From the NCBI GenBank assembly GCA_963813405.1, contig CAWEYU010000005.1, positions 28,122 through 92,121 of the forward strand: 64,000 bases of DNA, read 5' to 3'. Below, piece by piece: positions 1 through 64,000 of the stretch (its first letter is position 1; each line of letters opens with the position of its first letter). The stretch comes from an uncultured Bacteroidales bacterium (GTDB taxonomy: Bacteria; Bacteroidota; Bacteroidia; Bacteroidales; VadinHA17). The position numbers and the translations under genes were made by a program. A model generated the notes under the pieces. That model ran no database searches. It was not told the DNA's origin and worked only from the letters and a program-made list of their open reading frames with translations.

Positions 1-136
1 TTTTATTGTTTCTTTCTTAAACACTTATATTGTATTTTTTTAATAATCTCCATTACCTTATTGCACGTTTATCAGTGTTAATAAGGAAAACCTGACTTAC
101 CAGGAAAAGCAACTATCAGGGTGGTTTGCCCGGTCT

Positions 137-2125
137 TCAGAATTTCATTCTTTCCAAAACCGCAATCAGTCTGTCGGCTTTTTCTTCAATCTCTTCAGAT
201 TCTTTTTGTAAACCGATTACAAATTTATTCTCTTCATAAACACCTCTTACAGACCTGAAATCTGCGTCCTTTGTATTTTCGTCCCCGTCAACGCCGAATC
301 CTATTCTGCTACCTGAATCAAATTCTTTTTCAGAATCCTTGAGAACTAAATTATTCACTCTGATAGCATTTGTCTTCCAGTCTGTGACAATCTTAATTAG
401 ACCGTCAATAGAGATGTTTTCAGGTTTATCTCCAGTTTGCTGATGAATGATGCTGGAGCACCATGTCCAGGCATATTTATTGTAATTGTTATAGATTGCT
501 GCAAATTCTTTACCTAATTCTGTAAATGACCTTATTTTGCCGGTTTTAAGTGAATCAACCAGCTCATCAATTTTACTGGCAGGAGAGAATAATCCGCAAA
601 TGTCGACCCATCTTCCCGTTCCATCTGTTCCCTCAGCTTTCAGAATATTTCTTAAGTCCTTTACTGAAGAATTGTCATCCAAAGCATAAATGCGATCAAC
701 CAGCTCCCTGGCGAGATATAATTGCAGTGCCAATTCATAATGCATTCTGCCGGTACTCAAATGAGAGCGGGAGATGATTGTTCCCTTACAATTAACATAG
801 TCCTGATTCTTATCATTTTTTTCATCAAGTTCTTTAAGGGTGTTGATCACATTGACTATTTTGCCAGCAACACAGGGGCTGAATAAACCTAAATGGATCA
901 GGTCGAGCTTATCAGGATCCTTTCTTATGTCTCTTGTTGGCCATTTATCACTGTCTCTGCGTGTTCCGGAAGTGAAAAGGTTCCTTGCAGGTAATAACTC
1001 ACTCTTTCCCTTATTTTCCATAATATAAGAAAACGGGAAACCGGAAGTGTCGATATTTGTGTAATGTTTTCCAAGTACTACAGAAAATGCTCCAATATGG
1101 GCTGGCAATAGAAGGTATGAATAAGAACCTGTTTTGCAGCCACGCTCCAGAATACCCTGGTGTAATGGTCCAAGCTTATACATATGGTTGCTTTGATTGG
1201 TTCCGCTACCTCCGTTGAAAAAAGAAACAAGACTGGCTATCAAAAGTGTTGATTTATGACGGGTTACAGTGTAAGGACCGGCAAAAAGGCTGCTTGCTTC
1301 ACCATGAAATGCTTCGGAATTTGCAAAGAATACCGAATTCTCGGCTGAGTATTGTTTACCCATTGTTACTCCCTGACCTACAAAGCTTTTCTCAAGTAAT
1401 GCTCCTCCATCGACTCTTGATCCTGACAGTATGATAAATTTTCTGGCAATGACCCCTTCGCCAATAATTACAGGTGCCTCCTTACAACTGCTAATGGTTC
1501 CTTCTTCAAGCAAAGAAGCTCCAGTAATAATTGAATAGCTTCCAACAAAAACATTATGAATGATCTGCGAATTGAGTATTCTGGCTCCTGATTGAATCAG
1601 TCCCCTGTCTGAACGTTTTTTTTCACAATAATCCCTGATCAGCCCAAGTAACTTATCTGTGAAATCTTTATCGTGTCTGTAAAGTACGGTTAAGTAGGCT
1701 ATCTGTGAAGAAAGTTTGTCAAAAATTGGCAGTTCCCTGCCACCTCCTTCATTTAAGACCTCTATTTCAGTTCCGTTTCCAAACGTTGACTCTTCTCTGA
1801 CAGCCAGTGAACCTATATTTTCAATTGCTACATTCTCCTCAATAATATAATTTGACAGATCTTTAACTTCTGATATATAAACTTTATCGGAAATATCACA
1901 ATTCCTGATGGTGCTGTTGTAAATTCCGCATTTCCTTATGATATTCTTTTCCACCTCAACAGTTCCGGAAAACAAACCCAGCTTTATTTTACCTTCAAAC
2001 AGGGTATTCCTGATATTCACAGTGGAAAATCCTTCTTTAACAGTAATACCGGTCCAGTTATCGGCAAAACATCCCTGAGAAAGGAGAATATTTATTTCTT
2101 CTTTTGATAATTGCCTGAATGTCAT
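137..2125 (-). CDS. DUF4954-like beta-helix protein, same-strand neighbour of nagB
   Basis: Uninterrupted 662-aa ORF, 16 nt from nagB on the same strand. Short repetitive turn-strand segments (IRNTLFEGKIKLGLFSG, IYNSTIRNCDISDKVYIS) suggest a left-handed beta-helix. The family name is recalled, not searched. Confidence 0.55.
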   Translation of the reverse strand: MTFRQLSKEEINILLSQGCFADNWTGITVKEGFSTVNIRNTLFEGKIKLGLFSGTVEVEKNIIRKCGIYNSTIRNCDISDKVYISEVKDLSNYIIEENVAIENIGSLAVREESTFGNGTEIEVLNEGGGRELPIFDKLSSQIAYLTVLYRHDKDFTDKLLGLIRDYCEKKRSDRGLIQSGARILNSQIIHNVFVGSYSIITGASLLEEGTISSCKEAPVIIGEGVIARKFIILSGSRVDGGALLEKSFVGQGVTMGKQYSAENSVFFANSEAFHGEASSLFAGPYTVTRHKSTLLIASLVSFFNGGSGTNQSNHMYKLGPLHQGILERGCKTGSYSYLLLPAHIGAFSVVLGKHYTNIDTSGFPFSYIMENKGKSELLPARNLFTSGTRRDSDKWPTRDIRKDPDKLDLIHLGLFSPCVAGKIVNVINTLKELDEKNDKNQDYVNCKGTIISRSHLSTGRMHYELALQLYLARELVDRIYALDDNSSVKDLRNILKAEGTDGTGRWVDICGLFSPASKIDELVDSLKTGKIRSFTELGKEFAAIYNNYNKYAWTWCSSIIHQQTGDKPENISIDGLIKIVTDWKTNAIRVNNLVLKDSEKEFDSGSRIGFGVDGDENTKDADFRSVRGVYEENKFVIGLQKESEEIEEKADRLIAVLERMKF

Positions 2126-2141
2126 ATTATTTTTGAATTTT

Positions 2142-2945
2142 TTAAGGAAGATTATGCTGGTTTACATTTTCAATATCATTAAAATACTTTACCGTTTCAA
2201 CCTGTAGCTCCATAGTTGCCGCTTCATCACATACAATAAAACCTTTCTGGTGCAATTGAAGCATTGATACTGTCCACATGTGGCTTATACCGCCTTCTAC
2301 CACTTCTCTCAAAGCCCGCGCTTTAACATAGCCAGTAATAATGATTAATACCTCTTTTGCATCCATAACAGTTCCAACTCCAACTGTGAGAGCCTGGGTT
2401 GGAACCTTTTTCATGTCGCCGTTGAAAAATCTTGAATTCGCAAGTATAGTGTCATAGCTTAAGGTCTTGATTCTCGTTCTTGAAGTGAGTGAAGATCCCG
2501 GTTCATTGAAAGCAATGTGGCCATCAGGGCCAATTCCTCCCAGGAATACATCAATTCCACCACTGGCTAAAATCTTTTTTTCGTAATCAGCACATTCTTT
2601 TTCAAGATCTTTAGCATTTCCATTTAAAATATTTATGTTTCCCTTTGGGATATCAATATGGTTAAAGAGATTATTGTACATAAAATAATGATAGCTTTCC
2701 GTATGATTTTCTGCAAGACCCACATATTCATCCATATTGAATGTGATCACATTTCTGAAAGATATCTCACCAGCTTTGTGTCTCCTGATAAATTCCTTAT
2801 AAACCGGCAGAGGAGAAGAGCCTGTGGGCAAACCAAGTACGAATGGCTTTTCGGGGGTTGGATTTGCTTTTTTGATTTTGTCGATAATATGTGAGGCGGT
2901 CCAATCACCTGCCTCTGACTGGTCCTTTTTAATAATGATTCTCAT
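2142..2945 (-). CDS. nagB: glucosamine-6-phosphate deaminase
   Basis: 267 aa with the NagB signatures [19 protein letters not shown] and [16 protein letters not shown]. Confidence 0.9.
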
Positions 2946-3221
2946 AGCTTTTAAATTAGCAGTAATTTGATAATTACGGTGTTATATTATGAATGAGTTG
3001 AGAAGCATGATCAGGGCATCAGGTTATTTAAGATTTTATACTGACTGAAAAGTTAACCTATTTTCAGGAAAAAATAAAAAATATTTTTCAGGCGTTTTAA
3101 TTACTTTCTGGTAATTTCTGACATAAGATTTATGAGAATATATATTTCAAAAAAGCAAAAAATTCTATGCTCAATAATTGATAATCAGATTCCTCTAATT
3201 TTTCGTAACTTAGCCTCCAAA

Positions 3222-3896
3222 ATGAAAGCCATGAAATCGAAACTTTGTATCATTATTTCAATACTTATAATCCTTATTGCAGTATTTGATGCGAAAGCAC
3301 AGGAGGGAAAAACAATATCCGGCGTGGTCACCAGCTTCAATAATATTCTGTTAAAAAGGGTAAAAGTGTCTGCTGTAAAATCGGGAGAGACTACATTGTC
3401 TGATTCTATCGGCCGGTTTTCAATTAAAAGTTTTAAAAATGATGTCATTACATTTTCAGCCTCAGGCTTTAAGGAGAGAAGGATAAAAGTTGGTAACGAA
3501 AAGTTGTATAAAGTGGACCTGACCTTCAACAATAGTGAAACCAGTATTAAGGATGCAGTTAATAATGGGCATATTTCACAGGATGTTCTGCAAAAGGCGC
3601 TTAAAGCCTTTCAACTTAAGAATGTAAGGGATTTCTCCAAATACACATCAATATTTGAACTTATAAGCAATGAGGTAAATGAAGTAAGAGTAACAGGAAA
3701 TGGAGTTGCTAATAAGAAAGTAAAGTCATTTAATTCATCTCCACAGGTCCTTTATGTAGTTAATGATAAAATTGTCTCCGATATCTCATATATAAATCCC
3801 ACCTATGTGAGCAAAATAGAATTTATTGATGATGTGGGTGCATCATTGTACGGTATGATGGGTGCAAACGGAGTCCTTAAGATCACCCTTAAGTAG
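3222..3896 (+). CDS. secreted protein with a CarboxypepD_reg-like and a plug-like domain
   Basis: The ORF track starts at 3132. The internal ATG at 3222 gives a clean signal peptide (MKAMKSKLCIIISILIILIAVFDAKAQ). It is followed by GKTISGVVTS...DSIGRFSI (carboxypeptidase regulatory-like fold) and a C-terminal GASLYGMMGANGVLKITLK plug-like motif. Confidence 0.55.
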   Translation: MKAMKSKLCIIISILIILIAVFDAKAQEGKTISGVVTSFNNILLKRVKVSAVKSGETTLSDSIGRFSIKSFKNDVITFSASGFKERRIKVGNEKLYKVDLTFNNSETSIKDAVNNGHISQDVLQKALKAFQLKNVRDFSKYTSIFELISNEVNEVRVTGNGVANKKVKSFNSSPQVLYVVNDKIVSDISYINPTYVSKIEFIDDVGASLYGMMGANGVLKITLK

Positions 3897-4116
3897 CTGC
3901 AATTATCCTGAAAATATTGCAATAGCGACTGTCTTGTTTAATAATAGTCAATCATATAACGGTTTTCATTTTGAGAAAGGTTTTACCAAATTGAATTGCC
4001 AATAATTTCTTTTGTAACCCCAATATGCTCATTTAAAACAGATTATCTAATATCAGTTATCCGGCATCAATTTTGGATGAGAATGAAACAGATAATCAGG
4101 GTAAATAAATGTTTAA

Positions 4117-4533
4117 ATGAGAAAGATAATTGACGTACTGGTTGTGGAAGATAATGAATACTACAATAATATACTCTCCAGAGCATTGCGGCGAAGCAGA
4201 CATTTTTCATCGAAAAACCGGAAATATAAACTGGTACTTCATTCAATCATGGATTCTTCGGAGTGTATTCAAAAGATAAATTCAGATAAACTTAAAAATA
4301 ATGACGTAATCGCTTTTGTTGATCATTCCATGACCAAAAATATTCCCGGCACCTATATTCTGAATCTTCTAAAAGGTAAAAGCAATAGTTCTCTATTGAT
4401 TCTTTTATCACAGTCAGGGTTAAACGAAAATAACAGAAAATCAGACCATTACGACTTTATTGTAAAAAAAGATCAATTTGCACCTGCACTTTGTCGTCTT
4501 TATTTTGAACAATTTATGGATAATAACTATTAA
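4117..4533 (+). CDS. stand-alone receiver (REC) domain protein
   Basis: 138 aa. N-terminal VLVVEDNEYYNN and central AFVDHSM fit a CheY-like receiver. It lies directly upstream of the hybrid kinase. Confidence 0.5.
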   Translation: MRKIIDVLVVEDNEYYNNILSRALRRSRHFSSKNRKYKLVLHSIMDSSECIQKINSDKLKNNDVIAFVDHSMTKNIPGTYILNLLKGKSNSSLLILLSQSGLNENNRKSDHYDFIVKKDQFAPALCRLYFEQFMDNNY

Positions 4534-4565
4534 TCATCTGACGTTGTCTATACAAATCGGTTCAG

Positions 4566-6968
4566 GTGAATAAATTTTCATTACAGATTAAGATAGGTCT
4601 ATTAATGTTTATGGCTGTTTTATTGTTATCAGCCACGGGTTATTTATCTTATCATAACATCTCTTCAATTGTCTCCTCAATACATATCGATATCAAACCT
4701 GATGCGCGGCTTCTGGGCATACGGGGTATCTCTATGGATCTTGAAAAAGCTGAAAGCTGTGTACGGCTATATTCCATAACTAAAGATACTTCCGACATTA
4801 TCCCTTATTACAAAATCATTTCAAGAATTGATAATAGAGTAAAGCAATTCCGCAGCGAATCATTGAATGATACTTTATTGACCGACCAGGCAGATACTAT
4901 CAGCAAGCTTATTGAGGAAAACATTATAATATGGAATGAATTGTTGTTTCTGAACCATAACGACAGGGTGATTCAATCGCTCAGACAACTGTCTGACAGT
5001 ATAAACAGTGCATCTGAAAATAACCGTACTTCGGAAAAAGGAATACTGAGACGGGTATTCAGCCGTAGTAATACTGACCAGCTGAAAGAAAAAGAAAAAG
5101 GGCTGGTGAGTGATCTTCAGAAGATAGAACGGCTCGACAGAGATACCAGAGAAAAGCTGATGAAACGGGAGTCGCAGCTGGCTGTAACCAGCCGTGAGAT
5201 TAAGGAGAAGTTTTATGATCTTATAGCAAAGATTGAATATGAGATTTCATCACGTATCGACAAAAAAGCCAGGGCAGCGAACCAATTGGCAGACACAACA
5301 CTTAACTGGCTGATCATGTTTTCTGTTTCAGGTCTTTTGCTGGCAATCCTTGTGATTTTTATTGTTGCGAGGTATGTCAGAAAAACTTATGCCTATCAGG
5401 CGGCTCTTGAAAATTCAAGAGAGGAATCCGAGAAGCTGGTAAAGATGAAAGAGCTGTTCATGGCAAACATCAGCCATGAGATCCGGACACCCGTTACCGC
5501 TATTTCAGGATTTGCTGAGCAGCTTTTACACGGGAATTTTGATGAAGATACTTCCAGGACTCTGTCAATTATAAAGTCTTCCGCCGACCATCTGGTCAGA
5601 GTAATTAATGATATCCTTGATTTTTCAAAACTGCGCATCGGTAAAGTCTCTCTTGAAAAAGTAAACTTCAGCCTCAGGCATATCCTTGAGGAAGTTTATT
5701 CATTATTTGAAATGGAAGCCAGAAATAATAACGATAGCCTGAGCTTCTCAATAAGCCCCGATACTCCGGATGTACTTATCGGAGACCCATATCGCCTTAA
5801 GCAGATCATGTTAAACCTGATAAGTAATTCAGTTAAATTCACCAGGAACGGAACTATTCACTATTCGGTTAAAAGTAATAAAACAGTACCCGGGGAGGTT
5901 GAACTTTTAATTAGTGTTGTCGATTCCGGCATCGGTATAGAAGAGAGTAAGCTTAACCTCATCTTTGATGAATTTACACAGGGAGAGATGAACACAACGA
6001 GAAAATACGGAGGTACAGGGCTTGGTTTGGCCATTGTAAAGAAACTGGTTGAAATGCACAATGGAACAATTGAATGCAAGAGCATAAAGAACCAGGGAAC
6101 TACTATGACATGCAGGATCCCGTTTTTGACAGGTGATGTAAGTCAGAGAGGAAAAGAAAGTTATTCTCTCAGTTCTATCCCCGAGGAGATCAGAGATCTC
6201 AGAATACTCGTTGTTGACGATGAAGAATATAACAGGCTGTTGTTCAAAACCATACTATCCAGATGGAACATGAAGTTCATTGAAGCTGAAGATGGTATGA
6301 GCGCACTTGAATTGTTGAAAAACGATCATTTTGACCTGGTTTTCATGGATATCCGTATGCCTGGAATTGATGGATTAAAGGCAACCCAATTTATCCGTAA
6401 TGAATTGAATATAAATGCATCGGAGATGCCTGTGGTATGTATATCTGCAGCAAGTGTTAGCGAAGACTGGCAAAAATATGAAAAAGCCGGAGTGAATGCC
6501 TTTATTCAGAAACCTTTTACTGAAGAGATACTTCTTACGACAATCCTTTCCGTCATGAAAGAGGTAGCACACGAAAAGATTCCGGAGATAAGTTCTGAAG
6601 AATACGACAAATCCGGCAGTACCGGAAAATTTGATTTACAGAGTCTTTATCTTGTTTCGGGGGGAGATGAAAATTTTACCAGGGAGATGGTGGGTACCTT
6701 TATTACATCCACCAGAAAGGGTCTTAAAGAAATGCATGAGGTCATTTTATCGGGCCGGTGGGATTTTGTTGCTGAGCTCGCACATAAAATGTCACCTCCC
6801 TGTCGTCATATCGGGGCTTCTTATCTTAACAGCCTTTTAAAGCGTGTTGAGGAAGGCATTAAGAACAAAGTCGATACCAGGATTGTTGAAACGCTATATA
6901 TGGATTCTATGAGAGAATTTGAAAAAGTAAGGAGATTATTGAAAGAACAGTTTCCAGGAATTGACTAA
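4566..6968 (+). CDS. hybrid sensor histidine kinase (TM, coiled coil, HisKA, HATPase_c, REC, HPt)
   Basis: GTG start. Two TM segments. H-box MANISHEIRTP, G-box GGTGLGLAIVKKLVEMHNG, receiver ILVVDDEEYN...DLVFMDIRMPGIDG and a C-terminal HPt-like AELAHKMSPPCRHIG. Confidence 0.85.
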   Translation: MNKFSLQIKIGLLMFMAVLLLSATGYLSYHNISSIVSSIHIDIKPDARLLGIRGISMDLEKAESCVRLYSITKDTSDIIPYYKIISRIDNRVKQFRSESLNDTLLTDQADTISKLIEENIIIWNELLFLNHNDRVIQSLRQLSDSINSASENNRTSEKGILRRVFSRSNTDQLKEKEKGLVSDLQKIERLDRDTREKLMKRESQLAVTSREIKEKFYDLIAKIEYEISSRIDKKARAANQLADTTLNWLIMFSVSGLLLAILVIFIVARYVRKTYAYQAALENSREESEKLVKMKELFMANISHEIRTPVTAISGFAEQLLHGNFDEDTSRTLSIIKSSADHLVRVINDILDFSKLRIGKVSLEKVNFSLRHILEEVYSLFEMEARNNNDSLSFSISPDTPDVLIGDPYRLKQIMLNLISNSVKFTRNGTIHYSVKSNKTVPGEVELLISVVDSGIGIEESKLNLIFDEFTQGEMNTTRKYGGTGLGLAIVKKLVEMHNGTIECKSIKNQGTTMTCRIPFLTGDVSQRGKESYSLSSIPEEIRDLRILVVDDEEYNRLLFKTILSRWNMKFIEAEDGMSALELLKNDHFDLVFMDIRMPGIDGLKATQFIRNELNINASEMPVVCISAASVSEDWQKYEKAGVNAFIQKPFTEEILLTTILSVMKEVAHEKIPEISSEEYDKSGSTGKFDLQSLYLVSGGDENFTREMVGTFITSTRKGLKEMHEVILSGRWDFVAELAHKMSPPCRHIGASYLNSLLKRVEEGIKNKVDTRIVETLYMDSMREFEKVRRLLKEQFPGID

Positions 6969-7044
6969 ATTACTGGCAAATCCGATTATCTGAACTTTAA
7001 TTTACCAGTGAACCATTCATGTATAGAATTTTAACAAGACAGTT

Positions 7045-8406
7045 ATGACAGAAACATCTTTCAAGATCTTTGTTGTTGAGGATAGTGAGTGGTACAACAA
7101 ACTTTTGGTCCATACACTTTCTTTAAATCCCGAGTACGAAGTAAAAAGCTTTTTTAATGGTACTGATTTACTTAAAAGTCTGCATGAATCGCCAGATATT
7201 GTCACTCTTGATTACCGCCTGCCTGATATTACCGGACTTGAGCTGTTTAAGAAGATAAGACAGGAAAACAGCGATATCCAGGTAATCCTTATTTCCGAAC
7301 AGCAGGACATAAATACTGTTGTGACCCTTTTAAAACTGGGCGCTGTTGATTATATCACCAAATCCGACGATATTAATGAACGTTTGCTTAACACTGTTAA
7401 GAATATCAGGAACGGCATTGGTCTTAAAAGGGAGATTTCTGTATTGCGGGGTGAAATCCAGAAGAAATATAGTTTCCGCAAAAGCATCCTGGGTGAAAGT
7501 CCGGCTATCAAAGCAGTACATGACCTGATTGATAAAGCCCTGGTTACCAATATTCCTGTCATTATTTCCGGTGAAACAGGAACCGGGAAAGAACTCGTTG
7601 CCAAGGCAATTCATTACAACTCAAAGCGTAAAGACAGATCATTTGTTGCAGTTAATGTTCCGGCAATTCCTTCTGAATTAATAGAAAGCGAATTGTTCGG
7701 TCATGAAAAGGGTGCTTTTACCGGTGCAGCATCCCGTCGGATAGGAAAATTTGAGGAGGCCGACGGCGGTACACTCTTTCTGGATGAGATAGGGGAGATG
7801 GAGATGAATTTGCAGATGAAATTATTACGGGTTTTACAGGAAAAAGAGATAGTGAGAATAGGCAGCAATAAGCCAGTTAAAACAGATTGCAGGATAATTG
7901 CAGCTACAAATAAAAACCTGAAAGGAGCTGTTAAAAACGGGCATTTCAGGGAGGATCTTTATTACAGGCTTTTAGGTTTGCCTGTCGAGTTGCCTCCGTT
8001 AAGAGACAGGGGAAAGGATATATTGATTCTGGCCAGCCATTTTGCAGAAGAATTCTGCAAGGAAAATAATATGGCATTAAAGAAAATATCAGAGCCATCA
8101 CAAAGAAAGCTTATGAATTACTCTTTCCCCGGAAATGTACGTGAACTAAAATCCGTAATTGAGCTTGCTATTACATTATCTCCGGGTGATGAAATAGGAC
8201 CTTCTGACATTGTGATTGATACATCAGATCCTTTATCAAAAGATTCAAATGCCGATCAGACCTTACGTGAATATGAGCTTAAAATTATCAAAACTACCCT
8301 GAAGAGATACAACAATGATATCAAAACTGTTGCTGAAAAGCTGGATATAGGTGCCTCGACTATATACAGGATCCTAAAAGAAGAAAAGGACCCCCCAACC
8401 ACATAA
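7045..8406 (+). CDS. sigma-54-dependent response regulator (REC, AAA+, HTH; NtrC family)
   Basis: Receiver with IFVVEDSEW...IVTLDYRLPDITG. Walker A GETGTGKE. Sigma-54 contact loop GAFTGA. ESELFGHEKGAFTGA. C-terminal Fis-type HTH (AEKLDIGASTIYRILK). Confidence 0.9.
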   Translation: MTETSFKIFVVEDSEWYNKLLVHTLSLNPEYEVKSFFNGTDLLKSLHESPDIVTLDYRLPDITGLELFKKIRQENSDIQVILISEQQDINTVVTLLKLGAVDYITKSDDINERLLNTVKNIRNGIGLKREISVLRGEIQKKYSFRKSILGESPAIKAVHDLIDKALVTNIPVIISGETGTGKELVAKAIHYNSKRKDRSFVAVNVPAIPSELIESELFGHEKGAFTGAASRRIGKFEEADGGTLFLDEIGEMEMNLQMKLLRVLQEKEIVRIGSNKPVKTDCRIIAATNKNLKGAVKNGHFREDLYYRLLGLPVELPPLRDRGKDILILASHFAEEFCKENNMALKKISEPSQRKLMNYSFPGNVRELKSVIELAITLSPGDEIGPSDIVIDTSDPLSKDSNADQTLREYELKIIKTTLKRYNNDIKTVAEKLDIGASTIYRILKEEKDPPTT

Positions 8407-8488
8407 CAGTCAACCTAAGAGAAGCATAGTACAAATAGTTTCCCATACTTAAAGAGGAGGAGAAATTTATGACATTTAATATCAATAG

Positions 8489-8838
8489 TTTCCCCTCCTT
8501 TTCAAGGAGGGGTGGCCGGGAGTATTGATTCTCTGGTATTTACAAGATTTTTCTCCCCGGCCGGGGTGGTTGATTTCTTTCTTATTACCTTTATTTCTAT
8601 GAAAAACAAAAACGGCGAAGTCAGGAGACTTCGCCGAGCAAAATGATTCAATGCATTAATGGATAAACAGATTTGTTTTCCAGGAACCTGAATATTTGAA
8701 GAGTGAGATTAGGAGAGCTTTCAATAACAAAATAGAATAGACCTGAGAATATAATCAACCACCCCGGCCGCAATAAAGTCTTTGCAATAAATTAATCATA
8801 TGCCTGTTGCGGCCACCCCCCTTGAAAAGGAGGGGAAA
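8489..8838 (+). mobile_element. internally deleted DUF559-endonuclease cassette bounded by hairpin-rich inverted repeats (MITE-like derivative)
   Basis: Both ends match the ends of the intact cassette at 51365-51952: an outer palindrome tttcccctccttttcaaggagggg, then ccccggccggggtggttgatt. The ORF is reduced to its start and its last 24 codons. Confidence 0.7.
8599..8740 (+). pseudogene. DUF559 (Vsr-like) endonuclease remnant
   Basis: ATG plus 4 codons (MKNKN) are identical to the intact gene start at 51839. A perfect hairpin ggcgaagtc-agga-gacttcgcc follows (8614-8635). The terminal codons then read NRFVFQEPEYLKSEIRRAFNNKIE-stop, versus NRFVFQEPEYLKSEKRKAFNNKIE in the intact copy. About 235 nt of ORF are missing. 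Confidence 0.75.
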
Positions 8839-8884
8839 CTGGAAGTGCAGATTATCAGATGTTTACAATGTTTATCTCTCTACG

Positions 8885-9007
8885 AAGTAGGTGATTTATT
8901 CTTTTATTTTTAACATTATATTTATGATTAACAAAAACCTCTTCAACCTTTTCAAAACTTTCCTTTCCTTTTGAAGGAGAGCCTGCCCGCATAAGCAGGG
9001 GGAAAGA
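8885..9007. repeat. second, more decayed fragment of the same cassette
   Basis: atgattaacaaaaacctcttcaac (8924-8947) resembles the intact start atgaaaaacaaaaacctcttcaat. It is followed by an IR-like sequence tttcctttccttttgaaggagag...gcagggggaaaga. Confidence 0.45.
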
Positions 9008-9114
9008 ATATTTTCTCAAAATGAGATTAGTTTTCCCAAATTGACCATTGCGTCGATTTGTTCTATTTATTTAATCCACACATTGTGAGCACATTACTCC
9101 GGATAATTATTTCC

Positions 9115-9128
9115 GGCATGTCTCTTGA
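9115..9128 (+). promoter_or_regulatory. candidate sigma-54 (-24/-12) promoter
   Basis: GGCATG-TCTC-TTGA has correct GG-to-G spacing (12 nt) against the consensus GGCACG-N4-TTGC. It has two mismatches, including the C of the -12 GC. It lies about 63 nt upstream of ATG 9191 and downstream of the sigma-54 activator gene. Confidence 0.25.
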
Positions 9129-9190
9129 CTGATTATTCTGCAAACTGAGCATTTTGGATTACCAAGTAAAATAAATAAGGAGAAATCACT

Positions 9191-10189
9191 ATGAAAAACG
9201 AAGAAAGCACAACACAAAATCCGGCAAATAATAATCCCGGGGGGAAATCTGATCAGAAATTTCTGACATATCATGAAAAGACACTCAGAAAGAAAGGTGC
9301 TGCAAGAGGTGCCCTGATTTCAGGTTTAATTGGATTGATTTTAATTGCAACAGTCGCACTGGTATTGCATTCCAGATATACAGTAGAAAAAGAACAGCAA
9401 CGGGCTCAGATGGAAATGCAGAAACAAGGATTTAATGACCAGTTAACAGCCCGCGATGCAGAGATCAATAGCTGGATGACAACCTTTGATGAGATCGAAA
9501 ATGATATGAAAATCATTAAACAAAAGGAGAATCTCCTGGCAGTAAAGTCAGCAGGTAGTGAACTTAGTAAGGACAAAAAACAACAAGTCCTTGCTGATTT
9601 TAAATATCTGCAAACACTCATGGAGCAAAACAGGGCCAAAATTGCTTCATTAAACGAACAGTTAAGGAAGTCAGGAATTTCGATAAAAGGTCTTGAGACA
9701 AGAATTGCATCTCTGGAAACTTCAATGAAAGAGAGTGAAACCCAAATATCTGATTTAAAGACCACACTGGCCGGCAAAGAAATCCAGATCGTTGACCTCA
9801 ATACGAAGGTTACCGGTTTAACAACCACTATTGCTGCAAAGGATGAAACAATCAATGAACAAGTCAGTGAGATGAACAAAGCCTATGTTGTTTCGGGTAC
9901 CTATAAGGATCTGAAAGAAAAAGGAATTGTAGCAAAAGAAGGAGGATTTCTCGGACTCGGTAAGAAAGAGGTTTTAAGCGCAAGCTTTTCAGATAGCTCT
10001 TTCTCTAAAATAGACCTCTCTGCAACAAAAACCATTCCTGTGAATTCGAAAGAAGCAAAGCTTATTACGGATCATCCTGCCGGTTCATATGAATTGATAC
10101 GTGAGAATAACAAAGTTGCTTACATCGAGATAAAAGATGCCAGTCAGTTCTGGAAGATTTCGAAGTATGCAGTTGTAGAAATAAGATAG
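9191..10189 (+). CDS. membrane-anchored coiled-coil protein, function unknown
   Basis: 332 aa. One TM segment (ALISGLIGLILIATVALVL). A Q/E/K-rich heptad-like stretch of about 170 aa. A conserved-looking globular C-terminus (KAYVVSGTYKDLKEKGIV...WKISKYAVVEI). Confidence 0.6.
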   Translation: MKNEESTTQNPANNNPGGKSDQKFLTYHEKTLRKKGAARGALISGLIGLILIATVALVLHSRYTVEKEQQRAQMEMQKQGFNDQLTARDAEINSWMTTFDEIENDMKIIKQKENLLAVKSAGSELSKDKKQQVLADFKYLQTLMEQNRAKIASLNEQLRKSGISIKGLETRIASLETSMKESETQISDLKTTLAGKEIQIVDLNTKVTGLTTTIAAKDETINEQVSEMNKAYVVSGTYKDLKEKGIVAKEGGFLGLGKKEVLSASFSDSSFSKIDLSATKTIPVNSKEAKLITDHPAGSYELIRENNKVAYIEIKDASQFWKISKYAVVEIR

Positions 10190-10224
10190 ATATATAGTCA
10201 GGCTGCAGTACCCAATACTGTCGT

Positions 10225-10266
10225 AACCGGCGGAGGGATTTCTTCCTTAGCGCCGGTTTTTTTTGT
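10225..10266 (+). terminator. rho-independent terminator
   Basis: 8-bp stem aaccggcg/cgccggtt (10225-10232 / 10251-10258) followed by a T run of at least 8. Confidence 0.65.
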
Positions 10267-10445
10267 GCCCGAAATTGACTCATGATTTGAAATCTCTGGT
10301 CTTTTAGCCCCCTTGAGAGCCCGCCCTGAACGAAGTGAATGAGGTGGTGGTGGGTTGATAATCAGCAGTTCAGGTTAATATTAATCTTAATCCGTTCTTA
10401 ATCCTGAATTAACCCGCAATTAATCTGTCCAGACTTTCTTAAACC

Positions 10446-10453
10446 TAACTTTG
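10446..10453 (+). promoter_or_regulatory. Bacteroidota -7 promoter motif (TAnnTTTG) for the PUL
   Basis: TAACTTTG lies 29 nt upstream of the probable susC-like ATG (10482). It is a motif match only. Confidence 0.4.
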
Positions 10454-10481
10454 AAAAATTATGGTCAATTATATGCAACCC

Positions 10482-13466
10482 ATGAAAAAAGTGCTTTTGA
10501 TTTTTATTTCCTTCCTTTTCTTCATACAAATAAATGCTCAGCAAACGATCAAAGGGGTAGTGGTGGACGAAAAGAACCTTCCATTGCCAGGGGTGGCAGT
10601 TGTGGTAAAGAACACTCAGAAGGGAGCTTACACTGAAGCAGATGGCAACTATGTCCTTACGGTGACTTCAAGAGATACACTGGTCTTCTCCATGTTAGGG
10701 ATGAAGATGCAGATTATTCCGGTCGGTGATAAAACCGTTCTGAACGTGAAAATGGTCGAAGAGGCTCAATCTGTTCCCGAGGTAGTGGTGATTGGCTATG
10801 GTACTGTTAAAAAAAGCGACTTAACCGGATCAGTAGGTTCAATTAAAACAGTTGATCTCACAAAAATCACCTCATTAAATCCGGAACAGGGCTTGCAAGG
10901 GAAAGTAACCGGGGTTCAGGTTACAAGCACCTCAGGAGCACCCGGCGCAGTACCTACAGTCCGCATCCGGGGTGTGGGCACTTTTAACAATAGTTCACCA
11001 ATCTATGTAGTAGATGGTGTGATTCTCGATAACATTTCCTTTCTTAACTCTGCAGATATCGCTTCCATGGAAATTCTCAAAGATGCCTCGGCAACAGCCA
11101 TCTATGGTTCCAGAGGTGCTAACGGAGTAATATTAGTTACTACCAAAACCGGAGAAAAAGGGACTGGAAAGGCCACCTTTAGTTATTCGGGAGAGTATAG
11201 CCAGCAGATATTATCAAAAAAAATAGCTTTACTCTCGGGGAGAGATTATGCCATAGTAGTAAATGAGATTACGCCAACCTATAACAACGTGGATCTGGTT
11301 CCAAATACCGACTGGCAATCCCTCATATTTCATCCTGCCTCAATTCAGAGCCATCAATTATCTGCTTCAGGCGCCACTGAAGCGACACAGTACTATGTGA
11401 GTCTGGGATATTTTAATCAGAAGGGAATTGTGGATAAATCAAGTTTTGAAAGGATTACATTTAAACTAAATAATGCCTATACTTTAACGCAAAATATTAA
11501 ACTTGGTAACTTTATATCTGTCACTCCTTATAAACAGCAGAATTCGCCTAATGTGACCTATTCTGCCTACAGGGCCAGGCCGGATCTCCTTCCTTATAAT
11601 CCGGATGGAAGTTTTGCTCAGGTTTTTAATGTCGGTAACCCTCTGGCTGACCTGGCCTATTCCAATGATTATAATAAAGGTATCAGGGGCGTCGGAAATA
11701 TCTTTGTTGAAGGAACGATATTGAAAGATTTTAAAGTTAAGACCAGCTTTGGCGTGGATGCCGCATATAATCAAAGTGTTAGTTTTACACCTGAATATTA
11801 TGTATCTCCCCAGCAACAGAATCTGCTTAATACACTTAATAAGGGTAACGGCCACAACTTAACATGGCTGTGGGAAAATACCCTCTCTTACAACAGGCAA
11901 TTTGGCCTTCATGCCATAGATATTGTTGGTGGATATACTATGCAGGAAGCATCCTCGGAGAATTTTTCTATTACAGGTAAAAACATCATCCGCACATCAC
12001 CCGATTTCTGGTATATAAATCCAATTTATATCTATGATCCAAACAATAATGTAAATACCCTTAGCGCGATTTCAAATACAGTGGATCCCAATCTCAACTT
12101 TTCAATGATCTCATACCTTTTCAGGGCAAATTACAGTTACAATTCTAAATATATTCTGACGGCTACCTTCCGTCGCGACGGATCCTCAAAATTCAGTGGC
12201 AGTAACCGCTACGGCGATTTCCCTTCTTTTGCGGCAGGCTGGATCATTTCCAGGGAAAACTTCATGAAAAAGTTTCCCTTAATAACGAATTTAAAACTGA
12301 GAGGGAGCTGGGGAATCATTGGGAATGACAAGATAGCTTATGATAAACAATATTCACTTACCACAACTATGGTAACAGTTCTGGGAATACCCCCTTCAGT
12401 AAATTCGGCCACAACATATTCTGTCTCGGGTAACCCGGACCTGAAGTGGGAGAGTACTACTCAGACTGATGTGGGTCTGGAAATCGGTCTGTTCAAGAAC
12501 AAGCTCTCAGGAGAATTTGACTATTATAATCGTGTTACAAAGGATATACTGATACCATTGTCTACACCCGATTACCTGGGAAATGGACAAAGCGCCAAAG
12601 TTGATTTCAACGCTGCATCAATTAACAACAGTGGTCTTGAAAGTAAAATTACCTGGCGCGATAAAGCTGGTGAAGTAACATATAGCATATCAGTTAACGG
12701 ATCGACTCTGAAGAACAAAGTTTTAAAGGTCGGTGGCACCAGTGGAATCGATTCGGTTTTGTTGGGCGGATATCTCGCAAACGGAATTACTGTCACCCAG
12801 AGCAGGGTAGGACTGCCCATTGGAGCTTTCTACGGATACAAAACCAACGGCCTGTTTCAGACTGCAGCCGATCTGACGGCATATCCCCATCTTTCAACAG
12901 CAGTTCCGGGAGACTTACGGATTGCAGATGTAAATAATGACGGAAAGATTGATGGTAATGACCGGACTTTTATCGGATCTCCAGTTCCCAAATTCATCCT
13001 TGGATTCAATTTTGAAGCGGGTTATAAAGGGTTCGACTTTTCCCTTGATATACAGGGAGTTTACGGAAACAAGCTTTTCAATGCCAAGGAGGTAGTCAGG
13101 CCCGATCCCTATAACTGGGAGAAACACGTTTTAGGCGCATGGACAGGTCCCGGGACCAGTAATTCGGAACCTATCGCCTCTTATGGCGGGAACAATTACC
13201 TTCCTTCTGATAAATTTGTCCAGGACGGATCATTTACCCGGTTGCGAAATGTTACTCTCGGCTATACGCTTTCTTCGGGGGTTTTTAAGAAGATAGCTAT
13301 TAAGCAGTTACGGTTCTATATTAAAGGTTCAAATATATATACCCTCGCCAGGTTTACAGGTTACACTCCCGAAATAGGAAGCGGAGATGTTCTTTCAAAT
13401 GGGATTGATTATGGAACATACCCGGTCTCATCGGTTTATTCTTTTGGCATCAACTTAACTTTCTGA
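10482..13466 (+). CDS. SusC/RagA-family TonB-dependent outer-membrane transporter
   Basis: The track ORF starts at 10461; ATG 10482 gives the signal peptide MKKVLLIFISFLFFIQINAQ. It has a CarboxypepD_reg N-domain (IKGVVVDEKNLPLPGVAVVVKNT), a VVIGYGTVKKSDLTGSV plug motif and a C-terminal barrel ending ...YSFGINLTF. Confidence 0.9.
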   Translation: MKKVLLIFISFLFFIQINAQQTIKGVVVDEKNLPLPGVAVVVKNTQKGAYTEADGNYVLTVTSRDTLVFSMLGMKMQIIPVGDKTVLNVKMVEEAQSVPEVVVIGYGTVKKSDLTGSVGSIKTVDLTKITSLNPEQGLQGKVTGVQVTSTSGAPGAVPTVRIRGVGTFNNSSPIYVVDGVILDNISFLNSADIASMEILKDASATAIYGSRGANGVILVTTKTGEKGTGKATFSYSGEYSQQILSKKIALLSGRDYAIVVNEITPTYNNVDLVPNTDWQSLIFHPASIQSHQLSASGATEATQYYVSLGYFNQKGIVDKSSFERITFKLNNAYTLTQNIKLGNFISVTPYKQQNSPNVTYSAYRARPDLLPYNPDGSFAQVFNVGNPLADLAYSNDYNKGIRGVGNIFVEGTILKDFKVKTSFGVDAAYNQSVSFTPEYYVSPQQQNLLNTLNKGNGHNLTWLWENTLSYNRQFGLHAIDIVGGYTMQEASSENFSITGKNIIRTSPDFWYINPIYIYDPNNNVNTLSAISNTVDPNLNFSMISYLFRANYSYNSKYILTATFRRDGSSKFSGSNRYGDFPSFAAGWIISRENFMKKFPLITNLKLRGSWGIIGNDKIAYDKQYSLTTTMVTVLGIPPSVNSATTYSVSGNPDLKWESTTQTDVGLEIGLFKNKLSGEFDYYNRVTKDILIPLSTPDYLGNGQSAKVDFNAASINNSGLESKITWRDKAGEVTYSISVNGSTLKNKVLKVGGTSGIDSVLLGGYLANGITVTQSRVGLPIGAFYGYKTNGLFQTAADLTAYPHLSTAVPGDLRIADVNNDGKIDGNDRTFIGSPVPKFILGFNFEAGYKGFDFSLDIQGVYGNKLFNAKEVVRPDPYNWEKHVLGAWTGPGTSNSEPIASYGGNNYLPSDKFVQDGSFTRLRNVTLGYTLSSGVFKKIAIKQLRFYIKGSNIYTLARFTGYTPEIGSGDVLSNGIDYGTYPVSSVYSFGINLTF

Positions 13467-13468
13467 TC

Positions 13469-14956
13469 ATGATGAAAATAAAAAATATCCTATTGTGGTT
13501 ACCCATCTTTATAGCAGGATGTACCGACTTTTTACAGAAGGATCCCCAGGGAAATCTTACTCAGGGATCTTTTCCAGCTACCGCCCCCGATGCTTTGCAG
13601 GCAACCAATGCGATATATGCGGCTGTCAGGAACTGGCATTATAATTCAGGAGGATACCCCATACTGGATATCATGTCGGATGATGCTTATAAAGGAAGCA
13701 ATACAAATGACCAGTTATCCACCGTAGGAGCCTATGATAATTTTACCTTTAATTCCACACAGGATGGGCTGGATCGCTGGTGGGCCAACCTCTACCAGGG
13801 CATCAGATGGGCCAATGTGGTCATAGAAAAAGTACCACCTATACAGATGGATACCATCTTAAAAAACAGGTATATAGGTGAAGCAAGATTCCTGAGAGGA
13901 CTTTTTTATTTCGATATGGTCAGGGCATGGGGTGGTGTTCCCAAAGTGACAACCTCCATCCCTCCTTTACATCTGGGAAGAGCCACAAGCACCGAGATCT
14001 ACAACCTTATCATTTCGGATCTGCAATATGCAGAAAGCCATCTGACAAAAAAAAGTGAACTCTCCTCCGTTGATCAGGGAAGAGCTACCTCCGGGGCTGC
14101 AGAAGCTTTACTGGCAAGAGTTTACCTGTTTCAAAAGGATTTCGTAAATGCCGAGAAATATGCGCTTAAGGTAATTCAGTCCAATGAGTATTCTCTGGAA
14201 CTAAAGTTTATCGATGCTAATGGAGTGATCGGAAACAATGGAGTCGAATCTGTTTTTGAAGTAGGAGCTATTGGGGTTGGAAATTTTGAAGGGGGCGGAG
14301 CACAGTATGCAAACACACAGGGAGTGAGGGGCTCTCCCAACCGGGGTTGGGGATTTAACCGACCTTCCGTTGATCTGAGAAAGTCTTTTGAAAAGGGTGA
14401 TCCCCGCCTTAAAGGTACAATCATCGATCTTGGAGATACCCTTGATGGAGTGTATATAAAAGGGGATCCACTTCCGGCCGTCGATCCTGTCATCATATTA
14501 AACAGTCATGGTGACACTATCAATATACAGTGTTTTAACAGGAAAGTCTGGACACCTGGAACCGATGACCAGACTCAATGGTCGCATCACAGACGATTGA
14601 TCAGATATGCCGATGTATTATTGATGGCCTCTGAAGCCCTGAACGAAAACGGCAAGCAGACAGATGCCCTTACATATCTGAACCAGGTAAGAAAAAGAGC
14701 CAGAGGAGGAAACAATTTGATCCTGCCGGATGTTACTACAACTGATAAAGATTTATTGAGGGACAAAATAATGCTTGAACGCAGACATGAGCTTGCAATG
14801 GAAGGAGTAAGGTTCTGGGATCTGGTTCGGACCGGGAGAGCACCCGCTGTTCTGGGACCCCTGGGATTTGTAACCGGGAAACACGAACTTTTACCCATTC
14901 ATCAGAGCGAAATAGATATTTCACAGGGTTCCTTAACACAGAATCCTAATTATTAA
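13469..14956 (+). CDS. SusD/RagB-family glycan-binding lipoprotein
   Basis: Begins 2 nt after the susC-like stop. Lipobox LPIFIAGC. Typical SusD C-terminal segment RHELAMEGVRFWDLVR. Confidence 0.9.
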   Translation: MMKIKNILLWLPIFIAGCTDFLQKDPQGNLTQGSFPATAPDALQATNAIYAAVRNWHYNSGGYPILDIMSDDAYKGSNTNDQLSTVGAYDNFTFNSTQDGLDRWWANLYQGIRWANVVIEKVPPIQMDTILKNRYIGEARFLRGLFYFDMVRAWGGVPKVTTSIPPLHLGRATSTEIYNLIISDLQYAESHLTKKSELSSVDQGRATSGAAEALLARVYLFQKDFVNAEKYALKVIQSNEYSLELKFIDANGVIGNNGVESVFEVGAIGVGNFEGGGAQYANTQGVRGSPNRGWGFNRPSVDLRKSFEKGDPRLKGTIIDLGDTLDGVYIKGDPLPAVDPVIILNSHGDTINIQCFNRKVWTPGTDDQTQWSHHRRLIRYADVLLMASEALNENGKQTDALTYLNQVRKRARGGNNLILPDVTTTDKDLLRDKIMLERRHELAMEGVRFWDLVRTGRAPAVLGPLGFVTGKHELLPIHQSEIDISQGSLTQNPNY

Positions 14957-14996
14957 AAAATTCAATTCGGTTTGTATAACTAAATGATTATCAATT

Positions 14997-16259
14997 ATGA
15001 AAAAAAAGATTCTTATTTCAAGTGTTCTAATGTTGATGACAGCAGTAGTTGTAATTCAAAGCTGTAAAAAGAGTGCAACTCCTCTCAACCTTGGAACGTT
15101 AATGGCAGGCACCATCGATTTAAATGCTGCCGCTGCTCCCACGAATGTACCGGTCATGCCCACTATAACGGCAACTTTTACAACTGATGTTGATGCGGCA
15201 ACCGCTACAGCGACAAATATAACGCTTACTCAGGATTTTGATGGCGCTGACATACCTCTGACAATTACTGTTGCCGGGAAAGTTGTAACAATAATGCCCA
15301 CCGCCAATCTGGGAAATGGAACTCTTTATAAGCTTGCCGTTACCGCAGGATTAAAAGCTACTAACGGTCAGCTGCTTACCGCAATAAACCGTTCGTTTAC
15401 TACCCTGGGTGCCTTCCTTCCCAAAGGAGTATTCGCTTACTGGAATTTTGATGGAAATGCAAATGACCAGACCGGAATTTACAACGGGGCAACAAGTACA
15501 GCTATTACTTATGTACCAGGTCGTAACGCTACAGCAGGACAGGCTGCACAGTTTAACGGGACAACCTCACTTATTCAGGTTCCTACCGCCAATGCACTTG
15601 TTAATACCAGTGACTTCTCTTTAAGTTTCTGGATGAAAGATGACACCACAGCAAAACGCGATCAATTTGTACTGGGTATAGCCGCATGGATGGGATTCCA
15701 GTTCGAGTATAATAGCAATATCTATGGCACAGGTAATACTGCACAGATAGGTCAGTGCAAACTGGCAGCTCAATACAGCTACGGCGGTACAACTCCAGGT
15801 TCAACCTCACAGGACTTATGGCTTGATGGCCAGGGTGCTACCAAGGATAATGGCGGATGGCAGGGATGGACCTTCAGCAAAGCCCTGGTTACAGGTGGTG
15901 GAACAGGCGTTAACGGTTTGTTAGCTCAAAAGTGGGCTCAGATCGTATGTACATATAACTCTACCACTAAGATTGGCACCATGTATATAAATGGTCAGAA
16001 AATGAAGGAACAGGATTTTAATCTCTATCCCGTTCCACTGTTGAATGCAACAGGACTGAAATTTGCTGGAAATGCAACTAATAACACTTTCGTTTTTGGT
16101 TTTATCCAGGATAAGGTCAATCCTACAATTACAGATAGCTGGGCTGACTATAATAATACTGCAAATGGCCATTTCAAAGGTCTTCTGGATGATGTGGCAA
16201 TCTATCACACTGTATTGACCCCTGCAATTATAACACTCATGTATAACTCTGGAAAATAG
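14997..16259 (+). CDS. surface lipoprotein with an Ig-like domain and a LamG/ConA-like lectin domain (SusE/F-position protein)
   Basis: Lipobox VVIQSC. Ig-like N-domain (ITATFTTDVDAATATATNITLTQD...VAGKVVTIMP). LamG-type core (FSLSFWMK...YINGQK...LDDVAIYHTVL). Confidence 0.65.
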   Translation: MKKKILISSVLMLMTAVVVIQSCKKSATPLNLGTLMAGTIDLNAAAAPTNVPVMPTITATFTTDVDAATATATNITLTQDFDGADIPLTITVAGKVVTIMPTANLGNGTLYKLAVTAGLKATNGQLLTAINRSFTTLGAFLPKGVFAYWNFDGNANDQTGIYNGATSTAITYVPGRNATAGQAAQFNGTTSLIQVPTANALVNTSDFSLSFWMKDDTTAKRDQFVLGIAAWMGFQFEYNSNIYGTGNTAQIGQCKLAAQYSYGGTTPGSTSQDLWLDGQGATKDNGGWQGWTFSKALVTGGGTGVNGLLAQKWAQIVCTYNSTTKIGTMYINGQKMKEQDFNLYPVPLLNATGLKFAGNATNNTFVFGFIQDKVNPTITDSWADYNNTANGHFKGLLDDVAIYHTVLTPAIITLMYNSGK

Positions 16260-16282
16260 TATAACATTTTCCAATAACTCGA

Positions 16283-16319
16283 AAAGGGAGGGTACTGCTG
16301 GCCCTTCCTTTTCTTTTTA
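16283..16319 (+). terminator. intra-PUL hairpin with T tract (terminator or attenuator)
   Basis: 10-bp stem aaagggaggg / cccttccttt with one G-U pair and a 9-nt loop, followed by tctttttat. Confidence 0.5.
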
Positions 16320-16336
16320 TTTGCTATCTTTTCGCT

Positions 16337-18295
16337 ATGAAAAACAGATTAATCTGGCTTTGCTGTTTGATATTTTTCATAGGTATCCTGTCATGCAGGA
16401 AAGATACCTCAAACAAAAATGCGGGAATAATTCAACTCACAAGTGTGAAGATTGGCAATTCAACCCTTAATGTTAGCAGCAATGTAGTTAACGTAGCCAC
16501 AGACCAGCCAATACAGTTTATATTTTCCAGCGCGGTGGATACCAATTCAATTAAAAAGGTAATCACCCTTCAAAATTCAGGCGGTACCCCTGTAGCCTGT
16601 TCTTTCACTCCCGGGAATAATCTGACAGCACTCACCCTCACTACCTATCCTGTACTGCAATATTCCACTGATTATACTCTGGTAATTTCTTCTGCCCTGC
16701 ACGGATTGAAAGGAGAGACTTTTTCAGGTGTACAGTATCAGTTTACAACAATTGCAGGTTCCATGACAATTGATTCAATTAGCATCAACGGATTAAACGT
16801 GCCAGCTTCAGCATTACAAAATATTGATCCTAAAAAAATAAACATTCGGGTAACCTTTTCCCAGCCCCTTGATCCCAACAATTACAAAGCATATTTTTCT
16901 TTTACCGGACCCCCTTTATCCTTTGCTCTTGCGAACAACAACAAGACGACACTAATGACAAGTACGGCAAAGGCAAGTGGTCTGACAAAATATTCAATTG
17001 CTGTTTCCTCCGCATTGACCTCAGCAGGAGGCTTTATCTTCGGAGGATTTTCTTCCAGTTTCTATACAGCAATCGATTCCACGTACCAATATCCACAGAT
17101 AACGGATGATGATCTTCTGACACTGGTCCAGCAGCAAACCTTTAAATATTTCTGGGATTTTGGACATCCTTCGTGTGGTATGGCACGCGAACGTAATTCT
17201 TCGGGCGATATTGTAACAACAGGAGGTTCGGGCTTTGGCATTATGGCTATGATTGTGGCAATGCAAAGAGGCTTTATTTCCAGGTCGGATGGGATCACCA
17301 GACTGGATAAGATCCTTGGATTTCTGGAAACTTGCGACCGTTTTCATGGGGTCTGGCCCCATTGGTTAAATGGTGTAACGGGGAAAACTCAGCCATTTAG
17401 TCCTACCGACAATGGAGGAGATCTCGTTGAAACCTCCTTTATGATCCAGGGCCTGCTTGCTATGCGACAATACCTCGATTCTACCGTTGTTGCCGAGAAA
17501 ACGGAAATCAACAGGATAAATAATTTATTTAAAGCTGTGGAATTTGACTGGTTTACAAACGGTCAGAAAACGCTTTACTGGACATGGTCACCGAATTACG
17601 GATACAATCTTAAGATCCAGGGCTACAATGAAACGCTGATCACATATATCATTGCAGCTTCATCTCCGACACATTCCATAACAGCCGATACCTATACTTT
17701 GGGTTATGCGAACAACGGAGGAATCAAAAATGGTAAAAGCTATTTCAGTTATCTTTTGCCCCTTGGAGGAGACTATGGCGGACCTTTGTTTTTTACACAT
17801 TATTCGTTTTTAGGTCTCGATCCCAGGCATCTCAAAGATCAATATGCCGATTATTGGATTCAGAACGTAAACCAGTCTCTGATAAATTATACCTGGTGCG
17901 TTACCAATTCCAAAAAATATCCGGGTTATGGAACCGGTATCTGGGGACTGACAGCTTCCGATAATCCCTGGGGATATAATGCACAGTCTCCAACAAACGA
18001 CCTGGGGGTCATCACCCCCACTGCAGCCATTTCATCAATAGTATATACACCGGCTCAATCATTAAATGCATTGAAGACTGATTACTATTTTCTTGCGGAC
18101 CGTCTATGGGGTAATTATGGCTTTTATGATGCCTTTGATGTGACTGAGGGTTGGTGGGCAAGCTCTACTCTGGCTATCGATCAGGGACCAATTATTTGTA
18201 TGATTGAAAATTACAGGACAGCTCTTTTATGGAATTTGTTTATGTCAGCTCCTGAAATCAAAAACGGATTGACAAAACTTGGTTTTACATATTGA
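16337..18295 (+). CDS. glucoamylase-family (PF10091-type, GH144-like) candidate endo-beta-1,2-glucanase with an N-terminal Ig-like extension of about 250 aa
   Basis: Lipoprotein-like start (GILSC). Two Ig-like segments. The catalytic region is colinear with the next ORF (FKYFWDFGHPSCGMARER, GGSGFGIMA, GYNETLITYIIAASSPTH, AIDQGPIICMIENYR). The family assignment is recalled, not searched. Confidence 0.6.
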   Translation: MKNRLIWLCCLIFFIGILSCRKDTSNKNAGIIQLTSVKIGNSTLNVSSNVVNVATDQPIQFIFSSAVDTNSIKKVITLQNSGGTPVACSFTPGNNLTALTLTTYPVLQYSTDYTLVISSALHGLKGETFSGVQYQFTTIAGSMTIDSISINGLNVPASALQNIDPKKINIRVTFSQPLDPNNYKAYFSFTGPPLSFALANNNKTTLMTSTAKASGLTKYSIAVSSALTSAGGFIFGGFSSSFYTAIDSTYQYPQITDDDLLTLVQQQTFKYFWDFGHPSCGMARERNSSGDIVTTGGSGFGIMAMIVAMQRGFISRSDGITRLDKILGFLETCDRFHGVWPHWLNGVTGKTQPFSPTDNGGDLVETSFMIQGLLAMRQYLDSTVVAEKTEINRINNLFKAVEFDWFTNGQKTLYWTWSPNYGYNLKIQGYNETLITYIIAASSPTHSITADTYTLGYANNGGIKNGKSYFSYLLPLGGDYGGPLFFTHYSFLGLDPRHLKDQYADYWIQNVNQSLINYTWCVTNSKKYPGYGTGIWGLTASDNPWGYNAQSPTNDLGVITPTAAISSIVYTPAQSLNALKTDYYFLADRLWGNYGFYDAFDVTEGWWASSTLAIDQGPIICMIENYRTALLWNLFMSAPEIKNGLTKLGFTY

Positions 18296-18300
18296 ACTAT

Positions 18301-19665
18301 ATGAAAGACTCACATTTTTTTCTCCTTTTGATTCTGATACTATTCGGTGTTGCCGTTAGCACAATCACTGAGGAACAAACTAAGGAAAGAGATAAAACAA
18401 CAGAAATCAGAGAATTATCAGATGATTCACTTTTAACTCTGATTCAGTATCGGACATTCCAATATTTCTGGGACGGGGCTGAACCTGTTTCAGGGATGGC
18501 ACGTGAACGGTATCATGTTGACGGGATATATCCTGACAACGACAAAAACGTAATTACTTCCGGTGGTTCAGGTTTTGGTGTTATGGCAATTCTTGTTGGC
18601 ATTGAAAGAAAATTTATTACGAGGAACAATGGATTGAAAAGGCTTAAGAAAATTGTGGCTTTTCTTGCAACCTCTGACCGTTTTTATGGAGCCTGGTCTC
18701 ACTGGATGTATGGGGAAACAGGTAAAGTGAAACCGTTTTCTCCCAGGGACAATGGCGCAGACATAGTGGAGACCGCTTACCTGATGCAGGGGTTACTTGC
18801 TGTTCGTCAGTATTTTAAAGATGGCACTCCGGAAGAAAAAACCCTTGCTTCAGACATCGACAGGTTATGGAAAGACGTAGACTGGAACTGGTTCACAAAA
18901 GGAGGAGAAAAAGTAATTTACTGGCATTGGTCTCCCGATCATAACTGGGAAATGAATTTTCCTGTCAGAGGCTATAATGAGTGTCTTATCCTTTATGTCC
19001 TGGCAGCTTCTTCACCTACTCACCCTGTGGCGGCTGATGTTTATTACAAAGGATGGGCCAGAGACGGAGCAATAAAAAGTAATCACGAAAAATATGGTTA
19101 CTTACTCACCCTTAATCATAACGGATCTGAAGAATATGGCGGTCCTCTTTTCTGGGCTCATTATTCTTTCCTTGGTTTAAATCCGCATAACCTTAAAGAT
19201 ACTTATGCAGATTATTGGCAGGAGAACAAAAATCAGACACTTATAAACTGGCAATGGTGTGTAAATAATACAAATGGTTTTGCTGGTTATGGAAAAGATT
19301 GCTGGGGTCTGACGGCAAGTTATTCTATAAAGGGATATGACGCGCACAGTCCGGGTGTAAAAAGTGACCTTGGAGTAATTTCCCCTACTGCCGCACTCTC
19401 ATCTATTCCGTATTCACCCGAACAATCACTTAATGCGTTAAAGCATTTTTATTACAAACTGGGGGGGGAAATATGGGGGATCTATGGGTTTTATGATGCA
19501 TTCAGCGAGCAATTTAACTGGTATCCGAAAAGATATCTGGCAATAGACCAGGGCCCTGAGGTTGTGATGATAGAGAATTATAGAAGCGGACTTTTATGGA
19601 GACTTTTTATGAGTTGTCCTGAAGTGCAGAACGGATTAAATAAACTTGGCTTTAAATACGAATAA
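18301..19665 (+). CDS. glucoamylase-family (GH144-like) paralogue lacking the Ig extension
   Basis: The track start is TTG 18292; ATG 18301 is more likely. Its motifs parallel the previous ORF (FQYFWDGAEPVSGMARER, GGSGFGVMA, GYNECLILYVLAASSPTH, AIDQGPEVVMIENYR). Confidence 0.6.
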   Translation: MKDSHFFLLLILILFGVAVSTITEEQTKERDKTTEIRELSDDSLLTLIQYRTFQYFWDGAEPVSGMARERYHVDGIYPDNDKNVITSGGSGFGVMAILVGIERKFITRNNGLKRLKKIVAFLATSDRFYGAWSHWMYGETGKVKPFSPRDNGADIVETAYLMQGLLAVRQYFKDGTPEEKTLASDIDRLWKDVDWNWFTKGGEKVIYWHWSPDHNWEMNFPVRGYNECLILYVLAASSPTHPVAADVYYKGWARDGAIKSNHEKYGYLLTLNHNGSEEYGGPLFWAHYSFLGLNPHNLKDTYADYWQENKNQTLINWQWCVNNTNGFAGYGKDCWGLTASYSIKGYDAHSPGVKSDLGVISPTAALSSIPYSPEQSLNALKHFYYKLGGEIWGIYGFYDAFSEQFNWYPKRYLAIDQGPEVVMIENYRSGLLWRLFMSCPEVQNGLNKLGFKYE

Positions 19666-19666
19666 T

Positions 19667-21904
19667 ATGAAATCACAAAGCACTTTTCTTTTATTCATTG
19701 TTCTTTTTGCAAATTCTTGTACTCAGGCACCAAAGAAACCGGTTGTTGATCCGAAAAGTGAAGCGTCCATTGAAAACATATTGAAAAAAATGACCCTCGA
19801 AGAGAAAATCGGACAGCTGACCCTCTTTACAAGTGACTGGTCGGTGACAGGTGCAACAATTCGTAAGGATTATCTTGATCTGATAGACAAGGGACAAGTT
19901 GGCGCGATACTTAACGCTTATTCAGTGGATTTTGTGACAAAGCTGCAGAAGCAGGCTGTAGAAAAGACCAGGCTGGGAATTCCGCTTATCTTTGGCTATG
20001 ATGTCATTCACGGCCATCGGACGATTTTCCCAATTCCTATTGCTCAAGCATCCTCATGGGATCTGGCGGCCATAGAAAAGTCTGATCGTATTGCTGCAAC
20101 TGAAGCCTCTGCCGAAGGACTTAACTGGACTTATTCACCAATGGTGGACATAGCTCGTGATCCACGCTGGGGAAGGGTAATGGAAGGTGCAGGAGAGGAC
20201 CCCTTTCTTGGCGGTCTGATCGCTGCAGCAAGGGTCAGAGGCTTTCAGGGCAATAACCTGGCCGCTGATAATACCATACTGGCATGCGTAAAACACTTCG
20301 CCGCTTATGGCGCACCACAGGCAGGAAGAGACTATAATACTGTAGATATGTCCCAGCGGTCACTGTTTGAATGGTATTTACCCCCTTACAGGGCTGCCAT
20401 TACAGCAGGTGCAGCTTCAGTTATGACATCATTCAATGAGATTGCCGGTGTACCCTCTTCATCAAACAAATGGCTTCTTACTGATCTTCTTCGGAATGAA
20501 TGGAACTTTCAGGGTTTTGTGGTTTCAGATTATACTTCAATTAATGAGCTTATACCTCATGGCGTTGCTAAAGATGAGGCACAGGCAGCCGAACTTGCAA
20601 TAAATGCAGGGCTTGATATGGATATGATGGGAAGCATTTATTTAAATAACCTGAAAGAACTGATTAAGACGGGAAAAGTCACCGAAGAAACTGTCAATAT
20701 TGCAGTAAAAAGAGTCCTTACGGCTAAATATAAACTCGGATTATTTGATGATCCTTACAGATACTGTAACAAAAAACGTGAGGCAGATGAAATAATGACA
20801 AAAGAAAACCTGGATTTTGCCCGGAAATTTGCTTCTGAAAGCGTCGTATTATTAAAGAATGATAAAAGCACACTACCGATTAAGAATAACATAAAAACTA
20901 TCGCAGTAATTGGTCCACTTGCTGATTCAAAGCGTGATATGCTTGGCAGCTGGTCTGCTGCCGGTCAGTGGGAGAAATGTGTCACCTTACTCGAGGGAGT
21001 GAAAAATAAACTTAATGATAAAGTCAAGCTTATCTATTCTAAGGGATGTGATGTCAGCAACAAAAACATTGAAGGTTTCAGTGAGGCAATCAATACCGCC
21101 AGGCAAGCCGACTTTATTATCCTGGCGCTGGGAGAAAGTGCAGATATGAGTGGCGAAGCTGCCAGTCGGACCAGCCTGGAATTGCCTGGCGTTCAGATGG
21201 ATCTTGCAAAAAAAGTCATAGAAACAGGAGTGCCGGTTGCAGTTGTTCTTTTCAACGGGAGACCTCTTGTGATAGAAGAGCTTAATAAAATTGCTCCGGC
21301 AATACTGGAGGCATGGTTTGGAGGTACTCAGGCCGGCAATGGAGTTGCAGATGTGCTTTTCGGTGATGTTAATCCTTCAGGCAAACTCACAATGACATTT
21401 CCTAGAAATACCGGACAAATTCCGATATTTTACAGTGTTAAAAACACAGGAAGACCCGTTGATCCTGCCAATCCTGCACAGAAATATAAATCCAAATATC
21501 TTGATAGCCCGAATACTCCTTTGTTTCCATTTGGTTACGGGCTTGGTTATACTACTTTCAAATATTCGGACATAAAGATGAATAAAACATCTTATAAGAG
21601 AGGTGAATCGTTGGAAGCTTCTGTAAAAGTAACAAACACAGGCAACACTGATGGAGAGGAAATAGTTCAGCTTTACATCCATGACAGGGTGGGAGATGTC
21701 ACCCGACCTTTGAAAGAGCTGAAAGGATTTAAGAAAATAAGTATTAAAAAAGGAGAGACGATAGGCATCTCATTCACCATCAACATGAATGAACTCTCAT
21801 ACTATCATCAGGATATGAGTTTTACTTATGATCCCGGAGAATTTGACCTTTATATCGGACCTGATTCTGCAGAAGGGCTGGTGACCAGTTTTTCAATATT
21901 ATGA
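19667..21904 (+). CDS. bglX: GH3 beta-glucosidase
   Basis: ATG 19667 gives a signal peptide (the track start 19646 overlaps the upstream gene). GH3 motifs are present: GYDVIHGH, KHFAAYGAPQAGRDYN and the nucleophile context GFVVSDY. A C-terminal FnIII-like domain is also present. Confidence 0.85.
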   Translation: MKSQSTFLLFIVLFANSCTQAPKKPVVDPKSEASIENILKKMTLEEKIGQLTLFTSDWSVTGATIRKDYLDLIDKGQVGAILNAYSVDFVTKLQKQAVEKTRLGIPLIFGYDVIHGHRTIFPIPIAQASSWDLAAIEKSDRIAATEASAEGLNWTYSPMVDIARDPRWGRVMEGAGEDPFLGGLIAAARVRGFQGNNLAADNTILACVKHFAAYGAPQAGRDYNTVDMSQRSLFEWYLPPYRAAITAGAASVMTSFNEIAGVPSSSNKWLLTDLLRNEWNFQGFVVSDYTSINELIPHGVAKDEAQAAELAINAGLDMDMMGSIYLNNLKELIKTGKVTEETVNIAVKRVLTAKYKLGLFDDPYRYCNKKREADEIMTKENLDFARKFASESVVLLKNDKSTLPIKNNIKTIAVIGPLADSKRDMLGSWSAAGQWEKCVTLLEGVKNKLNDKVKLIYSKGCDVSNKNIEGFSEAINTARQADFIILALGESADMSGEAASRTSLELPGVQMDLAKKVIETGVPVAVVLFNGRPLVIEELNKIAPAILEAWFGGTQAGNGVADVLFGDVNPSGKLTMTFPRNTGQIPIFYSVKNTGRPVDPANPAQKYKSKYLDSPNTPLFPFGYGLGYTTFKYSDIKMNKTSYKRGESLEASVKVTNTGNTDGEEIVQLYIHDRVGDVTRPLKELKGFKKISIKKGETIGISFTINMNELSYYHQDMSFTYDPGEFDLYIGPDSAEGLVTSFSIL

Positions 21905-22351
21905 TCCCAGCAACTTCTTTACCTTATCTGAAATTACTTTGCCATCAGCCTTTCCGGCTAATTCTTTAGTGGCTATACCCATAACTTTACCCATATCTGC
22001 CGGAGATTTTGCCCCTGTACTTGCAATTATGACTTTCAGGATACTTGTAAGTTCATCTTCGCTGATCTTTTCAGGAAGATATTTTTCAAGTACATCGGCT
22101 TCAGATACTTCTTTTTCATATAAGTCAGGTCGGTTGTTTACCTTAAATATATCTGCTGATTCTCTTCTTTGTTTAACCAGTTTCTGGATGATTTTTAATT
22201 CCTCATCAGGGCTCAGGACAGAATCAGCACCCTTTTCCGAACGGGCAAGGACAAATGCGGTTTTTGCAGCCCGTATTGCCTCAAGGGCAACTTTATCCTT
22301 TGCTTTCATTGCTTTCATCAGATCGCTCGAAATTCTCTCTGTTAGTGACAT
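21899..22351 (-). CDS. GatB/YqeY domain protein
   Basis: 150 aa. The segments ...DLMKAMKAKDKVALEAIRAAKTAF... and ...MGKVMGIATKELAGKADGKVISDKVKKLL are typical of the YqeY family. Confidence 0.8.
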   Translation of the reverse strand: MSLTERISSDLMKAMKAKDKVALEAIRAAKTAFVLARSEKGADSVLSPDEELKIIQKLVKQRRESADIFKVNNRPDLYEKEVSEADVLEKYLPEKISEDELTSILKVIIASTGAKSPADMGKVMGIATKELAGKADGKVISDKVKKLLGS

Positions 22352-22845
22352 GTTATAGAATTTAAATTATACTAAAGTTATTGGTTTTCCCAATATAAAG
22401 ATACTAGATACTTTTTTCAAAAGGAGGATAACCCGGGATATTATCTTTCAAATACCTGATGATAAAAAGTTTAATATGATATTTACTATAGTTTACCAAA
22501 GCAGATACTCATTCAAGTATATTCGCGTTGTCATGTGATCTGCGAATCCATTCAATGTTATAAGAGATTAGATTTCTTAATAATATCTTAATCTCATTTT
22601 AATTTTATTTTAATTCTATGGAGGGAGTATTAGTATATTTTTACAGTAGTGGTTGGTTTTAAAGAATTTACAATATCTTCCCTACCCGGAAGATGCTTAA
22701 ACTTCTCTTGGAAAGATTGGGTGGCGATGAAACAATAAGGTTATTTTGACGTTAAGAATTAAAGAGTTGATGTGGAGTTCCAATGCAATTTTATCTATGC
22801 TTCTAATCGAAACTAAAATACCTATCTAATAATTATTTGTTCCTG

Positions 22846-23715
22846 ATGTCTAAGACTGGTCATAAAATTTACATAGCAATACTGGTTGCGATAGTATCTT
22901 TCCTTTTCATTACAATTATTTACAGAGGTATATCCTATTATATGGTTGGGATTGAAGAAAGATTTTATCATCCCGATCATAATCTGTTAAAACCAAGTGG
23001 CATTCTTGGCCACGGCATGGGAATAATAGGATCTGTTTTGATGATTGCAGGTGTAATTATCTACATGATTCGGAAAAGATACCGCATATTTGCCAGGATG
23101 GGGGTATTAAAACACTGGCTTGAATTTCACATATTTCTTTGTACTCTTGGCCCAATAATGGTTCTTTTTCATACCGCCTTTAAATTCGGTGGATTAGTGG
23201 CAATAAGTTTCTGGAGTATGGTAGCAGTGTTTCTGAGTGGCATAATCGGCAGGTTTATTTATATACAAATCCCAAGAACGATTGAGGGACGTGAACTTAA
23301 TTTTAATGAAATAAGGGAATTGAAAAGCGATGTTGCCGGATTGGTAAAAAGTTCATACAAATTAGATGAAGAAAGTTATAATATAATTGTCGCTTCTATT
23401 AAAAAAAAGGTTGAGGTGATACATGGAAATCCGATTGTAAGTTTTTTCAGGAAACGTTCCGATGACAGAAGAGCTTTAAAGTCGGTAAAGAGATTACTTA
23501 GGCAAAAAGAAATGGCTAAAACTGATTCCAGAATAATAGTTGCTATGGTAAAAGATGATGTAAAGCTCAACAGGAAAATGGAGAACCTCGATACTATGCG
23601 TAATCTGTTTAAGTACTGGCATGTTGTACATTCTCCATTTGCCCTTCTGATGTTAATTATCATGGTTGTTCATGTTGCAGTTACAATTGTACTTGGTTAT
23701 CGATGGATTTTTTAG
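22846..23715 (+). CDS. His-rich polytopic inner-membrane protein (possible b-haem carrier), first gene of the cytochrome cluster
   Basis: The track start is TTG 22837; ATG is at 22846. There are about 5 TM helices carrying His (GILGHGMGIIG, KHWLEFHIFLC, VLFHTAF, YWHVVHSPFALLMLIIMVVHVAV). A charged loop of about 100 aa lies between TM4 and TM5. Function is inferred only. Confidence 0.5.
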   Translation: MSKTGHKIYIAILVAIVSFLFITIIYRGISYYMVGIEERFYHPDHNLLKPSGILGHGMGIIGSVLMIAGVIIYMIRKRYRIFARMGVLKHWLEFHIFLCTLGPIMVLFHTAFKFGGLVAISFWSMVAVFLSGIIGRFIYIQIPRTIEGRELNFNEIRELKSDVAGLVKSSYKLDEESYNIIVASIKKKVEVIHGNPIVSFFRKRSDDRRALKSVKRLLRQKEMAKTDSRIIVAMVKDDVKLNRKMENLDTMRNLFKYWHVVHSPFALLMLIIMVVHVAVTIVLGYRWIF

Positions 23716-25049
23716 ATATGGAACCACTCCTTGAAAAAATATTGATCTATTCTCTCACTATCATCCTTGCGGTGACGCTGGTTATCATTTACCTGCGGAA
23801 AAAGAGCAAAGAATCGAGAATAGTGGAAGAAAAAATTAAGAAAGCTAAAGAATCAGGCATGCATGAACCTGTTTCTCTGCACCCTTATATTGATGAAACA
23901 AGGTGTATCCAGACAGGAGCATGTATTACGGCCTGTCATGAACATGATATATTAGGAATCAGGAACGGCAAGGCTACGATTATTAATGCCTCCAGGTGTG
24001 TCGGACATGGTGCATGTTTTCATGCGTGTCCTACCGAAGCAATAAGTTTGCGGATAGGGACTGAGCAGAGAGGAGTGGACCTTCCACATATAAATTCAAA
24101 TTTTGAGACTAATGTGTCGGGTATTTTTATTGCAGGGGAACTTGGAGGTATGGGCCTTATTAAAAATGCAACAGTGCAAGGCAGAAAGGCTGCGGAGAAC
24201 ATTGCTAAAACAATAAAAAAAGATCATCCTGCTACTTATGATCTGATAATAGTAGGTGCAGGTCCTGCAGGCATTGCAGCAAGTCTCACAGCAAAGAAAC
24301 TGGGTCTGAAATTCCTGGTACTGGAACAGGATACTCTGGGAGGGACAGTTTTTACTTTCCCAAGAAAAAAAATCGTTATGACTTCTCCGATGGACCTTCC
24401 ACTTGTAGGGAAAGTTAAACTATTTGAGACAAGCAAAGCTGAACTGCTTGATCTCTGGCAGACAGCCCTTCAGAAAAACGAGATTACTATCACAGAAAAT
24501 TCCAAAGTAGAATCAATTGTCTGTGAGAATGGGATATTTAAGGTATTTACTTTGAGAGGAGATAATTTTACAGCTGCAACAGTCTTGCTGGCAATCGGAA
24601 GACGTGGAACACCACGCAAATTGAACGTTCCGGGTGAGATGACAGAAAAAGTTGCCTATCGGTTACTTGAACCCGAGGTAATTTCAGGTAAGGATATTCT
24701 TGTTGTCGGGGGAGGTGATTCTGCAGTCGAAACAGCCTTATTGCTGGCAGAACAGAACCATGTTACAATTTCCTACCGGAGTGATGCATTTAATCGTATA
24801 AAGTCTAAGAATAACACCGCGTTAAATGAAGCCGTTGCTGCTGGAAAATTAGATATCCTGCTTGGTACAAATCTTACATCAATAGAGGAGGGTAACATAA
24901 ATCTTTCATTTGGCAAGGATGGAAAGCAACTTAAGTTAAAAAATGACCTCGTATATATTTTTGCCGGAGGAGAGCTTCCAACACAATTTCTGGAGAAAGC
25001 TGGAATAAAAATAACCAAGAAATTTGGTGAGACAGTTTTGAAACATTAA
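23703..25049 (+). CDS. membrane-anchored 4Fe-4S ferredoxin-domain protein fused to an FAD/NAD(P)-binding oxidoreductase
   Basis: Overlaps the upstream ORF by 13 nt. N-terminal TM (ILIYSLTIILAVTLVIIYL). Two Cys clusters (CIQTGACITAC, CVGHGACFHACP). Dinucleotide folds IIVGAGPAGIAAS and LVVGGGDSAVETA resemble thioredoxin-reductase-type enzymes. Confidence 0.75.
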   Translation: MDFLDMEPLLEKILIYSLTIILAVTLVIIYLRKKSKESRIVEEKIKKAKESGMHEPVSLHPYIDETRCIQTGACITACHEHDILGIRNGKATIINASRCVGHGACFHACPTEAISLRIGTEQRGVDLPHINSNFETNVSGIFIAGELGGMGLIKNATVQGRKAAENIAKTIKKDHPATYDLIIVGAGPAGIAASLTAKKLGLKFLVLEQDTLGGTVFTFPRKKIVMTSPMDLPLVGKVKLFETSKAELLDLWQTALQKNEITITENSKVESIVCENGIFKVFTLRGDNFTAATVLLAIGRRGTPRKLNVPGEMTEKVAYRLLEPEVISGKDILVVGGGDSAVETALLLAEQNHVTISYRSDAFNRIKSKNNTALNEAVAAGKLDILLGTNLTSIEEGNINLSFGKDGKQLKLKNDLVYIFAGGELPTQFLEKAGIKITKKFGETVLKH

Positions 25050-25102
25050 TAAGACAACAGGACACAGGCCATGGGCACCAGGAGACACGTAAGATAATAT
25101 TT

Positions 25103-26722
25103 ATGTGGAGTAATTTAAAAAAAATATCCGCTGCAGTATTACTAATGGTTTTATCGTTCATAAGGACTGCTGCACAGATCTCACCCGGCGATCTGGCATC
25201 TCCCCATTCTCATCTCGAAGGACTCTCCAATTGTACCCAGTGCCATGTAATAGGAAACAAGGTTACTAATGAAAAATGTCTGATCTGCCATACCGAAATT
25301 CAGCAGAGACTGTCTTCGGGAAAGGGATACCATACCTCTGCGGAAGTCTCCGGAAAGCAATGTACAGCTTGTCATAATGATCATCATGGGAAAAATTTCC
25401 AGCTTGTAAGGTTTGATACTGCAAAATTTGACCATAAACTTACCGGTTATACTTTATCGGTACCTCATGCTAAGAAAAAATGCGCCGATTGTCATGATAC
25501 AAAGTTCATTACAGATCAGAAAGTTAAGATAAAGAAGTACACCTTTATGGGTGTCGGAAAAGAATGTTTAAACTGTCATATTGATTATCATATAAAGACC
25601 CTTTCATCAGCTTGTCTTGATTGTCATAATCCGGACGTTTTTAAACCGGCAACAAATTTTAGTCATGAAAGGACAAAATTTAAACTTTCTGGAAAACATA
25701 AAGAGGTTGAATGTTTAAAATGCCATAAGTTAGAAGTGAAGGAGGGAAAGAAATTTCAGGTGTTCAATGGTATTCAGTTTAGCAGCTGTACCAATTGTCA
25801 TAAAGACCCCCATCAGAACAGATTTGGTCAGCTATGTACCCAGTGTCACAATGAGGAGACATTCAAGGTAGTCAAGGGAAACAATAAATTTGATCATAAT
25901 CTGACCCATTACAAACTGGAAGAGAAGCACCTGACAGTAAACTGCAAAGCCTGCCACAAGACTAATTTTACAGACCCCCTGAAATTCGGGAAATGCACCG
26001 ATTGTCATGCTGATTATCACAAGAAGCAATTTGTAAAGAATAATGTATCTCCCGATTGTACTCCCTGCCACACAGTAAAAGGATTCACTTCTTTTTCTTA
26101 TACCATTGATCAGCATGGTGACGGTAACTTTCCACTTAAGGGCTCTCATGTAGCAGTTCCCTGTAATGAGTGTCATAAAAAACAAAAAGACTGGAGCTTT
26201 AAAGGGATAGGAATTACTTGCAGTGATTGTCACACAGATATACATAAGACATATATAGGAACAAAATATTACCCGGGGGCAAATTGCACTATCTGCCATA
26301 ATGATACAGGGTGGGATAATATAACTTTCGATCATTCAAAAACTAATTTTGTGCTAACCGGCGTTCATTTGAAACAAAATTGCCGGGCTTGTCATATTCC
26401 AATGGATTCTGCCGGGATTGTTCAACGCGATCCAAAGGGAATTATAATGCAGAAATTTACCGGTTTTACAAAAGGATGTACTGAATGTCATACAGATAAT
26501 CATTTCGGACAATTTGCGAAAAACGGCATTTCAACTTGTACCGATTGTCATCAGACAGATAACTGGAAAGCGACAAAATTCGATCATAATTTAACTGCCT
26601 TTAAACTGGATGGCAAACATATAAATGTTGCATGTGCAAAGTGCCATAAGCCTGAAAAGCAGGGATCCAATTTTTATGTTAAATACAAATTAAAAGATTA
26701 TAGATGCGAATCGTGTCATTGA
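25103..26722 (+). CDS. secreted multihaem cytochrome c, 20 CXXCH
   Basis: Signal peptide MWSNLKKISAAVLLMVLSFIRTAAQ. I counted 20 CXXCH motifs by eye. They sit in reiterated F-x-H-x2-H...CxxCH units resembling c7/c3-type polymers. The protein ends in CESCH-stop. Confidence 0.9.
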   Translation: MWSNLKKISAAVLLMVLSFIRTAAQISPGDLASPHSHLEGLSNCTQCHVIGNKVTNEKCLICHTEIQQRLSSGKGYHTSAEVSGKQCTACHNDHHGKNFQLVRFDTAKFDHKLTGYTLSVPHAKKKCADCHDTKFITDQKVKIKKYTFMGVGKECLNCHIDYHIKTLSSACLDCHNPDVFKPATNFSHERTKFKLSGKHKEVECLKCHKLEVKEGKKFQVFNGIQFSSCTNCHKDPHQNRFGQLCTQCHNEETFKVVKGNNKFDHNLTHYKLEEKHLTVNCKACHKTNFTDPLKFGKCTDCHADYHKKQFVKNNVSPDCTPCHTVKGFTSFSYTIDQHGDGNFPLKGSHVAVPCNECHKKQKDWSFKGIGITCSDCHTDIHKTYIGTKYYPGANCTICHNDTGWDNITFDHSKTNFVLTGVHLKQNCRACHIPMDSAGIVQRDPKGIIMQKFTGFTKGCTECHTDNHFGQFAKNGISTCTDCHQTDNWKATKFDHNLTAFKLDGKHINVACAKCHKPEKQGSNFYVKYKLKDYRCESCH

Positions 26723-28770
26723 CGATATTAAGTCTATTTACCATACTTCTCAATGGGCAAACTAATTCACCCCATGGGGTTGCCTTTAAGGTAAGCTGCA
26801 AAACCTGTCATAGTTCAAAAGGCTGGCAACTCGATAAATCAATCTACTCCTTTGATCACAATACCACAAAATTACCACTCGCCGGCCAGCACGTCCAGGT
26901 AAGCTGCAGGCAATGCCATCCAACCCTGGTATTTTCGGAAGCAAAGACCAATTGTATCGATTGCCATATGGATATTCATCAGGCGACGGTTGGATTTAAC
27001 TGCACAAGATGCCATACACCGCAATCGTGGCTGGTAAATAACATAAACAATATTCACCAGATGAGCCGTTTCCCATTAATTGGGGCTCACAGGACAGCAG
27101 ATTGTTCACAATGTCACAAGTCTGAAAGTCTGTTGCGTTTTGATGCTATCGGAATTAATTGTGTGGATTGCCATCTGGATAAGTATCTGGCCACCACAAA
27201 TCCAAACCATCCCCAGGGGGGGATATCCAGGGAATGCATCTTATGCCACTCTATGACAGCATTTGAATGGGGTGGAGCAGGCTTTAACCATAATGTATTT
27301 CCATTGGTTCAGGGACATTCAGTACCTAAATGCTCCGATTGCCATAAAACATCAGGTTTTTCCGGTTTAAGTACAAATTGCAATTCCTGTCACCAGCCTG
27401 ATTTTGCAGCGGCCAATAATCCTGATCATAATGCATCAAAATTTGCCACAACATGCCAGGACTGTCATTCACTTAGTCCAGGTTGGAAACCTGCAACATT
27501 CACTCATTCAAATTTCTCCCTGGCACTTGGTCATTCAACTGCAGCTTGTATCGATTGCCATACAGGGGGAAATTATACCTCAACTTCAACTGCATGTTAT
27601 GCATGTCATCAGCAGAATTATTCATCAGCTAAAAATCCAAATCATATATCAGCCGGTTTTTCTCAGCTTTGCCAGGATTGTCATTCACTGAAGCCAGGAT
27701 GGAAGCCGACTGGTTTCAATCATAGCGGATTCCCGCTTACCCTGGGTCATTCAGTACCAGTTTGTTCAGATTGTCATAAAACAACAAGCTATGCTTCCAC
27801 TCCAACTGCTTGTTATTCATGTCATCAGGTTGATTTTACAGCAGCATTAAATCCTAACCATTCTACCGCAGGATTTCCAACCAGTTGTGAGACATGTCAT
27901 ACTACAACTCCAGGATGGAAACCTGCGTCATTCAACCACACGAGTTTCCCTCTTACACTTGGGCATGCAATACCCACCTGTGCTGATTGCCATAAAGGTA
28001 ATTATACAGTGACATCGATCGACTGTTATGCATGTCACCAGAAGGATTATACAGCAACTACAAATCCGAATCATAATTTATCTGGTATTCCTACTGCCTG
28101 CAAGACATGTCACACCACGAATCCTGGATGGACTCCTGCGACATACAATCATACTACTTTCCCGCTTACGCTCGGACATGCCACACCAACCTGTAACGAT
28201 TGCCATAAAGGTAATTATACAGTGACATCAACCGACTGTTATGCATGTCACCAGAAGGATTATACAGCAACTACAAATCCGAATCATAATTTATCTGGTA
28301 TTCCTACTGCCTGCAAGACATGTCACACCACTAATCCGGGATGGACTCCGGCAACTTACAACCATACTGTTTTTCCGCTTACGCTCGGACATGCCACACC
28401 AACCTGCAACGATTGTCACAAAGGAAATTATACAACAACATCCACCGATTGCTACGCCTGTCATACTGCTGATTACAATAACAGCACCAATCCTAACCAT
28501 AGAACATTAGGATTTGCAACTGTATGTACACAATGTCATACTACTACTCCGGGATGGAAACCTGCGTCATATACTCAGCATGACGCTCAATTCTTTCCGA
28601 TTTATTCCGGCCGACATCTTGGCAGATGGACTAAATGCAGCGATTGTCATACAAATACAACTAATTATCTTTTGTTTGATTGTATCCACTGCCATACAAG
28701 TTCGCATAGAGGAAGCAATTACTCCAATGCGCAATGTTATAGCTGCCACCCAAGAGGAACAGGAGGATAG
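26704..28770 (+). CDS. secreted multihaem cytochrome c, 28 CXXCH (7 N-terminal, 6 tri-haem modules, 3 C-terminal)
   Basis: The start overlaps the upstream stop by 19 nt. Short signal peptide MRIVSLTILSLFTILLNGQ. I counted 28 CXXCH motifs by eye. Confidence 0.9.
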   Translation: MRIVSLTILSLFTILLNGQTNSPHGVAFKVSCKTCHSSKGWQLDKSIYSFDHNTTKLPLAGQHVQVSCRQCHPTLVFSEAKTNCIDCHMDIHQATVGFNCTRCHTPQSWLVNNINNIHQMSRFPLIGAHRTADCSQCHKSESLLRFDAIGINCVDCHLDKYLATTNPNHPQGGISRECILCHSMTAFEWGGAGFNHNVFPLVQGHSVPKCSDCHKTSGFSGLSTNCNSCHQPDFAAANNPDHNASKFATTCQDCHSLSPGWKPATFTHSNFSLALGHSTAACIDCHTGGNYTSTSTACYACHQQNYSSAKNPNHISAGFSQLCQDCHSLKPGWKPTGFNHSGFPLTLGHSVPVCSDCHKTTSYASTPTACYSCHQVDFTAALNPNHSTAGFPTSCETCHTTTPGWKPASFNHTSFPLTLGHAIPTCADCHKGNYTVTSIDCYACHQKDYTATTNPNHNLSGIPTACKTCHTTNPGWTPATYNHTTFPLTLGHATPTCNDCHKGNYTVTSTDCYACHQKDYTATTNPNHNLSGIPTACKTCHTTNPGWTPATYNHTVFPLTLGHATPTCNDCHKGNYTTTSTDCYACHTADYNNSTNPNHRTLGFATVCTQCHTTTPGWKPASYTQHDAQFFPIYSGRHLGRWTKCSDCHTNTTNYLLFDCIHCHTSSHRGSNYSNAQCYSCHPRGTGG
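27283..28569 (+). repeat. six tandem in-frame tri-haem modules (3 x 216 bp, then 3 x 213 bp)
   Basis: Module consensus: [FY]NH-x2-FPLTLGH-x4-C-x-DCH-(9-11)-C-Y-x-CH-(9)-NPNH-(10)-C-x2-CH-x3-PGW-x-PA. Units 27991-28203 and 28204-28416 are about 94% identical, with a perfect core of about 100 nt. Confidence 0.9.
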
Positions 28771-28854
28771 AGTTTATTATATCAATGTGATTATTATCAT
28801 ATATGACCAGACAAGACTTAGAGTTTAATTCCGTTAATTAACAGTGTAAAGTCA

Positions 28855-30063
28855 ATGCGATTCCTGTCTTTAATAATTATAGTGATCATGCTGATCTTTA
28901 ATAGGTTGCAGACTGATTCTCCACATGGCAGCAATTTTAAAATTAGCTGCAAGGTTTGTCATAGTTCAAAAGGCTGGCAACTCGATAAATCAATCTACTC
29001 CTTTGACCATAATAAAACCAGGTTACCTTTGACAGGTCAGCATACAATTTTGAACTGCAGAGAATGTCATCTTACTCTGGTATTTTCAGAAGCAAAAACA
29101 AATTGCATCGATTGTCATAAAGATATTCACCAGGCAACCGTAGGCCTCGAATGTTCAAGATGCCATACTCCCAATTCCTGGCTTGTCCAGAATATTAGTG
29201 ATATCCACCAGATTAGTCGTTTCCCTTTACTTGGAGCGCACAGAACCGCTGATTGTGAACAATGTCACAAATCGGAAAGCCTGCTTCGGTTTGATGTAAC
29301 CGGCATAAATTGCATAGATTGTCATCGCCAAACCTATCAGGGGACCACGAATCCAAATCATGTACAGGCTGGATTTTCACAGGATTGTGCATCATGCCAC
29401 TCAATTACTGCATTTCAGTGGGGAGGTGCGGGCTTTGACCATAGGATTTTTCCCCTGGAACAGGGGCATTCCGGTTTGAAATGTTCGGATTGCCACACTG
29501 CAGGCCCGTTTACTTCTACAAGTTCAGCGTGCTACTCCTGTCATCAACAGCAATTTACAGCAGCAAAAAACCCCGATCATATTACGGCCAATTTTTCGAC
29601 CAACTGTAAGGATTGTCATTCCCTGAGTCCAGGATGGAAGCCAGCCACATTTGACCATTCAACCTTTCCACTGACGCTTGGGCATGCAACGCCAAGTTGT
29701 GCAGATTGCCATAAGGGTAACTTTACAAACCTGTCTAAAGATTGCAATTCCTGTCACCAGACGGATTATAACAATTCTACAAACCCCAATCATAAAACAT
29801 TAGCTTTTTCCACAACATGTACGCAATGTCATACAACAAATCCGGGTTGGACTCCGGCAACCTACACACAGCATGATACTCAGTTCTTTCCAATCTATTC
29901 CGGAAGACACAGGGGAACATGGACCCTTTGTAAAGATTGTCATACAAACACCACCAATTACCTGCTGTTCGATTGTATCCATTGCCATACAAATGTCCAC
30001 CGGGGGAACAATTATACCAATGCACAATGTTATACTTGCCATCCCAGGGGGACAAACAATTAA
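28855..30063 (+). CDS. secreted multihaem cytochrome c, 16 CXXCH (short paralogue of the 28-haem protein)
   Basis: Signal peptide MRFLSLIIIVIMLIFNRLQ. The N-terminal 7-haem and C-terminal 3-haem regions match ORF 26704, but only two tri-haem modules lie between them. The 50-nt tract 28957-29006 is identical to 26806-26855. Confidence 0.9.
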   Translation: MRFLSLIIIVIMLIFNRLQTDSPHGSNFKISCKVCHSSKGWQLDKSIYSFDHNKTRLPLTGQHTILNCRECHLTLVFSEAKTNCIDCHKDIHQATVGLECSRCHTPNSWLVQNISDIHQISRFPLLGAHRTADCEQCHKSESLLRFDVTGINCIDCHRQTYQGTTNPNHVQAGFSQDCASCHSITAFQWGGAGFDHRIFPLEQGHSGLKCSDCHTAGPFTSTSSACYSCHQQQFTAAKNPDHITANFSTNCKDCHSLSPGWKPATFDHSTFPLTLGHATPSCADCHKGNFTNLSKDCNSCHQTDYNNSTNPNHKTLAFSTTCTQCHTTNPGWTPATYTQHDTQFFPIYSGRHRGTWTLCKDCHTNTTNYLLFDCIHCHTNVHRGNNYTNAQCYTCHPRGTNN

Positions 30064-30075
30064 AATGAATAAATT

Positions 30076-31683
30076 ATGAGGTTGTTGTTTTTTATATCAT
30101 TTCTAATTTTAATATGTACAGAAATAGAAGGGCAAACAGGTGTCGAAAATCTGCAGGGAGTGGTATCTTTTATAAGTTCCCAGAATATTTATGTGAAGTT
30201 TAAATCGACAAATGGAATTTCTTCAGGAGATACTTTATATATTTCAGCTGGTGGGAAGATGATCCCGGCACTAAAAGTTAACAACCTCTCTTCAATCTCT
30301 TGTATTTGCACACCTTTGGTTAGTACCAGTTTCAAAGTCTCGCAAGTAATAACAGCAAAAGCAAATTATAAATCAAAAAGTCCGGCAGAAAAGAGAGTTG
30401 TGACAGGTACCAAAGTAAATCCGCCTCAACCAATTTATTCTGATACTGCGAGAAAGAAGGTTGTCTCAAAAGAGTTTCAGCAAAAAATAAATGGCAGCCT
30501 GGCTGCATATTCCTATTCAAGCTTCTCCAATACTTCTGCACCAGGTTCAAATCAATTAAGGTACACATTCTCTCTCAATGCGCGGAATATCCTCGACTCA
30601 AAGTTCTCTGTAAATACATATGTTTCATTCAGACATAAATTAGGTGACTGGAGTGCAGTAAGGAACGATATTTTTAACGCACTTAAAGTTTATGACCTTT
30701 CGGTTTCTTATGATCCCAATAAGACAACACACTTAAGTGTGGGCAGAAAAATTAACTATAATATCTCAAGTATCGGGGCAATGGATGGGCTTCAGTTTGA
30801 AAAGTTCATTAACAGGTTCGGTTTTGGTGTAGTTGCGGGATTCAGACCATCATATGCCAATTATGGATTTGACAGCAGGCTTTTTCAGTATGGAGCCTAC
30901 CTGGCATTAAATTCAAAACCTGATGAAGTATTTCACCAGACATCTTTCGCAGTAATGGAGCAGATGTACAATTCCAAAACCGACAGGAGGTTTCTTTATT
31001 TTCAGCATACAAACATGCTGATAAAAAATGTATACTTTTTCGGTACTTTGGAAGCGGATCTGTATAAGGTTCAGAAAGACAAGCCCCAGAATACATTTGA
31101 TGTGACCAGTTTATACTTATCACTGCGGCTGAATATTACAAAAAACCTCTCAATAACGGGCTCATATGATGCAAGAAAGAACATAACATACTATGAGACA
31201 TATAAATCACTTCTCGACAGTGTTTTGATTAACCAGACCCGGCAGAGTATAAGGGTGCAGATAAATTACCGGATAAAAAACAATATAATGTTTGGAGTTC
31301 AATCTGATTACAGGTACTTGAAAACCGACCCTGCTCCAACAAGAAATGTCTATGGATACCTGACATACAGTAAGATTCCGGGGATAGGTGTATCAGTTAC
31401 TTTGTCAGGGACATATCTTGAATCAGGCTTTTTAAAGGGCCAGGTGCTGCAGGCCAGGCTTTCCCGCGACCTGTTCCAGGGAAAGTTTCAGGCGGAGGCA
31501 GGGTATCAATATGTTGATTACAGGCTTCCTGAGAGTCAATTAAGTACACTTCAGCATATTGGAGAATTTGGTATATACTGGCAATTTGCAAAGAAGATGT
31601 CATTTTCAGCAAATTATGAGGGCACTTTTGAGAGGAAAAACACTTATGACAGAATTTATTTGCAGCTCAGAAAGAGATTCTGA
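30076..31683 (+). CDS. predicted outer-membrane beta-barrel protein (porin-like partner of the cytochromes)
   Basis: Signal peptide. A soluble N-domain of about 100 aa. About 400 aa of alternating hydrophobic/polar strands rich in Y/G/S/N. C-terminal ...IYLQLRKRF ends in an aromatic residue. Starts 12 nt after the 16-haem gene. Confidence 0.6.
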   Translation: MRLLFFISFLILICTEIEGQTGVENLQGVVSFISSQNIYVKFKSTNGISSGDTLYISAGGKMIPALKVNNLSSISCICTPLVSTSFKVSQVITAKANYKSKSPAEKRVVTGTKVNPPQPIYSDTARKKVVSKEFQQKINGSLAAYSYSSFSNTSAPGSNQLRYTFSLNARNILDSKFSVNTYVSFRHKLGDWSAVRNDIFNALKVYDLSVSYDPNKTTHLSVGRKINYNISSIGAMDGLQFEKFINRFGFGVVAGFRPSYANYGFDSRLFQYGAYLALNSKPDEVFHQTSFAVMEQMYNSKTDRRFLYFQHTNMLIKNVYFFGTLEADLYKVQKDKPQNTFDVTSLYLSLRLNITKNLSITGSYDARKNITYYETYKSLLDSVLINQTRQSIRVQINYRIKNNIMFGVQSDYRYLKTDPAPTRNVYGYLTYSKIPGIGVSVTLSGTYLESGFLKGQVLQARLSRDLFQGKFQAEAGYQYVDYRLPESQLSTLQHIGEFGIYWQFAKKMSFSANYEGTFERKNTYDRIYLQLRKRF

Positions 31684-31686
31684 TAA

Positions 31687-32535
31687 TCAACCTGGTTCGA
31701 CATGTATTGTAACATTGAGATTCTCAAATTTTGTTGTGAGCTCCTTCTCGATCTGGTCGCAGTAGATATGAGCATTTTCGACCGAAAGATCTTTTGGCAT
31801 ATCAATATGAAGATCGATAAATCTGTAGTTGCCGGCTATTCGGGTCCTGAGCTCATGATAATTCACATGAAGCTCATTTAGTGTCTTTTCCAGATCATCA
31901 ATGTCATCATTTTCCCACGCTTCATCCAGAAGCGGAGTGAAAGCCCTTTTTAGCAGAATGTATGATTCCCGTATTATAAAAAGTGCGACCAGAATTGCTA
32001 TCACCGGATCGAGCCAGTTTATGCCAGTTAACATTATCAGACCCAGCCCGACTGCAACTCCGAGCGAAGTAAAGACATCTGTTTTAAGATGAAGCGCATC
32101 AGCTTCAAGGGCAACAGACTTTGTTTCCCGGGCAACTTTGTAAAGTCTTCGTGAAACAATAATGTTAACAATTGCTGATATCAGCATGACCACAGAGCCG
32201 ATTGCAATTGATTCGAGTTCAATTGCTTCACCCAGAAGTTTCTTTACTGCCTCAATAATGATCCAGATCGCAGCGACAAATATCAGAAGAGCCTCAATTA
32301 CTCCTGAAATATTTTCGACTTTACCATGCCCGTAAGGATGTCTTGAATCGGGAGGATTATCAGATACTTTAACTGAAAAAAAAGCGATCACAGCAGCCAT
32401 CAGGTCCATAGATGAGTGTATAGCCTCAGAAATAATGCTCACTGATCCGCTGATCATGCCCACAATGAGTTTCATTATAATCAGGCATGTATTAGAAAGA
32501 ATTGACAATCGGGCAATACTAACTTTTGCGTTCAT
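31687..32535 (-). CDS. cation diffusion facilitator (CDF) divalent-metal efflux transporter
   Basis: 282 aa with six TM segments. CDF signatures SGSVSIISEAIHSSMDLMA and HLKTDVFTSLGV. A cytoplasmic C-domain is present. Confidence 0.8.
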   Translation of the reverse strand: MNAKVSIARLSILSNTCLIIMKLIVGMISGSVSIISEAIHSSMDLMAAVIAFFSVKVSDNPPDSRHPYGHGKVENISGVIEALLIFVAAIWIIIEAVKKLLGEAIELESIAIGSVVMLISAIVNIIVSRRLYKVARETKSVALEADALHLKTDVFTSLGVAVGLGLIMLTGINWLDPVIAILVALFIIRESYILLKRAFTPLLDEAWENDDIDDLEKTLNELHVNYHELRTRIAGNYRFIDLHIDMPKDLSVENAHIYCDQIEKELTTKFENLNVTIHVEPG

Positions 32536-32610
32536 CAGGAATATGGATCTGATTAAAGTTCAAGTTTTCTAAGATAAAGTTAACTATATCCTGTAAGATA
32601 TCTATCATTC

Positions 32611-33729
32611 CTAGACCTCAATCAGATCATAATCCCGGGATCCCAGCCCTATCTTCTCGGCATGTTCAAGACCTGCCTGCCACATTGTATCGGGATGGGT
32701 AAGTGAAAACTTATCTGATCCTTTCATATCACCATGGTTGTGATTGTCACAGATCCGACTTCCGGGGAGGGTAGGGGCAGCCGTAACCATATCAGCAGAT
32801 GCCTGGTCAAGGGCGACGGGATCGAAAGAAGCAGCAATACCTATATCAGGAACAATAGGATAATCATTATATCCCCAGCAGTCGCAATCAGGAGAAACAT
32901 CCATAATAAAGTTAATATGAAAAGAGGGTTTATCTTTTAATGCCGCATACGCGTACTCTGAAATCCTTTTGCAAACAATTTCCGAGGAATTTTGCCAGAC
33001 AACTCTGGCAGAATCATATTGACATACGGCAATACATTGTCCGCAACCTGTACATTTTTCGTAATCGATGCGTGCAATCTTGTCTTTTCCAACATTTATA
33101 GCGTCATAATTGCAGTATTTTTCACAAACCCGGCAACCAGTACAATTATCTTCATGTATTTTCGGGGAGGATCCTGAATGGAGAAACAATTTTCCTCCAA
33201 CAGAAGCACATCCCATTCCGAGGTTTTTTAAAGCACCTCCAAATCCAGTCATCTCATGTCCTTTAAAATGATTCATAGAGATGATAACATCAGAGTCTGC
33301 AATAGCTGAACCTATTTTTGCACTTTTACAAAATTCCATGTTCAGTTCAACTTCCCTGTAATCGATACCTTTAACTCCATCTCCTATTATTACCGGGCAG
33401 CCGGTAGCAAGGGGATTATAGCCGTTCTCAAAAGCCGATTCAAGATGAGCTGGTGCATTTGACCGTCTTCCGTAATAAAGTGTATTACAGTCTGTTAAGA
33501 AAGATATTGCCCCTTTTGATTTGAGTAATTTAATAATTCGTGCAGCGTAGTTTGGCCGCAGGTAAGCGAGGTTTCCGGGCTCTCCAAAATGTATTTTTAC
33601 TGCAACAATCTTATGATCAAACTCGATTGTATCAACACCTGCTTTTTTTACAAGAATTTCAAGCTTTTTGAGCAGGTCCATTGAAGGTTTCGACCGTAAA
33701 TTTGTGAAATGGACTTTTGATTTTGCCAT
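32611..33729 (-). CDS. DUF362 domain protein with an inserted 2x[4Fe-4S] ferredoxin domain
   Basis: 372 aa. Contains CTGCRVCEKYC and CTGCGQCIAVC clusters. The DUF362-like N-terminal and C-terminal parts are assigned from memory. Confidence 0.6.
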   Translation of the reverse strand: MAKSKVHFTNLRSKPSMDLLKKLEILVKKAGVDTIEFDHKIVAVKIHFGEPGNLAYLRPNYAARIIKLLKSKGAISFLTDCNTLYYGRRSNAPAHLESAFENGYNPLATGCPVIIGDGVKGIDYREVELNMEFCKSAKIGSAIADSDVIISMNHFKGHEMTGFGGALKNLGMGCASVGGKLFLHSGSSPKIHEDNCTGCRVCEKYCNYDAINVGKDKIARIDYEKCTGCGQCIAVCQYDSARVVWQNSSEIVCKRISEYAYAALKDKPSFHINFIMDVSPDCDCWGYNDYPIVPDIGIAASFDPVALDQASADMVTAAPTLPGSRICDNHNHGDMKGSDKFSLTHPDTMWQAGLEHAEKIGLGSRDYDLIEV

Positions 33730-33743
33730 AAAAAGTAATATTT

Positions 33744-34724
33744 CTAAACTGATAATATTTCTGCAAGAGTAACAAGATCGCGGTTCACATCTTTGTGAAG
33801 CTTAACTGCTTTACGGAAAGGTACAAGAGTAATTTCACCGTTCATGATCCCCACCATAACGCTTTTCTGATCATCCAGTAACGCTTCGACAGCAGCATGT
33901 CCTAACCTGCTTGCATTAACCCTGTCAATCGCAGACGGAGAGCCTCCACGCTGCAGATGTCCCAGTACAGATACTCTTACATCGTAATCTTTAAAGTCAT
34001 CTTTTAGTTTTTCTGCAATTGCAAATGCACCACCCTCCTCGTCACCTTCGGCTACAATAATAATATTGCTTGATTTTTTTCTTTTATTGCCTGCTTCGAT
34101 CATTTTCTTGAGATCACGTGATTCCCCTCTTGTCTCGGGTATCAGAATAGCTTCAGCTCCCGTGGCTATACCACTGTAAAGAGCGATGAATCCTGCCTCC
34201 GCACCCATCACCTCAACAAAGAACATCCTGTTATGTGCACTTGCAGTATCTCTTATTTTATCAACAGCCTCAACGACTGTATTTAAAGCTGTGTCGTAAC
34301 CAATAGTATAATCAGTTCCGTAGATATCATTATCAATTGTACCAGGTACTCCGACAAACGGGATATCATATTCTTCATTAAATATCCTGGCCCCGGTAAA
34401 AGAACCGTCTCCACCTATTACCACCACACCATCTATCAGTAGCGTCCTTAAATTGTCAAAAGCTTTCTTTCTGCCCTCAGAACTTCTGAACTCTTCACAT
34501 CTTGCTGTTTTCAAAATAGTACCACCCCTCTGGATTATATCACTTACACTCGAGGAATTCAGCTCCTTAAAATCCGAGTCAATCATTCCCTGGTACCCAC
34601 GGAGAATACCCACCACTTCAATTTCATTATAGACTGCAGTTCTCACAACAGCCCGTATAGCTGCATTCATACCCGGGGCGTCACCTCCTGAGGTAAGAAC
34701 TCCGAGTTTTTTAATTTTTCCCAT
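33744..34724 (-). CDS. pfkA: ATP-dependent 6-phosphofructokinase
   Basis: 326 aa with LTSGGDAPGMNAAIR, GGDGSF, PGTIDND and MGAEAG motifs. Confidence 0.9.
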   Translation of the reverse strand: MGKIKKLGVLTSGGDAPGMNAAIRAVVRTAVYNEIEVVGILRGYQGMIDSDFKELNSSSVSDIIQRGGTILKTARCEEFRSSEGRKKAFDNLRTLLIDGVVVIGGDGSFTGARIFNEEYDIPFVGVPGTIDNDIYGTDYTIGYDTALNTVVEAVDKIRDTASAHNRMFFVEVMGAEAGFIALYSGIATGAEAILIPETRGESRDLKKMIEAGNKRKKSSNIIIVAEGDEEGGAFAIAEKLKDDFKDYDVRVSVLGHLQRGGSPSAIDRVNASRLGHAAVEALLDDQKSVMVGIMNGEITLVPFRKAVKLHKDVNRDLVTLAEILSV

Positions 34725-34750
34725 AATGATTTCCTATTTTATTCAGGCGG

Positions 34751-34758
34751 CAAAGTTA
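34751..34758 (-). promoter_or_regulatory. Bacteroidota -7 promoter motif (TAnnTTTG) for pfkA
   Basis: The minus strand reads TAACTTTG, 27 nt upstream of the pfkA ATG. It is a motif match only. Confidence 0.35.
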
Positions 34759-34801
34759 GTATAATTTTTATGCACGTCAACAATGAAAAACGCCGGAATG
34801 A

Positions 34802-35692
34802 TCAGATATTAAGAATAGTGTCTTTAATCTTGTCAATCAGCCATTTTGGCGTTGAGGTTGCTCCACATATTCCAACCGATCTCCTGTCTTTGAACCACTC
34901 CTTTTTTATCTCCTGTGGAGAGGAAACAAAAAAGGAATCTGGATTTTCATTCTTACAGACATTATAAAGCATTCTTCCATTTGAACTATCCCGGCCGCTG
35001 ACAAATACAATAACCTCATGCTTCTTTGCAAATAATTTTATTCTGGGCTCTCTGTCGGATACCTGGCCGCAGATAGTATTATACTTATGAAGATGCATCC
35101 TTGGATCTTGAATACCTTGTTCCTTCATCTTTAAGATAATCATTTCAGCCAGATCGTTATATTCTTTTAAGCTCATAGTTGTTTGTGAAAAAAGATGAAC
35201 ATCACTTGAAAACCTGATGCAATCGAGATCCTCCTTGCCATTCACTAATATGGCTTCATTTTCGGTTTGTCCCATTAATCCAACTACTTCGGCATGGCCG
35301 GCTTTTCCAAAAATTATCAACATGCCTTTTTCCTCTTTTGCCTTTTTCCATGCCACTTTGATCCTTGATTGTAATCTTTTTACTATAGGGCAGGTAGCCT
35401 CAATGATTACTATATTATTTCTTCTTGCAATCTCATATGTCTCCGGTGGCTCTCCATGTGCCCTTATCAGAACATTACAATTTTTAAGATTACTGAATTC
35501 TTCATGATTAACTGAAAGGAGACCCAGTGCCGAAAGCCGCTCAACTTCAATATCATTATGTACAATCGGGCCAAGAGAAAATACTTTTTCGCCTTTTGCA
35601 AGTGCTTCTTCAGCGATCTCAACTGCATTTTTTACACCGAAGCAAAAACCAGATTTTTCATCAACTTCAACTATCATTTTGCTTACTTTCAA
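34802..35692 (-). CDS. ispH: 4-hydroxy-3-methylbut-2-enyl diphosphate reductase
   Basis: 296 aa. GFCFGVKNAV, IVHN and ICGATSTPKW are typical LytB/IspH segments. Confidence 0.85.
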   Translation of the reverse strand: MKVSKMIVEVDEKSGFCFGVKNAVEIAEEALAKGEKVFSLGPIVHNDIEVERLSALGLLSVNHEEFSNLKNCNVLIRAHGEPPETYEIARRNNIVIIEATCPIVKRLQSRIKVAWKKAKEEKGMLIIFGKAGHAEVVGLMGQTENEAILVNGKEDLDCIRFSSDVHLFSQTTMSLKEYNDLAEMIILKMKEQGIQDPRMHLHKYNTICGQVSDREPRIKLFAKKHEVIVFVSGRDSSNGRMLYNVCKNENPDSFFVSSPQEIKKEWFKDRRSVGICGATSTPKWLIDKIKDTILNI

Positions 35693-36362
35693 TAATGTCC
35701 ATAACCCATTCCATCTGCTCCTGAACAGTCATTCTGCTGTTATCAAGTATAACTGCATCTTCGGCTCTTCGCAGAGGACTGATGTCCCTGTTTTCATCAG
35801 CAATATCCCTGGCAACAATATTTCGTTTAATTTCCTCAAAATCAATAACGTTTCCTTTTGCCTTTAGTTCATCAAACCTTCTCCTGGCTCTTATGTCAAG
35901 AGATGCTGTCATAAATATTTTAAGATCAGCCTCTGGAAATACTACCGTTCCAATATCCCTTCCATCCATCACAATCCCTTTATTTATTCCAATTTGTCTT
36001 TGTAATTCCACCATGCGTGATCTGACTTCCGTTATCTGGCTTATTTTGCTGACAAATGATGAAACTTCAAGGCCTCTGATCTCACTTTCGATGTTCTCAT
36101 CATTTAAAAAGGTCTCATATTGCATAATATCAGTATTAAAAACGTAACTGACATTAATATCATCAAGATTGTTCAGAACTCCATTAATATTAAAACCATC
36201 TTTCGTAATGAGACCTTTTCTCATGCAATAAAGTGTTACTGCCCTGTACATTGCGCCACTATCGATATAAATATACCTTAATTCCTTTGCTATTGCCTTT
36301 GCAAAAGTGCTTTTACCGCATGAAGAATACCCGTCAATGGCAATTATGAGTTTTGTATCCAT
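35667..36362 (-). CDS. cmk: cytidylate kinase
   Basis: 231 aa. P-loop IAIDGYSSCGKST. Also SGAMYRA and MDGRDIGTVVFPEA. Confidence 0.9.
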   Translation of the reverse strand: MDTKLIIAIDGYSSCGKSTFAKAIAKELRYIYIDSGAMYRAVTLYCMRKGLITKDGFNINGVLNNLDDINVSYVFNTDIMQYETFLNDENIESEIRGLEVSSFVSKISQITEVRSRMVELQRQIGINKGIVMDGRDIGTVVFPEADLKIFMTASLDIRARRRFDELKAKGNVIDFEEIKRNIVARDIADENRDISPLRRAEDAVILDNSRMTVQEQMEWVMDIIESKQNDS

Positions 36363-36367
36363 TATTT

Positions 36368-37411
36368 TTAAATATGGAATTTTCTATAAATCAGCTCTGG
36401 TCTCAGGATGATGGAAACATTATTTGAAGCACCTGCCAGGTGAAAAGTTGACCGTCCGAAACCAATGCTGAGGAAAGATGTGTTAATTCCGAAGCCCCAT
36501 GAAAATCCTACCGTTGAGATTTTGGAATCAATCTGAAGTTCACGCTTTCTCTGGTAATTATATCCGGCTGAAATATAAAAGTTCTTGTGAGGTATAAGTT
36601 CCGCCCCTACAATTATATGACGAAGTGTATTTTCAAAGAAACCGGATGCCGGAGTCTGACTCATTAAAGATACTCCTGAACTGGCAGCAGATTCATATTT
36701 ATGAGTAAGGTCATACTTTTCGAGATGTCGTAAGGTCAGAGAGAACCGGAATGGAGCATGGGCTAGTTTCTGCGAAACGCCTGCCTGGATCTCAAAAGGA
36801 AGCTTTTCACGTCCTTCTCCAGCATATGTGGTTATCTGAACACCTGCATTCTTTACAACGATTCCTGCTGAAAAAAGATTGTTTTTGCTATGATATGATG
36901 CGCCTATATCAAGTGCAAATCCTAATGAAGTGTACTTTTCAAGGTGGGAAAGTACAGGCTTTAAATTGACCCCAACTGAGATCAGGGAGTCAATATCCCT
37001 TGAATAGATAATTGAAAGCGCATATTCTGCAGCTGAAAAAGTGCCGGTTATAACACCTGATTCATCTGTCTCCTTGAATGATCCGTAATTCAGATAAGTC
37101 AGACCGGCAGCAAAATTGCCTTTCCCGGGGTATGATCTGGAATACATTGTCATGCCATAGTTTATTCCTGCAAAATAATTCACATAGTTGAGTGCCAGGC
37201 TTTTATCCATGTCTGAATTCAGCAGGGCAGGATTATGGTAAGCAAGATTCAGGTCGCCTGACCTAAGTGATACATTCATACCTCCCAGAGAAGAAACAAG
37301 ACTCGAATGAGTGAGATTTAGGAATTCGTAAACATTATCCCCACCTGTCTGTCCCGAAGCTATTGTTACAGTAAGACTAAACAGAATGATATATAAAGCC
37401 TTTTTAATCAT
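36368..37411 (-). CDS. porQ: type IX secretion system outer-membrane protein PorQ-like
   Basis: 347-aa signal-peptide beta-barrel protein. N-terminal GGDNVYEFLNLTHSSLVSSLGG motif. It sits immediately beside cmk-ispH, a synteny I recall from Porphyromonas. Not searched. Confidence 0.55.
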   Translation of the reverse strand: MIKKALYIILFSLTVTIASGQTGGDNVYEFLNLTHSSLVSSLGGMNVSLRSGDLNLAYHNPALLNSDMDKSLALNYVNYFAGINYGMTMYSRSYPGKGNFAAGLTYLNYGSFKETDESGVITGTFSAAEYALSIIYSRDIDSLISVGVNLKPVLSHLEKYTSLGFALDIGASYHSKNNLFSAGIVVKNAGVQITTYAGEGREKLPFEIQAGVSQKLAHAPFRFSLTLRHLEKYDLTHKYESAASSGVSLMSQTPASGFFENTLRHIIVGAELIPHKNFYISAGYNYQRKRELQIDSKISTVGFSWGFGINTSFLSIGFGRSTFHLAGASNNVSIILRPELIYRKFHI

Positions 37412-37488
37412 TGGAATTGCACCCGCAAATATAGTATGAATTTAATAAAACGGCAGGAAGAGTATAGTAGTATTCACTTTTGTCTTCT

Positions 37489-38409
37489 TCAGGCTGTTTT
37501 CCCGGTAAGAACAAGTGCATCGTCAATGTTCTTATTTTTCGCATGTATTTGTGAGAGGAAGAGCCCAACAACTACAATTCCCATCCCGGAAATATTCTGT
37601 AAGGTGAGCTTTTCTCCCAAAAGAAGGAATGAAAAGAAAGCTGTAAAAATGGGAATACAGTTAGTAAATATATTAGCCCTTGTAATTCCTAAATTCCTTG
37701 CAGAAAAGGCATACAATATGAATGCCCCGCAAGACGCGAAAACGGATAATTCAATTATAGGTTTGAATGATTCAAAACTAAGAGGTGCATTAATAAAAGG
37801 TCTCAGATCGAAAATCAAAAACAAGGGAAGGAAAAACAGAACCCCCAGAACATTTTGAACATTAACAATATAAACCGGACTATAGCGACTCACAAGCCGG
37901 CTGAGAGTCAGGTTATATCCTACAGCAGAAAATACAGCAAAACTTAGAAATGCAAGTCCCTTAACGCTAAAAGATAAGGAACCATCTTTATTCAATATAA
38001 ATACGACGATCCCGATGAAGGAAAGAATTATTCCTGCATAATTAATAAACTTCAGCCTCTCTTTAAAAAATAGCCAGGCCCCAACAGTTGCTACAACCGG
38101 AATGGTTGATATAATAACAGAACCAACTGTAGCGGAGACATATGTAAGACCAAAACTTTCACCAAGGAAATACAAAAAAGGCTCGAACATTGCCAGCATG
38201 AAAAAAAACCTTCGATCTTCCTTCCGGATCTTCATAAATTTTCTTGTGAGCATAAGATATCCTGTCAGAAAGATAGCCGAGATTACCAGCCTGAGAAAAA
38301 TAATGGCTATTGGTCTGAAGTGCTCATTAGCGGCTTTGAACCAGATAAACGAAAATGACCAGAAGATCATTGAAAGTAAAACCGCTCCATATGTTCTGAA
38401 CTTAATCAC
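37489..38409 (-). CDS. DMT-superfamily (EamA) transporter
   Basis: 306 aa with 10 predicted TM helices arranged as two EamA-like halves. Confidence 0.75.
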   Translation of the reverse strand: MIKFRTYGAVLLSMIFWSFSFIWFKAANEHFRPIAIIFLRLVISAIFLTGYLMLTRKFMKIRKEDRRFFFMLAMFEPFLYFLGESFGLTYVSATVGSVIISTIPVVATVGAWLFFKERLKFINYAGIILSFIGIVVFILNKDGSLSFSVKGLAFLSFAVFSAVGYNLTLSRLVSRYSPVYIVNVQNVLGVLFFLPLFLIFDLRPFINAPLSFESFKPIIELSVFASCGAFILYAFSARNLGITRANIFTNCIPIFTAFFSFLLLGEKLTLQNISGMGIVVVGLFLSQIHAKNKNIDDALVLTGKTA

Positions 38410-38624
38410 CTGCAGGTTAGGTTTAGAATATCATTTTATATTGTCCTGGATTTCGCTCGGGACGAGCCGCGAATTTATATCTTTTTTCCGAATTAGACTG
38501 ATAGAATGATGCTAAATTTATGTTATCTTTAAAGCGCTGAAATACAGATTAATAACATAACAGCGTGATTCGACCATATGCTATTAATGATATCACTGAG
38601 ATTTGATTGTGAATCATTAATTAT

Positions 38625-38632
38625 TATATTTG
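38625..38632 (+). promoter_or_regulatory. Bacteroidota -7 promoter motif (TAnnTTTG) for the etf operon
   Basis: TATATTTG lies 78 nt upstream of the etfB ATG. The palindrome TGATT-gtg-AATCA (38604-38616) lies just upstream. Confidence 0.3.
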
Positions 38633-38709
38633 CCGCCTCAAACATAGAATTTGCAGGGAACTCTTTGGTGGTTTGGAAAACAATAATTACAAATAAAACC
38701 TAATAGTCG

Positions 38710-39459
38710 ATGAAAATTTTGGTATGTATCAGTAATGTTCCGGACACAACTACGAAAATTAAATTTGTTGATGCCAATACTAAGCTCGACACAACTGGTA
38801 TTCAATGGGTTATAAATCCATGGGATGAATTGTCCCTTACCCGGGCCCTTGAGCTGAAAGATGATACTTCCACCGGAGTAAAATCTGTTACTGTGGCAAA
38901 TGTCGGACCTGCAAATGCAGAACCAACGATCCGCAAAGCTCTGGCAATAGGAGCCGATGATGCAATCAGGATAAATGCTGAACCTGGTGATTCCTATTTT
39001 GTTGCTTCCCAGCTTGCTGAGGTTATAAGAAAAGAACAGTTTGACATTATTATGTGCGGTATTGAATCGAGCGATTTTAATGGTTCAGTAACAGGTGGTA
39101 TGGTGGCTGAATTCCTTGGCATACCATCTGTCTCAGCTGTTTCCGGACTGAAAATTGAAAATGGGCAAGCTGTTCTTACCCGCGAAATAGACGGAGGTCG
39201 TGAGGTTGTTTCTGTACCAACTCCATTTGTTGCAGTCGTTCAGAAAGGCATCGCAAAAGAGCCAAGAATAGCTGCGATGCGCGGTATTATGATGGCAAGA
39301 ACAAAACCTGTAAAGCTTTATGAACCTGTGGTAACAGAAAGCCTGACAAAAATAATTGTCTTTGAAAAACCAGGCCCACGGGCTGCATGTAAATATGTTG
39401 ATGCTGAAAATCCAAAGCAGCTTATAGAACTTCTTCAGAACGAAGCAAAAATCATCTGA
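38710..39459 (+). CDS. etfB: electron transfer flavoprotein, beta subunit
   Basis: 249 aa. MKILVCISNVPDTTTKI... and NPWDELSLTRALELK are typical of EtfB. Confidence 0.9.
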   Translation: MKILVCISNVPDTTTKIKFVDANTKLDTTGIQWVINPWDELSLTRALELKDDTSTGVKSVTVANVGPANAEPTIRKALAIGADDAIRINAEPGDSYFVASQLAEVIRKEQFDIIMCGIESSDFNGSVTGGMVAEFLGIPSVSAVSGLKIENGQAVLTREIDGGREVVSVPTPFVAVVQKGIAKEPRIAAMRGIMMARTKPVKLYEPVVTESLTKIIVFEKPGPRAACKYVDAENPKQLIELLQNEAKII

Positions 39460-39483
39460 TAATTAATTACAAATAGTTATAAT

Positions 39484-40452
39484 ATGTCAGTTTTAGTATA
39501 TACCCAGAATTGGGAAGGCAAGTTTAAGAAATCATCGTTCGAACTGGTTTCATATGCATCGAAAGTTGCAGAGATGATAAATACATCTGCAATAGCTCTT
39601 TCAATCGGAACAATTGAGGAAAGTGAACTAAAGAAACTGGGGAATTATGGCGTGAAGAGAGTTCTGAATGTCAAAAGCGAAATTTGTAAAATACTCGATA
39701 ACCAGGTTTACACAGATGTTATTTCTCAGGTGGCATTAAAGGAAAATGCAAGCGTTATTATTATATCGAACAATAATGAAGGGAAAGCTATTGCCCCCAG
39801 ATTATCTGTGCGCTTGAAAGCCGGAATAGGATCCGGAGTAAGCAAGCTTCCGGTTAACCTGAATCCTTTCACTGTTTACAAAAGAACTTATTCAGGTAAT
39901 GCTTATGCACATGTGGTTATTAATTCAGACATAAAAATCCTTACGCTGGCACAAAACTCTTTCGATCTTTTCGAAAAAGAGAATACCGCTGTGATAGAAT
40001 ACCCTGGTGTTTCTGTTGATGGATCATTACTTAAGACAGAAGTGAAGGATGTGATGAAAGAGACAGGCAAAATTCTTCTCACCGATGCTGATATTGTTGT
40101 TTCCGGTGGAAGGGGAATGAAATCACCAGATAACTGGGGACCGCTTGTGGAACTGGCCGGATTACTCGGTGCTGCAACTGCCTGTTCACGTCCTGTATCA
40201 GACGAAGGATGGAGGCCTCATGAAGAGCACACAGGACAAACCGGAAAGATAATTGCTCCGAATCTATATATTGCAATTGGTATTTCCGGAGCCACACAGC
40301 ATCTTGCCGGGATAAGTTCTTCAAAGTATATTGTAGCAATCAATATTGACAAGGATGCACCGATTTTTGAAGCTGCACAATATGGTATTATTGGCGACGC
40401 CCTTAAAGTTTTACCCAGGCTGGTCGAGGCCGTAAAAGAACTTAAAAAATAA
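39484..40452 (+). CDS. etfA: electron transfer flavoprotein, alpha subunit
   Basis: 322 aa. C-terminal FAD-binding segment VVSGGRG...[25 protein letters not shown]. Confidence 0.9.
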
Positions 40453-40482
40453 GATCCTATTCTATAGTAAATATACCTGAGA

Positions 40483-41802
40483 ATGACAAAACAGATAATA
40501 TTTGCTCTTACACTCCTGGTGACCATCGGAATGTTTACCTATACTATTTCCAGAATAATCAGTTTTTTCAGGTTTACAAGATCAGGCTTCACCGTAAATG
40601 ACTTTGGGAAAAGATTAAATATAATGCTGAAAGTTGCCTTCGGGCAGACCAAGATCTTTCGGAGACCTGTTATAGGTTTATTTCATGCACTTGTCTTCTG
40701 GGGATTTTGTGTGATCCTTTTTGGCAGCATTGAAATGGTTATCGACGGGCTTGCCGGAACAGACAGGGTATTGACCTTCCTCGGATCATTGTATAATATA
40801 ATTATCGGGTCAGGCGATGTCTTTGCATTTCTGGTAGCTATCTCTATTATAATCTTTCTCTGCAGGCGTCTCTTTTTTCATATCAGACGTTTTGAGGGAA
40901 TTGAAATGAAAAAAATATCTCATATTGATGCAAATATTGCGCTGTCAATAATACTGCTTCTAATGCTCTCATTGCTTGGCATGAATGTTGGATATGTTGA
41001 ATATAAGGCAATTACTGGTGAGGCAATTAAGGGGGTATACCCTGTAAGCAGCTTAATTGCACCATTGTTTGCCAATCAATCAGCGCGGTTCCTTGGCAAT
41101 CAGTATGAAGCTTGCTGGTGGACCCATATAATTCTGATATTTATTTTTGCCAATGTACTTCCCTACTCCAAACATTTCCATGTCTTCATGTCGGTTCCGA
41201 ACGTCTTCCTTTCAAGACTTGAGCCTCTTGGAAAACTTAAAAATATGGACAATATCACAAAGGAGGTTAAACTCATTATGGACCCAAATACAGCTTTCGC
41301 AGCTCCTCCTCAGGATTCCCCCATGGAACGTTTTGGTGTTAGGGATGCTGAAGATGTAACGTGGAAGAACTATTTCGATTCATTATCATGCACTGAGTGT
41401 GGCCGGTGCACATCAGTCTGCCCGGCTAATATCACAGGAAAGAAACTCTCGCCCCGTAAAATCGTGATGGACCTCAGGGCAAGAATGAAAGAAAAGGGTC
41501 CTTTGATGGTCAAAAACGGCCGTGATTTCAATGATAATAAATCCCTTCTCAGGAACTATATTTCAGAAGAAGAGTTATGGGCATGCACAACCTGTAACGC
41601 CTGTGCGGAAGAGTGTCCGATAAACATCAACCAGCCTTCAATAATTGTTGATATGAGAAGGTATCTCGTGATGGAGGAAGCATCTGCACCTGGTGAATTG
41701 AAGGCATTATTTAAGAATATTGAAAACAACGGTGCACCATGGCAGTATTCTGCAGAAGACAGACTTAACTGGACAAAGGATTTAGAAATCAATTTCAAAT
41801 AG
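40483..41802 (+). CDS. membrane-bound Fe-S oxidoreductase, N-terminal part (polytopic membrane domain plus 2x[4Fe-4S])
   Basis: About 6 TM helices, then [12 protein letters not shown] and [12 protein letters not shown]. Its position after etfBA recalls the ETF-linked membrane Fe-S oxidoreductases of syntrophs. Confidence 0.7.
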
Positions 41803-41803
41803 T

Positions 41804-42598
41804 ATGGAACTCAGGAAAATCGAAGTACCTGTTATGGCGGACCTTTTTGCACGAGGTGAAAAACCGGAATATCTGTTCTGGGTTGGGTGTGCAGGTGCTT
41901 TTGATGACAGGTATAAAAAGGTTGTCAGAGCTTTTACCAAAATTCTTGCTCACCTCAATGTAAGCTATGCCGTACTTGGCAGGGAAGAGACATGTAATGG
42001 TGATCCTGCACGACGGGCCGGTAACGAAATGCTATATCAGATGCAGGCCCTGCAGATAATTGAAGTTTTTAAGATGTATGAGGTAAAAAAGATTATCACC
42101 ATTTGTCCTCATTGTTACAATATATTTAAGAATGAATATCCTGATCTGGGCGGAAACTATGAAGTTATCAATTACCTTCAATTTTTAAACAAATATCTGG
42201 CTGAAGGGAAATTTAAGATAGATAAAGAATCCCTGAAGAATGTTTCTGTTACATACCACGATCCATGCTATCTGGGAAGGGCAAATAGCATTTACAATGA
42301 GCCGCGTTCAATTCTGAGTTTACTTACCGGCAACTTTACAGAAATGCACAGAAGTAAAAGCTTTGCTCTATGCTGTGGTGCGGGAGGAGCTCAGATGTTT
42401 AAAGAGGCTGAGAAGGGTGACAAAGAAGTTTTTATCGAACGAATTGAAGATGCTCTTAAAACAAATGCCGAAGTCATTGCGACTGCATGTCCGTTCTGTA
42501 TGACAATGCTTACAGACGGTCTGAAATACAAAAACAAAGAGGAAGAGATAAAGAACCTTGATATTGCCGAATTAGTGGCACAATCACTTCAATTATAA
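41804..42598 (+). CDS. CCG-domain (heterodisulfide-reductase-like, GlpC/DUF224-type) Fe-S subunit
   Basis: Starts 1 nt after the upstream TAG. It has two Cys-rich CCG-type motifs (FWVGCAGAF...ICPHC and HDPCYLGR...ALCCGAGG...ACPFC). Confidence 0.7.
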   Translation: MELRKIEVPVMADLFARGEKPEYLFWVGCAGAFDDRYKKVVRAFTKILAHLNVSYAVLGREETCNGDPARRAGNEMLYQMQALQIIEVFKMYEVKKIITICPHCYNIFKNEYPDLGGNYEVINYLQFLNKYLAEGKFKIDKESLKNVSVTYHDPCYLGRANSIYNEPRSILSLLTGNFTEMHRSKSFALCCGAGGAQMFKEAEKGDKEVFIERIEDALKTNAEVIATACPFCMTMLTDGLKYKNKEEEIKNLDIAELVAQSLQL

Positions 42599-42626
42599 AA
42601 ATAGTCCAAAAACTAAAATTGCAACA

Positions 42627-44405
42627 ATGGAAAACAGAAAAGTCTTGAAAAGCGGCGAATTTCTTGTAAGTGAAGTCGAATCAAAAGATATTTTTATTCC
42701 GGAGGAATTTAATGAGGAACAGTTAATGATTGCCCAGACATGCAGGGACTTTCTTGAAGCTGAAATATATCCAAACCTGGAAAAGGTTGAAAAAGGCGAC
42801 AGGGATCTGATGAAGGCTCTCCTGAAAAAGTCGGGTGAACTCGGATTAATGGGGATATCAATTCCGGAAGAATATAACGGATTTGGCCAGTCATTTGTAA
42901 CCCAGATGCTGGTAGCTGAAACAACAGGAGCAGGGTATTCATTTTCGGTTGCATATATGGCTCATTGCGGTATTGGTACACTTCCGATTATGTATTACGG
43001 AAATGAAGACCAGAGACAACGATACGTTACCAAACTGGCTACAGGAGAACTCATCGGAGCATACTGCCTTACAGAACCCGGGGCAGGAAGTGATGCCAAT
43101 TCCGGTAAGACCAATGCAAGACTCAGCGAGGATGGTAAACATTATATTCTTAACGGCCAGAAGATGTGGATCACCAATGCAGGGTTTGCTGATACACTGG
43201 TTGTTTTTGCAAAAATTGACAACGACCGGGTATTAAGTGCATTCATTGTTGAAAGCAAATACCCCGGAGTTGTTATTGGCCCGGATGAGCACAAAATGGG
43301 TATCAAGGGATCCTCCACAGCACAGATCTATTTTACTGATGTCAGGGTTCCTGTGGAAAACCTTCTCGGGAAAAGGGGAGAGGGGTTCAGGATAGCTTTA
43401 AGTATACTCCACATGGGCCGTCTCAAACTTGGAGCAAATGTTATCGGAGCTGCAAAGAATACTATTACTGATTCAGTTAAGTATGCCAACGAAAGAAAAC
43501 AGTTCGGAGTGCTTATTTCAACTTTCGGGGCAATAAAATACAAAATGGCTGAGCAGGTAATTCGGCTTTTTGCTTCAGAATCAGCTGTTTACAGGGTAAG
43601 CAAAGATATTGATGATCTTATGGATAAATTAAAACTCGATTGCGGAGATAAAGGTCGGGCATCGATAGAATCCATAAGCCATTACGCAGTGGAAGCAGCT
43701 ATACTGAAAGTTGTCGGTTCGGAGATGCTGGATTATGTTGCTGATGAGGGAGTTCAGATACATGGAGGTATGGGGTATTCAGCTGAAATGACAGTTGAAA
43801 GAGGCTACCGTGACTCAAGGATAAACAGGATTTTTGAAGGTACAAACGAAATAAATCGTCTCCTTGTTGTAGACACTGCCATGAAGCGCGCAATGAAAGG
43901 AGAATTTGACCTTTTCGGGGAAGCTGAAAAAATCTATGCCGGTCTGAATGATATTACTGACGGTAAAATTCCCGGTGAAAGCTACTTCCGGACAAAGACG
44001 AGGTATGTCAAAAACTTTAAGAAGATAATCCTGATCTGTATACATGGCGCCACTAAACGTTTTGAGAAAAACCTGATCAACGAACAGGAAGTACTCAATA
44101 ATATTGCTGAAATGATGATGGAGACATATGTTTCTGAATCACTGGCTCTTAGAGTTGAAAAGATGTCAGTTGCCAAAGAAAATATATCAATTTATAAAGA
44201 TATGCTGGATGTCAATTTGTTTGATACCGCAGCCATAGTACGAAAATCAGCTCTGGAGGCTATAGGTTCATTCTCCGCACCTGAATCATGTTCTGCAGTT
44301 ATAATGGCAGTCGAAAATCTATCAAGGGTGGAATGTATAAATGTGAAAGATGCCAGACGCAGAATTGCAGATAAACTGATAGGAGATAATAAGTACAAAT
44401 TCTGA
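42627..44405 (+). CDS. long-form acyl-CoA dehydrogenase
   Basis: 592 aa. Contains YCLTEPGAGSDA, QKMWITNAG, the catalytic-region segment YRDSRINRIFEGTNEI and a C-terminal extension. Confidence 0.85.
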   Translation: MENRKVLKSGEFLVSEVESKDIFIPEEFNEEQLMIAQTCRDFLEAEIYPNLEKVEKGDRDLMKALLKKSGELGLMGISIPEEYNGFGQSFVTQMLVAETTGAGYSFSVAYMAHCGIGTLPIMYYGNEDQRQRYVTKLATGELIGAYCLTEPGAGSDANSGKTNARLSEDGKHYILNGQKMWITNAGFADTLVVFAKIDNDRVLSAFIVESKYPGVVIGPDEHKMGIKGSSTAQIYFTDVRVPVENLLGKRGEGFRIALSILHMGRLKLGANVIGAAKNTITDSVKYANERKQFGVLISTFGAIKYKMAEQVIRLFASESAVYRVSKDIDDLMDKLKLDCGDKGRASIESISHYAVEAAILKVVGSEMLDYVADEGVQIHGGMGYSAEMTVERGYRDSRINRIFEGTNEINRLLVVDTAMKRAMKGEFDLFGEAEKIYAGLNDITDGKIPGESYFRTKTRYVKNFKKIILICIHGATKRFEKNLINEQEVLNNIAEMMMETYVSESLALRVEKMSVAKENISIYKDMLDVNLFDTAAIVRKSALEAIGSFSAPESCSAVIMAVENLSRVECINVKDARRRIADKLIGDNKYKF

Positions 44406-44601
44406 CCCGCAACGTTTCAGAAAATTGATAAACGGGAAGAAATCTCCTGACTTCATATGCCTGATACCTGAAGCCCGACACCTGATTCCTTATAAATATC
44501 ATTGATGTTGATGACAAAAATCAATTTTGTCTATGATAAACAGCATCATATAGGTGGCAAAATTAGCCCTCAGTAATAAGCTACCAATCAGTAATATCAG
44601 A

Positions 44602-44609
44602 TATATTTG
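44602..44609 (+). promoter_or_regulatory. Bacteroidota -7 promoter motif (TAnnTTTG) for the second cytochrome operon
   Basis: TATATTTG lies 27 nt upstream of ATG 44636. It is a motif match only. Confidence 0.4.
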
Positions 44610-44635
44610 TGAACTAATTAACAATTACTATAAAC

Positions 44636-45010
44636 ATGAACCAAAACCCAATGAAGCTAACGAAGAACCTGGTTGCTGTTATCCTTTTGGTTACAGCTGC
44701 AATATTCACTTCTTGTGAAAAGGTTAAAGAGCTGCCGACTCCATTTGATCCATCAGCAATATGGCATTTTCAGAGTGATATTCAACCGATCTTTAATGCC
44801 AATTGCATCACCTGTCATAATGGATCGAGGTCTCCCGACCTGAGAAGTGGTAAATCATACAGCGCTCTCAGTAAAGGATATTTAATTCCTCCAGCCGAGA
44901 CAAGCAGAATCTATGTGAAAATAACCAGTTCTGACCATCTGGCTAGAACTACAGATATTCAAAAAGCAAAAATTCTCTATTGGATCAAACAGGGAGCCCT
45001 GAATAACTAA
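44636..45010 (+). CDS. small lipoprotein with one CXXCH (planctomycete-cytochrome-C-like domain)
   Basis: Lipobox AAIFTSC. Motif IQPIFNANCITCHNGSRSPDL. Confidence 0.6.
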   Translation: MNQNPMKLTKNLVAVILLVTAAIFTSCEKVKELPTPFDPSAIWHFQSDIQPIFNANCITCHNGSRSPDLRSGKSYSALSKGYLIPPAETSRIYVKITSSDHLARTTDIQKAKILYWIKQGALNN

Positions 45011-45039
45011 CTATAACTAACCTATTAAAACTATACACA

Positions 45040-45927
45040 ATGAAAAAAATATTTATCGTATTGATATTGTCAGCATTTATGACACCTGCCTTCTGCCAGG
45101 AATCTACTCAGGCTCAGGAAGGATCAAAGCCTGTCAGAAATACTTTTGGAACAGGTACATTAATTGAGAACCAGACAGTTGCTACTCCATATAAAGGTGG
45201 AATTGAACTTAATATTCAGCACCGTTTCAGTCGCATTACAACTTATGTGGATCTTTTTGGCATCTATGGTTCAGCTAATACCAGGATTGGACTTAATTAC
45301 GGTATTACAGACAGAATAATGATAGGAGTAGGAACAACAAAAGACTATATGTTACAGGATCTTCAGTGGAAGTATCTTATCCTGCAGCAGACGCAGGATG
45401 GCAAAATGCCGGTATCCCTTTCATATTTTGGAAACTTTGTAATTGACGCAAGAAGTGACAATGCTTTTGGTCCTAAAGTCTCCTATAAATTCATACACAG
45501 ATTTTCATATTTAACCCAATTGATTGTAGCCCGTAAGTTTGGTGAAAAGATTTCCGTTCAGGTAGCTCCTTCAATGGCCTATTTCAATTCTTCTCCAAAG
45601 TATCTGGCAGAAGGTGATACAATTTATCATAATTATAAGAATTTGAATTTTGGTGTTTCAGCCGGACTGAGAGCAAATCTTTTCGGTGCACATTCCCTGA
45701 TTCTTGAGTACGATCAGCTTCTGACCAAACAGGATCTGGGAACCGGTGATCCTCAACCAAAACCAAATCTTTCGCTGGGTTGGGAAATTGGAACCGGCAC
45801 GCATACTTTTCAGGTTTTTGTAACTAATTACAACCAGATAATCAGCCAGAGAAATCTGGTATTTAACACAAATGATTTTACCAAAGGCGATTATATGGTA
45901 GGTTTTAATATTACCGTGAGATTCTAA
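45040..45927 (+). CDS. outer-membrane beta-barrel protein (DUF5777-like)
   Basis: Signal peptide. Contains LIENQTVATPYKGGIELNIQHRFS. Alternating strand pattern. Terminal residues ...GFNITVRF. Confidence 0.5.
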   Translation: MKKIFIVLILSAFMTPAFCQESTQAQEGSKPVRNTFGTGTLIENQTVATPYKGGIELNIQHRFSRITTYVDLFGIYGSANTRIGLNYGITDRIMIGVGTTKDYMLQDLQWKYLILQQTQDGKMPVSLSYFGNFVIDARSDNAFGPKVSYKFIHRFSYLTQLIVARKFGEKISVQVAPSMAYFNSSPKYLAEGDTIYHNYKNLNFGVSAGLRANLFGAHSLILEYDQLLTKQDLGTGDPQPKPNLSLGWEIGTGTHTFQVFVTNYNQIISQRNLVFNTNDFTKGDYMVGFNITVRF

Positions 45928-45946
45928 TCATTACCAGGAATCAGTG

Positions 45947-46948
45947 ATGAAAATTAGCAGATTCCTGATCATCTTTTTTATTCTTCTTATCTGGAATACT
46001 TCTGCATCCTTTGCAGGAGTATTCGGATTTAAAAAAGGTGATCAGAAGAGACAGGACACTACCACATTTGTTTCCCAGTATGCCGGAGATAATGAGCGTT
46101 GCCTTAAATGCCATGGTCAGGGAAAGTATGAATATACCAACGAAACTCTTAAAAAGCAGATCAGGGCGCTGATGTGCTCAGAAAGGATTGTAAAGAGAGA
46201 GGAATTTTATAAATCGAACCATAAAAATTTCAAATGTACCGACTGTCATTCTGAACAGTATTCAACTTTCCCTCATCCGGGAGAACTCAGGATGGAACAA
46301 AAATTCAATTGTATCGATTGTCATGGTGGTGATGAGAAATATGCTCAGTATCATTTTGAGGCCATTGATTCCGAATACATGCAGAGTACACATTTTAAGC
46401 TGCAGGATGATGGATTCTCATGCTGGAAATGTCATAATCCGCATACCTATAGAATAACAGTAAGGAACAGCGACAATGTAAAGGAGACAATTTCATACGA
46501 CAACAGCATATGTCTCAGCTGTCATTCCAACTTTGACCGCTTTATGCTGCTGACTGACAGAAAAGAAATTAGTATACTGAAGACACATGACTGGCTTCCA
46601 AACCAGGCTGTTCATTTTCAGAATGTAAGATGTATTGAGTGCCACACAAAAATAAATAACAATATTCTGGTCTCACATCTCATCAGGCCAAAAGCTGAAG
46701 CGGTGAGACGCTGCAACGAATGTCATTCACAGAATTCCATCCTGATGGCTACCCTGTATAAGTTTCAGTCAAAAGAGAAACGACGCGCAGGATTCTTTAA
46801 CGGAGCCATTCTGAATGAATCATATGTAATAGGGGCTAACAGGAATGAATATCTGAATATATTCAGCCTTATTATTTTTATTGTGATCCTGGGTGTGATC
46901 GGGATTCATATAACTTTCAGGGTAAGAAAGAATAAGAAAACAATTTAA
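45947..46948 (+). CDS. membrane-anchored heptahaem cytochrome c
   Basis: 7 CXXCH motifs (CLKCH, CTDCH, CIDCH, CWKCH, CLSCH, CIECH, CNECH). N-terminal signal or anchor and a C-terminal TM (IFSLIIFIVILGVIGIHITF). The track start GTG 45944 is adjacent to ATG 45947. Confidence 0.85.
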   Translation: MKISRFLIIFFILLIWNTSASFAGVFGFKKGDQKRQDTTTFVSQYAGDNERCLKCHGQGKYEYTNETLKKQIRALMCSERIVKREEFYKSNHKNFKCTDCHSEQYSTFPHPGELRMEQKFNCIDCHGGDEKYAQYHFEAIDSEYMQSTHFKLQDDGFSCWKCHNPHTYRITVRNSDNVKETISYDNSICLSCHSNFDRFMLLTDRKEISILKTHDWLPNQAVHFQNVRCIECHTKINNNILVSHLIRPKAEAVRRCNECHSQNSILMATLYKFQSKEKRRAGFFNGAILNESYVIGANRNEYLNIFSLIIFIVILGVIGIHITFRVRKNKKTI

Positions 46949-46959
46949 AGGAAAGAGAG

Positions 46960-47577
46960 ATGTATTTATACCCTAAATGGATAAGAGCCTGGCATGTAAT
47001 TAATGCCCTTATGTTCATAATACTTATTGTAACAGGTATCAGCATGCAATATACTGATAAAGAAAATTCATCTTATGTAGTAGGTTTTGCCAAAGCCGTA
47101 AAGATGCATAATTTTGCAGCTCTCATCCTCACAGCGGGATACGTGGTATTTATATTAGGGAATGCCTTTACGGGCAATAAAAAATATTACAGGATCAGCA
47201 GGAAGAATTTTTGGGCTGATCTGATGACACAGCTTAAATATTATTCGGTCGGGATGTTCAGGGGGGAAAAACATCCTTTTCCTGTAACAATGGAAAGAAA
47301 GTTCAATCCGCTTCAGAAGTTCACTTATGTACTTGCAATGTATGCAGGTATGCCTTTGCTCATTATTACAGGTATTGTTTTGCTTTTTCCCGAATTGGTT
47401 CTGAACAAGGTATTTGGGATGAGCGGTCTTCTGATAAATGATATTTTGCATATCACAACCGGATATCTACTTTCAATATTCATGGTAGTACATATCTACA
47501 CCTGCACCCTGGGTGCGAAGCCCTCATCACTTTTCTGGGGAATGATATCAGGCTATCATGAATCTGACGATCATTAA
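46960..47577 (+). CDS. dihaem cytochrome b subunit (PhsC / Ni-Fe-hydrogenase b-type family)
   Basis: 205 aa with 4-5 TM helices. Conserved His in the TM helices (RAWHVINAL, VKMHNFAAL, ILHITTGY, VVHIYT). Confidence 0.7.
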   Translation: MYLYPKWIRAWHVINALMFIILIVTGISMQYTDKENSSYVVGFAKAVKMHNFAALILTAGYVVFILGNAFTGNKKYYRISRKNFWADLMTQLKYYSVGMFRGEKHPFPVTMERKFNPLQKFTYVLAMYAGMPLLIITGIVLLFPELVLNKVFGMSGLLINDILHITTGYLLSIFMVVHIYTCTLGAKPSSLFWGMISGYHESDDH

Positions 47578-47594
47578 TAACGCGAAAATCTAAT

Positions 47595-48563
47595 ATGAAG
47601 GAAATGGATGATAGTGATAAAAGTAATTCATCGAGGCGGAACTTTCTGAAAAAGGTCGGGGTCGGAGTAGGTGCAGTAACTCTTGCCGGTGTCGCCGGTA
47701 CTTCAATGTTAAAAGGCGGTGAAGCAAAAGCGAAATCCGGTAAGATGATAAAACTTCTTTCTCCCGACGGCAAGCTTGTCGAAGTCGACCAGAATGATAT
47801 TAAGCCTGCTAAAGAGATTCTTGCAGAGCTAAAGACCGCTGCAAGGGCAGGATTGCCAAACCGGAAATTTTCTATGGTGATCGACCTTGCCAGATGCAAA
47901 AATGCAAGGAAATGTGTTGAAGCATGCCAGGAAGGACACCTTCTTCCTAAGGATCATGAATGGATGAAGCTATATCTTCTTCAGGATGATAAACATACTG
48001 CAAAGTATTGGTTTCCGAGGCCATGCTTTCATTGCGATAAACCCATGTGCGTTAGCGTATGCCCTGTCGGAGCAACCTATAAGAGACCTGACGGAATAGT
48101 ATTAATAGATAATCAACGTTGTATTGGCTGTAAGTTTTGCATGACCGGATGTCCCTTTTCAGCAAGAGTTTTCAACTGGAAAGATCCAGAAGTAAAGGTT
48201 CCTCCCGGACATGTCTATGATCCTGAGACAAATATCCCTGCTGTGGAGGGAACTGTAGGAAAATGCGTCTTTTGTGCTGACAATCTTCGTAAGAACGAGC
48301 TTCCCCGTTGCGTTACTGCCTGTCCAATGGGTGTAATCTTTTTCGGTGACATTCTTGAGGATACTGTAACCAATGGAAATGAAACAGTCAGGTTCAGCAA
48401 ACTTATGCTCGATAGGGCAGGTTACAGATATCGTGAGGAACTCGGAACTTTACCCAGTGTCTATTATCTGCCTCCTAATCAGAGAATGTTTCCGGTAGAT
48501 AGTGGCTTGGAAGGGACGGATGAGAAAATAAAAGGCAGATATAAAAATGTCGGCCCACGCTAA
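47595..48563 (+). CDS. Tat-exported 4x[Fe-S] ferredoxin subunit (NrfC/PsrB/HybA-like)
   Basis: Twin-arginine motif SRRNFLKKVGVGVGAVTLAG. Four Cys clusters (CKNARKCVEAC, CFHCDKPMCVSVCP, CIGCKFCMTGCP, CVFC...CVTACP). Confidence 0.85.
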   Translation: MKEMDDSDKSNSSRRNFLKKVGVGVGAVTLAGVAGTSMLKGGEAKAKSGKMIKLLSPDGKLVEVDQNDIKPAKEILAELKTAARAGLPNRKFSMVIDLARCKNARKCVEACQEGHLLPKDHEWMKLYLLQDDKHTAKYWFPRPCFHCDKPMCVSVCPVGATYKRPDGIVLIDNQRCIGCKFCMTGCPFSARVFNWKDPEVKVPPGHVYDPETNIPAVEGTVGKCVFCADNLRKNELPRCVTACPMGVIFFGDILEDTVTNGNETVRFSKLMLDRAGYRYREELGTLPSVYYLPPNQRMFPVDSGLEGTDEKIKGRYKNVGPR

Positions 48564-48589
48564 TATTTTCAACGTTAATCAGAAATAAA

Positions 48590-49897
48590 ATGGAAGTAGA
48601 CAATAAACTGGTCAAAGACCTGACACCCGAAATCGAGACCACAAGTTATAGATGGTATATAACCTTCTCTTTCTTTTTTCTGGTTTTCGCTGTCGGTATT
48701 TATGGACTCATTCTGCAAATTGATAAAGGGCATATTGTCACAGGTATGCGTGATAATGTTGTATGGGGCTTTTATATAGTCAACTTCATTTTCTTCATGG
48801 GACTGAGCTATTCAGGCGCCCTCATTTCAGGTGTCCTCCATCTGTTTCATACAGGCTGGAGAAAGCCGGTCATCAGGATGGCAGAACTAATTACGATAAT
48901 CTCCCTTATAATTGGTCCGTTTTTTATCTTCTTTTGTATCGGAAGACTCGACAGGCTCTATTTTCTTTTTACCCATCCCCGCATTCAGTCACCAATTACA
49001 TGGGACGTTATAGCAATATGCACAGACCTTGTTGGATGTTTTGTTTACCTGTATCTTTCATTCATTGAGGACTTTGCAATTCTGCGCGACTATGCTGACC
49101 TCAATGTGGCTCCGTGGAAAAAGAAACTTTACAAAACACTTTCACTTGGATTTACAGGAACAGAGAAACAGCATAAGATCCTGGCCAACGCAAGAACTGT
49201 AATGGCAGCCATGATCATAGCAATTGCAATTATTGTCTATTCCGTTCTGGCATGGATCTTCGGAGTTACGCTACAGCCAGGGTGGCATTCAACAATATTC
49301 GGTCCATACTTCGTTATTGCTGCGGTATTCTCGGGAACAGGTTTATTAATAATACTTATGTGGATTTTCAGGAAGATATACCATCTTGAAGAATACATTA
49401 CAAAACGCCATTTTGTTAACGTTGGAGTTTTACTTACTGTCATTGCAGCATTTTATGGTTATTTTACCTTCAGCGATTACCTGACCAAATGGTACGGATC
49501 AATAAAGATGGATTCTATATTGATCGATAAACTCTTTAATGAATACTATTCGCTGTTTATCTTTGCAAACTATATCGGAATACTTCTTCCGGGTATAATA
49601 GTAGCTTTCCCTAAATTCAGAACTATACCTAATATAACTATTGCAGCTGTTATAGCTATTCTGGCTCTCTGGGTAAACCGCTATATAATTGTTATTCCCA
49701 CACTGGAAACGCCGTTTCTGCCAATCCAGGATACACGATCCGACTGGATAACCTATTCACCAACCTGGGTTGAATGGTCCCTGACTTTTGCAGGAGTATC
49801 GGTATTCGCAATGTTGTTTATGCTGATTTCAAAAATTGCTCCTATAATTTCTATTTCAGAAATGCAGGAGAAAGACAAGAGTGAAATAATGAAGTAA
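48590..49897 (+). CDS. NrfD/PsrC-family polytopic quinone-interacting membrane subunit
   Basis: 435 aa with about 10 TM helices. Canonical position after the NrfC-like gene. N-terminal WGFYIVNFIFFMGLSYSGALIS. Confidence 0.75.
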   Translation: MEVDNKLVKDLTPEIETTSYRWYITFSFFFLVFAVGIYGLILQIDKGHIVTGMRDNVVWGFYIVNFIFFMGLSYSGALISGVLHLFHTGWRKPVIRMAELITIISLIIGPFFIFFCIGRLDRLYFLFTHPRIQSPITWDVIAICTDLVGCFVYLYLSFIEDFAILRDYADLNVAPWKKKLYKTLSLGFTGTEKQHKILANARTVMAAMIIAIAIIVYSVLAWIFGVTLQPGWHSTIFGPYFVIAAVFSGTGLLIILMWIFRKIYHLEEYITKRHFVNVGVLLTVIAAFYGYFTFSDYLTKWYGSIKMDSILIDKLFNEYYSLFIFANYIGILLPGIIVAFPKFRTIPNITIAAVIAILALWVNRYIIVIPTLETPFLPIQDTRSDWITYSPTWVEWSLTFAGVSVFAMLFMLISKIAPIISISEMQEKDKSEIMK

Positions 49898-49909
49898 CTG
49901 ATAAAGGCA

Positions 49910-50800
49910 ATGATGTTCATGAAGAAAAATATATCAAACACGACTGTTCTTTTATCAATTCTGTTTCTGTTTTCTGTACAGGCTTTTCCACAGGATAAGA
50001 CAATGATAAGTCCATCCCTGCAGCTTCAGTATTTTAAAAATACTGACGATCATAGTGTTTTGCAGACCGTACTGACTTATTCAAAAAACAGGATGGAAAT
50101 ACCGCTTGCAGGAATGGAGATCTCTTTTTATAAAGGTACAAAAAAGGAACTCCTTGGATCTGTTACAACTGATAATAAGGGAATTGCAAGGTTTGCCCTT
50201 GGCAGCGATCTGAAGCTGCCGCTTGAAAATAATGGTGCATGGACATTCAGCTCAGAGTATAAGGGTAATGATACAATCACTACCGGAAATGCCGATATCA
50301 ACATCAAAGATGTCCGACTTGAAATGACTCTTTCGCTGGCAGACAGTATTAAAACCATTTCAGTAGCTGCATTTGTAAATGAGAAGGGAAAAGATACTCC
50401 TGTATCAGGAGAAGTGGTTAAAATCTATGTGCCCAGGATGTTCAGCCTATTACCAGTCGGTGAAGTAACTCTCGATGAAAAAGGTACCGGTTCAATAGAG
50501 TTTCCTGCAGATCTTCCTGGCGATAAGGATGGCAATCTGACTATTATTTCAAAGTTTGAAGAGAATGAGAAATTCGGGAATGTAGAGAAAGATTCACAAA
50601 TCAAATGGGGGACTCCGACTGTTTATACTGAATCTTCCGCTCACAGGGCTCTCTGGACAAAAACGCCTCCACGTTGGATGATCATAACACTTTCAATTCT
50701 TCTGGTTGGTGTCTGGGGTCATTATCTTTTTGCAATTATAAGCCTTTTAAGAATAAAGATCGATGCCAGAAGGCTTGCAAAAAAGGAATACCGGGCATAG
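49910..50800 (+). CDS. secreted protein with a C-terminal TM anchor, function unknown
   Basis: Signal peptide. Ig-like beta-rich body. TM WMIITLSILLVGVWGHYLFAIISLL. Lies in the operon, 12 nt after the NrfD-like gene. Confidence 0.5.
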   Translation: MMFMKKNISNTTVLLSILFLFSVQAFPQDKTMISPSLQLQYFKNTDDHSVLQTVLTYSKNRMEIPLAGMEISFYKGTKKELLGSVTTDNKGIARFALGSDLKLPLENNGAWTFSSEYKGNDTITTGNADINIKDVRLEMTLSLADSIKTISVAAFVNEKGKDTPVSGEVVKIYVPRMFSLLPVGEVTLDEKGTGSIEFPADLPGDKDGNLTIISKFEENEKFGNVEKDSQIKWGTPTVYTESSAHRALWTKTPPRWMIITLSILLVGVWGHYLFAIISLLRIKIDARRLAKKEYRA

Positions 50801-50853
50801 AGTAAAAATTTGCACGATAATTGTATTGATAGTTTAATTAAAACCAAATTATT

Positions 50854-51249
50854 ATGAAAACTTTAAAACTTATCTTTTTAGGCTCAGCCATACTGGTATT
50901 GAGTGCTTCTCTGGTTGCACAACCCAAACCATGGGTAGTTCCTGCTAATTTCAAGTCGATGAAGAATCCGGTCGCAAAGGGCGACGCAAGCAACAAGGCA
51001 GGAATGGCTATTTATACCAAGAACTGTGCATCCTGCCACGGAAAAGCTGGTCTTGGTGACGGTGTGAAAGCAAGAGCTCTTAAAGATTTCCCGGGAGATT
51101 TTTCAAAAGCAGAATTCCAGGGACAGACAGATGGTGATCATTTCTACAAGACTAAAATGGGAAGAGGTGAAATGCCAAAGTACGAAGGAAAACTATCAGA
51201 TGACGATATCTGGAACGTTGTAAATTATATGAGAACGTTTAAGAAGTAA
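50854..51249 (+). CDS. monohaem class-I cytochrome c
   Basis: 131 aa with a signal peptide. CASCHG, a distal GRGEMPKY Met ligand and WNVVNYM. Confidence 0.85.
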   Translation: MKTLKLIFLGSAILVLSASLVAQPKPWVVPANFKSMKNPVAKGDASNKAGMAIYTKNCASCHGKAGLGDGVKARALKDFPGDFSKAEFQGQTDGDHFYKTKMGRGEMPKYEGKLSDDDIWNVVNYMRTFKK

Positions 51250-51277
51250 TCCGGGGTAAGGAAATAAATAAAAGTTA

Positions 51278-51306
51278 AGGGGCTGTTGAGACAGCCCCTT
51301 TTTTAT
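51278..51306 (+). terminator. rho-independent terminator of the cytochrome operon
   Basis: Perfect 10-bp stem aaggggctgt / acagcccctt, 4-nt loop, then a T run. Confidence 0.8.
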
Positions 51307-51364
51307 TGGGTTGAAGGCATAGCCGTCAACTTAAGAGTTGGGAATAAGAGATTGTAGTGAACAA

Positions 51365-51952
51365 TTTCCCCTCCTTTTGAAGGAGGGGTGGTCGGGAGCG
51401 ATTGATTATCTGATATATACAATATTTACTCTCCCGACCGGGGTGGTTGATTATCTTCTCAGGTCTATTCTATTTTGTTATTGAAAGCTTTCCTTTTCTC
51501 ACTCTTCAAATATTCAGGTTCCTGAAATACAAATCTGTTTGCGAATCTTAATACAGTGAATCCTAAAGTCCCCAGATGTTTATCCCTGTTTTTATCTTCT
51601 TCAATTTTATGATATGCACCATGGGGATCACCATCAAGTTCGATAATTAGTTTTTCAGAAGGACAACAGAAGTCGACAATGTTATTTCCAATACAGTATT
51701 GTCTTCTGAATTTTCTTCCATAAAGCTTTTTTGATTTTAACATCTCCCACAAAGCAACTTCAGCTGAAGTAGATCTGTTCCTGAGAGATGCTCTGAAAGA
51801 CTTAAGGACCTTTCTATTGAAGAGGTTTTTGTTTTTCATTGATATAAAGGTAATAAGAAAGAATGAAATCAACCACCCCGGCCGGGGATAAAGTCTTGTA
51901 AATACCAGAGAATCAAGGGTCCCGGCCACCCCTCCTTGAAAAGGAGGGGAAA
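51365..51952 (-). mobile_element. intact DUF559-endonuclease cassette with imperfect terminal inverted repeats of about 88 bp
   Basis: The left end tttcccctccttttgaaggaggggtggtcggg...cccgaccggggtggttgatt and the reverse complement of the right end tttcccctccttttcaaggaggggtggccggg...ccccggccggggtggttgatt align at about 80%. A single ORF lies between them. Confidence 0.7.
51465..51839 (-). CDS. DUF559 / Vsr-like endonuclease-domain protein
   Basis: 124 aa from MKNKNLFNRK. Motif FRRQYCIGNNIVDFCCPSEKLIIELDG...D...R...L...GFTVLRF, typical of DUF559. The 30-aa N-terminal extension in the track is read-through of the inverted repeat. Confidence 0.8.
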   Translation of the reverse strand: MKNKNLFNRKVLKSFRASLRNRSTSAEVALWEMLKSKKLYGRKFRRQYCIGNNIVDFCCPSEKLIIELDGDPHGAYHKIEEDKNRDKHLGTLGFTVLRFANRFVFQEPEYLKSEKRKAFNNKIE

Positions 51953-52068
51953 CTATTTGTATTATGCTTCTCTTAAGTTAACAGCTTTGGGGTTGGAGGG
52001 TCCCGAAAGCTTTCGGGATAGCGGTAGATCATAAAAAAGGAGCATTTGAGACAGCCCCTTTTTTTATA

Positions 52069-52109
52069 AAACAAACCCCCGTTACGCAAATAGCCTACCG
52101 GGGGTTTTT
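52069..52109. terminator. GC hairpin with flanking T/A runs (terminator for the minus-strand haem lipoprotein gene; bidirectional shape)
   Basis: cccccg (52076-52081) pairs with cggggg (52099-52104). T5 lies on the plus side, and tttgtttt on the minus side. Confidence 0.5.
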
Positions 52110-52130
52110 ATTATTTATGCTTTAATCCTG

Positions 52131-53510
52131 TTAGGATGCAGGAGGTATAGCTGCCAATGAATTTGTCAGCAATGTTCTTACATATTTTGTATTGTGAATA
52201 CCCAGACTATATTCCCTTAAGCAAAGCTGGAAATTAATTATAGCTCCGAACTGTGCATTTGTCATAACAAGTTTTGGGAGAGTGAGGTTAAAAGCTGTCT
52301 GTGCGGCATTCCAGCTTGTACTTGGAGAAGGGTTTTGGAACACCTTGGCATTCTGAACAGTTCCCAGCGGATTAGTTGCCGGATCGTAAATATTCAGATA
52401 ACCATCATAGTTATTGTTGGTCAGCCCGGCCCATAAATTAACACTGGCTTGTACATCCTCCTGTTGATTGTCAAAATTATAATCTACGTTGACAAAAAAG
52501 TTCTCGTTGGAATTCGGATTTCTGTTCAGAACTTCAACTCCGCCAATGGTAAGTTTTGCTGCAAGCTGATTCAGTAAGCCTTTGATCTCATCCCTTGTTG
52601 CTTTCCAGTAAGCTGTGGTTGTGGAAGATGAGATCGGACCATTATGCGCAGCATCATTGTGACAACCTACCACGTTACAGCCTGTAAAGTTGCCTTTAGC
52701 AAAGAAAGTATGTCCACCTGTTCTCCCTGTAAGTGGAGACATGTGACAATCTTCGCACGATGCAACAGTTGCATGCTGGGAGTTGGTATAACCTGTACCA
52801 AATTCAACACCGCCTTTACCGGCAACAATTGCTCCTACTGTACCATAGTGTGTATGGGTTCTGTAGCTTGGTCTTATTGTGTTAACGTTTGCTGTTGAAG
52901 TAGGATTGTTACCGTCAAAGAAAGTGATAGTTGGGGAACTGACTAAAGCTGTATAGTCAATAACATTCTTATCACCGAATGTTCTGGTAAACGGACGTGG
53001 CTGGTGACATTTCACGCATAAATTACTTTTTCCGCCATCCTGTGTAAGGTCAATTGTTTTTAAACCACCATTAAAAGTCATCGGAACAGCTGCAGTGGTT
53101 GTCAGCGGCATCCAGTCAGCATCGGTATAAGTGGTATGTAAATTGTCGTGACACATAGTGCAACGTAATTCCCCATATCCCTTATTTGCAGCTGTTGAAT
53201 AGGGATTGCTGTAAGTTGTTCCTGAAAGTACAAATGCAACTGGTACATTTCTCTTAACTACATCTTTAAATCCCTCCGATGTATGACAGGGAGCGCAACC
53301 TGTACTGCCTGATTCTCCGAATGCGGCCTCACCATATTTATGTTTTGATAATTCAAACATGGTAAAGACAGAATCGACACCTGCTGAATTATGACAAAGT
53401 TTGCAGCTCTCATTTGCATCTTTCCCAGCCGGACCCATTGGTCCCTCACATGAGGTAAACAGAAATCCCGCAACTGTAAAAAGTGATAATAGTCTGATTA
53501 AGTTCTTCAT
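52131..53510 (-). CDS. multihaem c-type cytochrome lipoprotein (5 CXXCH plus one CX4CH)
   Basis: The internal ATG at 53510 gives a lipoprotein signal MKNLIRLLSLFTVAGFLFTSC. Haem motifs: CKLCH, CAPCH, CTMCH, CVKCH, CEDCH, plus CNVVGCH. The C-terminal half of about 170 aa has no haem motif. Confidence 0.8.
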   Translation of the reverse strand: MKNLIRLLSLFTVAGFLFTSCEGPMGPAGKDANESCKLCHNSAGVDSVFTMFELSKHKYGEAAFGESGSTGCAPCHTSEGFKDVVKRNVPVAFVLSGTTYSNPYSTAANKGYGELRCTMCHDNLHTTYTDADWMPLTTTAAVPMTFNGGLKTIDLTQDGGKSNLCVKCHQPRPFTRTFGDKNVIDYTALVSSPTITFFDGNNPTSTANVNTIRPSYRTHTHYGTVGAIVAGKGGVEFGTGYTNSQHATVASCEDCHMSPLTGRTGGHTFFAKGNFTGCNVVGCHNDAAHNGPISSSTTTAYWKATRDEIKGLLNQLAAKLTIGGVEVLNRNPNSNENFFVNVDYNFDNQQEDVQASVNLWAGLTNNNYDGYLNIYDPATNPLGTVQNAKVFQNPSPSTSWNAAQTAFNLTLPKLVMTNAQFGAIINFQLCLREYSLGIHNTKYVRTLLTNSLAAIPPAS

Positions 53511-53660
53511 AGTTTGTTGTTTTTGGTACAGATTATTGGTTATTAATGTTATAAATTTCACAATCATTTCGCCATGCAATGTACAAATTGGTTCTGTTAA
53601 TTGATAAACAGGTTTGCTGATATTTGCAATACGCTAAATTGATACATATGACCCATAAAG

Positions 53661-53674
53661 TTGATATTTATCAA
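53661..53674. promoter_or_regulatory. perfect FNR/CRP-family box TTGAT-ATTT-ATCAA
   Basis: An exact 14-bp palindrome in the divergent intergenic region between the haem lipoprotein gene and the Crp/Fnr regulator gene. Confidence 0.6.
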
Positions 53675-53723
53675 TATAGATTATGATATATATTAGGATT
53701 TCGTAACTTGCAACCCTAAAAAC

Positions 53724-53731
53724 TATTTTTG
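53724..53731 (+). promoter_or_regulatory. Bacteroidota -7 promoter motif (TAnnTTTG) for the Crp/Fnr gene
   Basis: TATTTTTG lies 21 nt upstream of ATG 53752. Confidence 0.4.
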
Positions 53732-53751
53732 ACACCCTCTAATATCAGGCT

Positions 53752-54447
53752 ATGTTTAGTGAAAAGCTGGTTAACAATTGTGAAAATTGCATTGTCTCGT
53801 GGAAGAATTTTAAAAATCTATCGCAAAGCGAGATAAGACTGGTCAACGAAAACAGGTATGAAGCTACTTTTAAACCCGGTGAAATAATTCTTAAACAGGG
53901 ATCTCCTGCTTCAAACGCAGTTTTTCTGGCGTCAGGTATGGCAAAGGTATATATAGAAGGCCTTGATGGTAAGAGCTTTATTTTAGGAATTGCATTACCC
54001 TCTCAGATTTTAATAGGTCCTGGCGTTCATGTTCATACCCGGCTTTCATATTCAGTTTCTGCACTGACTGTTGTTCAGGCATGTTTCATAAGTTTTGATA
54101 TTATGAACCAGATGATAAGACAAAATGCAGATTTTGCTTATGGAATGATTGAGGACCTCAGCACTAAATCTTACGTCATTCACAATAAGCTTGTAAGCCT
54201 TACCCAAAAAAAGATGCCTGGCAGACTGGCAGAGGCAATTCTTTTTTTTGCGGAAGAAGTATATAAATCTGATGAATTCAATATGATCTTATCAAGGAAA
54301 GAACTTGGTGAGATGACTAATATGGCAAAAGAGAGTGTTGTCAGAATATTGAAAGAGCTCGAATCGGCTGGTGTCATAAATGCCAGTTGTTCAAAAATTC
54401 AGATACTCGACAGGGAAAAGCTGAGGCTGATCTCTGAGCGAGGCTGA
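53752..54447 (+). CDS. Crp/Fnr-family transcriptional regulator
   Basis: 231 aa. N-terminal CENC pair, a cNMP-binding-like beta-roll, and a C-terminal HTH (RKELGEMTNMAKESVVRILKELE). Confidence 0.85.
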   Translation: MFSEKLVNNCENCIVSWKNFKNLSQSEIRLVNENRYEATFKPGEIILKQGSPASNAVFLASGMAKVYIEGLDGKSFILGIALPSQILIGPGVHVHTRLSYSVSALTVVQACFISFDIMNQMIRQNADFAYGMIEDLSTKSYVIHNKLVSLTQKKMPGRLAEAILFFAEEVYKSDEFNMILSRKELGEMTNMAKESVVRILKELESAGVINASCSKIQILDREKLRLISERG

Positions 54448-54513
54448 TGGCAGAAGGCTGAAGACTGAAGGTGGACTTCGGACAATTTAAAATTATAAAA
54501 ACTAAGTATTATT

Positions 54514-57282
54514 ATGAAGTATTTAAAATTCCTTTTAAGTCCCGTTTTTATGGGAATATTGTTTGTGCTATTTGCCCTTTCAATGGCCGTTGCCACATTT
54601 ATAGAAAATGATTTTGGTTCTGCTGCTGCTTACAGTTTTGTTTATGATACAAAATGGTTTGAATTTATTCTTTTGTTGCTTGTAGTAAATCTGACAGGAC
54701 AGATACTTGAATATAAATTATATAGAAAGGCAAAACTTACGGTTTTCTTGTTCCATGCAGCATTTATTATTATGATAATCGGTGCCGGTATTACAAGATA
54801 TTTTGGTTATGAAGGTTCGATTCACATACGGGAAGGAAAAGAGGAAAACAAATGCTTCTCGACCGCAAAATATATAGGATATTCCATAAAGGATGAACAG
54901 GGAAATCTGTTGGCGGAGAACTCAAGGAAATACACTCTCACATCAAAGACTGCAGATAACTACAGTAGCAGTATAAATGCAGGTGGTGAAAAATATGAAA
55001 TAGTATTGAACAGTATCATACCGAATGCCGCTAAATCAGTTTCTGCCGATAGTGTTGAATCGGCAGTTGGTATTAATCCATCAGAACATGAAACCGGAGA
55101 AAATGCATTTATTTTCTCCCTGTCTGTAGGTGGGAAAACCATAAAAACTACTCTTTGGGACAAAGAAAACCAGAACACGGCAACAAACTATATAAACCTG
55201 AATGGTAAAAGCGTTGAGCTGTTTTATGGTTCAAAAGTTACAGCTCTTCCTTATAGTATCAGACTTAATAAGTTCATGCTTGAAAGATATCCCGGATCCA
55301 ATAGCCCATCCGGCTATAAGAGCGATGTAGTCCTAATTGATAAGGCTGCAAATACGGAAAAACCATTTATGATCTTTATGAATAATATTTTGAAATATAA
55401 AGGATACCGCTTTTATCAGTCATCTTTCGATCAGGATGAACTGGGGACAATTCTTTCTGTAAATCATGATAATGCAGGAATGCTGGTAAGTTATTCGGGT
55501 TATGCTATTCTCTTCCTTTTCATTATACTTTCGATTATCAACAAAAACTCGGTATTCCATAATGTAAATGCCGGTTACTGGAATTCTCCTTTCAGAAAGA
55601 CAATATCTGTTTTGATACTTCTGGTTTTCCTTGGCGGATTCAGTACTTTAAACGCTCAGAAACTTGTCCCGGATAAAAAAGCGGCTGAAGAGTTTGGGAA
55701 AGTGCTTGTTCAGGATCAGAAAGGAAGAACCAAACCTCTGTTTACTCTAAGTAATGATATACTCAGAAAAGTGACAAGAGAAAATGAATTTGAGGGGATG
55801 AATTCCATGCAGGTATTCCTTGGTTTATACTTTGATTTTACTGACTGGAAAAGTATACCTCTTATCAGGGTCTCAAATAAGGACATACAGAATACAATAG
55901 GTATCACTGGTAGCATGGCCTCATTTGACGATCTGGTTAACCTTGGCAGCGGAGGAAAATATAAACTCGCAGATGATGTTGCAAAGGCTTATGGAAAGGC
56001 GCCCGGCGAACGAAATAAATTTGACAAGGAGGTAATGAAGGTTGATGAAAGAGTTAACATCGTATATATGATCTATTCCGGAGAATTTATGAAGCTTTTT
56101 CCTCTTAAAAACAACACTCATAACTGGGGTACTTCTGAAGAAGCCATTAAGACAGCTATCAGCAAAGACGATTCCCTCTATCTGACATCTATTTTGCCTA
56201 TGTTTGCTGAAGCCCTGAACAACAAGAACATATCTTCTGCAAGTCAAATAGCCGGTTCGATCACCGATTACCAGAACAGGTTTGCAGGCTATACCCTTCC
56301 TTCAAAATCAAAGACAAATGCAGAAATTCTCTATTATAAAGCAAAGATATTTGAACGCCTGTTCCCGATTTATGCAACAATAGGGTTGGTCATGCTTATT
56401 GGTCTGCTGATAATGGTCATCAGTGGCAGGAAGAAGGGATCCCTGTTTGTCAAAGCGCTTGGGTGGCTGCTTTTTGCAGGATTCCTGTTTCATACGGCTG
56501 GCCTCGGACTGAGATGGTATATAGCCGGTCATTCACCAATGAGCAATGGTTATGAATCTATGATCTTTATTTCGTGGGTGACTCTTCTTGCAGGTTTTAT
56601 TTTCAGCCGTAAATCGGCATTTGCACTCTCGGCTACAGCTGTACTGGCTTCTATGACACTTATGGTTGCCCACCTTAGTTTTATGGATCCCGAGATCACA
56701 AACCTGGTACCTGTCCTTAAATCTTACTGGCTTACTCTCCATGTTTCTGTAATTACCGGAAGCTACGGATTCCTTGGGCTGGGAGCAATACTGGGATTAA
56801 TTACCATGATCCTTCTTGCTCTCTCAAACAGCAAAAACTATGAAAGGATTGGCGCAACAATTGATGAGCTGACGGTAATAAATTATAAGACTCTGACCCT
56901 TGGTCTTTATTTTCTGACAATTGGAACATTTCTTGGAGCTGTATGGGCCAATGAATCGTGGGGTCGTTACTGGGGCTGGGATCCCAAGGAGACATGGTCG
57001 CTGATTACGGTAATTATTTATAGTCTTGTTATTCATTCAAGACAGATTCCTTCATTGAAAGACGTTTACTCTTTTAACATTCTGTCTCTCTTCGCATTTT
57101 CGTGTGTGCTGATGACATACTTTGGTGTAAACTATTACCTGTCAGGTCTTCATTCATATGCATCGGGAGATCCTGTTCCGGTGCCATCCTTTGTTTATAT
57201 AACGGTGATTTTACTTGCAGCATTGTCACTGGTTGCAAACCGTAAATATAATATCTGGAAAAAGGCAGCAGGGGGAATGTAG
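54514..57282 (+). CDS. ccsBA: fused system-II cytochrome c biogenesis protein CcsBA (ResB-like plus CcsA)
   Basis: 922 aa. A ResB-like N-terminal half with a large periplasmic loop. A CcsA half with the WWD motif WGRYWGWDPKETW and conserved TM His residues. Confidence 0.85.
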   Translation: MKYLKFLLSPVFMGILFVLFALSMAVATFIENDFGSAAAYSFVYDTKWFEFILLLLVVNLTGQILEYKLYRKAKLTVFLFHAAFIIMIIGAGITRYFGYEGSIHIREGKEENKCFSTAKYIGYSIKDEQGNLLAENSRKYTLTSKTADNYSSSINAGGEKYEIVLNSIIPNAAKSVSADSVESAVGINPSEHETGENAFIFSLSVGGKTIKTTLWDKENQNTATNYINLNGKSVELFYGSKVTALPYSIRLNKFMLERYPGSNSPSGYKSDVVLIDKAANTEKPFMIFMNNILKYKGYRFYQSSFDQDELGTILSVNHDNAGMLVSYSGYAILFLFIILSIINKNSVFHNVNAGYWNSPFRKTISVLILLVFLGGFSTLNAQKLVPDKKAAEEFGKVLVQDQKGRTKPLFTLSNDILRKVTRENEFEGMNSMQVFLGLYFDFTDWKSIPLIRVSNKDIQNTIGITGSMASFDDLVNLGSGGKYKLADDVAKAYGKAPGERNKFDKEVMKVDERVNIVYMIYSGEFMKLFPLKNNTHNWGTSEEAIKTAISKDDSLYLTSILPMFAEALNNKNISSASQIAGSITDYQNRFAGYTLPSKSKTNAEILYYKAKIFERLFPIYATIGLVMLIGLLIMVISGRKKGSLFVKALGWLLFAGFLFHTAGLGLRWYIAGHSPMSNGYESMIFISWVTLLAGFIFSRKSAFALSATAVLASMTLMVAHLSFMDPEITNLVPVLKSYWLTLHVSVITGSYGFLGLGAILGLITMILLALSNSKNYERIGATIDELTVINYKTLTLGLYFLTIGTFLGAVWANESWGRYWGWDPKETWSLITVIIYSLVIHSRQIPSLKDVYSFNILSLFAFSCVLMTYFGVNYYLSGLHSYASGDPVPVPSFVYITVILLAALSLVANRKYNIWKKAAGGM

Positions 57283-57313
57283 TGCGGGGCTGCGACTCCG
57301 CACTGCATTTTTG
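57281..57313 (+). terminator. rho-independent terminator after ccsBA
   Basis: Stem agtgcgg / ccgcact (57281-57287 / 57298-57304), then gcattttt. Confidence 0.6.
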
Positions 57314-57643
57314 GGTGGAAGATGGCAATCCCCCCCTGTTTTCAGTCACCAAATAATCGTCCGATTATTTGGTAGTATTCTTCCGAATTACCTTTTAATA
57401 AAATTAGCAAAACTAATTTAATATTGAGGTCTTCATTCCAATACAAGACATGTTACTATTATAAATCATCATTATATACTTAAATATGTGTGATTTATGT
57501 AATATTTTCAGGTAATTGTGTAATGTTTACCACAACTGAAAAATTTACCTTTACTCTGCGAAAATTTCATCTTAACTGAAAACTATTGGTAATCAGTTAA
57601 ATACAAGGGTCTTCAATTGCACAAGACTTAATCGAAAATCGAT

Positions 57644-60376
57644 ATGAATAAAAGTGTAAGGTCGGATTTGTTGACCATTGCTGAGAAAGAAAAAGCAAAA
57701 CGTGAAAAGGAATTGGTTATTGCTAATGCAGAACTTGCAGCGGAATTGGTCATTGCTGATGGAGAGAAAGCTGAACGTGCTGCAGAGTTAGTCATTGCTG
57801 ATGAAGAAAAAGCAAAGCGTGAAAAGGAATTAGTTATTGCTAACGTAGAGAAAGCTGAACGTGCTGCAGAGTTAGTCATTGCTGAGGAAGAGAAAGCAGA
57901 ACGTGAAGCAGAGTTAGTCATTGCTGAGGAAGAGAAAGCAAAACGTGAAGCAGAGTTAGTCATTGCTGAGGAAGAGAAAGCAAAACGTGAAGCAGAGTTA
58001 GTCATTGCTGAGGAAGAGAAAGCAAAACGTGAAGCAGAGTTAGTCATTGCTGAGGAAGAGAAAGCAAAACGTGAAGCAGAGTTAGTCGTTGCGAACGAAG
58101 AGAAAGCAAAGCGTGCTTCAGAGTTAGTTATTGCCAACGCGGAGAAAACAAAACGTGCTGCAGAATTAGTTATTGCGAACTCAGAGAGAGCAAAACGTGC
58201 TGCAGCGTTAGTTATTGCGAACTTTGAGAAAGAAAAACGTGCAGATGAATTAATCATCGCTGACAAGGAACTTGTCTTTCAAAACGAAGAAAAGGTAAAA
58301 CGTGCAGCAGAGTTTGTCATCGCTGATGTAATTAATACAAAACGTGCAGCAGAGTTAGTCATTGCCAAGATTGAGAAAGCAAAACGGATAGCAAAGTCAA
58401 TCAATGCCGACAAAGAACTTTCTTTTCAAACAGAAGAAAAATCAAAACGGGCAGCAGAGTTAGTCATTGCTGACGCAGAGAAAGCAAAACGTGAAGCTGA
58501 GTTAGTCATTGCGAATATTAAGCAAGCCAAACGTTCCGCTGAGTTAGTCATTGCGAACGTAGAGAAAGCAAAACGTTCTGCAGAGTTAGTCATTGCAAAC
58601 AAAGAACTTGTTTATCAAAAAAGCGAAAAATCAAAACGTGCTGCAGAGTTAATCATTGCGAACGTAGACAAAGCAAAACGTTCTGCAGAGTTAGTGATTG
58701 CGAATATAGAGAAAGCAAAACGTGCTGCGGAGTTAGTCATGGTGAATAAAGACCTCGTGCTGGCGAAAGAGAAGGCAAAACACACAACAGAGTTAATTAT
58801 TATTAACAAAAAACTTAACCTTCAAATTGAAAAGAACCTTCAAACTGACCAAGCACTGAAGGAAAGTAATGAGAAGTATTTAGAGGCTTTCAAGTCAGCA
58901 CCATATTCAATCACTATAGTGAGAATTACAGATGGAAAGTTTATAGAAGTTAACGATGTTTTTATATCAATTTCAGGTTTCACCAGAGAAGAGGCATTAA
59001 ACAATTCAACGGTTGGACTTGACATATGGGTAGATAAAGAAGAACGAAATTGGGTAATCTCATCCCTTCTTGATGGCAGGGATGTAATGGGGAAAGAATT
59101 CCTGTTCAAAAAAAAGAATGGGGAAATCATTACGGGTTTGTTTTCCGCAAAAATCATTAAACTCAATAACGAACTATGCATTATATCCAGTATCAATGAC
59201 ATCACAATGATGAAGCATACTGAATCAGAATTAATTAAAGCCAAAAATAAGGCTGAAGAAAGCGACAGGTTGAAATCCGCATTCCTTACTAACATGAGTC
59301 ATGAAATACGCACTCCCATGAATGGCATTCTTGGTTTTGCGGAACTTTTAAAAGAACCTAACTTAACAATTGATGAACAACAAGATTATATACAGACGAT
59401 GCAGATTAGTGGAGCCCGTATGCTCAGTACCATCAACAGTATTGTTGATATGTCTAAAATTGAATCAGGACTTATAAGAATTGACATTAAGGAAACGAAT
59501 CTTAACGAGAAGATTGAATTTACTTATAAGTTCTTCAAACCAGAAGTTGAGATTAAAGGATTGCAGTTTTTATTTAAAAATGGTTTGCCATCAAAGGAAG
59601 CCATCATTAAAACAGACAATGAAAAAGTCTATGGAATACTGACTAATCTTGTTAGAAATGCCATTAAGTTTACTTATGAAGGTTCAATTGAATTTGGCTA
59701 TGAGAAAAAGGGGGAATACCTTGAATTCTTTGTAAAAGACACAGGCATAGGTATTCCAGGGAATCAGAAGGAACTAATTTTTGAGAGATTCAGGCAGGGT
59801 AGTGAATCACATGACCGAAGTTATGAAGGCAGTGGCTTGGGTTTATCCATTTCGAAATCCTATGTAGAAATGCTTGGTGGCAGGATATGGGTGGAAAGTG
59901 AAGAAGGGAAAGGTTCAACATTTTATTTTACCATTCCTTACATTTCTGTATCAGAAGAAAAAGTCACAATCGAAAATGTTGTTTCCGCAGAGAATAAAGA
60001 AGTTCAGTTAAATAACCTGAAAATATTGATTGTCGAAGACGATGAAATTTCATATTCACTGCTCTCAAGAACGATTCAGAAAATCAGTAAAGAAGTATTA
60101 CATGCAATAACTGGTGTTGAAGCAGTTGAGGTTTGTCGTAATAACCCAGACCTTGATTTGGTATTAATGGACATTAGAATGCCCAAAATGGATGGACATG
60201 AAGCCACACGTCAAATCCGTCAATTCAATAAAGAAGTAATCATAATTGCACAAACAGCCTATGCCTTTGCTGGTGACAGCGAAAAGGCGTTGGAAGCGGG
60301 ATGCAATGATTATATTTCTAAACCCATTAACAAGACGTTATTGTACGATTTAATAAAAAAGTATGTTAATAAATAG
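57644..60376 (+). CDS. hybrid sensor histidine kinase with a repeat-built N-terminus of about 390 aa (repeats, PAS, HisKA, HATPase_c, REC)
   Basis: PAS (SAPYSITIVRITDGKFIEVND). H-box LTNMSHEIRTPMNGILGF. G-box GSGLGLSISKSYVEMLGG. Receiver ILIVEDDEIS...LVLMDIRMPKMDG. No TM segment is seen. Confidence 0.85.
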   Translation: MNKSVRSDLLTIAEKEKAKREKELVIANAELAAELVIADGEKAERAAELVIADEEKAKREKELVIANVEKAERAAELVIAEEEKAEREAELVIAEEEKAKREAELVIAEEEKAKREAELVIAEEEKAKREAELVIAEEEKAKREAELVVANEEKAKRASELVIANAEKTKRAAELVIANSERAKRAAALVIANFEKEKRADELIIADKELVFQNEEKVKRAAEFVIADVINTKRAAELVIAKIEKAKRIAKSINADKELSFQTEEKSKRAAELVIADAEKAKREAELVIANIKQAKRSAELVIANVEKAKRSAELVIANKELVYQKSEKSKRAAELIIANVDKAKRSAELVIANIEKAKRAAELVMVNKDLVLAKEKAKHTTELIIINKKLNLQIEKNLQTDQALKESNEKYLEAFKSAPYSITIVRITDGKFIEVNDVFISISGFTREEALNNSTVGLDIWVDKEERNWVISSLLDGRDVMGKEFLFKKKNGEIITGLFSAKIIKLNNELCIISSINDITMMKHTESELIKAKNKAEESDRLKSAFLTNMSHEIRTPMNGILGFAELLKEPNLTIDEQQDYIQTMQISGARMLSTINSIVDMSKIESGLIRIDIKETNLNEKIEFTYKFFKPEVEIKGLQFLFKNGLPSKEAIIKTDNEKVYGILTNLVRNAIKFTYEGSIEFGYEKKGEYLEFFVKDTGIGIPGNQKELIFERFRQGSESHDRSYEGSGLGLSISKSYVEMLGGRIWVESEEGKGSTFYFTIPYISVSEEKVTIENVVSAENKEVQLNNLKILIVEDDEISYSLLSRTIQKISKEVLHAITGVEAVEVCRNNPDLDLVLMDIRMPKMDGHEATRQIRQFNKEVIIIAQTAYAFAGDSEKALEAGCNDYISKPINKTLLYDLIKKYVNK
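57671..58840 (+). repeat. in-frame array of about 27 units of a 14-residue (42-bp) repeat, ELVIA-x2-EKAKR-x-A
   Basis: Units 57908-58075 are four perfect 42-bp copies (gcagagttagtcattgctgaggaagagaaagcaaaacgtgaa). A fifth copy (57866-57907) differs by 1 nt. The remaining units are diverged. Three units are 21 aa (inserting KEL-x-[FY]Q-x). Confidence 0.9.
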
Positions 60377-60379
60377 AAA

Positions 60380-62767
60380 ATGGATTCTATAGATAAGACC
60401 AAAGAAGAACTAATAAAAGAGTTACACAAATTGCATGAGAAGTATGATTTATTAAAAACATCATATTCAAAAGACATTATCAGACACAAGCAGACAGAAC
60501 AAACACTTATAAAATGTGAGAACAATTTAAAAGAAAGAATTAGAGAACTAATAGGTATTTATTCACTTGGAAATTTAGCAGAAGAATTTACCAGACTTGA
60601 AGATATTTACTATGCATTTGTAAATAATGTTGTACCCGAAAGTTTGCAGTTTCCTGAAAAAGTTTTTGTTTCGCTTGAAATTGATAGAAAAAAATATAAC
60701 AATATTGAAAACTTCAAACTGTCAGAAAGCCAAAAATATTTATCTGCACCGATTAAAATATATGGTAAGCAAACAGGAGAATTAATCGTGTCTTACATAA
60801 AAGATTTACCATTTATTGATTTTCTTGACCAGAACCTTATAAACAGCTATGCAAAAAGGATATCAAAAATTACTGAGCGCATTAAAACAAAACAAACCCT
60901 TGAGGAAAGTGAATCTTCATTACGGGATGCTCAGGAAATTGCAAAGATGGGTAATTGGGAACTTGATTTAATTAATCAAAAGGTAAAATGGTCAGAAAAT
61001 TGTTATGTCCTTTATGGCTTAAAACCGTTTGAAATTGAACCCACTTTCGAATATTTCAAAAGCAGAATACACCCTGATGATTTGCATTTGGTTGATGACG
61101 CTATTAAAAATATTATAAGGTACAAAATACCACATACTTCTGAATTGCGAATAATCTTTCCTGATGGAACAATTAGATGGTTTCAGAACGACATGATTCT
61201 AATTTTTCAAGGTGATAAACCTGTTGCAATAAAAGGAATTAATCTCGATATCACGGAGCGCAAACAAGCTGCGATGAATTTAGCAGAATCAAATCTATTT
61301 TATTTACAAATTATTAATAGTTTAGATGAAGGAGTCATTGTTTATGACCCTAATTTGCAATATAAAGTATGGAATCATTTTATGGAAGAGTTGTCAGGGA
61401 TTCCCGCAAAACAAGTTTTAGGTAAATATCCCACTGAGGTATTTCCTTTCTTAGAAGAGGTAGGTGTAATTAAAAACCTTAAATGCGTATTAAATGGTGA
61501 GAATATTGATGCTCTTGATTTTCCTTTTCATATGCCCCTATCTGGAAAATCTGGTTGGAGTTCAGATAAAAATATGTCCGTTCGAAATATGAATGGAGAA
61601 ATTATTGGGGTCATTGGAACTGTTCATGATATCACTGAACGCAAGAACTGGGAAGAACGCCTGAAGAGTATTAATGAACGGTTCTTCCTTGCAACTACTG
61701 CTGCTTCTATCAGTGTCTGGGAGCATGATTTTATTACAGATATGATTCAAATAGATGATAATTTTAATAAGATATATGGTAATACTCAGGGTAAATATCA
61801 AATCGAATTCAACGAATTTATCAAATTTATTTACCCTGATGATGTTGATATTATTAAAACAAATATTGAAGAAGCAATAAAATCGGATAAAAACATGAAT
61901 TTTGAATTCAGAATTATTAAACCTGATGGCAATATCAGAAATATCAGTGCTTATGGTAAAATAGTAAAAGATAAAACTAATAAACCTATAAAGTTTATTG
62001 GTGTAAATATGGATATATCTGATTTTAAGAAAGCCGAACTCAAAATGAAAGAAAATGAAAGAAAATTACTCCAACTAAATACCGACAAAGACCGCTTTAT
62101 ATCAATTCTCGGACACGATTTAAGCAGTCCATTCAATAACTTGCTTGGTCTATCAGAAGTCTTGATAGAAGACATACACAAACTCAATAAAGACGAAATT
62201 GAAGATATCGCAAAGGATATTAATGAATCTGCACATCGCTCTTTTGATTTATTGGAAGATTTATTGAAGTGGGCAAGAGCACAGCAAGGCAATATACTTT
62301 TCAAACCACAAATATTAAGTTTTAGAGATATTTGTCTGAATGTGGTTGATATTCTTAAACCGAATGCCTATGCAAAAAACATCACAATCAATTATTCCAC
62401 ACCAGGGGATTTAAATGTTTTTGCTGATATTGATATGTTAAAAACGGTATTAAGAAACCTTGTTTCGAATGCAATTAAATTTACAAACAAAGGCGGAGCA
62501 ATAAATATTAATGCTGAAGAAAATTTTGAAAATGTAACTATTTCGGTTTCGGACAATGGAATAGGAATAGCACCTGATGATTTAAAGAAACTGTTTGATA
62601 TGTCAGAAGTTATTACAACAAAAGGTACGGCAGAAGAAACAGGAACAGGTCTGGGATTATTGCTTTGTAAAGAATTTGTGGAAAGACATGGTGGTAAAAT
62701 TTGGGTAGAGAGTGAAGTAGGTAAAGGGAGTGATTTTAAATTTACTTTGCCAATATCTGTAGAATAA
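60380..62767 (+). CDS. cytoplasmic multi-PAS sensor histidine kinase
   Basis: Starts 3 nt after the upstream stop. It has several PAS/PAC-like blocks (e.g. IRWFQNDMILIF, DITERK occurring twice), an H-box ISILGHDLSSPFNNL and a G-box GTGLGLLLCKEFVERHGG. Confidence 0.8.
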   Translation: MDSIDKTKEELIKELHKLHEKYDLLKTSYSKDIIRHKQTEQTLIKCENNLKERIRELIGIYSLGNLAEEFTRLEDIYYAFVNNVVPESLQFPEKVFVSLEIDRKKYNNIENFKLSESQKYLSAPIKIYGKQTGELIVSYIKDLPFIDFLDQNLINSYAKRISKITERIKTKQTLEESESSLRDAQEIAKMGNWELDLINQKVKWSENCYVLYGLKPFEIEPTFEYFKSRIHPDDLHLVDDAIKNIIRYKIPHTSELRIIFPDGTIRWFQNDMILIFQGDKPVAIKGINLDITERKQAAMNLAESNLFYLQIINSLDEGVIVYDPNLQYKVWNHFMEELSGIPAKQVLGKYPTEVFPFLEEVGVIKNLKCVLNGENIDALDFPFHMPLSGKSGWSSDKNMSVRNMNGEIIGVIGTVHDITERKNWEERLKSINERFFLATTAASISVWEHDFITDMIQIDDNFNKIYGNTQGKYQIEFNEFIKFIYPDDVDIIKTNIEEAIKSDKNMNFEFRIIKPDGNIRNISAYGKIVKDKTNKPIKFIGVNMDISDFKKAELKMKENERKLLQLNTDKDRFISILGHDLSSPFNNLLGLSEVLIEDIHKLNKDEIEDIAKDINESAHRSFDLLEDLLKWARAQQGNILFKPQILSFRDICLNVVDILKPNAYAKNITINYSTPGDLNVFADIDMLKTVLRNLVSNAIKFTNKGGAININAEENFENVTISVSDNGIGIAPDDLKKLFDMSEVITTKGTAEETGTGLGLLLCKEFVERHGGKIWVESEVGKGSDFKFTLPISVE

Positions 62768-62813
62768 TCAAATGGCATAAACAATTGATTAGATATCACA
62801 AAAAATTGTAAAT

Positions 62814-63269
62814 TTGGATATATGGTCATTGTTTTGGTATACGTTTATCAGAATACAATTTTCAATAAAAGATTATCCTTTGAGTAAAAATCAACAAATA
62901 ATATCACCCTCTAAGAACACGCCAGAGGTCATTCTTGAACCGAAAGGGACTATTAAATTTACAGGTCGGTTAATTCCTGAAAATGCCGAGGACTTCTTTA
63001 ATCCAATAGAGGAATGGATAGATGAATATTTTTGTAATCCTGCTGAAATTACCTGCGTTGAAATTTGTCTTGAATATATTAACAGTGTCGGTACTAAGTA
63101 TTTACTTGACTTAATTCATAAAATTACACATAGTCATCTCAAGAAAAATAATGACAAGTTCATAATTAACTGGTACTACAAAGATGAAGATGAAGATATA
63201 CTCGAAAAAGGGAATTTTTTTTCTTCATACTTAGACGTACCCTTTAACTTTATCAGGATAATCAGATAA
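62814..63269 (+). CDS. SiaC-like (DUF1987) regulatory protein
   Basis: The core TPEVILEPKGTIKFTGRLIPENAEDFFNPIEEWIDEY matches my memory of DUF1987. The track start is TTG 62814, which sits inside a TAAATTTG -7 motif (62809-62816). An in-frame TTG at 62880 (MSKNQQIISPSKNTPEV...) is a more plausible start. Confidence 0.55.
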   Translation: MDIWSLFWYTFIRIQFSIKDYPLSKNQQIISPSKNTPEVILEPKGTIKFTGRLIPENAEDFFNPIEEWIDEYFCNPAEITCVEICLEYINSVGTKYLLDLIHKITHSHLKKNNDKFIINWYYKDEDEDILEKGNFFSSYLDVPFNFIRIIR

Positions 63270-63554
63270 TTCTTAATTTCCACATACTTTCGAGATTATT
63301 TTAATGAATATTTAATAATCCAAGGTGACACTTTCTATTCTATCCTGCCCTGAAAACTGGGTACTTATATTTAAATGCTGAAAAGCCTTGTGATTAAGGA
63401 AGTTAGAATAAGGGTGAACAATAGACTTTTTTTAATTAAAAACATGTATTTTGCAACGTATAATTAGAATATGATTAGAAGAAATTAATTGTTATAAAAA
63501 CACTGAAGACAACTATCATAAATTCAGATAATTGCCTTCGTTGTTTTTTATTGG

Positions 63555-63632
63555 TGGGGTGGAAGATGGGGCTCGAACCCACGACCTTCGGAACCACAAT
63601 CCGACGTTCTAACCGACTGAACTACATCCACC
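63555..63632 (-). tRNA. tRNA-His (anticodon GTG) with genomically encoded G-1 and CCA
   Basis: Hand-folded cloverleaf on the minus strand. Acceptor GTGGATG/CTTCCAC (one U-U mismatch). D arm GTTC-AGTCGGTTA-GAAC. Anticodon arm TCGGA-TTGTGGT-TCCGA. T arm GTGGG-TTCGAGC-CCCAT. Discriminator C, then CCA. An extra 5-prime G pairs with C73. Confidence 0.85.
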
Positions 63633-63806
63633 GTATTTGGTTAGCAAAATAAGACCAAAAATTTCATAATACAAAATTTTGAAATTCTTTTCTCATAGTA
63701 TTAAGCAATTAGTATCTTTAACCGGTTCAAAAAGAAATGAACCGGCTGTTACAATTATTTCGGCTATAATTTGTTATCAGATGTAAGTAAATTTCTTTTC
63801 AGAGTA

Positions 63807-64000
63807 TTGAAGAAATTAAAAATTATAGACAACATCTCGGGATTGCAACTTTTTCAATTGCTGCGTTTTGTTGTCTTCCTCGTAGTTAGCATTGTTTTTG
63901 CGAAAAGTCATCTGACCCGGGCCGAAATTGGTTCGTGGGAGACCTTTCTCTTTATTGCCAGTCTGCTAAGCTTTTTCTGGGTCACAGGTATAATTCAGTC
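63807..64000 (+). CDS. 5-prime end of a polytopic membrane protein (possibly a Wzx-type polysaccharide flippase), truncated by the window edge
   Basis: The frame is open from 63741 to the window end. There is no in-frame ATG, so a TTG at 63807 is the candidate start (LKKLKIIDNISGLQLFQLLRFVVFLVVSIVFAKSHL...WETFLFIASLLSFFWVTG). The function guess is weak. Confidence 0.3.
   Translation, partial: MKKLKIIDNISGLQLFQLLRFVVFLVVSIVFAKSHLTRAEIGSWETFLFIASLLSFFWVTGIIQ

Follow-up and report, generated by a model that had tools for sequence, protein, structure and literature searches.

The window analyzed here, a 64,000-nt stretch of DNA from an uncultured Bacteroidales bacterium, contains a hybrid histidine kinase gene in which a long N-terminal repeat array precedes PAS, HisKA, HATPase_c, and REC domains (Table 1). 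The H-box histidine, the HATPase_c domain, and the C-terminal receiver identify the product as a hybrid sensor histidine kinase of the HisKA family, with Pfam scores of 71.6 bits (HisKA), 96.7 bits (HATPase_c), and 85.1 bits (Response_reg). Its NCBIfam matches are TorS/LuxQ/BarA-like, all under the equivalog cut-offs, and this exact protein is not on record in the protein database. The nearest folds of the PAS model are the YF1, LOV, and FixL PAS dimers. Residues 1–412 have no Pfam match above threshold, and the top 19-residue Kyte–Doolittle mean of the whole kinase is 1.09, indicating no transmembrane segment; a first, sequence-only reading of this DNA had likewise seen neither a transmembrane segment nor a known sensor fold at the N-terminus. 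A stop codon lies upstream of the open reading frame (ORF), which begins at the next available start codon, and thus no sensor is hidden upstream of it.

Table 1. Features of the array kinase locus (positions are those of the window)
Feature	Position	Strand	Basis
Hybrid histidine kinase gene, 910 aa + stop: array, PAS, HisKA, HATPase_c, REC	57644..60376	+	
Repeat array, residues 9-403, 26 units	57668..58852	+	Tandem Repeats Finder, unit parse
Distal half of array, units 0-12; unit number and sequence vary among orthologs	57668..58204	+	
11-residue unit ELVIANAELAA; stutter, minus 3 residues	57710..57742	+	
Exact 42-bp periodicity tract; encodes ELVIAEEEKA[KE]REA	57900..58087	+	
PAS-proximal half of array, 13 units: 14, 21-14-14, 21-14-14-14, 21-14-14, 20, last	58205..58852	+	
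21-aa units, three	58247-58309, 58394-58456, 58583-58645	+	Unit parse
20-aa unit	58730-58789	+	Unit parse
PAS domain, residues 418-521; predicted array helix enters its N-cap	58895..59206	+	Pfam, model
HisKA (DHp) domain, residues 544-609; H-box NMSHEIRTP	59273..59470	+	Pfam
HATPase_c catalytic domain, residues 658-766	59615..59941	+	Pfam
Receiver (REC) domain, residues 794-904	60023..60355	+	Pfam
212-aa antisense ORF, SARFAFSSSAMTN repeats; stop-free mirror of the repeat	57628..58266	-	ORF list
Downstream PAS-PAS-HisKA-HATPase kinase, 4 bp after the array kinase	60380..62767	+	Pfam, loci comparison

Parsing of the array yields 20 units of 14 residues, three of 21, one of 11, one of 20, and a degenerate last one; the sequence-only reading had these unit lengths right and had counted one unit too many (about 27). 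The 14-residue consensus is ELVIAN-x-EKAKRAA, to which the 21-residue units add KEL-x-[FY]Q-x, so that the 14-mer equals the three-heptad unit ELIIANKELAFQNEEKEKRAA minus one heptad. Tandem Repeats Finder, which that reading had proposed as a check, detects the array with a period of 42 (11.7 copies, 85% matches, positions 57728-58218), together with more period-42 blocks that reach 58753 and, at a higher order, periods of 147 and 189 bp. The claimed preservation of the heptad register holds as well: residues 34–362 form 47 uninterrupted heptads, the 11-residue stutter is the only phase break before residue 362, and the 20-residue unit is kept in orthologs. Four 42-bp units (57911-58078) are identical and the unit at 57869-57910 deviates by 1 nt, both as first described, the earlier coordinates (57908-58075) denoting the same tract 3 nt out of phase. 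We rejected the antisense ORF as a true gene: it is restricted to the repeat, comparable ORFs lie over the array in three orthologous loci (L002, L004, and L008), and the sense frame continues into well-supported domains, all in agreement with its initial description as a mirror artifact. No second array was found within the 64-kb window.

Among orthologs, the two halves of the array behave differently. The 13 PAS-proximal units are kept one for one in L002, L003, L004, L031, P0001, and P0002, and this conservation holds between species at 60–80% identity, while the distal half comprises 2 to ~15 units. A PAS marker lies anywhere from residue 266 to 441 across the orthologous arrays, at a multiple of 7 in all six. 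Perfect repeat tracts occur in the window (188 bp), L002 (116 bp), and L008 (147 bp), always in the distal half, and elsewhere in the family, array lengths of 149, 205, 219, and 233 aa occur in proteins whose flanking residues agree at 65/65 and 205/205 positions, a difference of whole units. Recent expansion and copy-number variation, both suspected from the window, are thereby supported, whereas such length variation is hard to square with the initial idea of a fixed ruler, which we disfavor.

Variation of this kind could also point to a largely neutral minisatellite, i.e. an in-frame, heptad-compatible 42-bp repeat that slips or recombines at a tolerant N-terminus, where array length is meaningless and some copies may be assembly artifacts. 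We consider this improbable, even though the distal location of all perfect tracts and the varying copy number of otherwise identical proteins agree with it, and the copy number of a perfect repeat of 188 bp, longer than common short-read k-mers, could be mis-assembled. The one-for-one retention of the proximal units argues against neutrality, as does the codon usage: the invariant Ala5 is encoded by GCT, GCG, and GCC, and conserved array positions show 181 synonymous versus 108 non-synonymous codon differences. Together, the synonymous codons and the conserved proximal units demonstrate constraint at the protein level. Furthermore, in hundreds of distinct units drawn from many architectures, the polar residues Asn6, Gln12, Asn13, Glu15, Lys16, and Arg19 show 81–99% conservation, and the heptad phase survives indels, with 97% of anchor spacings being multiples of 7.

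The array is predicted to be helical, as proposed from the outset. Its hydrophobicity power is 195 at a period of 7.0 and 183 at 3.5, versus 7 at 3.6 and about 5 at 3.67; an amphipathic 11-mer membrane-binding helix was rejected on these grounds (4.6 at 3.67 versus 183 at 3.5). AlphaFold with a 22-sequence alignment (mean pLDDT 76.7 for the protein fragment) predicts one continuous helix over fragment residues 79–231 (protein 266–418) that runs into the PAS N-cap with pLDDT climbing to ~90, and that model still breaks at protein residues 257–265 (pLDDT <50). The single-sequence model of the whole protein (pLDDT 39.8, broken helices) is unusable. The positions that vary among 525 distinct 21-mers (3, 7, 10, 14, 17, and 21) form a b/f stripe that places L2, L9, and K16 at a, A5, Q12, and R19 at d, and E1, E8, and E15 at g; the 14-mers would have Leu and Lys at a, and Ala and Arg at d.

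A stable, monomeric single α-helix (SAH), rich in Glu, Lys, and Arg and merely projecting the N-terminus, would account for some of these features with no coiled coil. Of the 395 array residues, 86 are acidic, 81 are basic, and none is proline, the units contain many i to i+3 and i to i+4 Glu–Lys/Arg pairs, the a/d core of the 14-mers is weak, and the expanded unit is particularly acidic and SAH-like. To our knowledge, SAHs lack conserved hydrophobic positions and have no need of a phase, whereas Leu2 (98–99%), Ile4 (73–79%), Ala5, and Leu9 (98%) are near-invariant and the periodicity peaks sharply at 3.5 residues and not at 3.6. In addition, the array has nothing on its N-terminal side to space out, and the heptad phase is fixed relative to both the dimeric DHp domain and the PAS N-cap, leaving an SAH quite unlikely. 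This phase is seen in the distances from the last anchor to the phospho-accepting histidine (17, 24, 38, or 45 residues; 3 mod 7 in 20/32) and to the 'ESE' motif of the PAS N-cap (11, 18, 25, or 39 residues; 4 mod 7 in 12/13), both small samples taken from matches related to the query.

A parallel, in-register dimer is suggested by the co-conservation of Glu (g) and Asn (e) from i to i+5 in the 21-mers: the pairs E1–N6 and E8–N13 fit the g–e′ geometry of such a dimer, while an antiparallel arrangement would oppose Glu to Glu. The tolerance of single-unit indels lends the same dimer indirect support. Some features speak against this reading. The conserved hydrophobic residues Ile4 and Phe11 fall at c, off the core of a simple dimer, and hint at a wider interface or a partner. 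The inferred a/d core is unusually polar and does not guarantee a stable two-stranded coil. Lastly, positions 6 and 13 of the newly amplified unit ELVIAEEEKAKREA are Glu, and these residues would themselves oppose Glu to Glu at g–e′.

The wide conserved face (a, c, d, e, and g) would also suit a folded-back antiparallel bundle, in which helical hairpins, like those of the chemoreceptor cytoplasmic domain or spectrin, form a shorter and thicker module. The single-sequence AlphaFold monomer indeed breaks at residues 47–53, 147–181, 260–263, and 324–327, as does the aligned model at its one gap, and a CheB–CheR fusion gene adjoins the P0001 ortholog (L001), at that locus only. But the breaks have pLDDT <50, and folding a long helix back on itself is a common tendency of monomer models. 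The observed indels of one unit, which occur at no fixed place, would shift a hairpin; work by Alexander and Zhulin from 2007 is said to have found that chemoreceptors change by symmetric heptad pairs. The array has a single glycine and no Gly/Pro turn motif, and its all-Glu g positions would disfavor antiparallel g–g′ contacts, making the bundle very unlikely in our judgment. On inspection, the units do not contain the chemoreceptor methylation consensus [ASTG]2-x2-[EQ]2-x2-[ASTG]2, which further weakens the bundle and, with the CheB–CheR context confined to one locus, led us to reject a methylation helix of the chemoreceptor kind.

Arrays of this unit occur in at least 4498 database proteins, and the family comprises at least 573 clusters at 50% identity (E ≤ 1e-10), spread over hundreds of protein families in Bacteroidota plus at least one betaproteobacterial protein. 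They stand before or between kinase, GGDEF, EAL, HD-GYP, SpoIIE, and LuxR modules, some of them between or abutting PAS domains, and the start of 112 of 272 falls within residues 1–40. Arrays typically are long (median ~200 aa among the best matches, maximum 440 aa), and the one in the window ranks 7th of 280, which makes the earlier impression that an array of this size is unusual half right. In several relatives, the array is the sole non-catalytic part: P0023, P0110, and P0033 consist of array, HisKA, and HATPase, P0077 of array, GGDEF, and EAL, and P0019 of array and SpoIIE. In P0108, the array follows a REC–LuxR module near the C-terminus, so arrays do not always feed a downstream enzyme.

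Pfam and NCBIfam hold no model describing the repeat. DUF7556 scores 30.4 bits on the array alone (gathering cut-off 27) with just 29 residues matched, and PH_SLA1 reaches 32–35 bits on 21-mer arrays with no single stretch passing alone; both scores look like summed repeat or compositional matches, and we know of no function of either family that is relevant to the array. None of the solved structures in the PDB contains the reiterated unit, a sequence search of the PDB with the array returning just two chance matches to designed repeat proteins (E = 0.08 and 0.28). Literature searches by literal motif strings gave nothing relevant (the lone KRAAEL match is an unrelated Leishmania vaccine paper), and those by concept gave solely the S-helix paper (PMC1592074) and general papers on coiled-coil linkers.

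In genomic context, the downstream second kinase is a conserved neighbor in orthologous loci, accompanied by SiaC in L001. The remaining neighbors vary at every orthologous locus, so the upstream cytochrome/ResB–CcsA cluster is probably coincidental; we rejected the gene neighborhood as an indicator of the signal. The occurrence of one unit, with invariant polar residues, on HisKA/HATPase, GGDEF, EAL, HD-GYP, SpoIIE, and LuxR/REC proteins raises the possibility that arrays act as a shared 'velcro', i.e. as hetero-association modules that bring kinases, c-di-GMP enzymes, phosphatases, and LuxR regulators together in one cluster or signalosome. Consistent with this, Ile4 and Phe11 lie beyond the simple dimer core, both genes of the conserved kinase pair in L005 have array-like helices, and small array-only kinases share a sample series with P0001. 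On the other hand, the window holds one array only, its downstream partner kinase has none, and arrays of different unit order (14, 21, or mixed) would pair out of register; we therefore regard such hetero-association as unlikely. The orphan array kinases P0110 and P0033 have no second array gene adjoining.

The reading we favor, giving it about an even chance, is that the array is a parallel, in-register, dimeric coiled-coil rod of tunable length, serving as a dimerization or input module rather than as a passive spacer. The first ~400 residues of the kinase would form one long, mostly uninterrupted α-helix, built by reiteration of the three-heptad unit and its two-heptad deletion form, whose most likely partner is its counterpart in a second subunit, giving a two-stranded rod of ~55–60 nm if fully extended. 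Being unbroken and in a constant heptad register relative to the PAS N-cap helix, such a rod would zip the two N-caps together, thereby biasing the PAS-to-DHp dimer geometry and the balance between kinase and phosphatase activity. Hydrophobic residues fill just half of the inferred core (Leu, Leu, Lys at a; Ala, Gln, Arg at d), and Glu is invariant at g; this zipper is therefore expected to be marginally stable and to gain strength with the number of units.

In relatives with nothing else upstream of the catalytic domains, the array would be the sole regulatory element, with temperature, ionic strength, or pH as plausible stimuli. A bolder version, which we put forward tentatively and think doubtful, is that the array is an autonomous input device in which zipping is set by temperature, ionic strength, pH, or crowding, or by pairing with other arrays, and in which slippage retunes the set-points. 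If true, this would explain both the members with no other sensor and the copy-number variation between otherwise identical proteins, and unit-number slippage would be a fast way for populations to retune kinases, c-di-GMP enzymes, and phosphatases. The array thus bears on the question of how cytoplasmic signaling enzymes with no recognizable sensor are controlled, as it precedes all major bacterial output domains and is often the sole component with no catalytic function. Nature seems to have experimented here with extending the helix that carries signals from PAS domains to kinases and cyclases, and the whole-unit length changes among close relatives offer a tractable test of coiled-coil length and stability against signaling output. 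In addition, arrays are ready-made parts for engineered sensors, and a dedicated profile would fix the probably spurious PH_SLA1 and DUF7556 labels.

Among known systems, the closest is the S-helix, a single segment of ~40 residues (5 heptads) found just ahead of DHp, GGDEF, and PP2C domains as well as between PAS domains, with 'ERT' at c-d-e of the central heptad and an Asn at a that precedes the Arg by 10 residues (Anantharaman, Balaji and Aravind 2006, PMC1592074). The array resembles it as a heptad helix abutting DHp, GGDEF, HD-GYP, SpoIIE, and PAS domains, with polar core positions (Arg at d, then x-x-Glu(g)-Leu(a)). In contrast to the S-helix, it reiterates a 14/21-residue unit 8 to >25 times, often has no upstream sensor, and has KRA for ERT (Arg kept in 96%, Glu→Lys in 84%, Thr→Ala in 90%); the residue 10 before the Arg is Leu9 (98%), and the array Asn is at inferred e. 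An hhalign comparison of 784 array 42-mers with 34 ERT helices from related kinases gave a probability of 77% (P = 2e-5) over 21 columns, exact at the Arg and covering the C-terminal half only, and natural ERT/array chimeras exist (e.g. ERTRDLERLNLELQFQNGEKEK). Judged by sequence, the array unit appears to match, in register, the C-terminal half of the S-helix/DHp neck (R-x3-L-x3-N-x-E-L), whereas the upstream half of the S-helix shows no match; the motif thus maps in part to a characterized element. The unit is probably related to this C-terminal half, the normal joint of PAS to kinase or cyclase.

The DHp neck itself, which precedes the H-box and reads ER-x-S/T-x-L-x3-N-x-E-L-x2-F, lines up with the last array unit in the same heptad phase, a 12-residue neck stretch sitting in the slot of the next ELIIANKELAFQ unit. 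The same neck is present in the solved bacteriophytochrome kinase chains 8UPH, 9YS3, and 8F71; these solved necks differ in being one unit long and relaying the signal of an upstream photosensor. The N-cap (A′α) dimers of PAS/LOV proteins (YF1 4GCZ, PpSB1-LOV, and FixL) are similar in that the predicted array helix continues into the PAS N-cap in a fixed phase, but such N-caps measure 10–25 residues and that of the kinase in the window is longer by about 400.

Poly-HAMP proteins (Aer2-type) and chemoreceptor cytoplasmic domains are concatenated helical signaling modules whose length varies by whole structural units, as that of the array does. The array differs in lacking a HAMP or MCP signal domain (Pfam), in having units of 2–3 heptads of a single helix instead of four-helix bundles or hairpins, and, relative to chemoreceptors, in indels that are single and not in symmetric pairs among near-identical proteins. 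Finally, tropomyosin, with its Ala clusters, and Salmonella TlpA have periodically destabilized cores and act as flexible rods or thermosensors. Neither is known to have a sequence relationship with the array, but both resemble the proposed rod as long two-stranded coils in which an Ala/charged core alternates with Leu, conferring marginal, condition-dependent stability; by this analogy, one might speculate about a thermosensor-like role for the array.

The array kinase, a hybrid histidine kinase, is a single ORF of 910 aa in the ORF listing. No other start codon stands between the upstream stop and its ATG, which leaves no room for a hidden sensor or membrane anchor 5′ of it. Pfam places PAS (residues 418-521), HisKA (544-609), HATPase_c (658-766) and receiver (794-904) domains in the protein and gives no score above threshold in residues 1-412; NCBIfam returns generic hybrid-kinase similarity only, and a hydrophobicity scan finds no transmembrane-like stretch. 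This agrees with a sequence-only reading, which had described an N-terminus with neither TM segment nor known sensor fold. The heptad-type 14-residue repeat which that reading placed here is real: Tandem Repeats Finder (TRF) detects a 42-bp period in the array DNA (11.7 copies, 85% matches) and additional 42-bp blocks, and a protein parse divides residues 9-403 into 26 units (20 with 14 aa, three with 21 aa, single ones with 11 and 20 aa, and a degenerate unit at the end), with 47 heptads running without interruption through residues 34-362. Four units are indeed identical at the DNA level, with the unit before them differing by 1 nt. The array lacks Pro and has a single Gly; its acidic residues number 86 and its basic ones 81. 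In its proximal half (adjoining PAS), TRF also reports periods of 147 and 189 bp, which match super-units with the residue pattern 21-14-14 and 21-14-14-14; aromatic-containing 21-mers thus return at intervals of 7 or 9 heptads. In the recently expanded unit, ELVIAEEEKA[KE]REA, Glu stands at positions 6 (Asn/Asp in the family) and 13 (Ala in the family), making its stretch more acidic than the remaining array; similar units occur in two small array kinases from the databases (P0031 and P0110).

Features of the window and of the loci compared with it (L-handles)
Locus	Feature	Coordinates	Strand
Window	Respiratory-looking cluster	44636-57282	
Window	Array kinase	57644-60376	+
Window	Array stretch given a DUF7556 score	57644-58879	
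Window	Stretch of recently expanded unit	57869-58078	
Window	Exact 42-bp periodicity	57900-58087	
Window	Four identical 42-bp units	57911-58078	
Window	TRF periods of 147 and 189 bp, proximal array	58145-58740	
Window	Recurring group (first interval: PAS-PAS kinase)	60380-62767, 62814-63269	
Window	tRNA gene	63558-63631	-
L001	CheB-CheR fusion gene and PAS_10 gene	1963-4592	
L001	P0001 orthologue, called as three genes	5124-8104	
L001	Recurring group	8108-9909	
L003	Recurring group	8522-10102	
L002	Recurring group	7748-10468	
L005	Recurring group	7584-8594	

A PAS-PAS kinase gene lies 4 bp 3′ of the array kinase and is the kept downstream neighbour in L001, L002, L003, L005 and L031, and L004 has a remnant of it; next in the window, and likewise in L001, comes a SiaC-like gene. 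The recurring group consists of the array kinase and a second, non-hybrid kinase, joined in two loci by a SiaC-family phosphoprotein gene, and the remaining neighbours are not conserved among the orthologous loci compared. In L005, the second kinase has its own short degenerate array ahead of the DHp (the HisKA dimerisation/phosphotransfer domain). The three genes called in L001 (array-PAS-HisKA, HATPase_c and REC) probably result from assembly frameshift errors, not from a real split, and the CheB-CheR/PAS_10 pair just 5′ of them was seen neither in the window nor in the other orthologous loci. Upstream in the window, the respiratory-looking cluster encodes a DUF5777 beta-barrel, multihaem cytochromes c, a 4Fe-4S protein, an NrfD-like membrane subunit, a Crp/Fnr regulator and a 922-aa ResB-CcsA fusion (cytochrome c maturation); it is probably unrelated to the array kinase. 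The tRNA gene (Rfam RF00005, 65.6 bits) lies 3′ of the SiaC-like gene.

Among 8000 candidates scored, at least 4498 proteins were matched with the first 412 residues, and when 1.84 billion 50%-identity representatives were scanned exhaustively, 1164 proteins passed E <= 1e-3, 573 passed 1e-10 and 120 passed 1e-30. In family members, the long arrays repeat a 21-residue unit (ELIIANKELAFQNEEKEKRAA), the 14-residue form, or a fixed mixture (e.g. 14+21). These arrays precede HisKA/HATPase, GGDEF, GGDEF-EAL, HD-GYP or SpoIIE domains, and are further found between LuxR and HD-GYP, after REC-LuxR, and adjoining PAS domains. Named sources are mainly Bacteroidota (Flavobacterium, Chryseolinea, Salinivirgaceae, Kapaibacterium, Lutibacter and Gelidibacter), with one array protein from Glaciimonas. 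By a uniform measure, the array span in 272 of the best matches has a median of ~200 aa and reaches 440 aa at most, and the array begins within the first 40 residues in 112 of them. An array of this size had been called unusual; ranking 7th of 280 by span, it is long for the family yet not exceptional. Some members (P0023, P0110 and P0033) are minimal array + HisKA + HATPase proteins encoded by orphan genes, and in members without another sensor the array is the sole candidate for regulation. Neither Pfam nor NCBIfam has a model for the repeat, a PDB sequence search found no chain containing it, and literal motif strings of the unit were not found in the searchable literature. The repeat family of which this array is one long case is widespread, has no name, appears not to have been described before, and is related to the S-helix (signalling helix). 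PH_SLA1 (PF24081) scores 26-35 bits on the pure 21-mer arrays of P0009, P0023, P0030 and P0077 (reaching 32-35 bits, and above its 27-bit gathering cut-off on P0009, P0030 and P0077). For the window array, the score of DUF7556 (PF24433) is 30.4 bits. Being summed or partial, both kinds of match look spurious, like false-positive annotations caused by the repeat.

Might the array be a neutral minisatellite or an assembly artefact? Exact 42-bp periodicity covers one tract of it. Among 17 distinct 14-mer units, Ala5 is encoded by GCT (8), GCG (7) or GCC (2), and the six most conserved positions show 181 synonymous versus 108 non-synonymous codon differences. Several codons for invariant residues, together with this synonymous excess, argue for a feature held at the protein level, not a mere DNA satellite. 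Across 525 distinct 21-mers, conservation is poor at positions 3, 7, 10, 14, 17 and 21, which form a 4-3-4-3 stripe. We read this stripe as the exposed b and f positions, which would place Leu2, Leu9 and Lys16 at a, Ala5, Gln12 and Arg19 at d, Glu1, Glu8 and Glu15 at g, Asn6, Asn13 and Ala20 at e, and Ile4, Phe11 and Lys18 at c. The 14-mer equals the 21-mer minus the heptad KELAFQN, and 97% of the spacings between anchors (the recurring unit motif) in 120 relatives are divisible by 7. A monomeric SAH spacer was considered as well; the hydrophobicity power of the array is 195 at 7.0 residues and 183 at 3.5, and negligible at 3.6 or 3.67, a signature of supercoiled helices, not of straight amphipathic ones.

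Array length varies by whole units. In orthologues from uncultured Bacteroidales MAGs (L002, L003, L004, L031, P0001 and P0002), the 13 PAS-proximal units are kept one for one, including the 21-14-14(-14) super-pattern and the 20-aa unit, and the distal (N-terminal) array has 2 to ~15 units. A PAS marker falls at residue 441, 378, 364, 266, 364 and 336 in these six orthologues, each a multiple of 7. In the window it falls at 403 (4 mod 7), exactly the offset to be expected from the 11-aa unit there, which is lineage-specific and amounts to a stutter of 3 residues. Perfect repeat tracts of their own also occur in the distal half of the L002 and L008 arrays. Elsewhere in the family, array lengths of 149, 205, 219 and 233 aa, which differ by steps of 14, are found in proteins whose flanks are 100% identical. 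The distal differences and these identical-flank variants bear out the copy-number variation that had been predicted, while unit-number variation speaks against the fixed-length ruler suggested at the same time. It also argues against a folded-back bundle, as hairpin structures would need paired indels. Within single 90%-identity clusters, array length is the only difference: LuxR-array-HD-GYP proteins (P0012, P0264, P0265 and P0266) vary in 14-aa steps between 100% identical flanks, and REC-LuxR-array proteins (P0108, P0267, P0268, P0269 and P0270) in steps of 35 aa (14+21).

At the PAS junction, the AlphaFold model (22-sequence alignment, mean pLDDT 76.7) has a single helix that spans residues 266 to 418 and enters the PAS core, with pLDDT climbing to ~90 and a low-confidence break at residues 257-265. 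In relatives, the last anchor lies 11, 18, 25 or 39 residues ahead of the PAS N-cap 'ESE' motif (4 mod 7 in 12/13). The closest folds to the PAS model are YF1, LOV and FixL dimers, whose N-cap helices sit on the dimer axis. The most economical reading is that the array forms a parallel, in-register homodimeric coiled-coil rod of S-helix-like units extending the PAS N-cap, which would measure ~59 nm when fully extended. Co-conserved g(Glu)-e′(Asn) pairs at i to i+5 would support this arrangement, as would the automatic matching of single-unit indels in a homodimer, and the all-Glu g positions would clash if antiparallel. A hetero-association 'velcro' between arrays was also considered as a rival. 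For the homodimeric rod, the half-polar core predicts marginal stability scaling with unit number, which would suit a tunable dimerisation/input module; the array may sense physical cues, recruit partners or merely dimerise. Caveats are that the core is polar, that conserved hydrophobic residues sit at the c positions, and that the recently expanded unit is acidic; the long coiled coil proposed earlier is reasonable but unproven.

Where arrays meet the kinase core, the canonical neck (the helix just before the DHp) stands precisely where the next unit would be, and natural array/neck chimeras exist (e.g. ERTRDLERLNLELQFQNGEKEK). The last anchor lies 17, 24, 38 or 45 residues ahead of the phospho-accepting His (3 mod 7 in 20/32). 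Solved bacteriophytochrome kinases carry the same canonical neck that meets arrays. In profile-profile comparison, array units align with ERT helices over 21 columns, exact at the Arg (probability 77%, P = 2e-5). By definition, the S-helix is a single ~40-residue module with ERT at c-d-e and Asn at a (Anantharaman et al., PMC1592074). The array resembles it in having Arg at d followed by x-x-Glu(g)-Leu(a)-x3-Asn-x-Glu-Leu, but has KRA for ERT and leaves the upstream half of the S-helix unmatched. The common Arg/neck pattern, taken with these several departures from the definition, suggests that the array works like a reiterated half of an S-helix, not as a full member.
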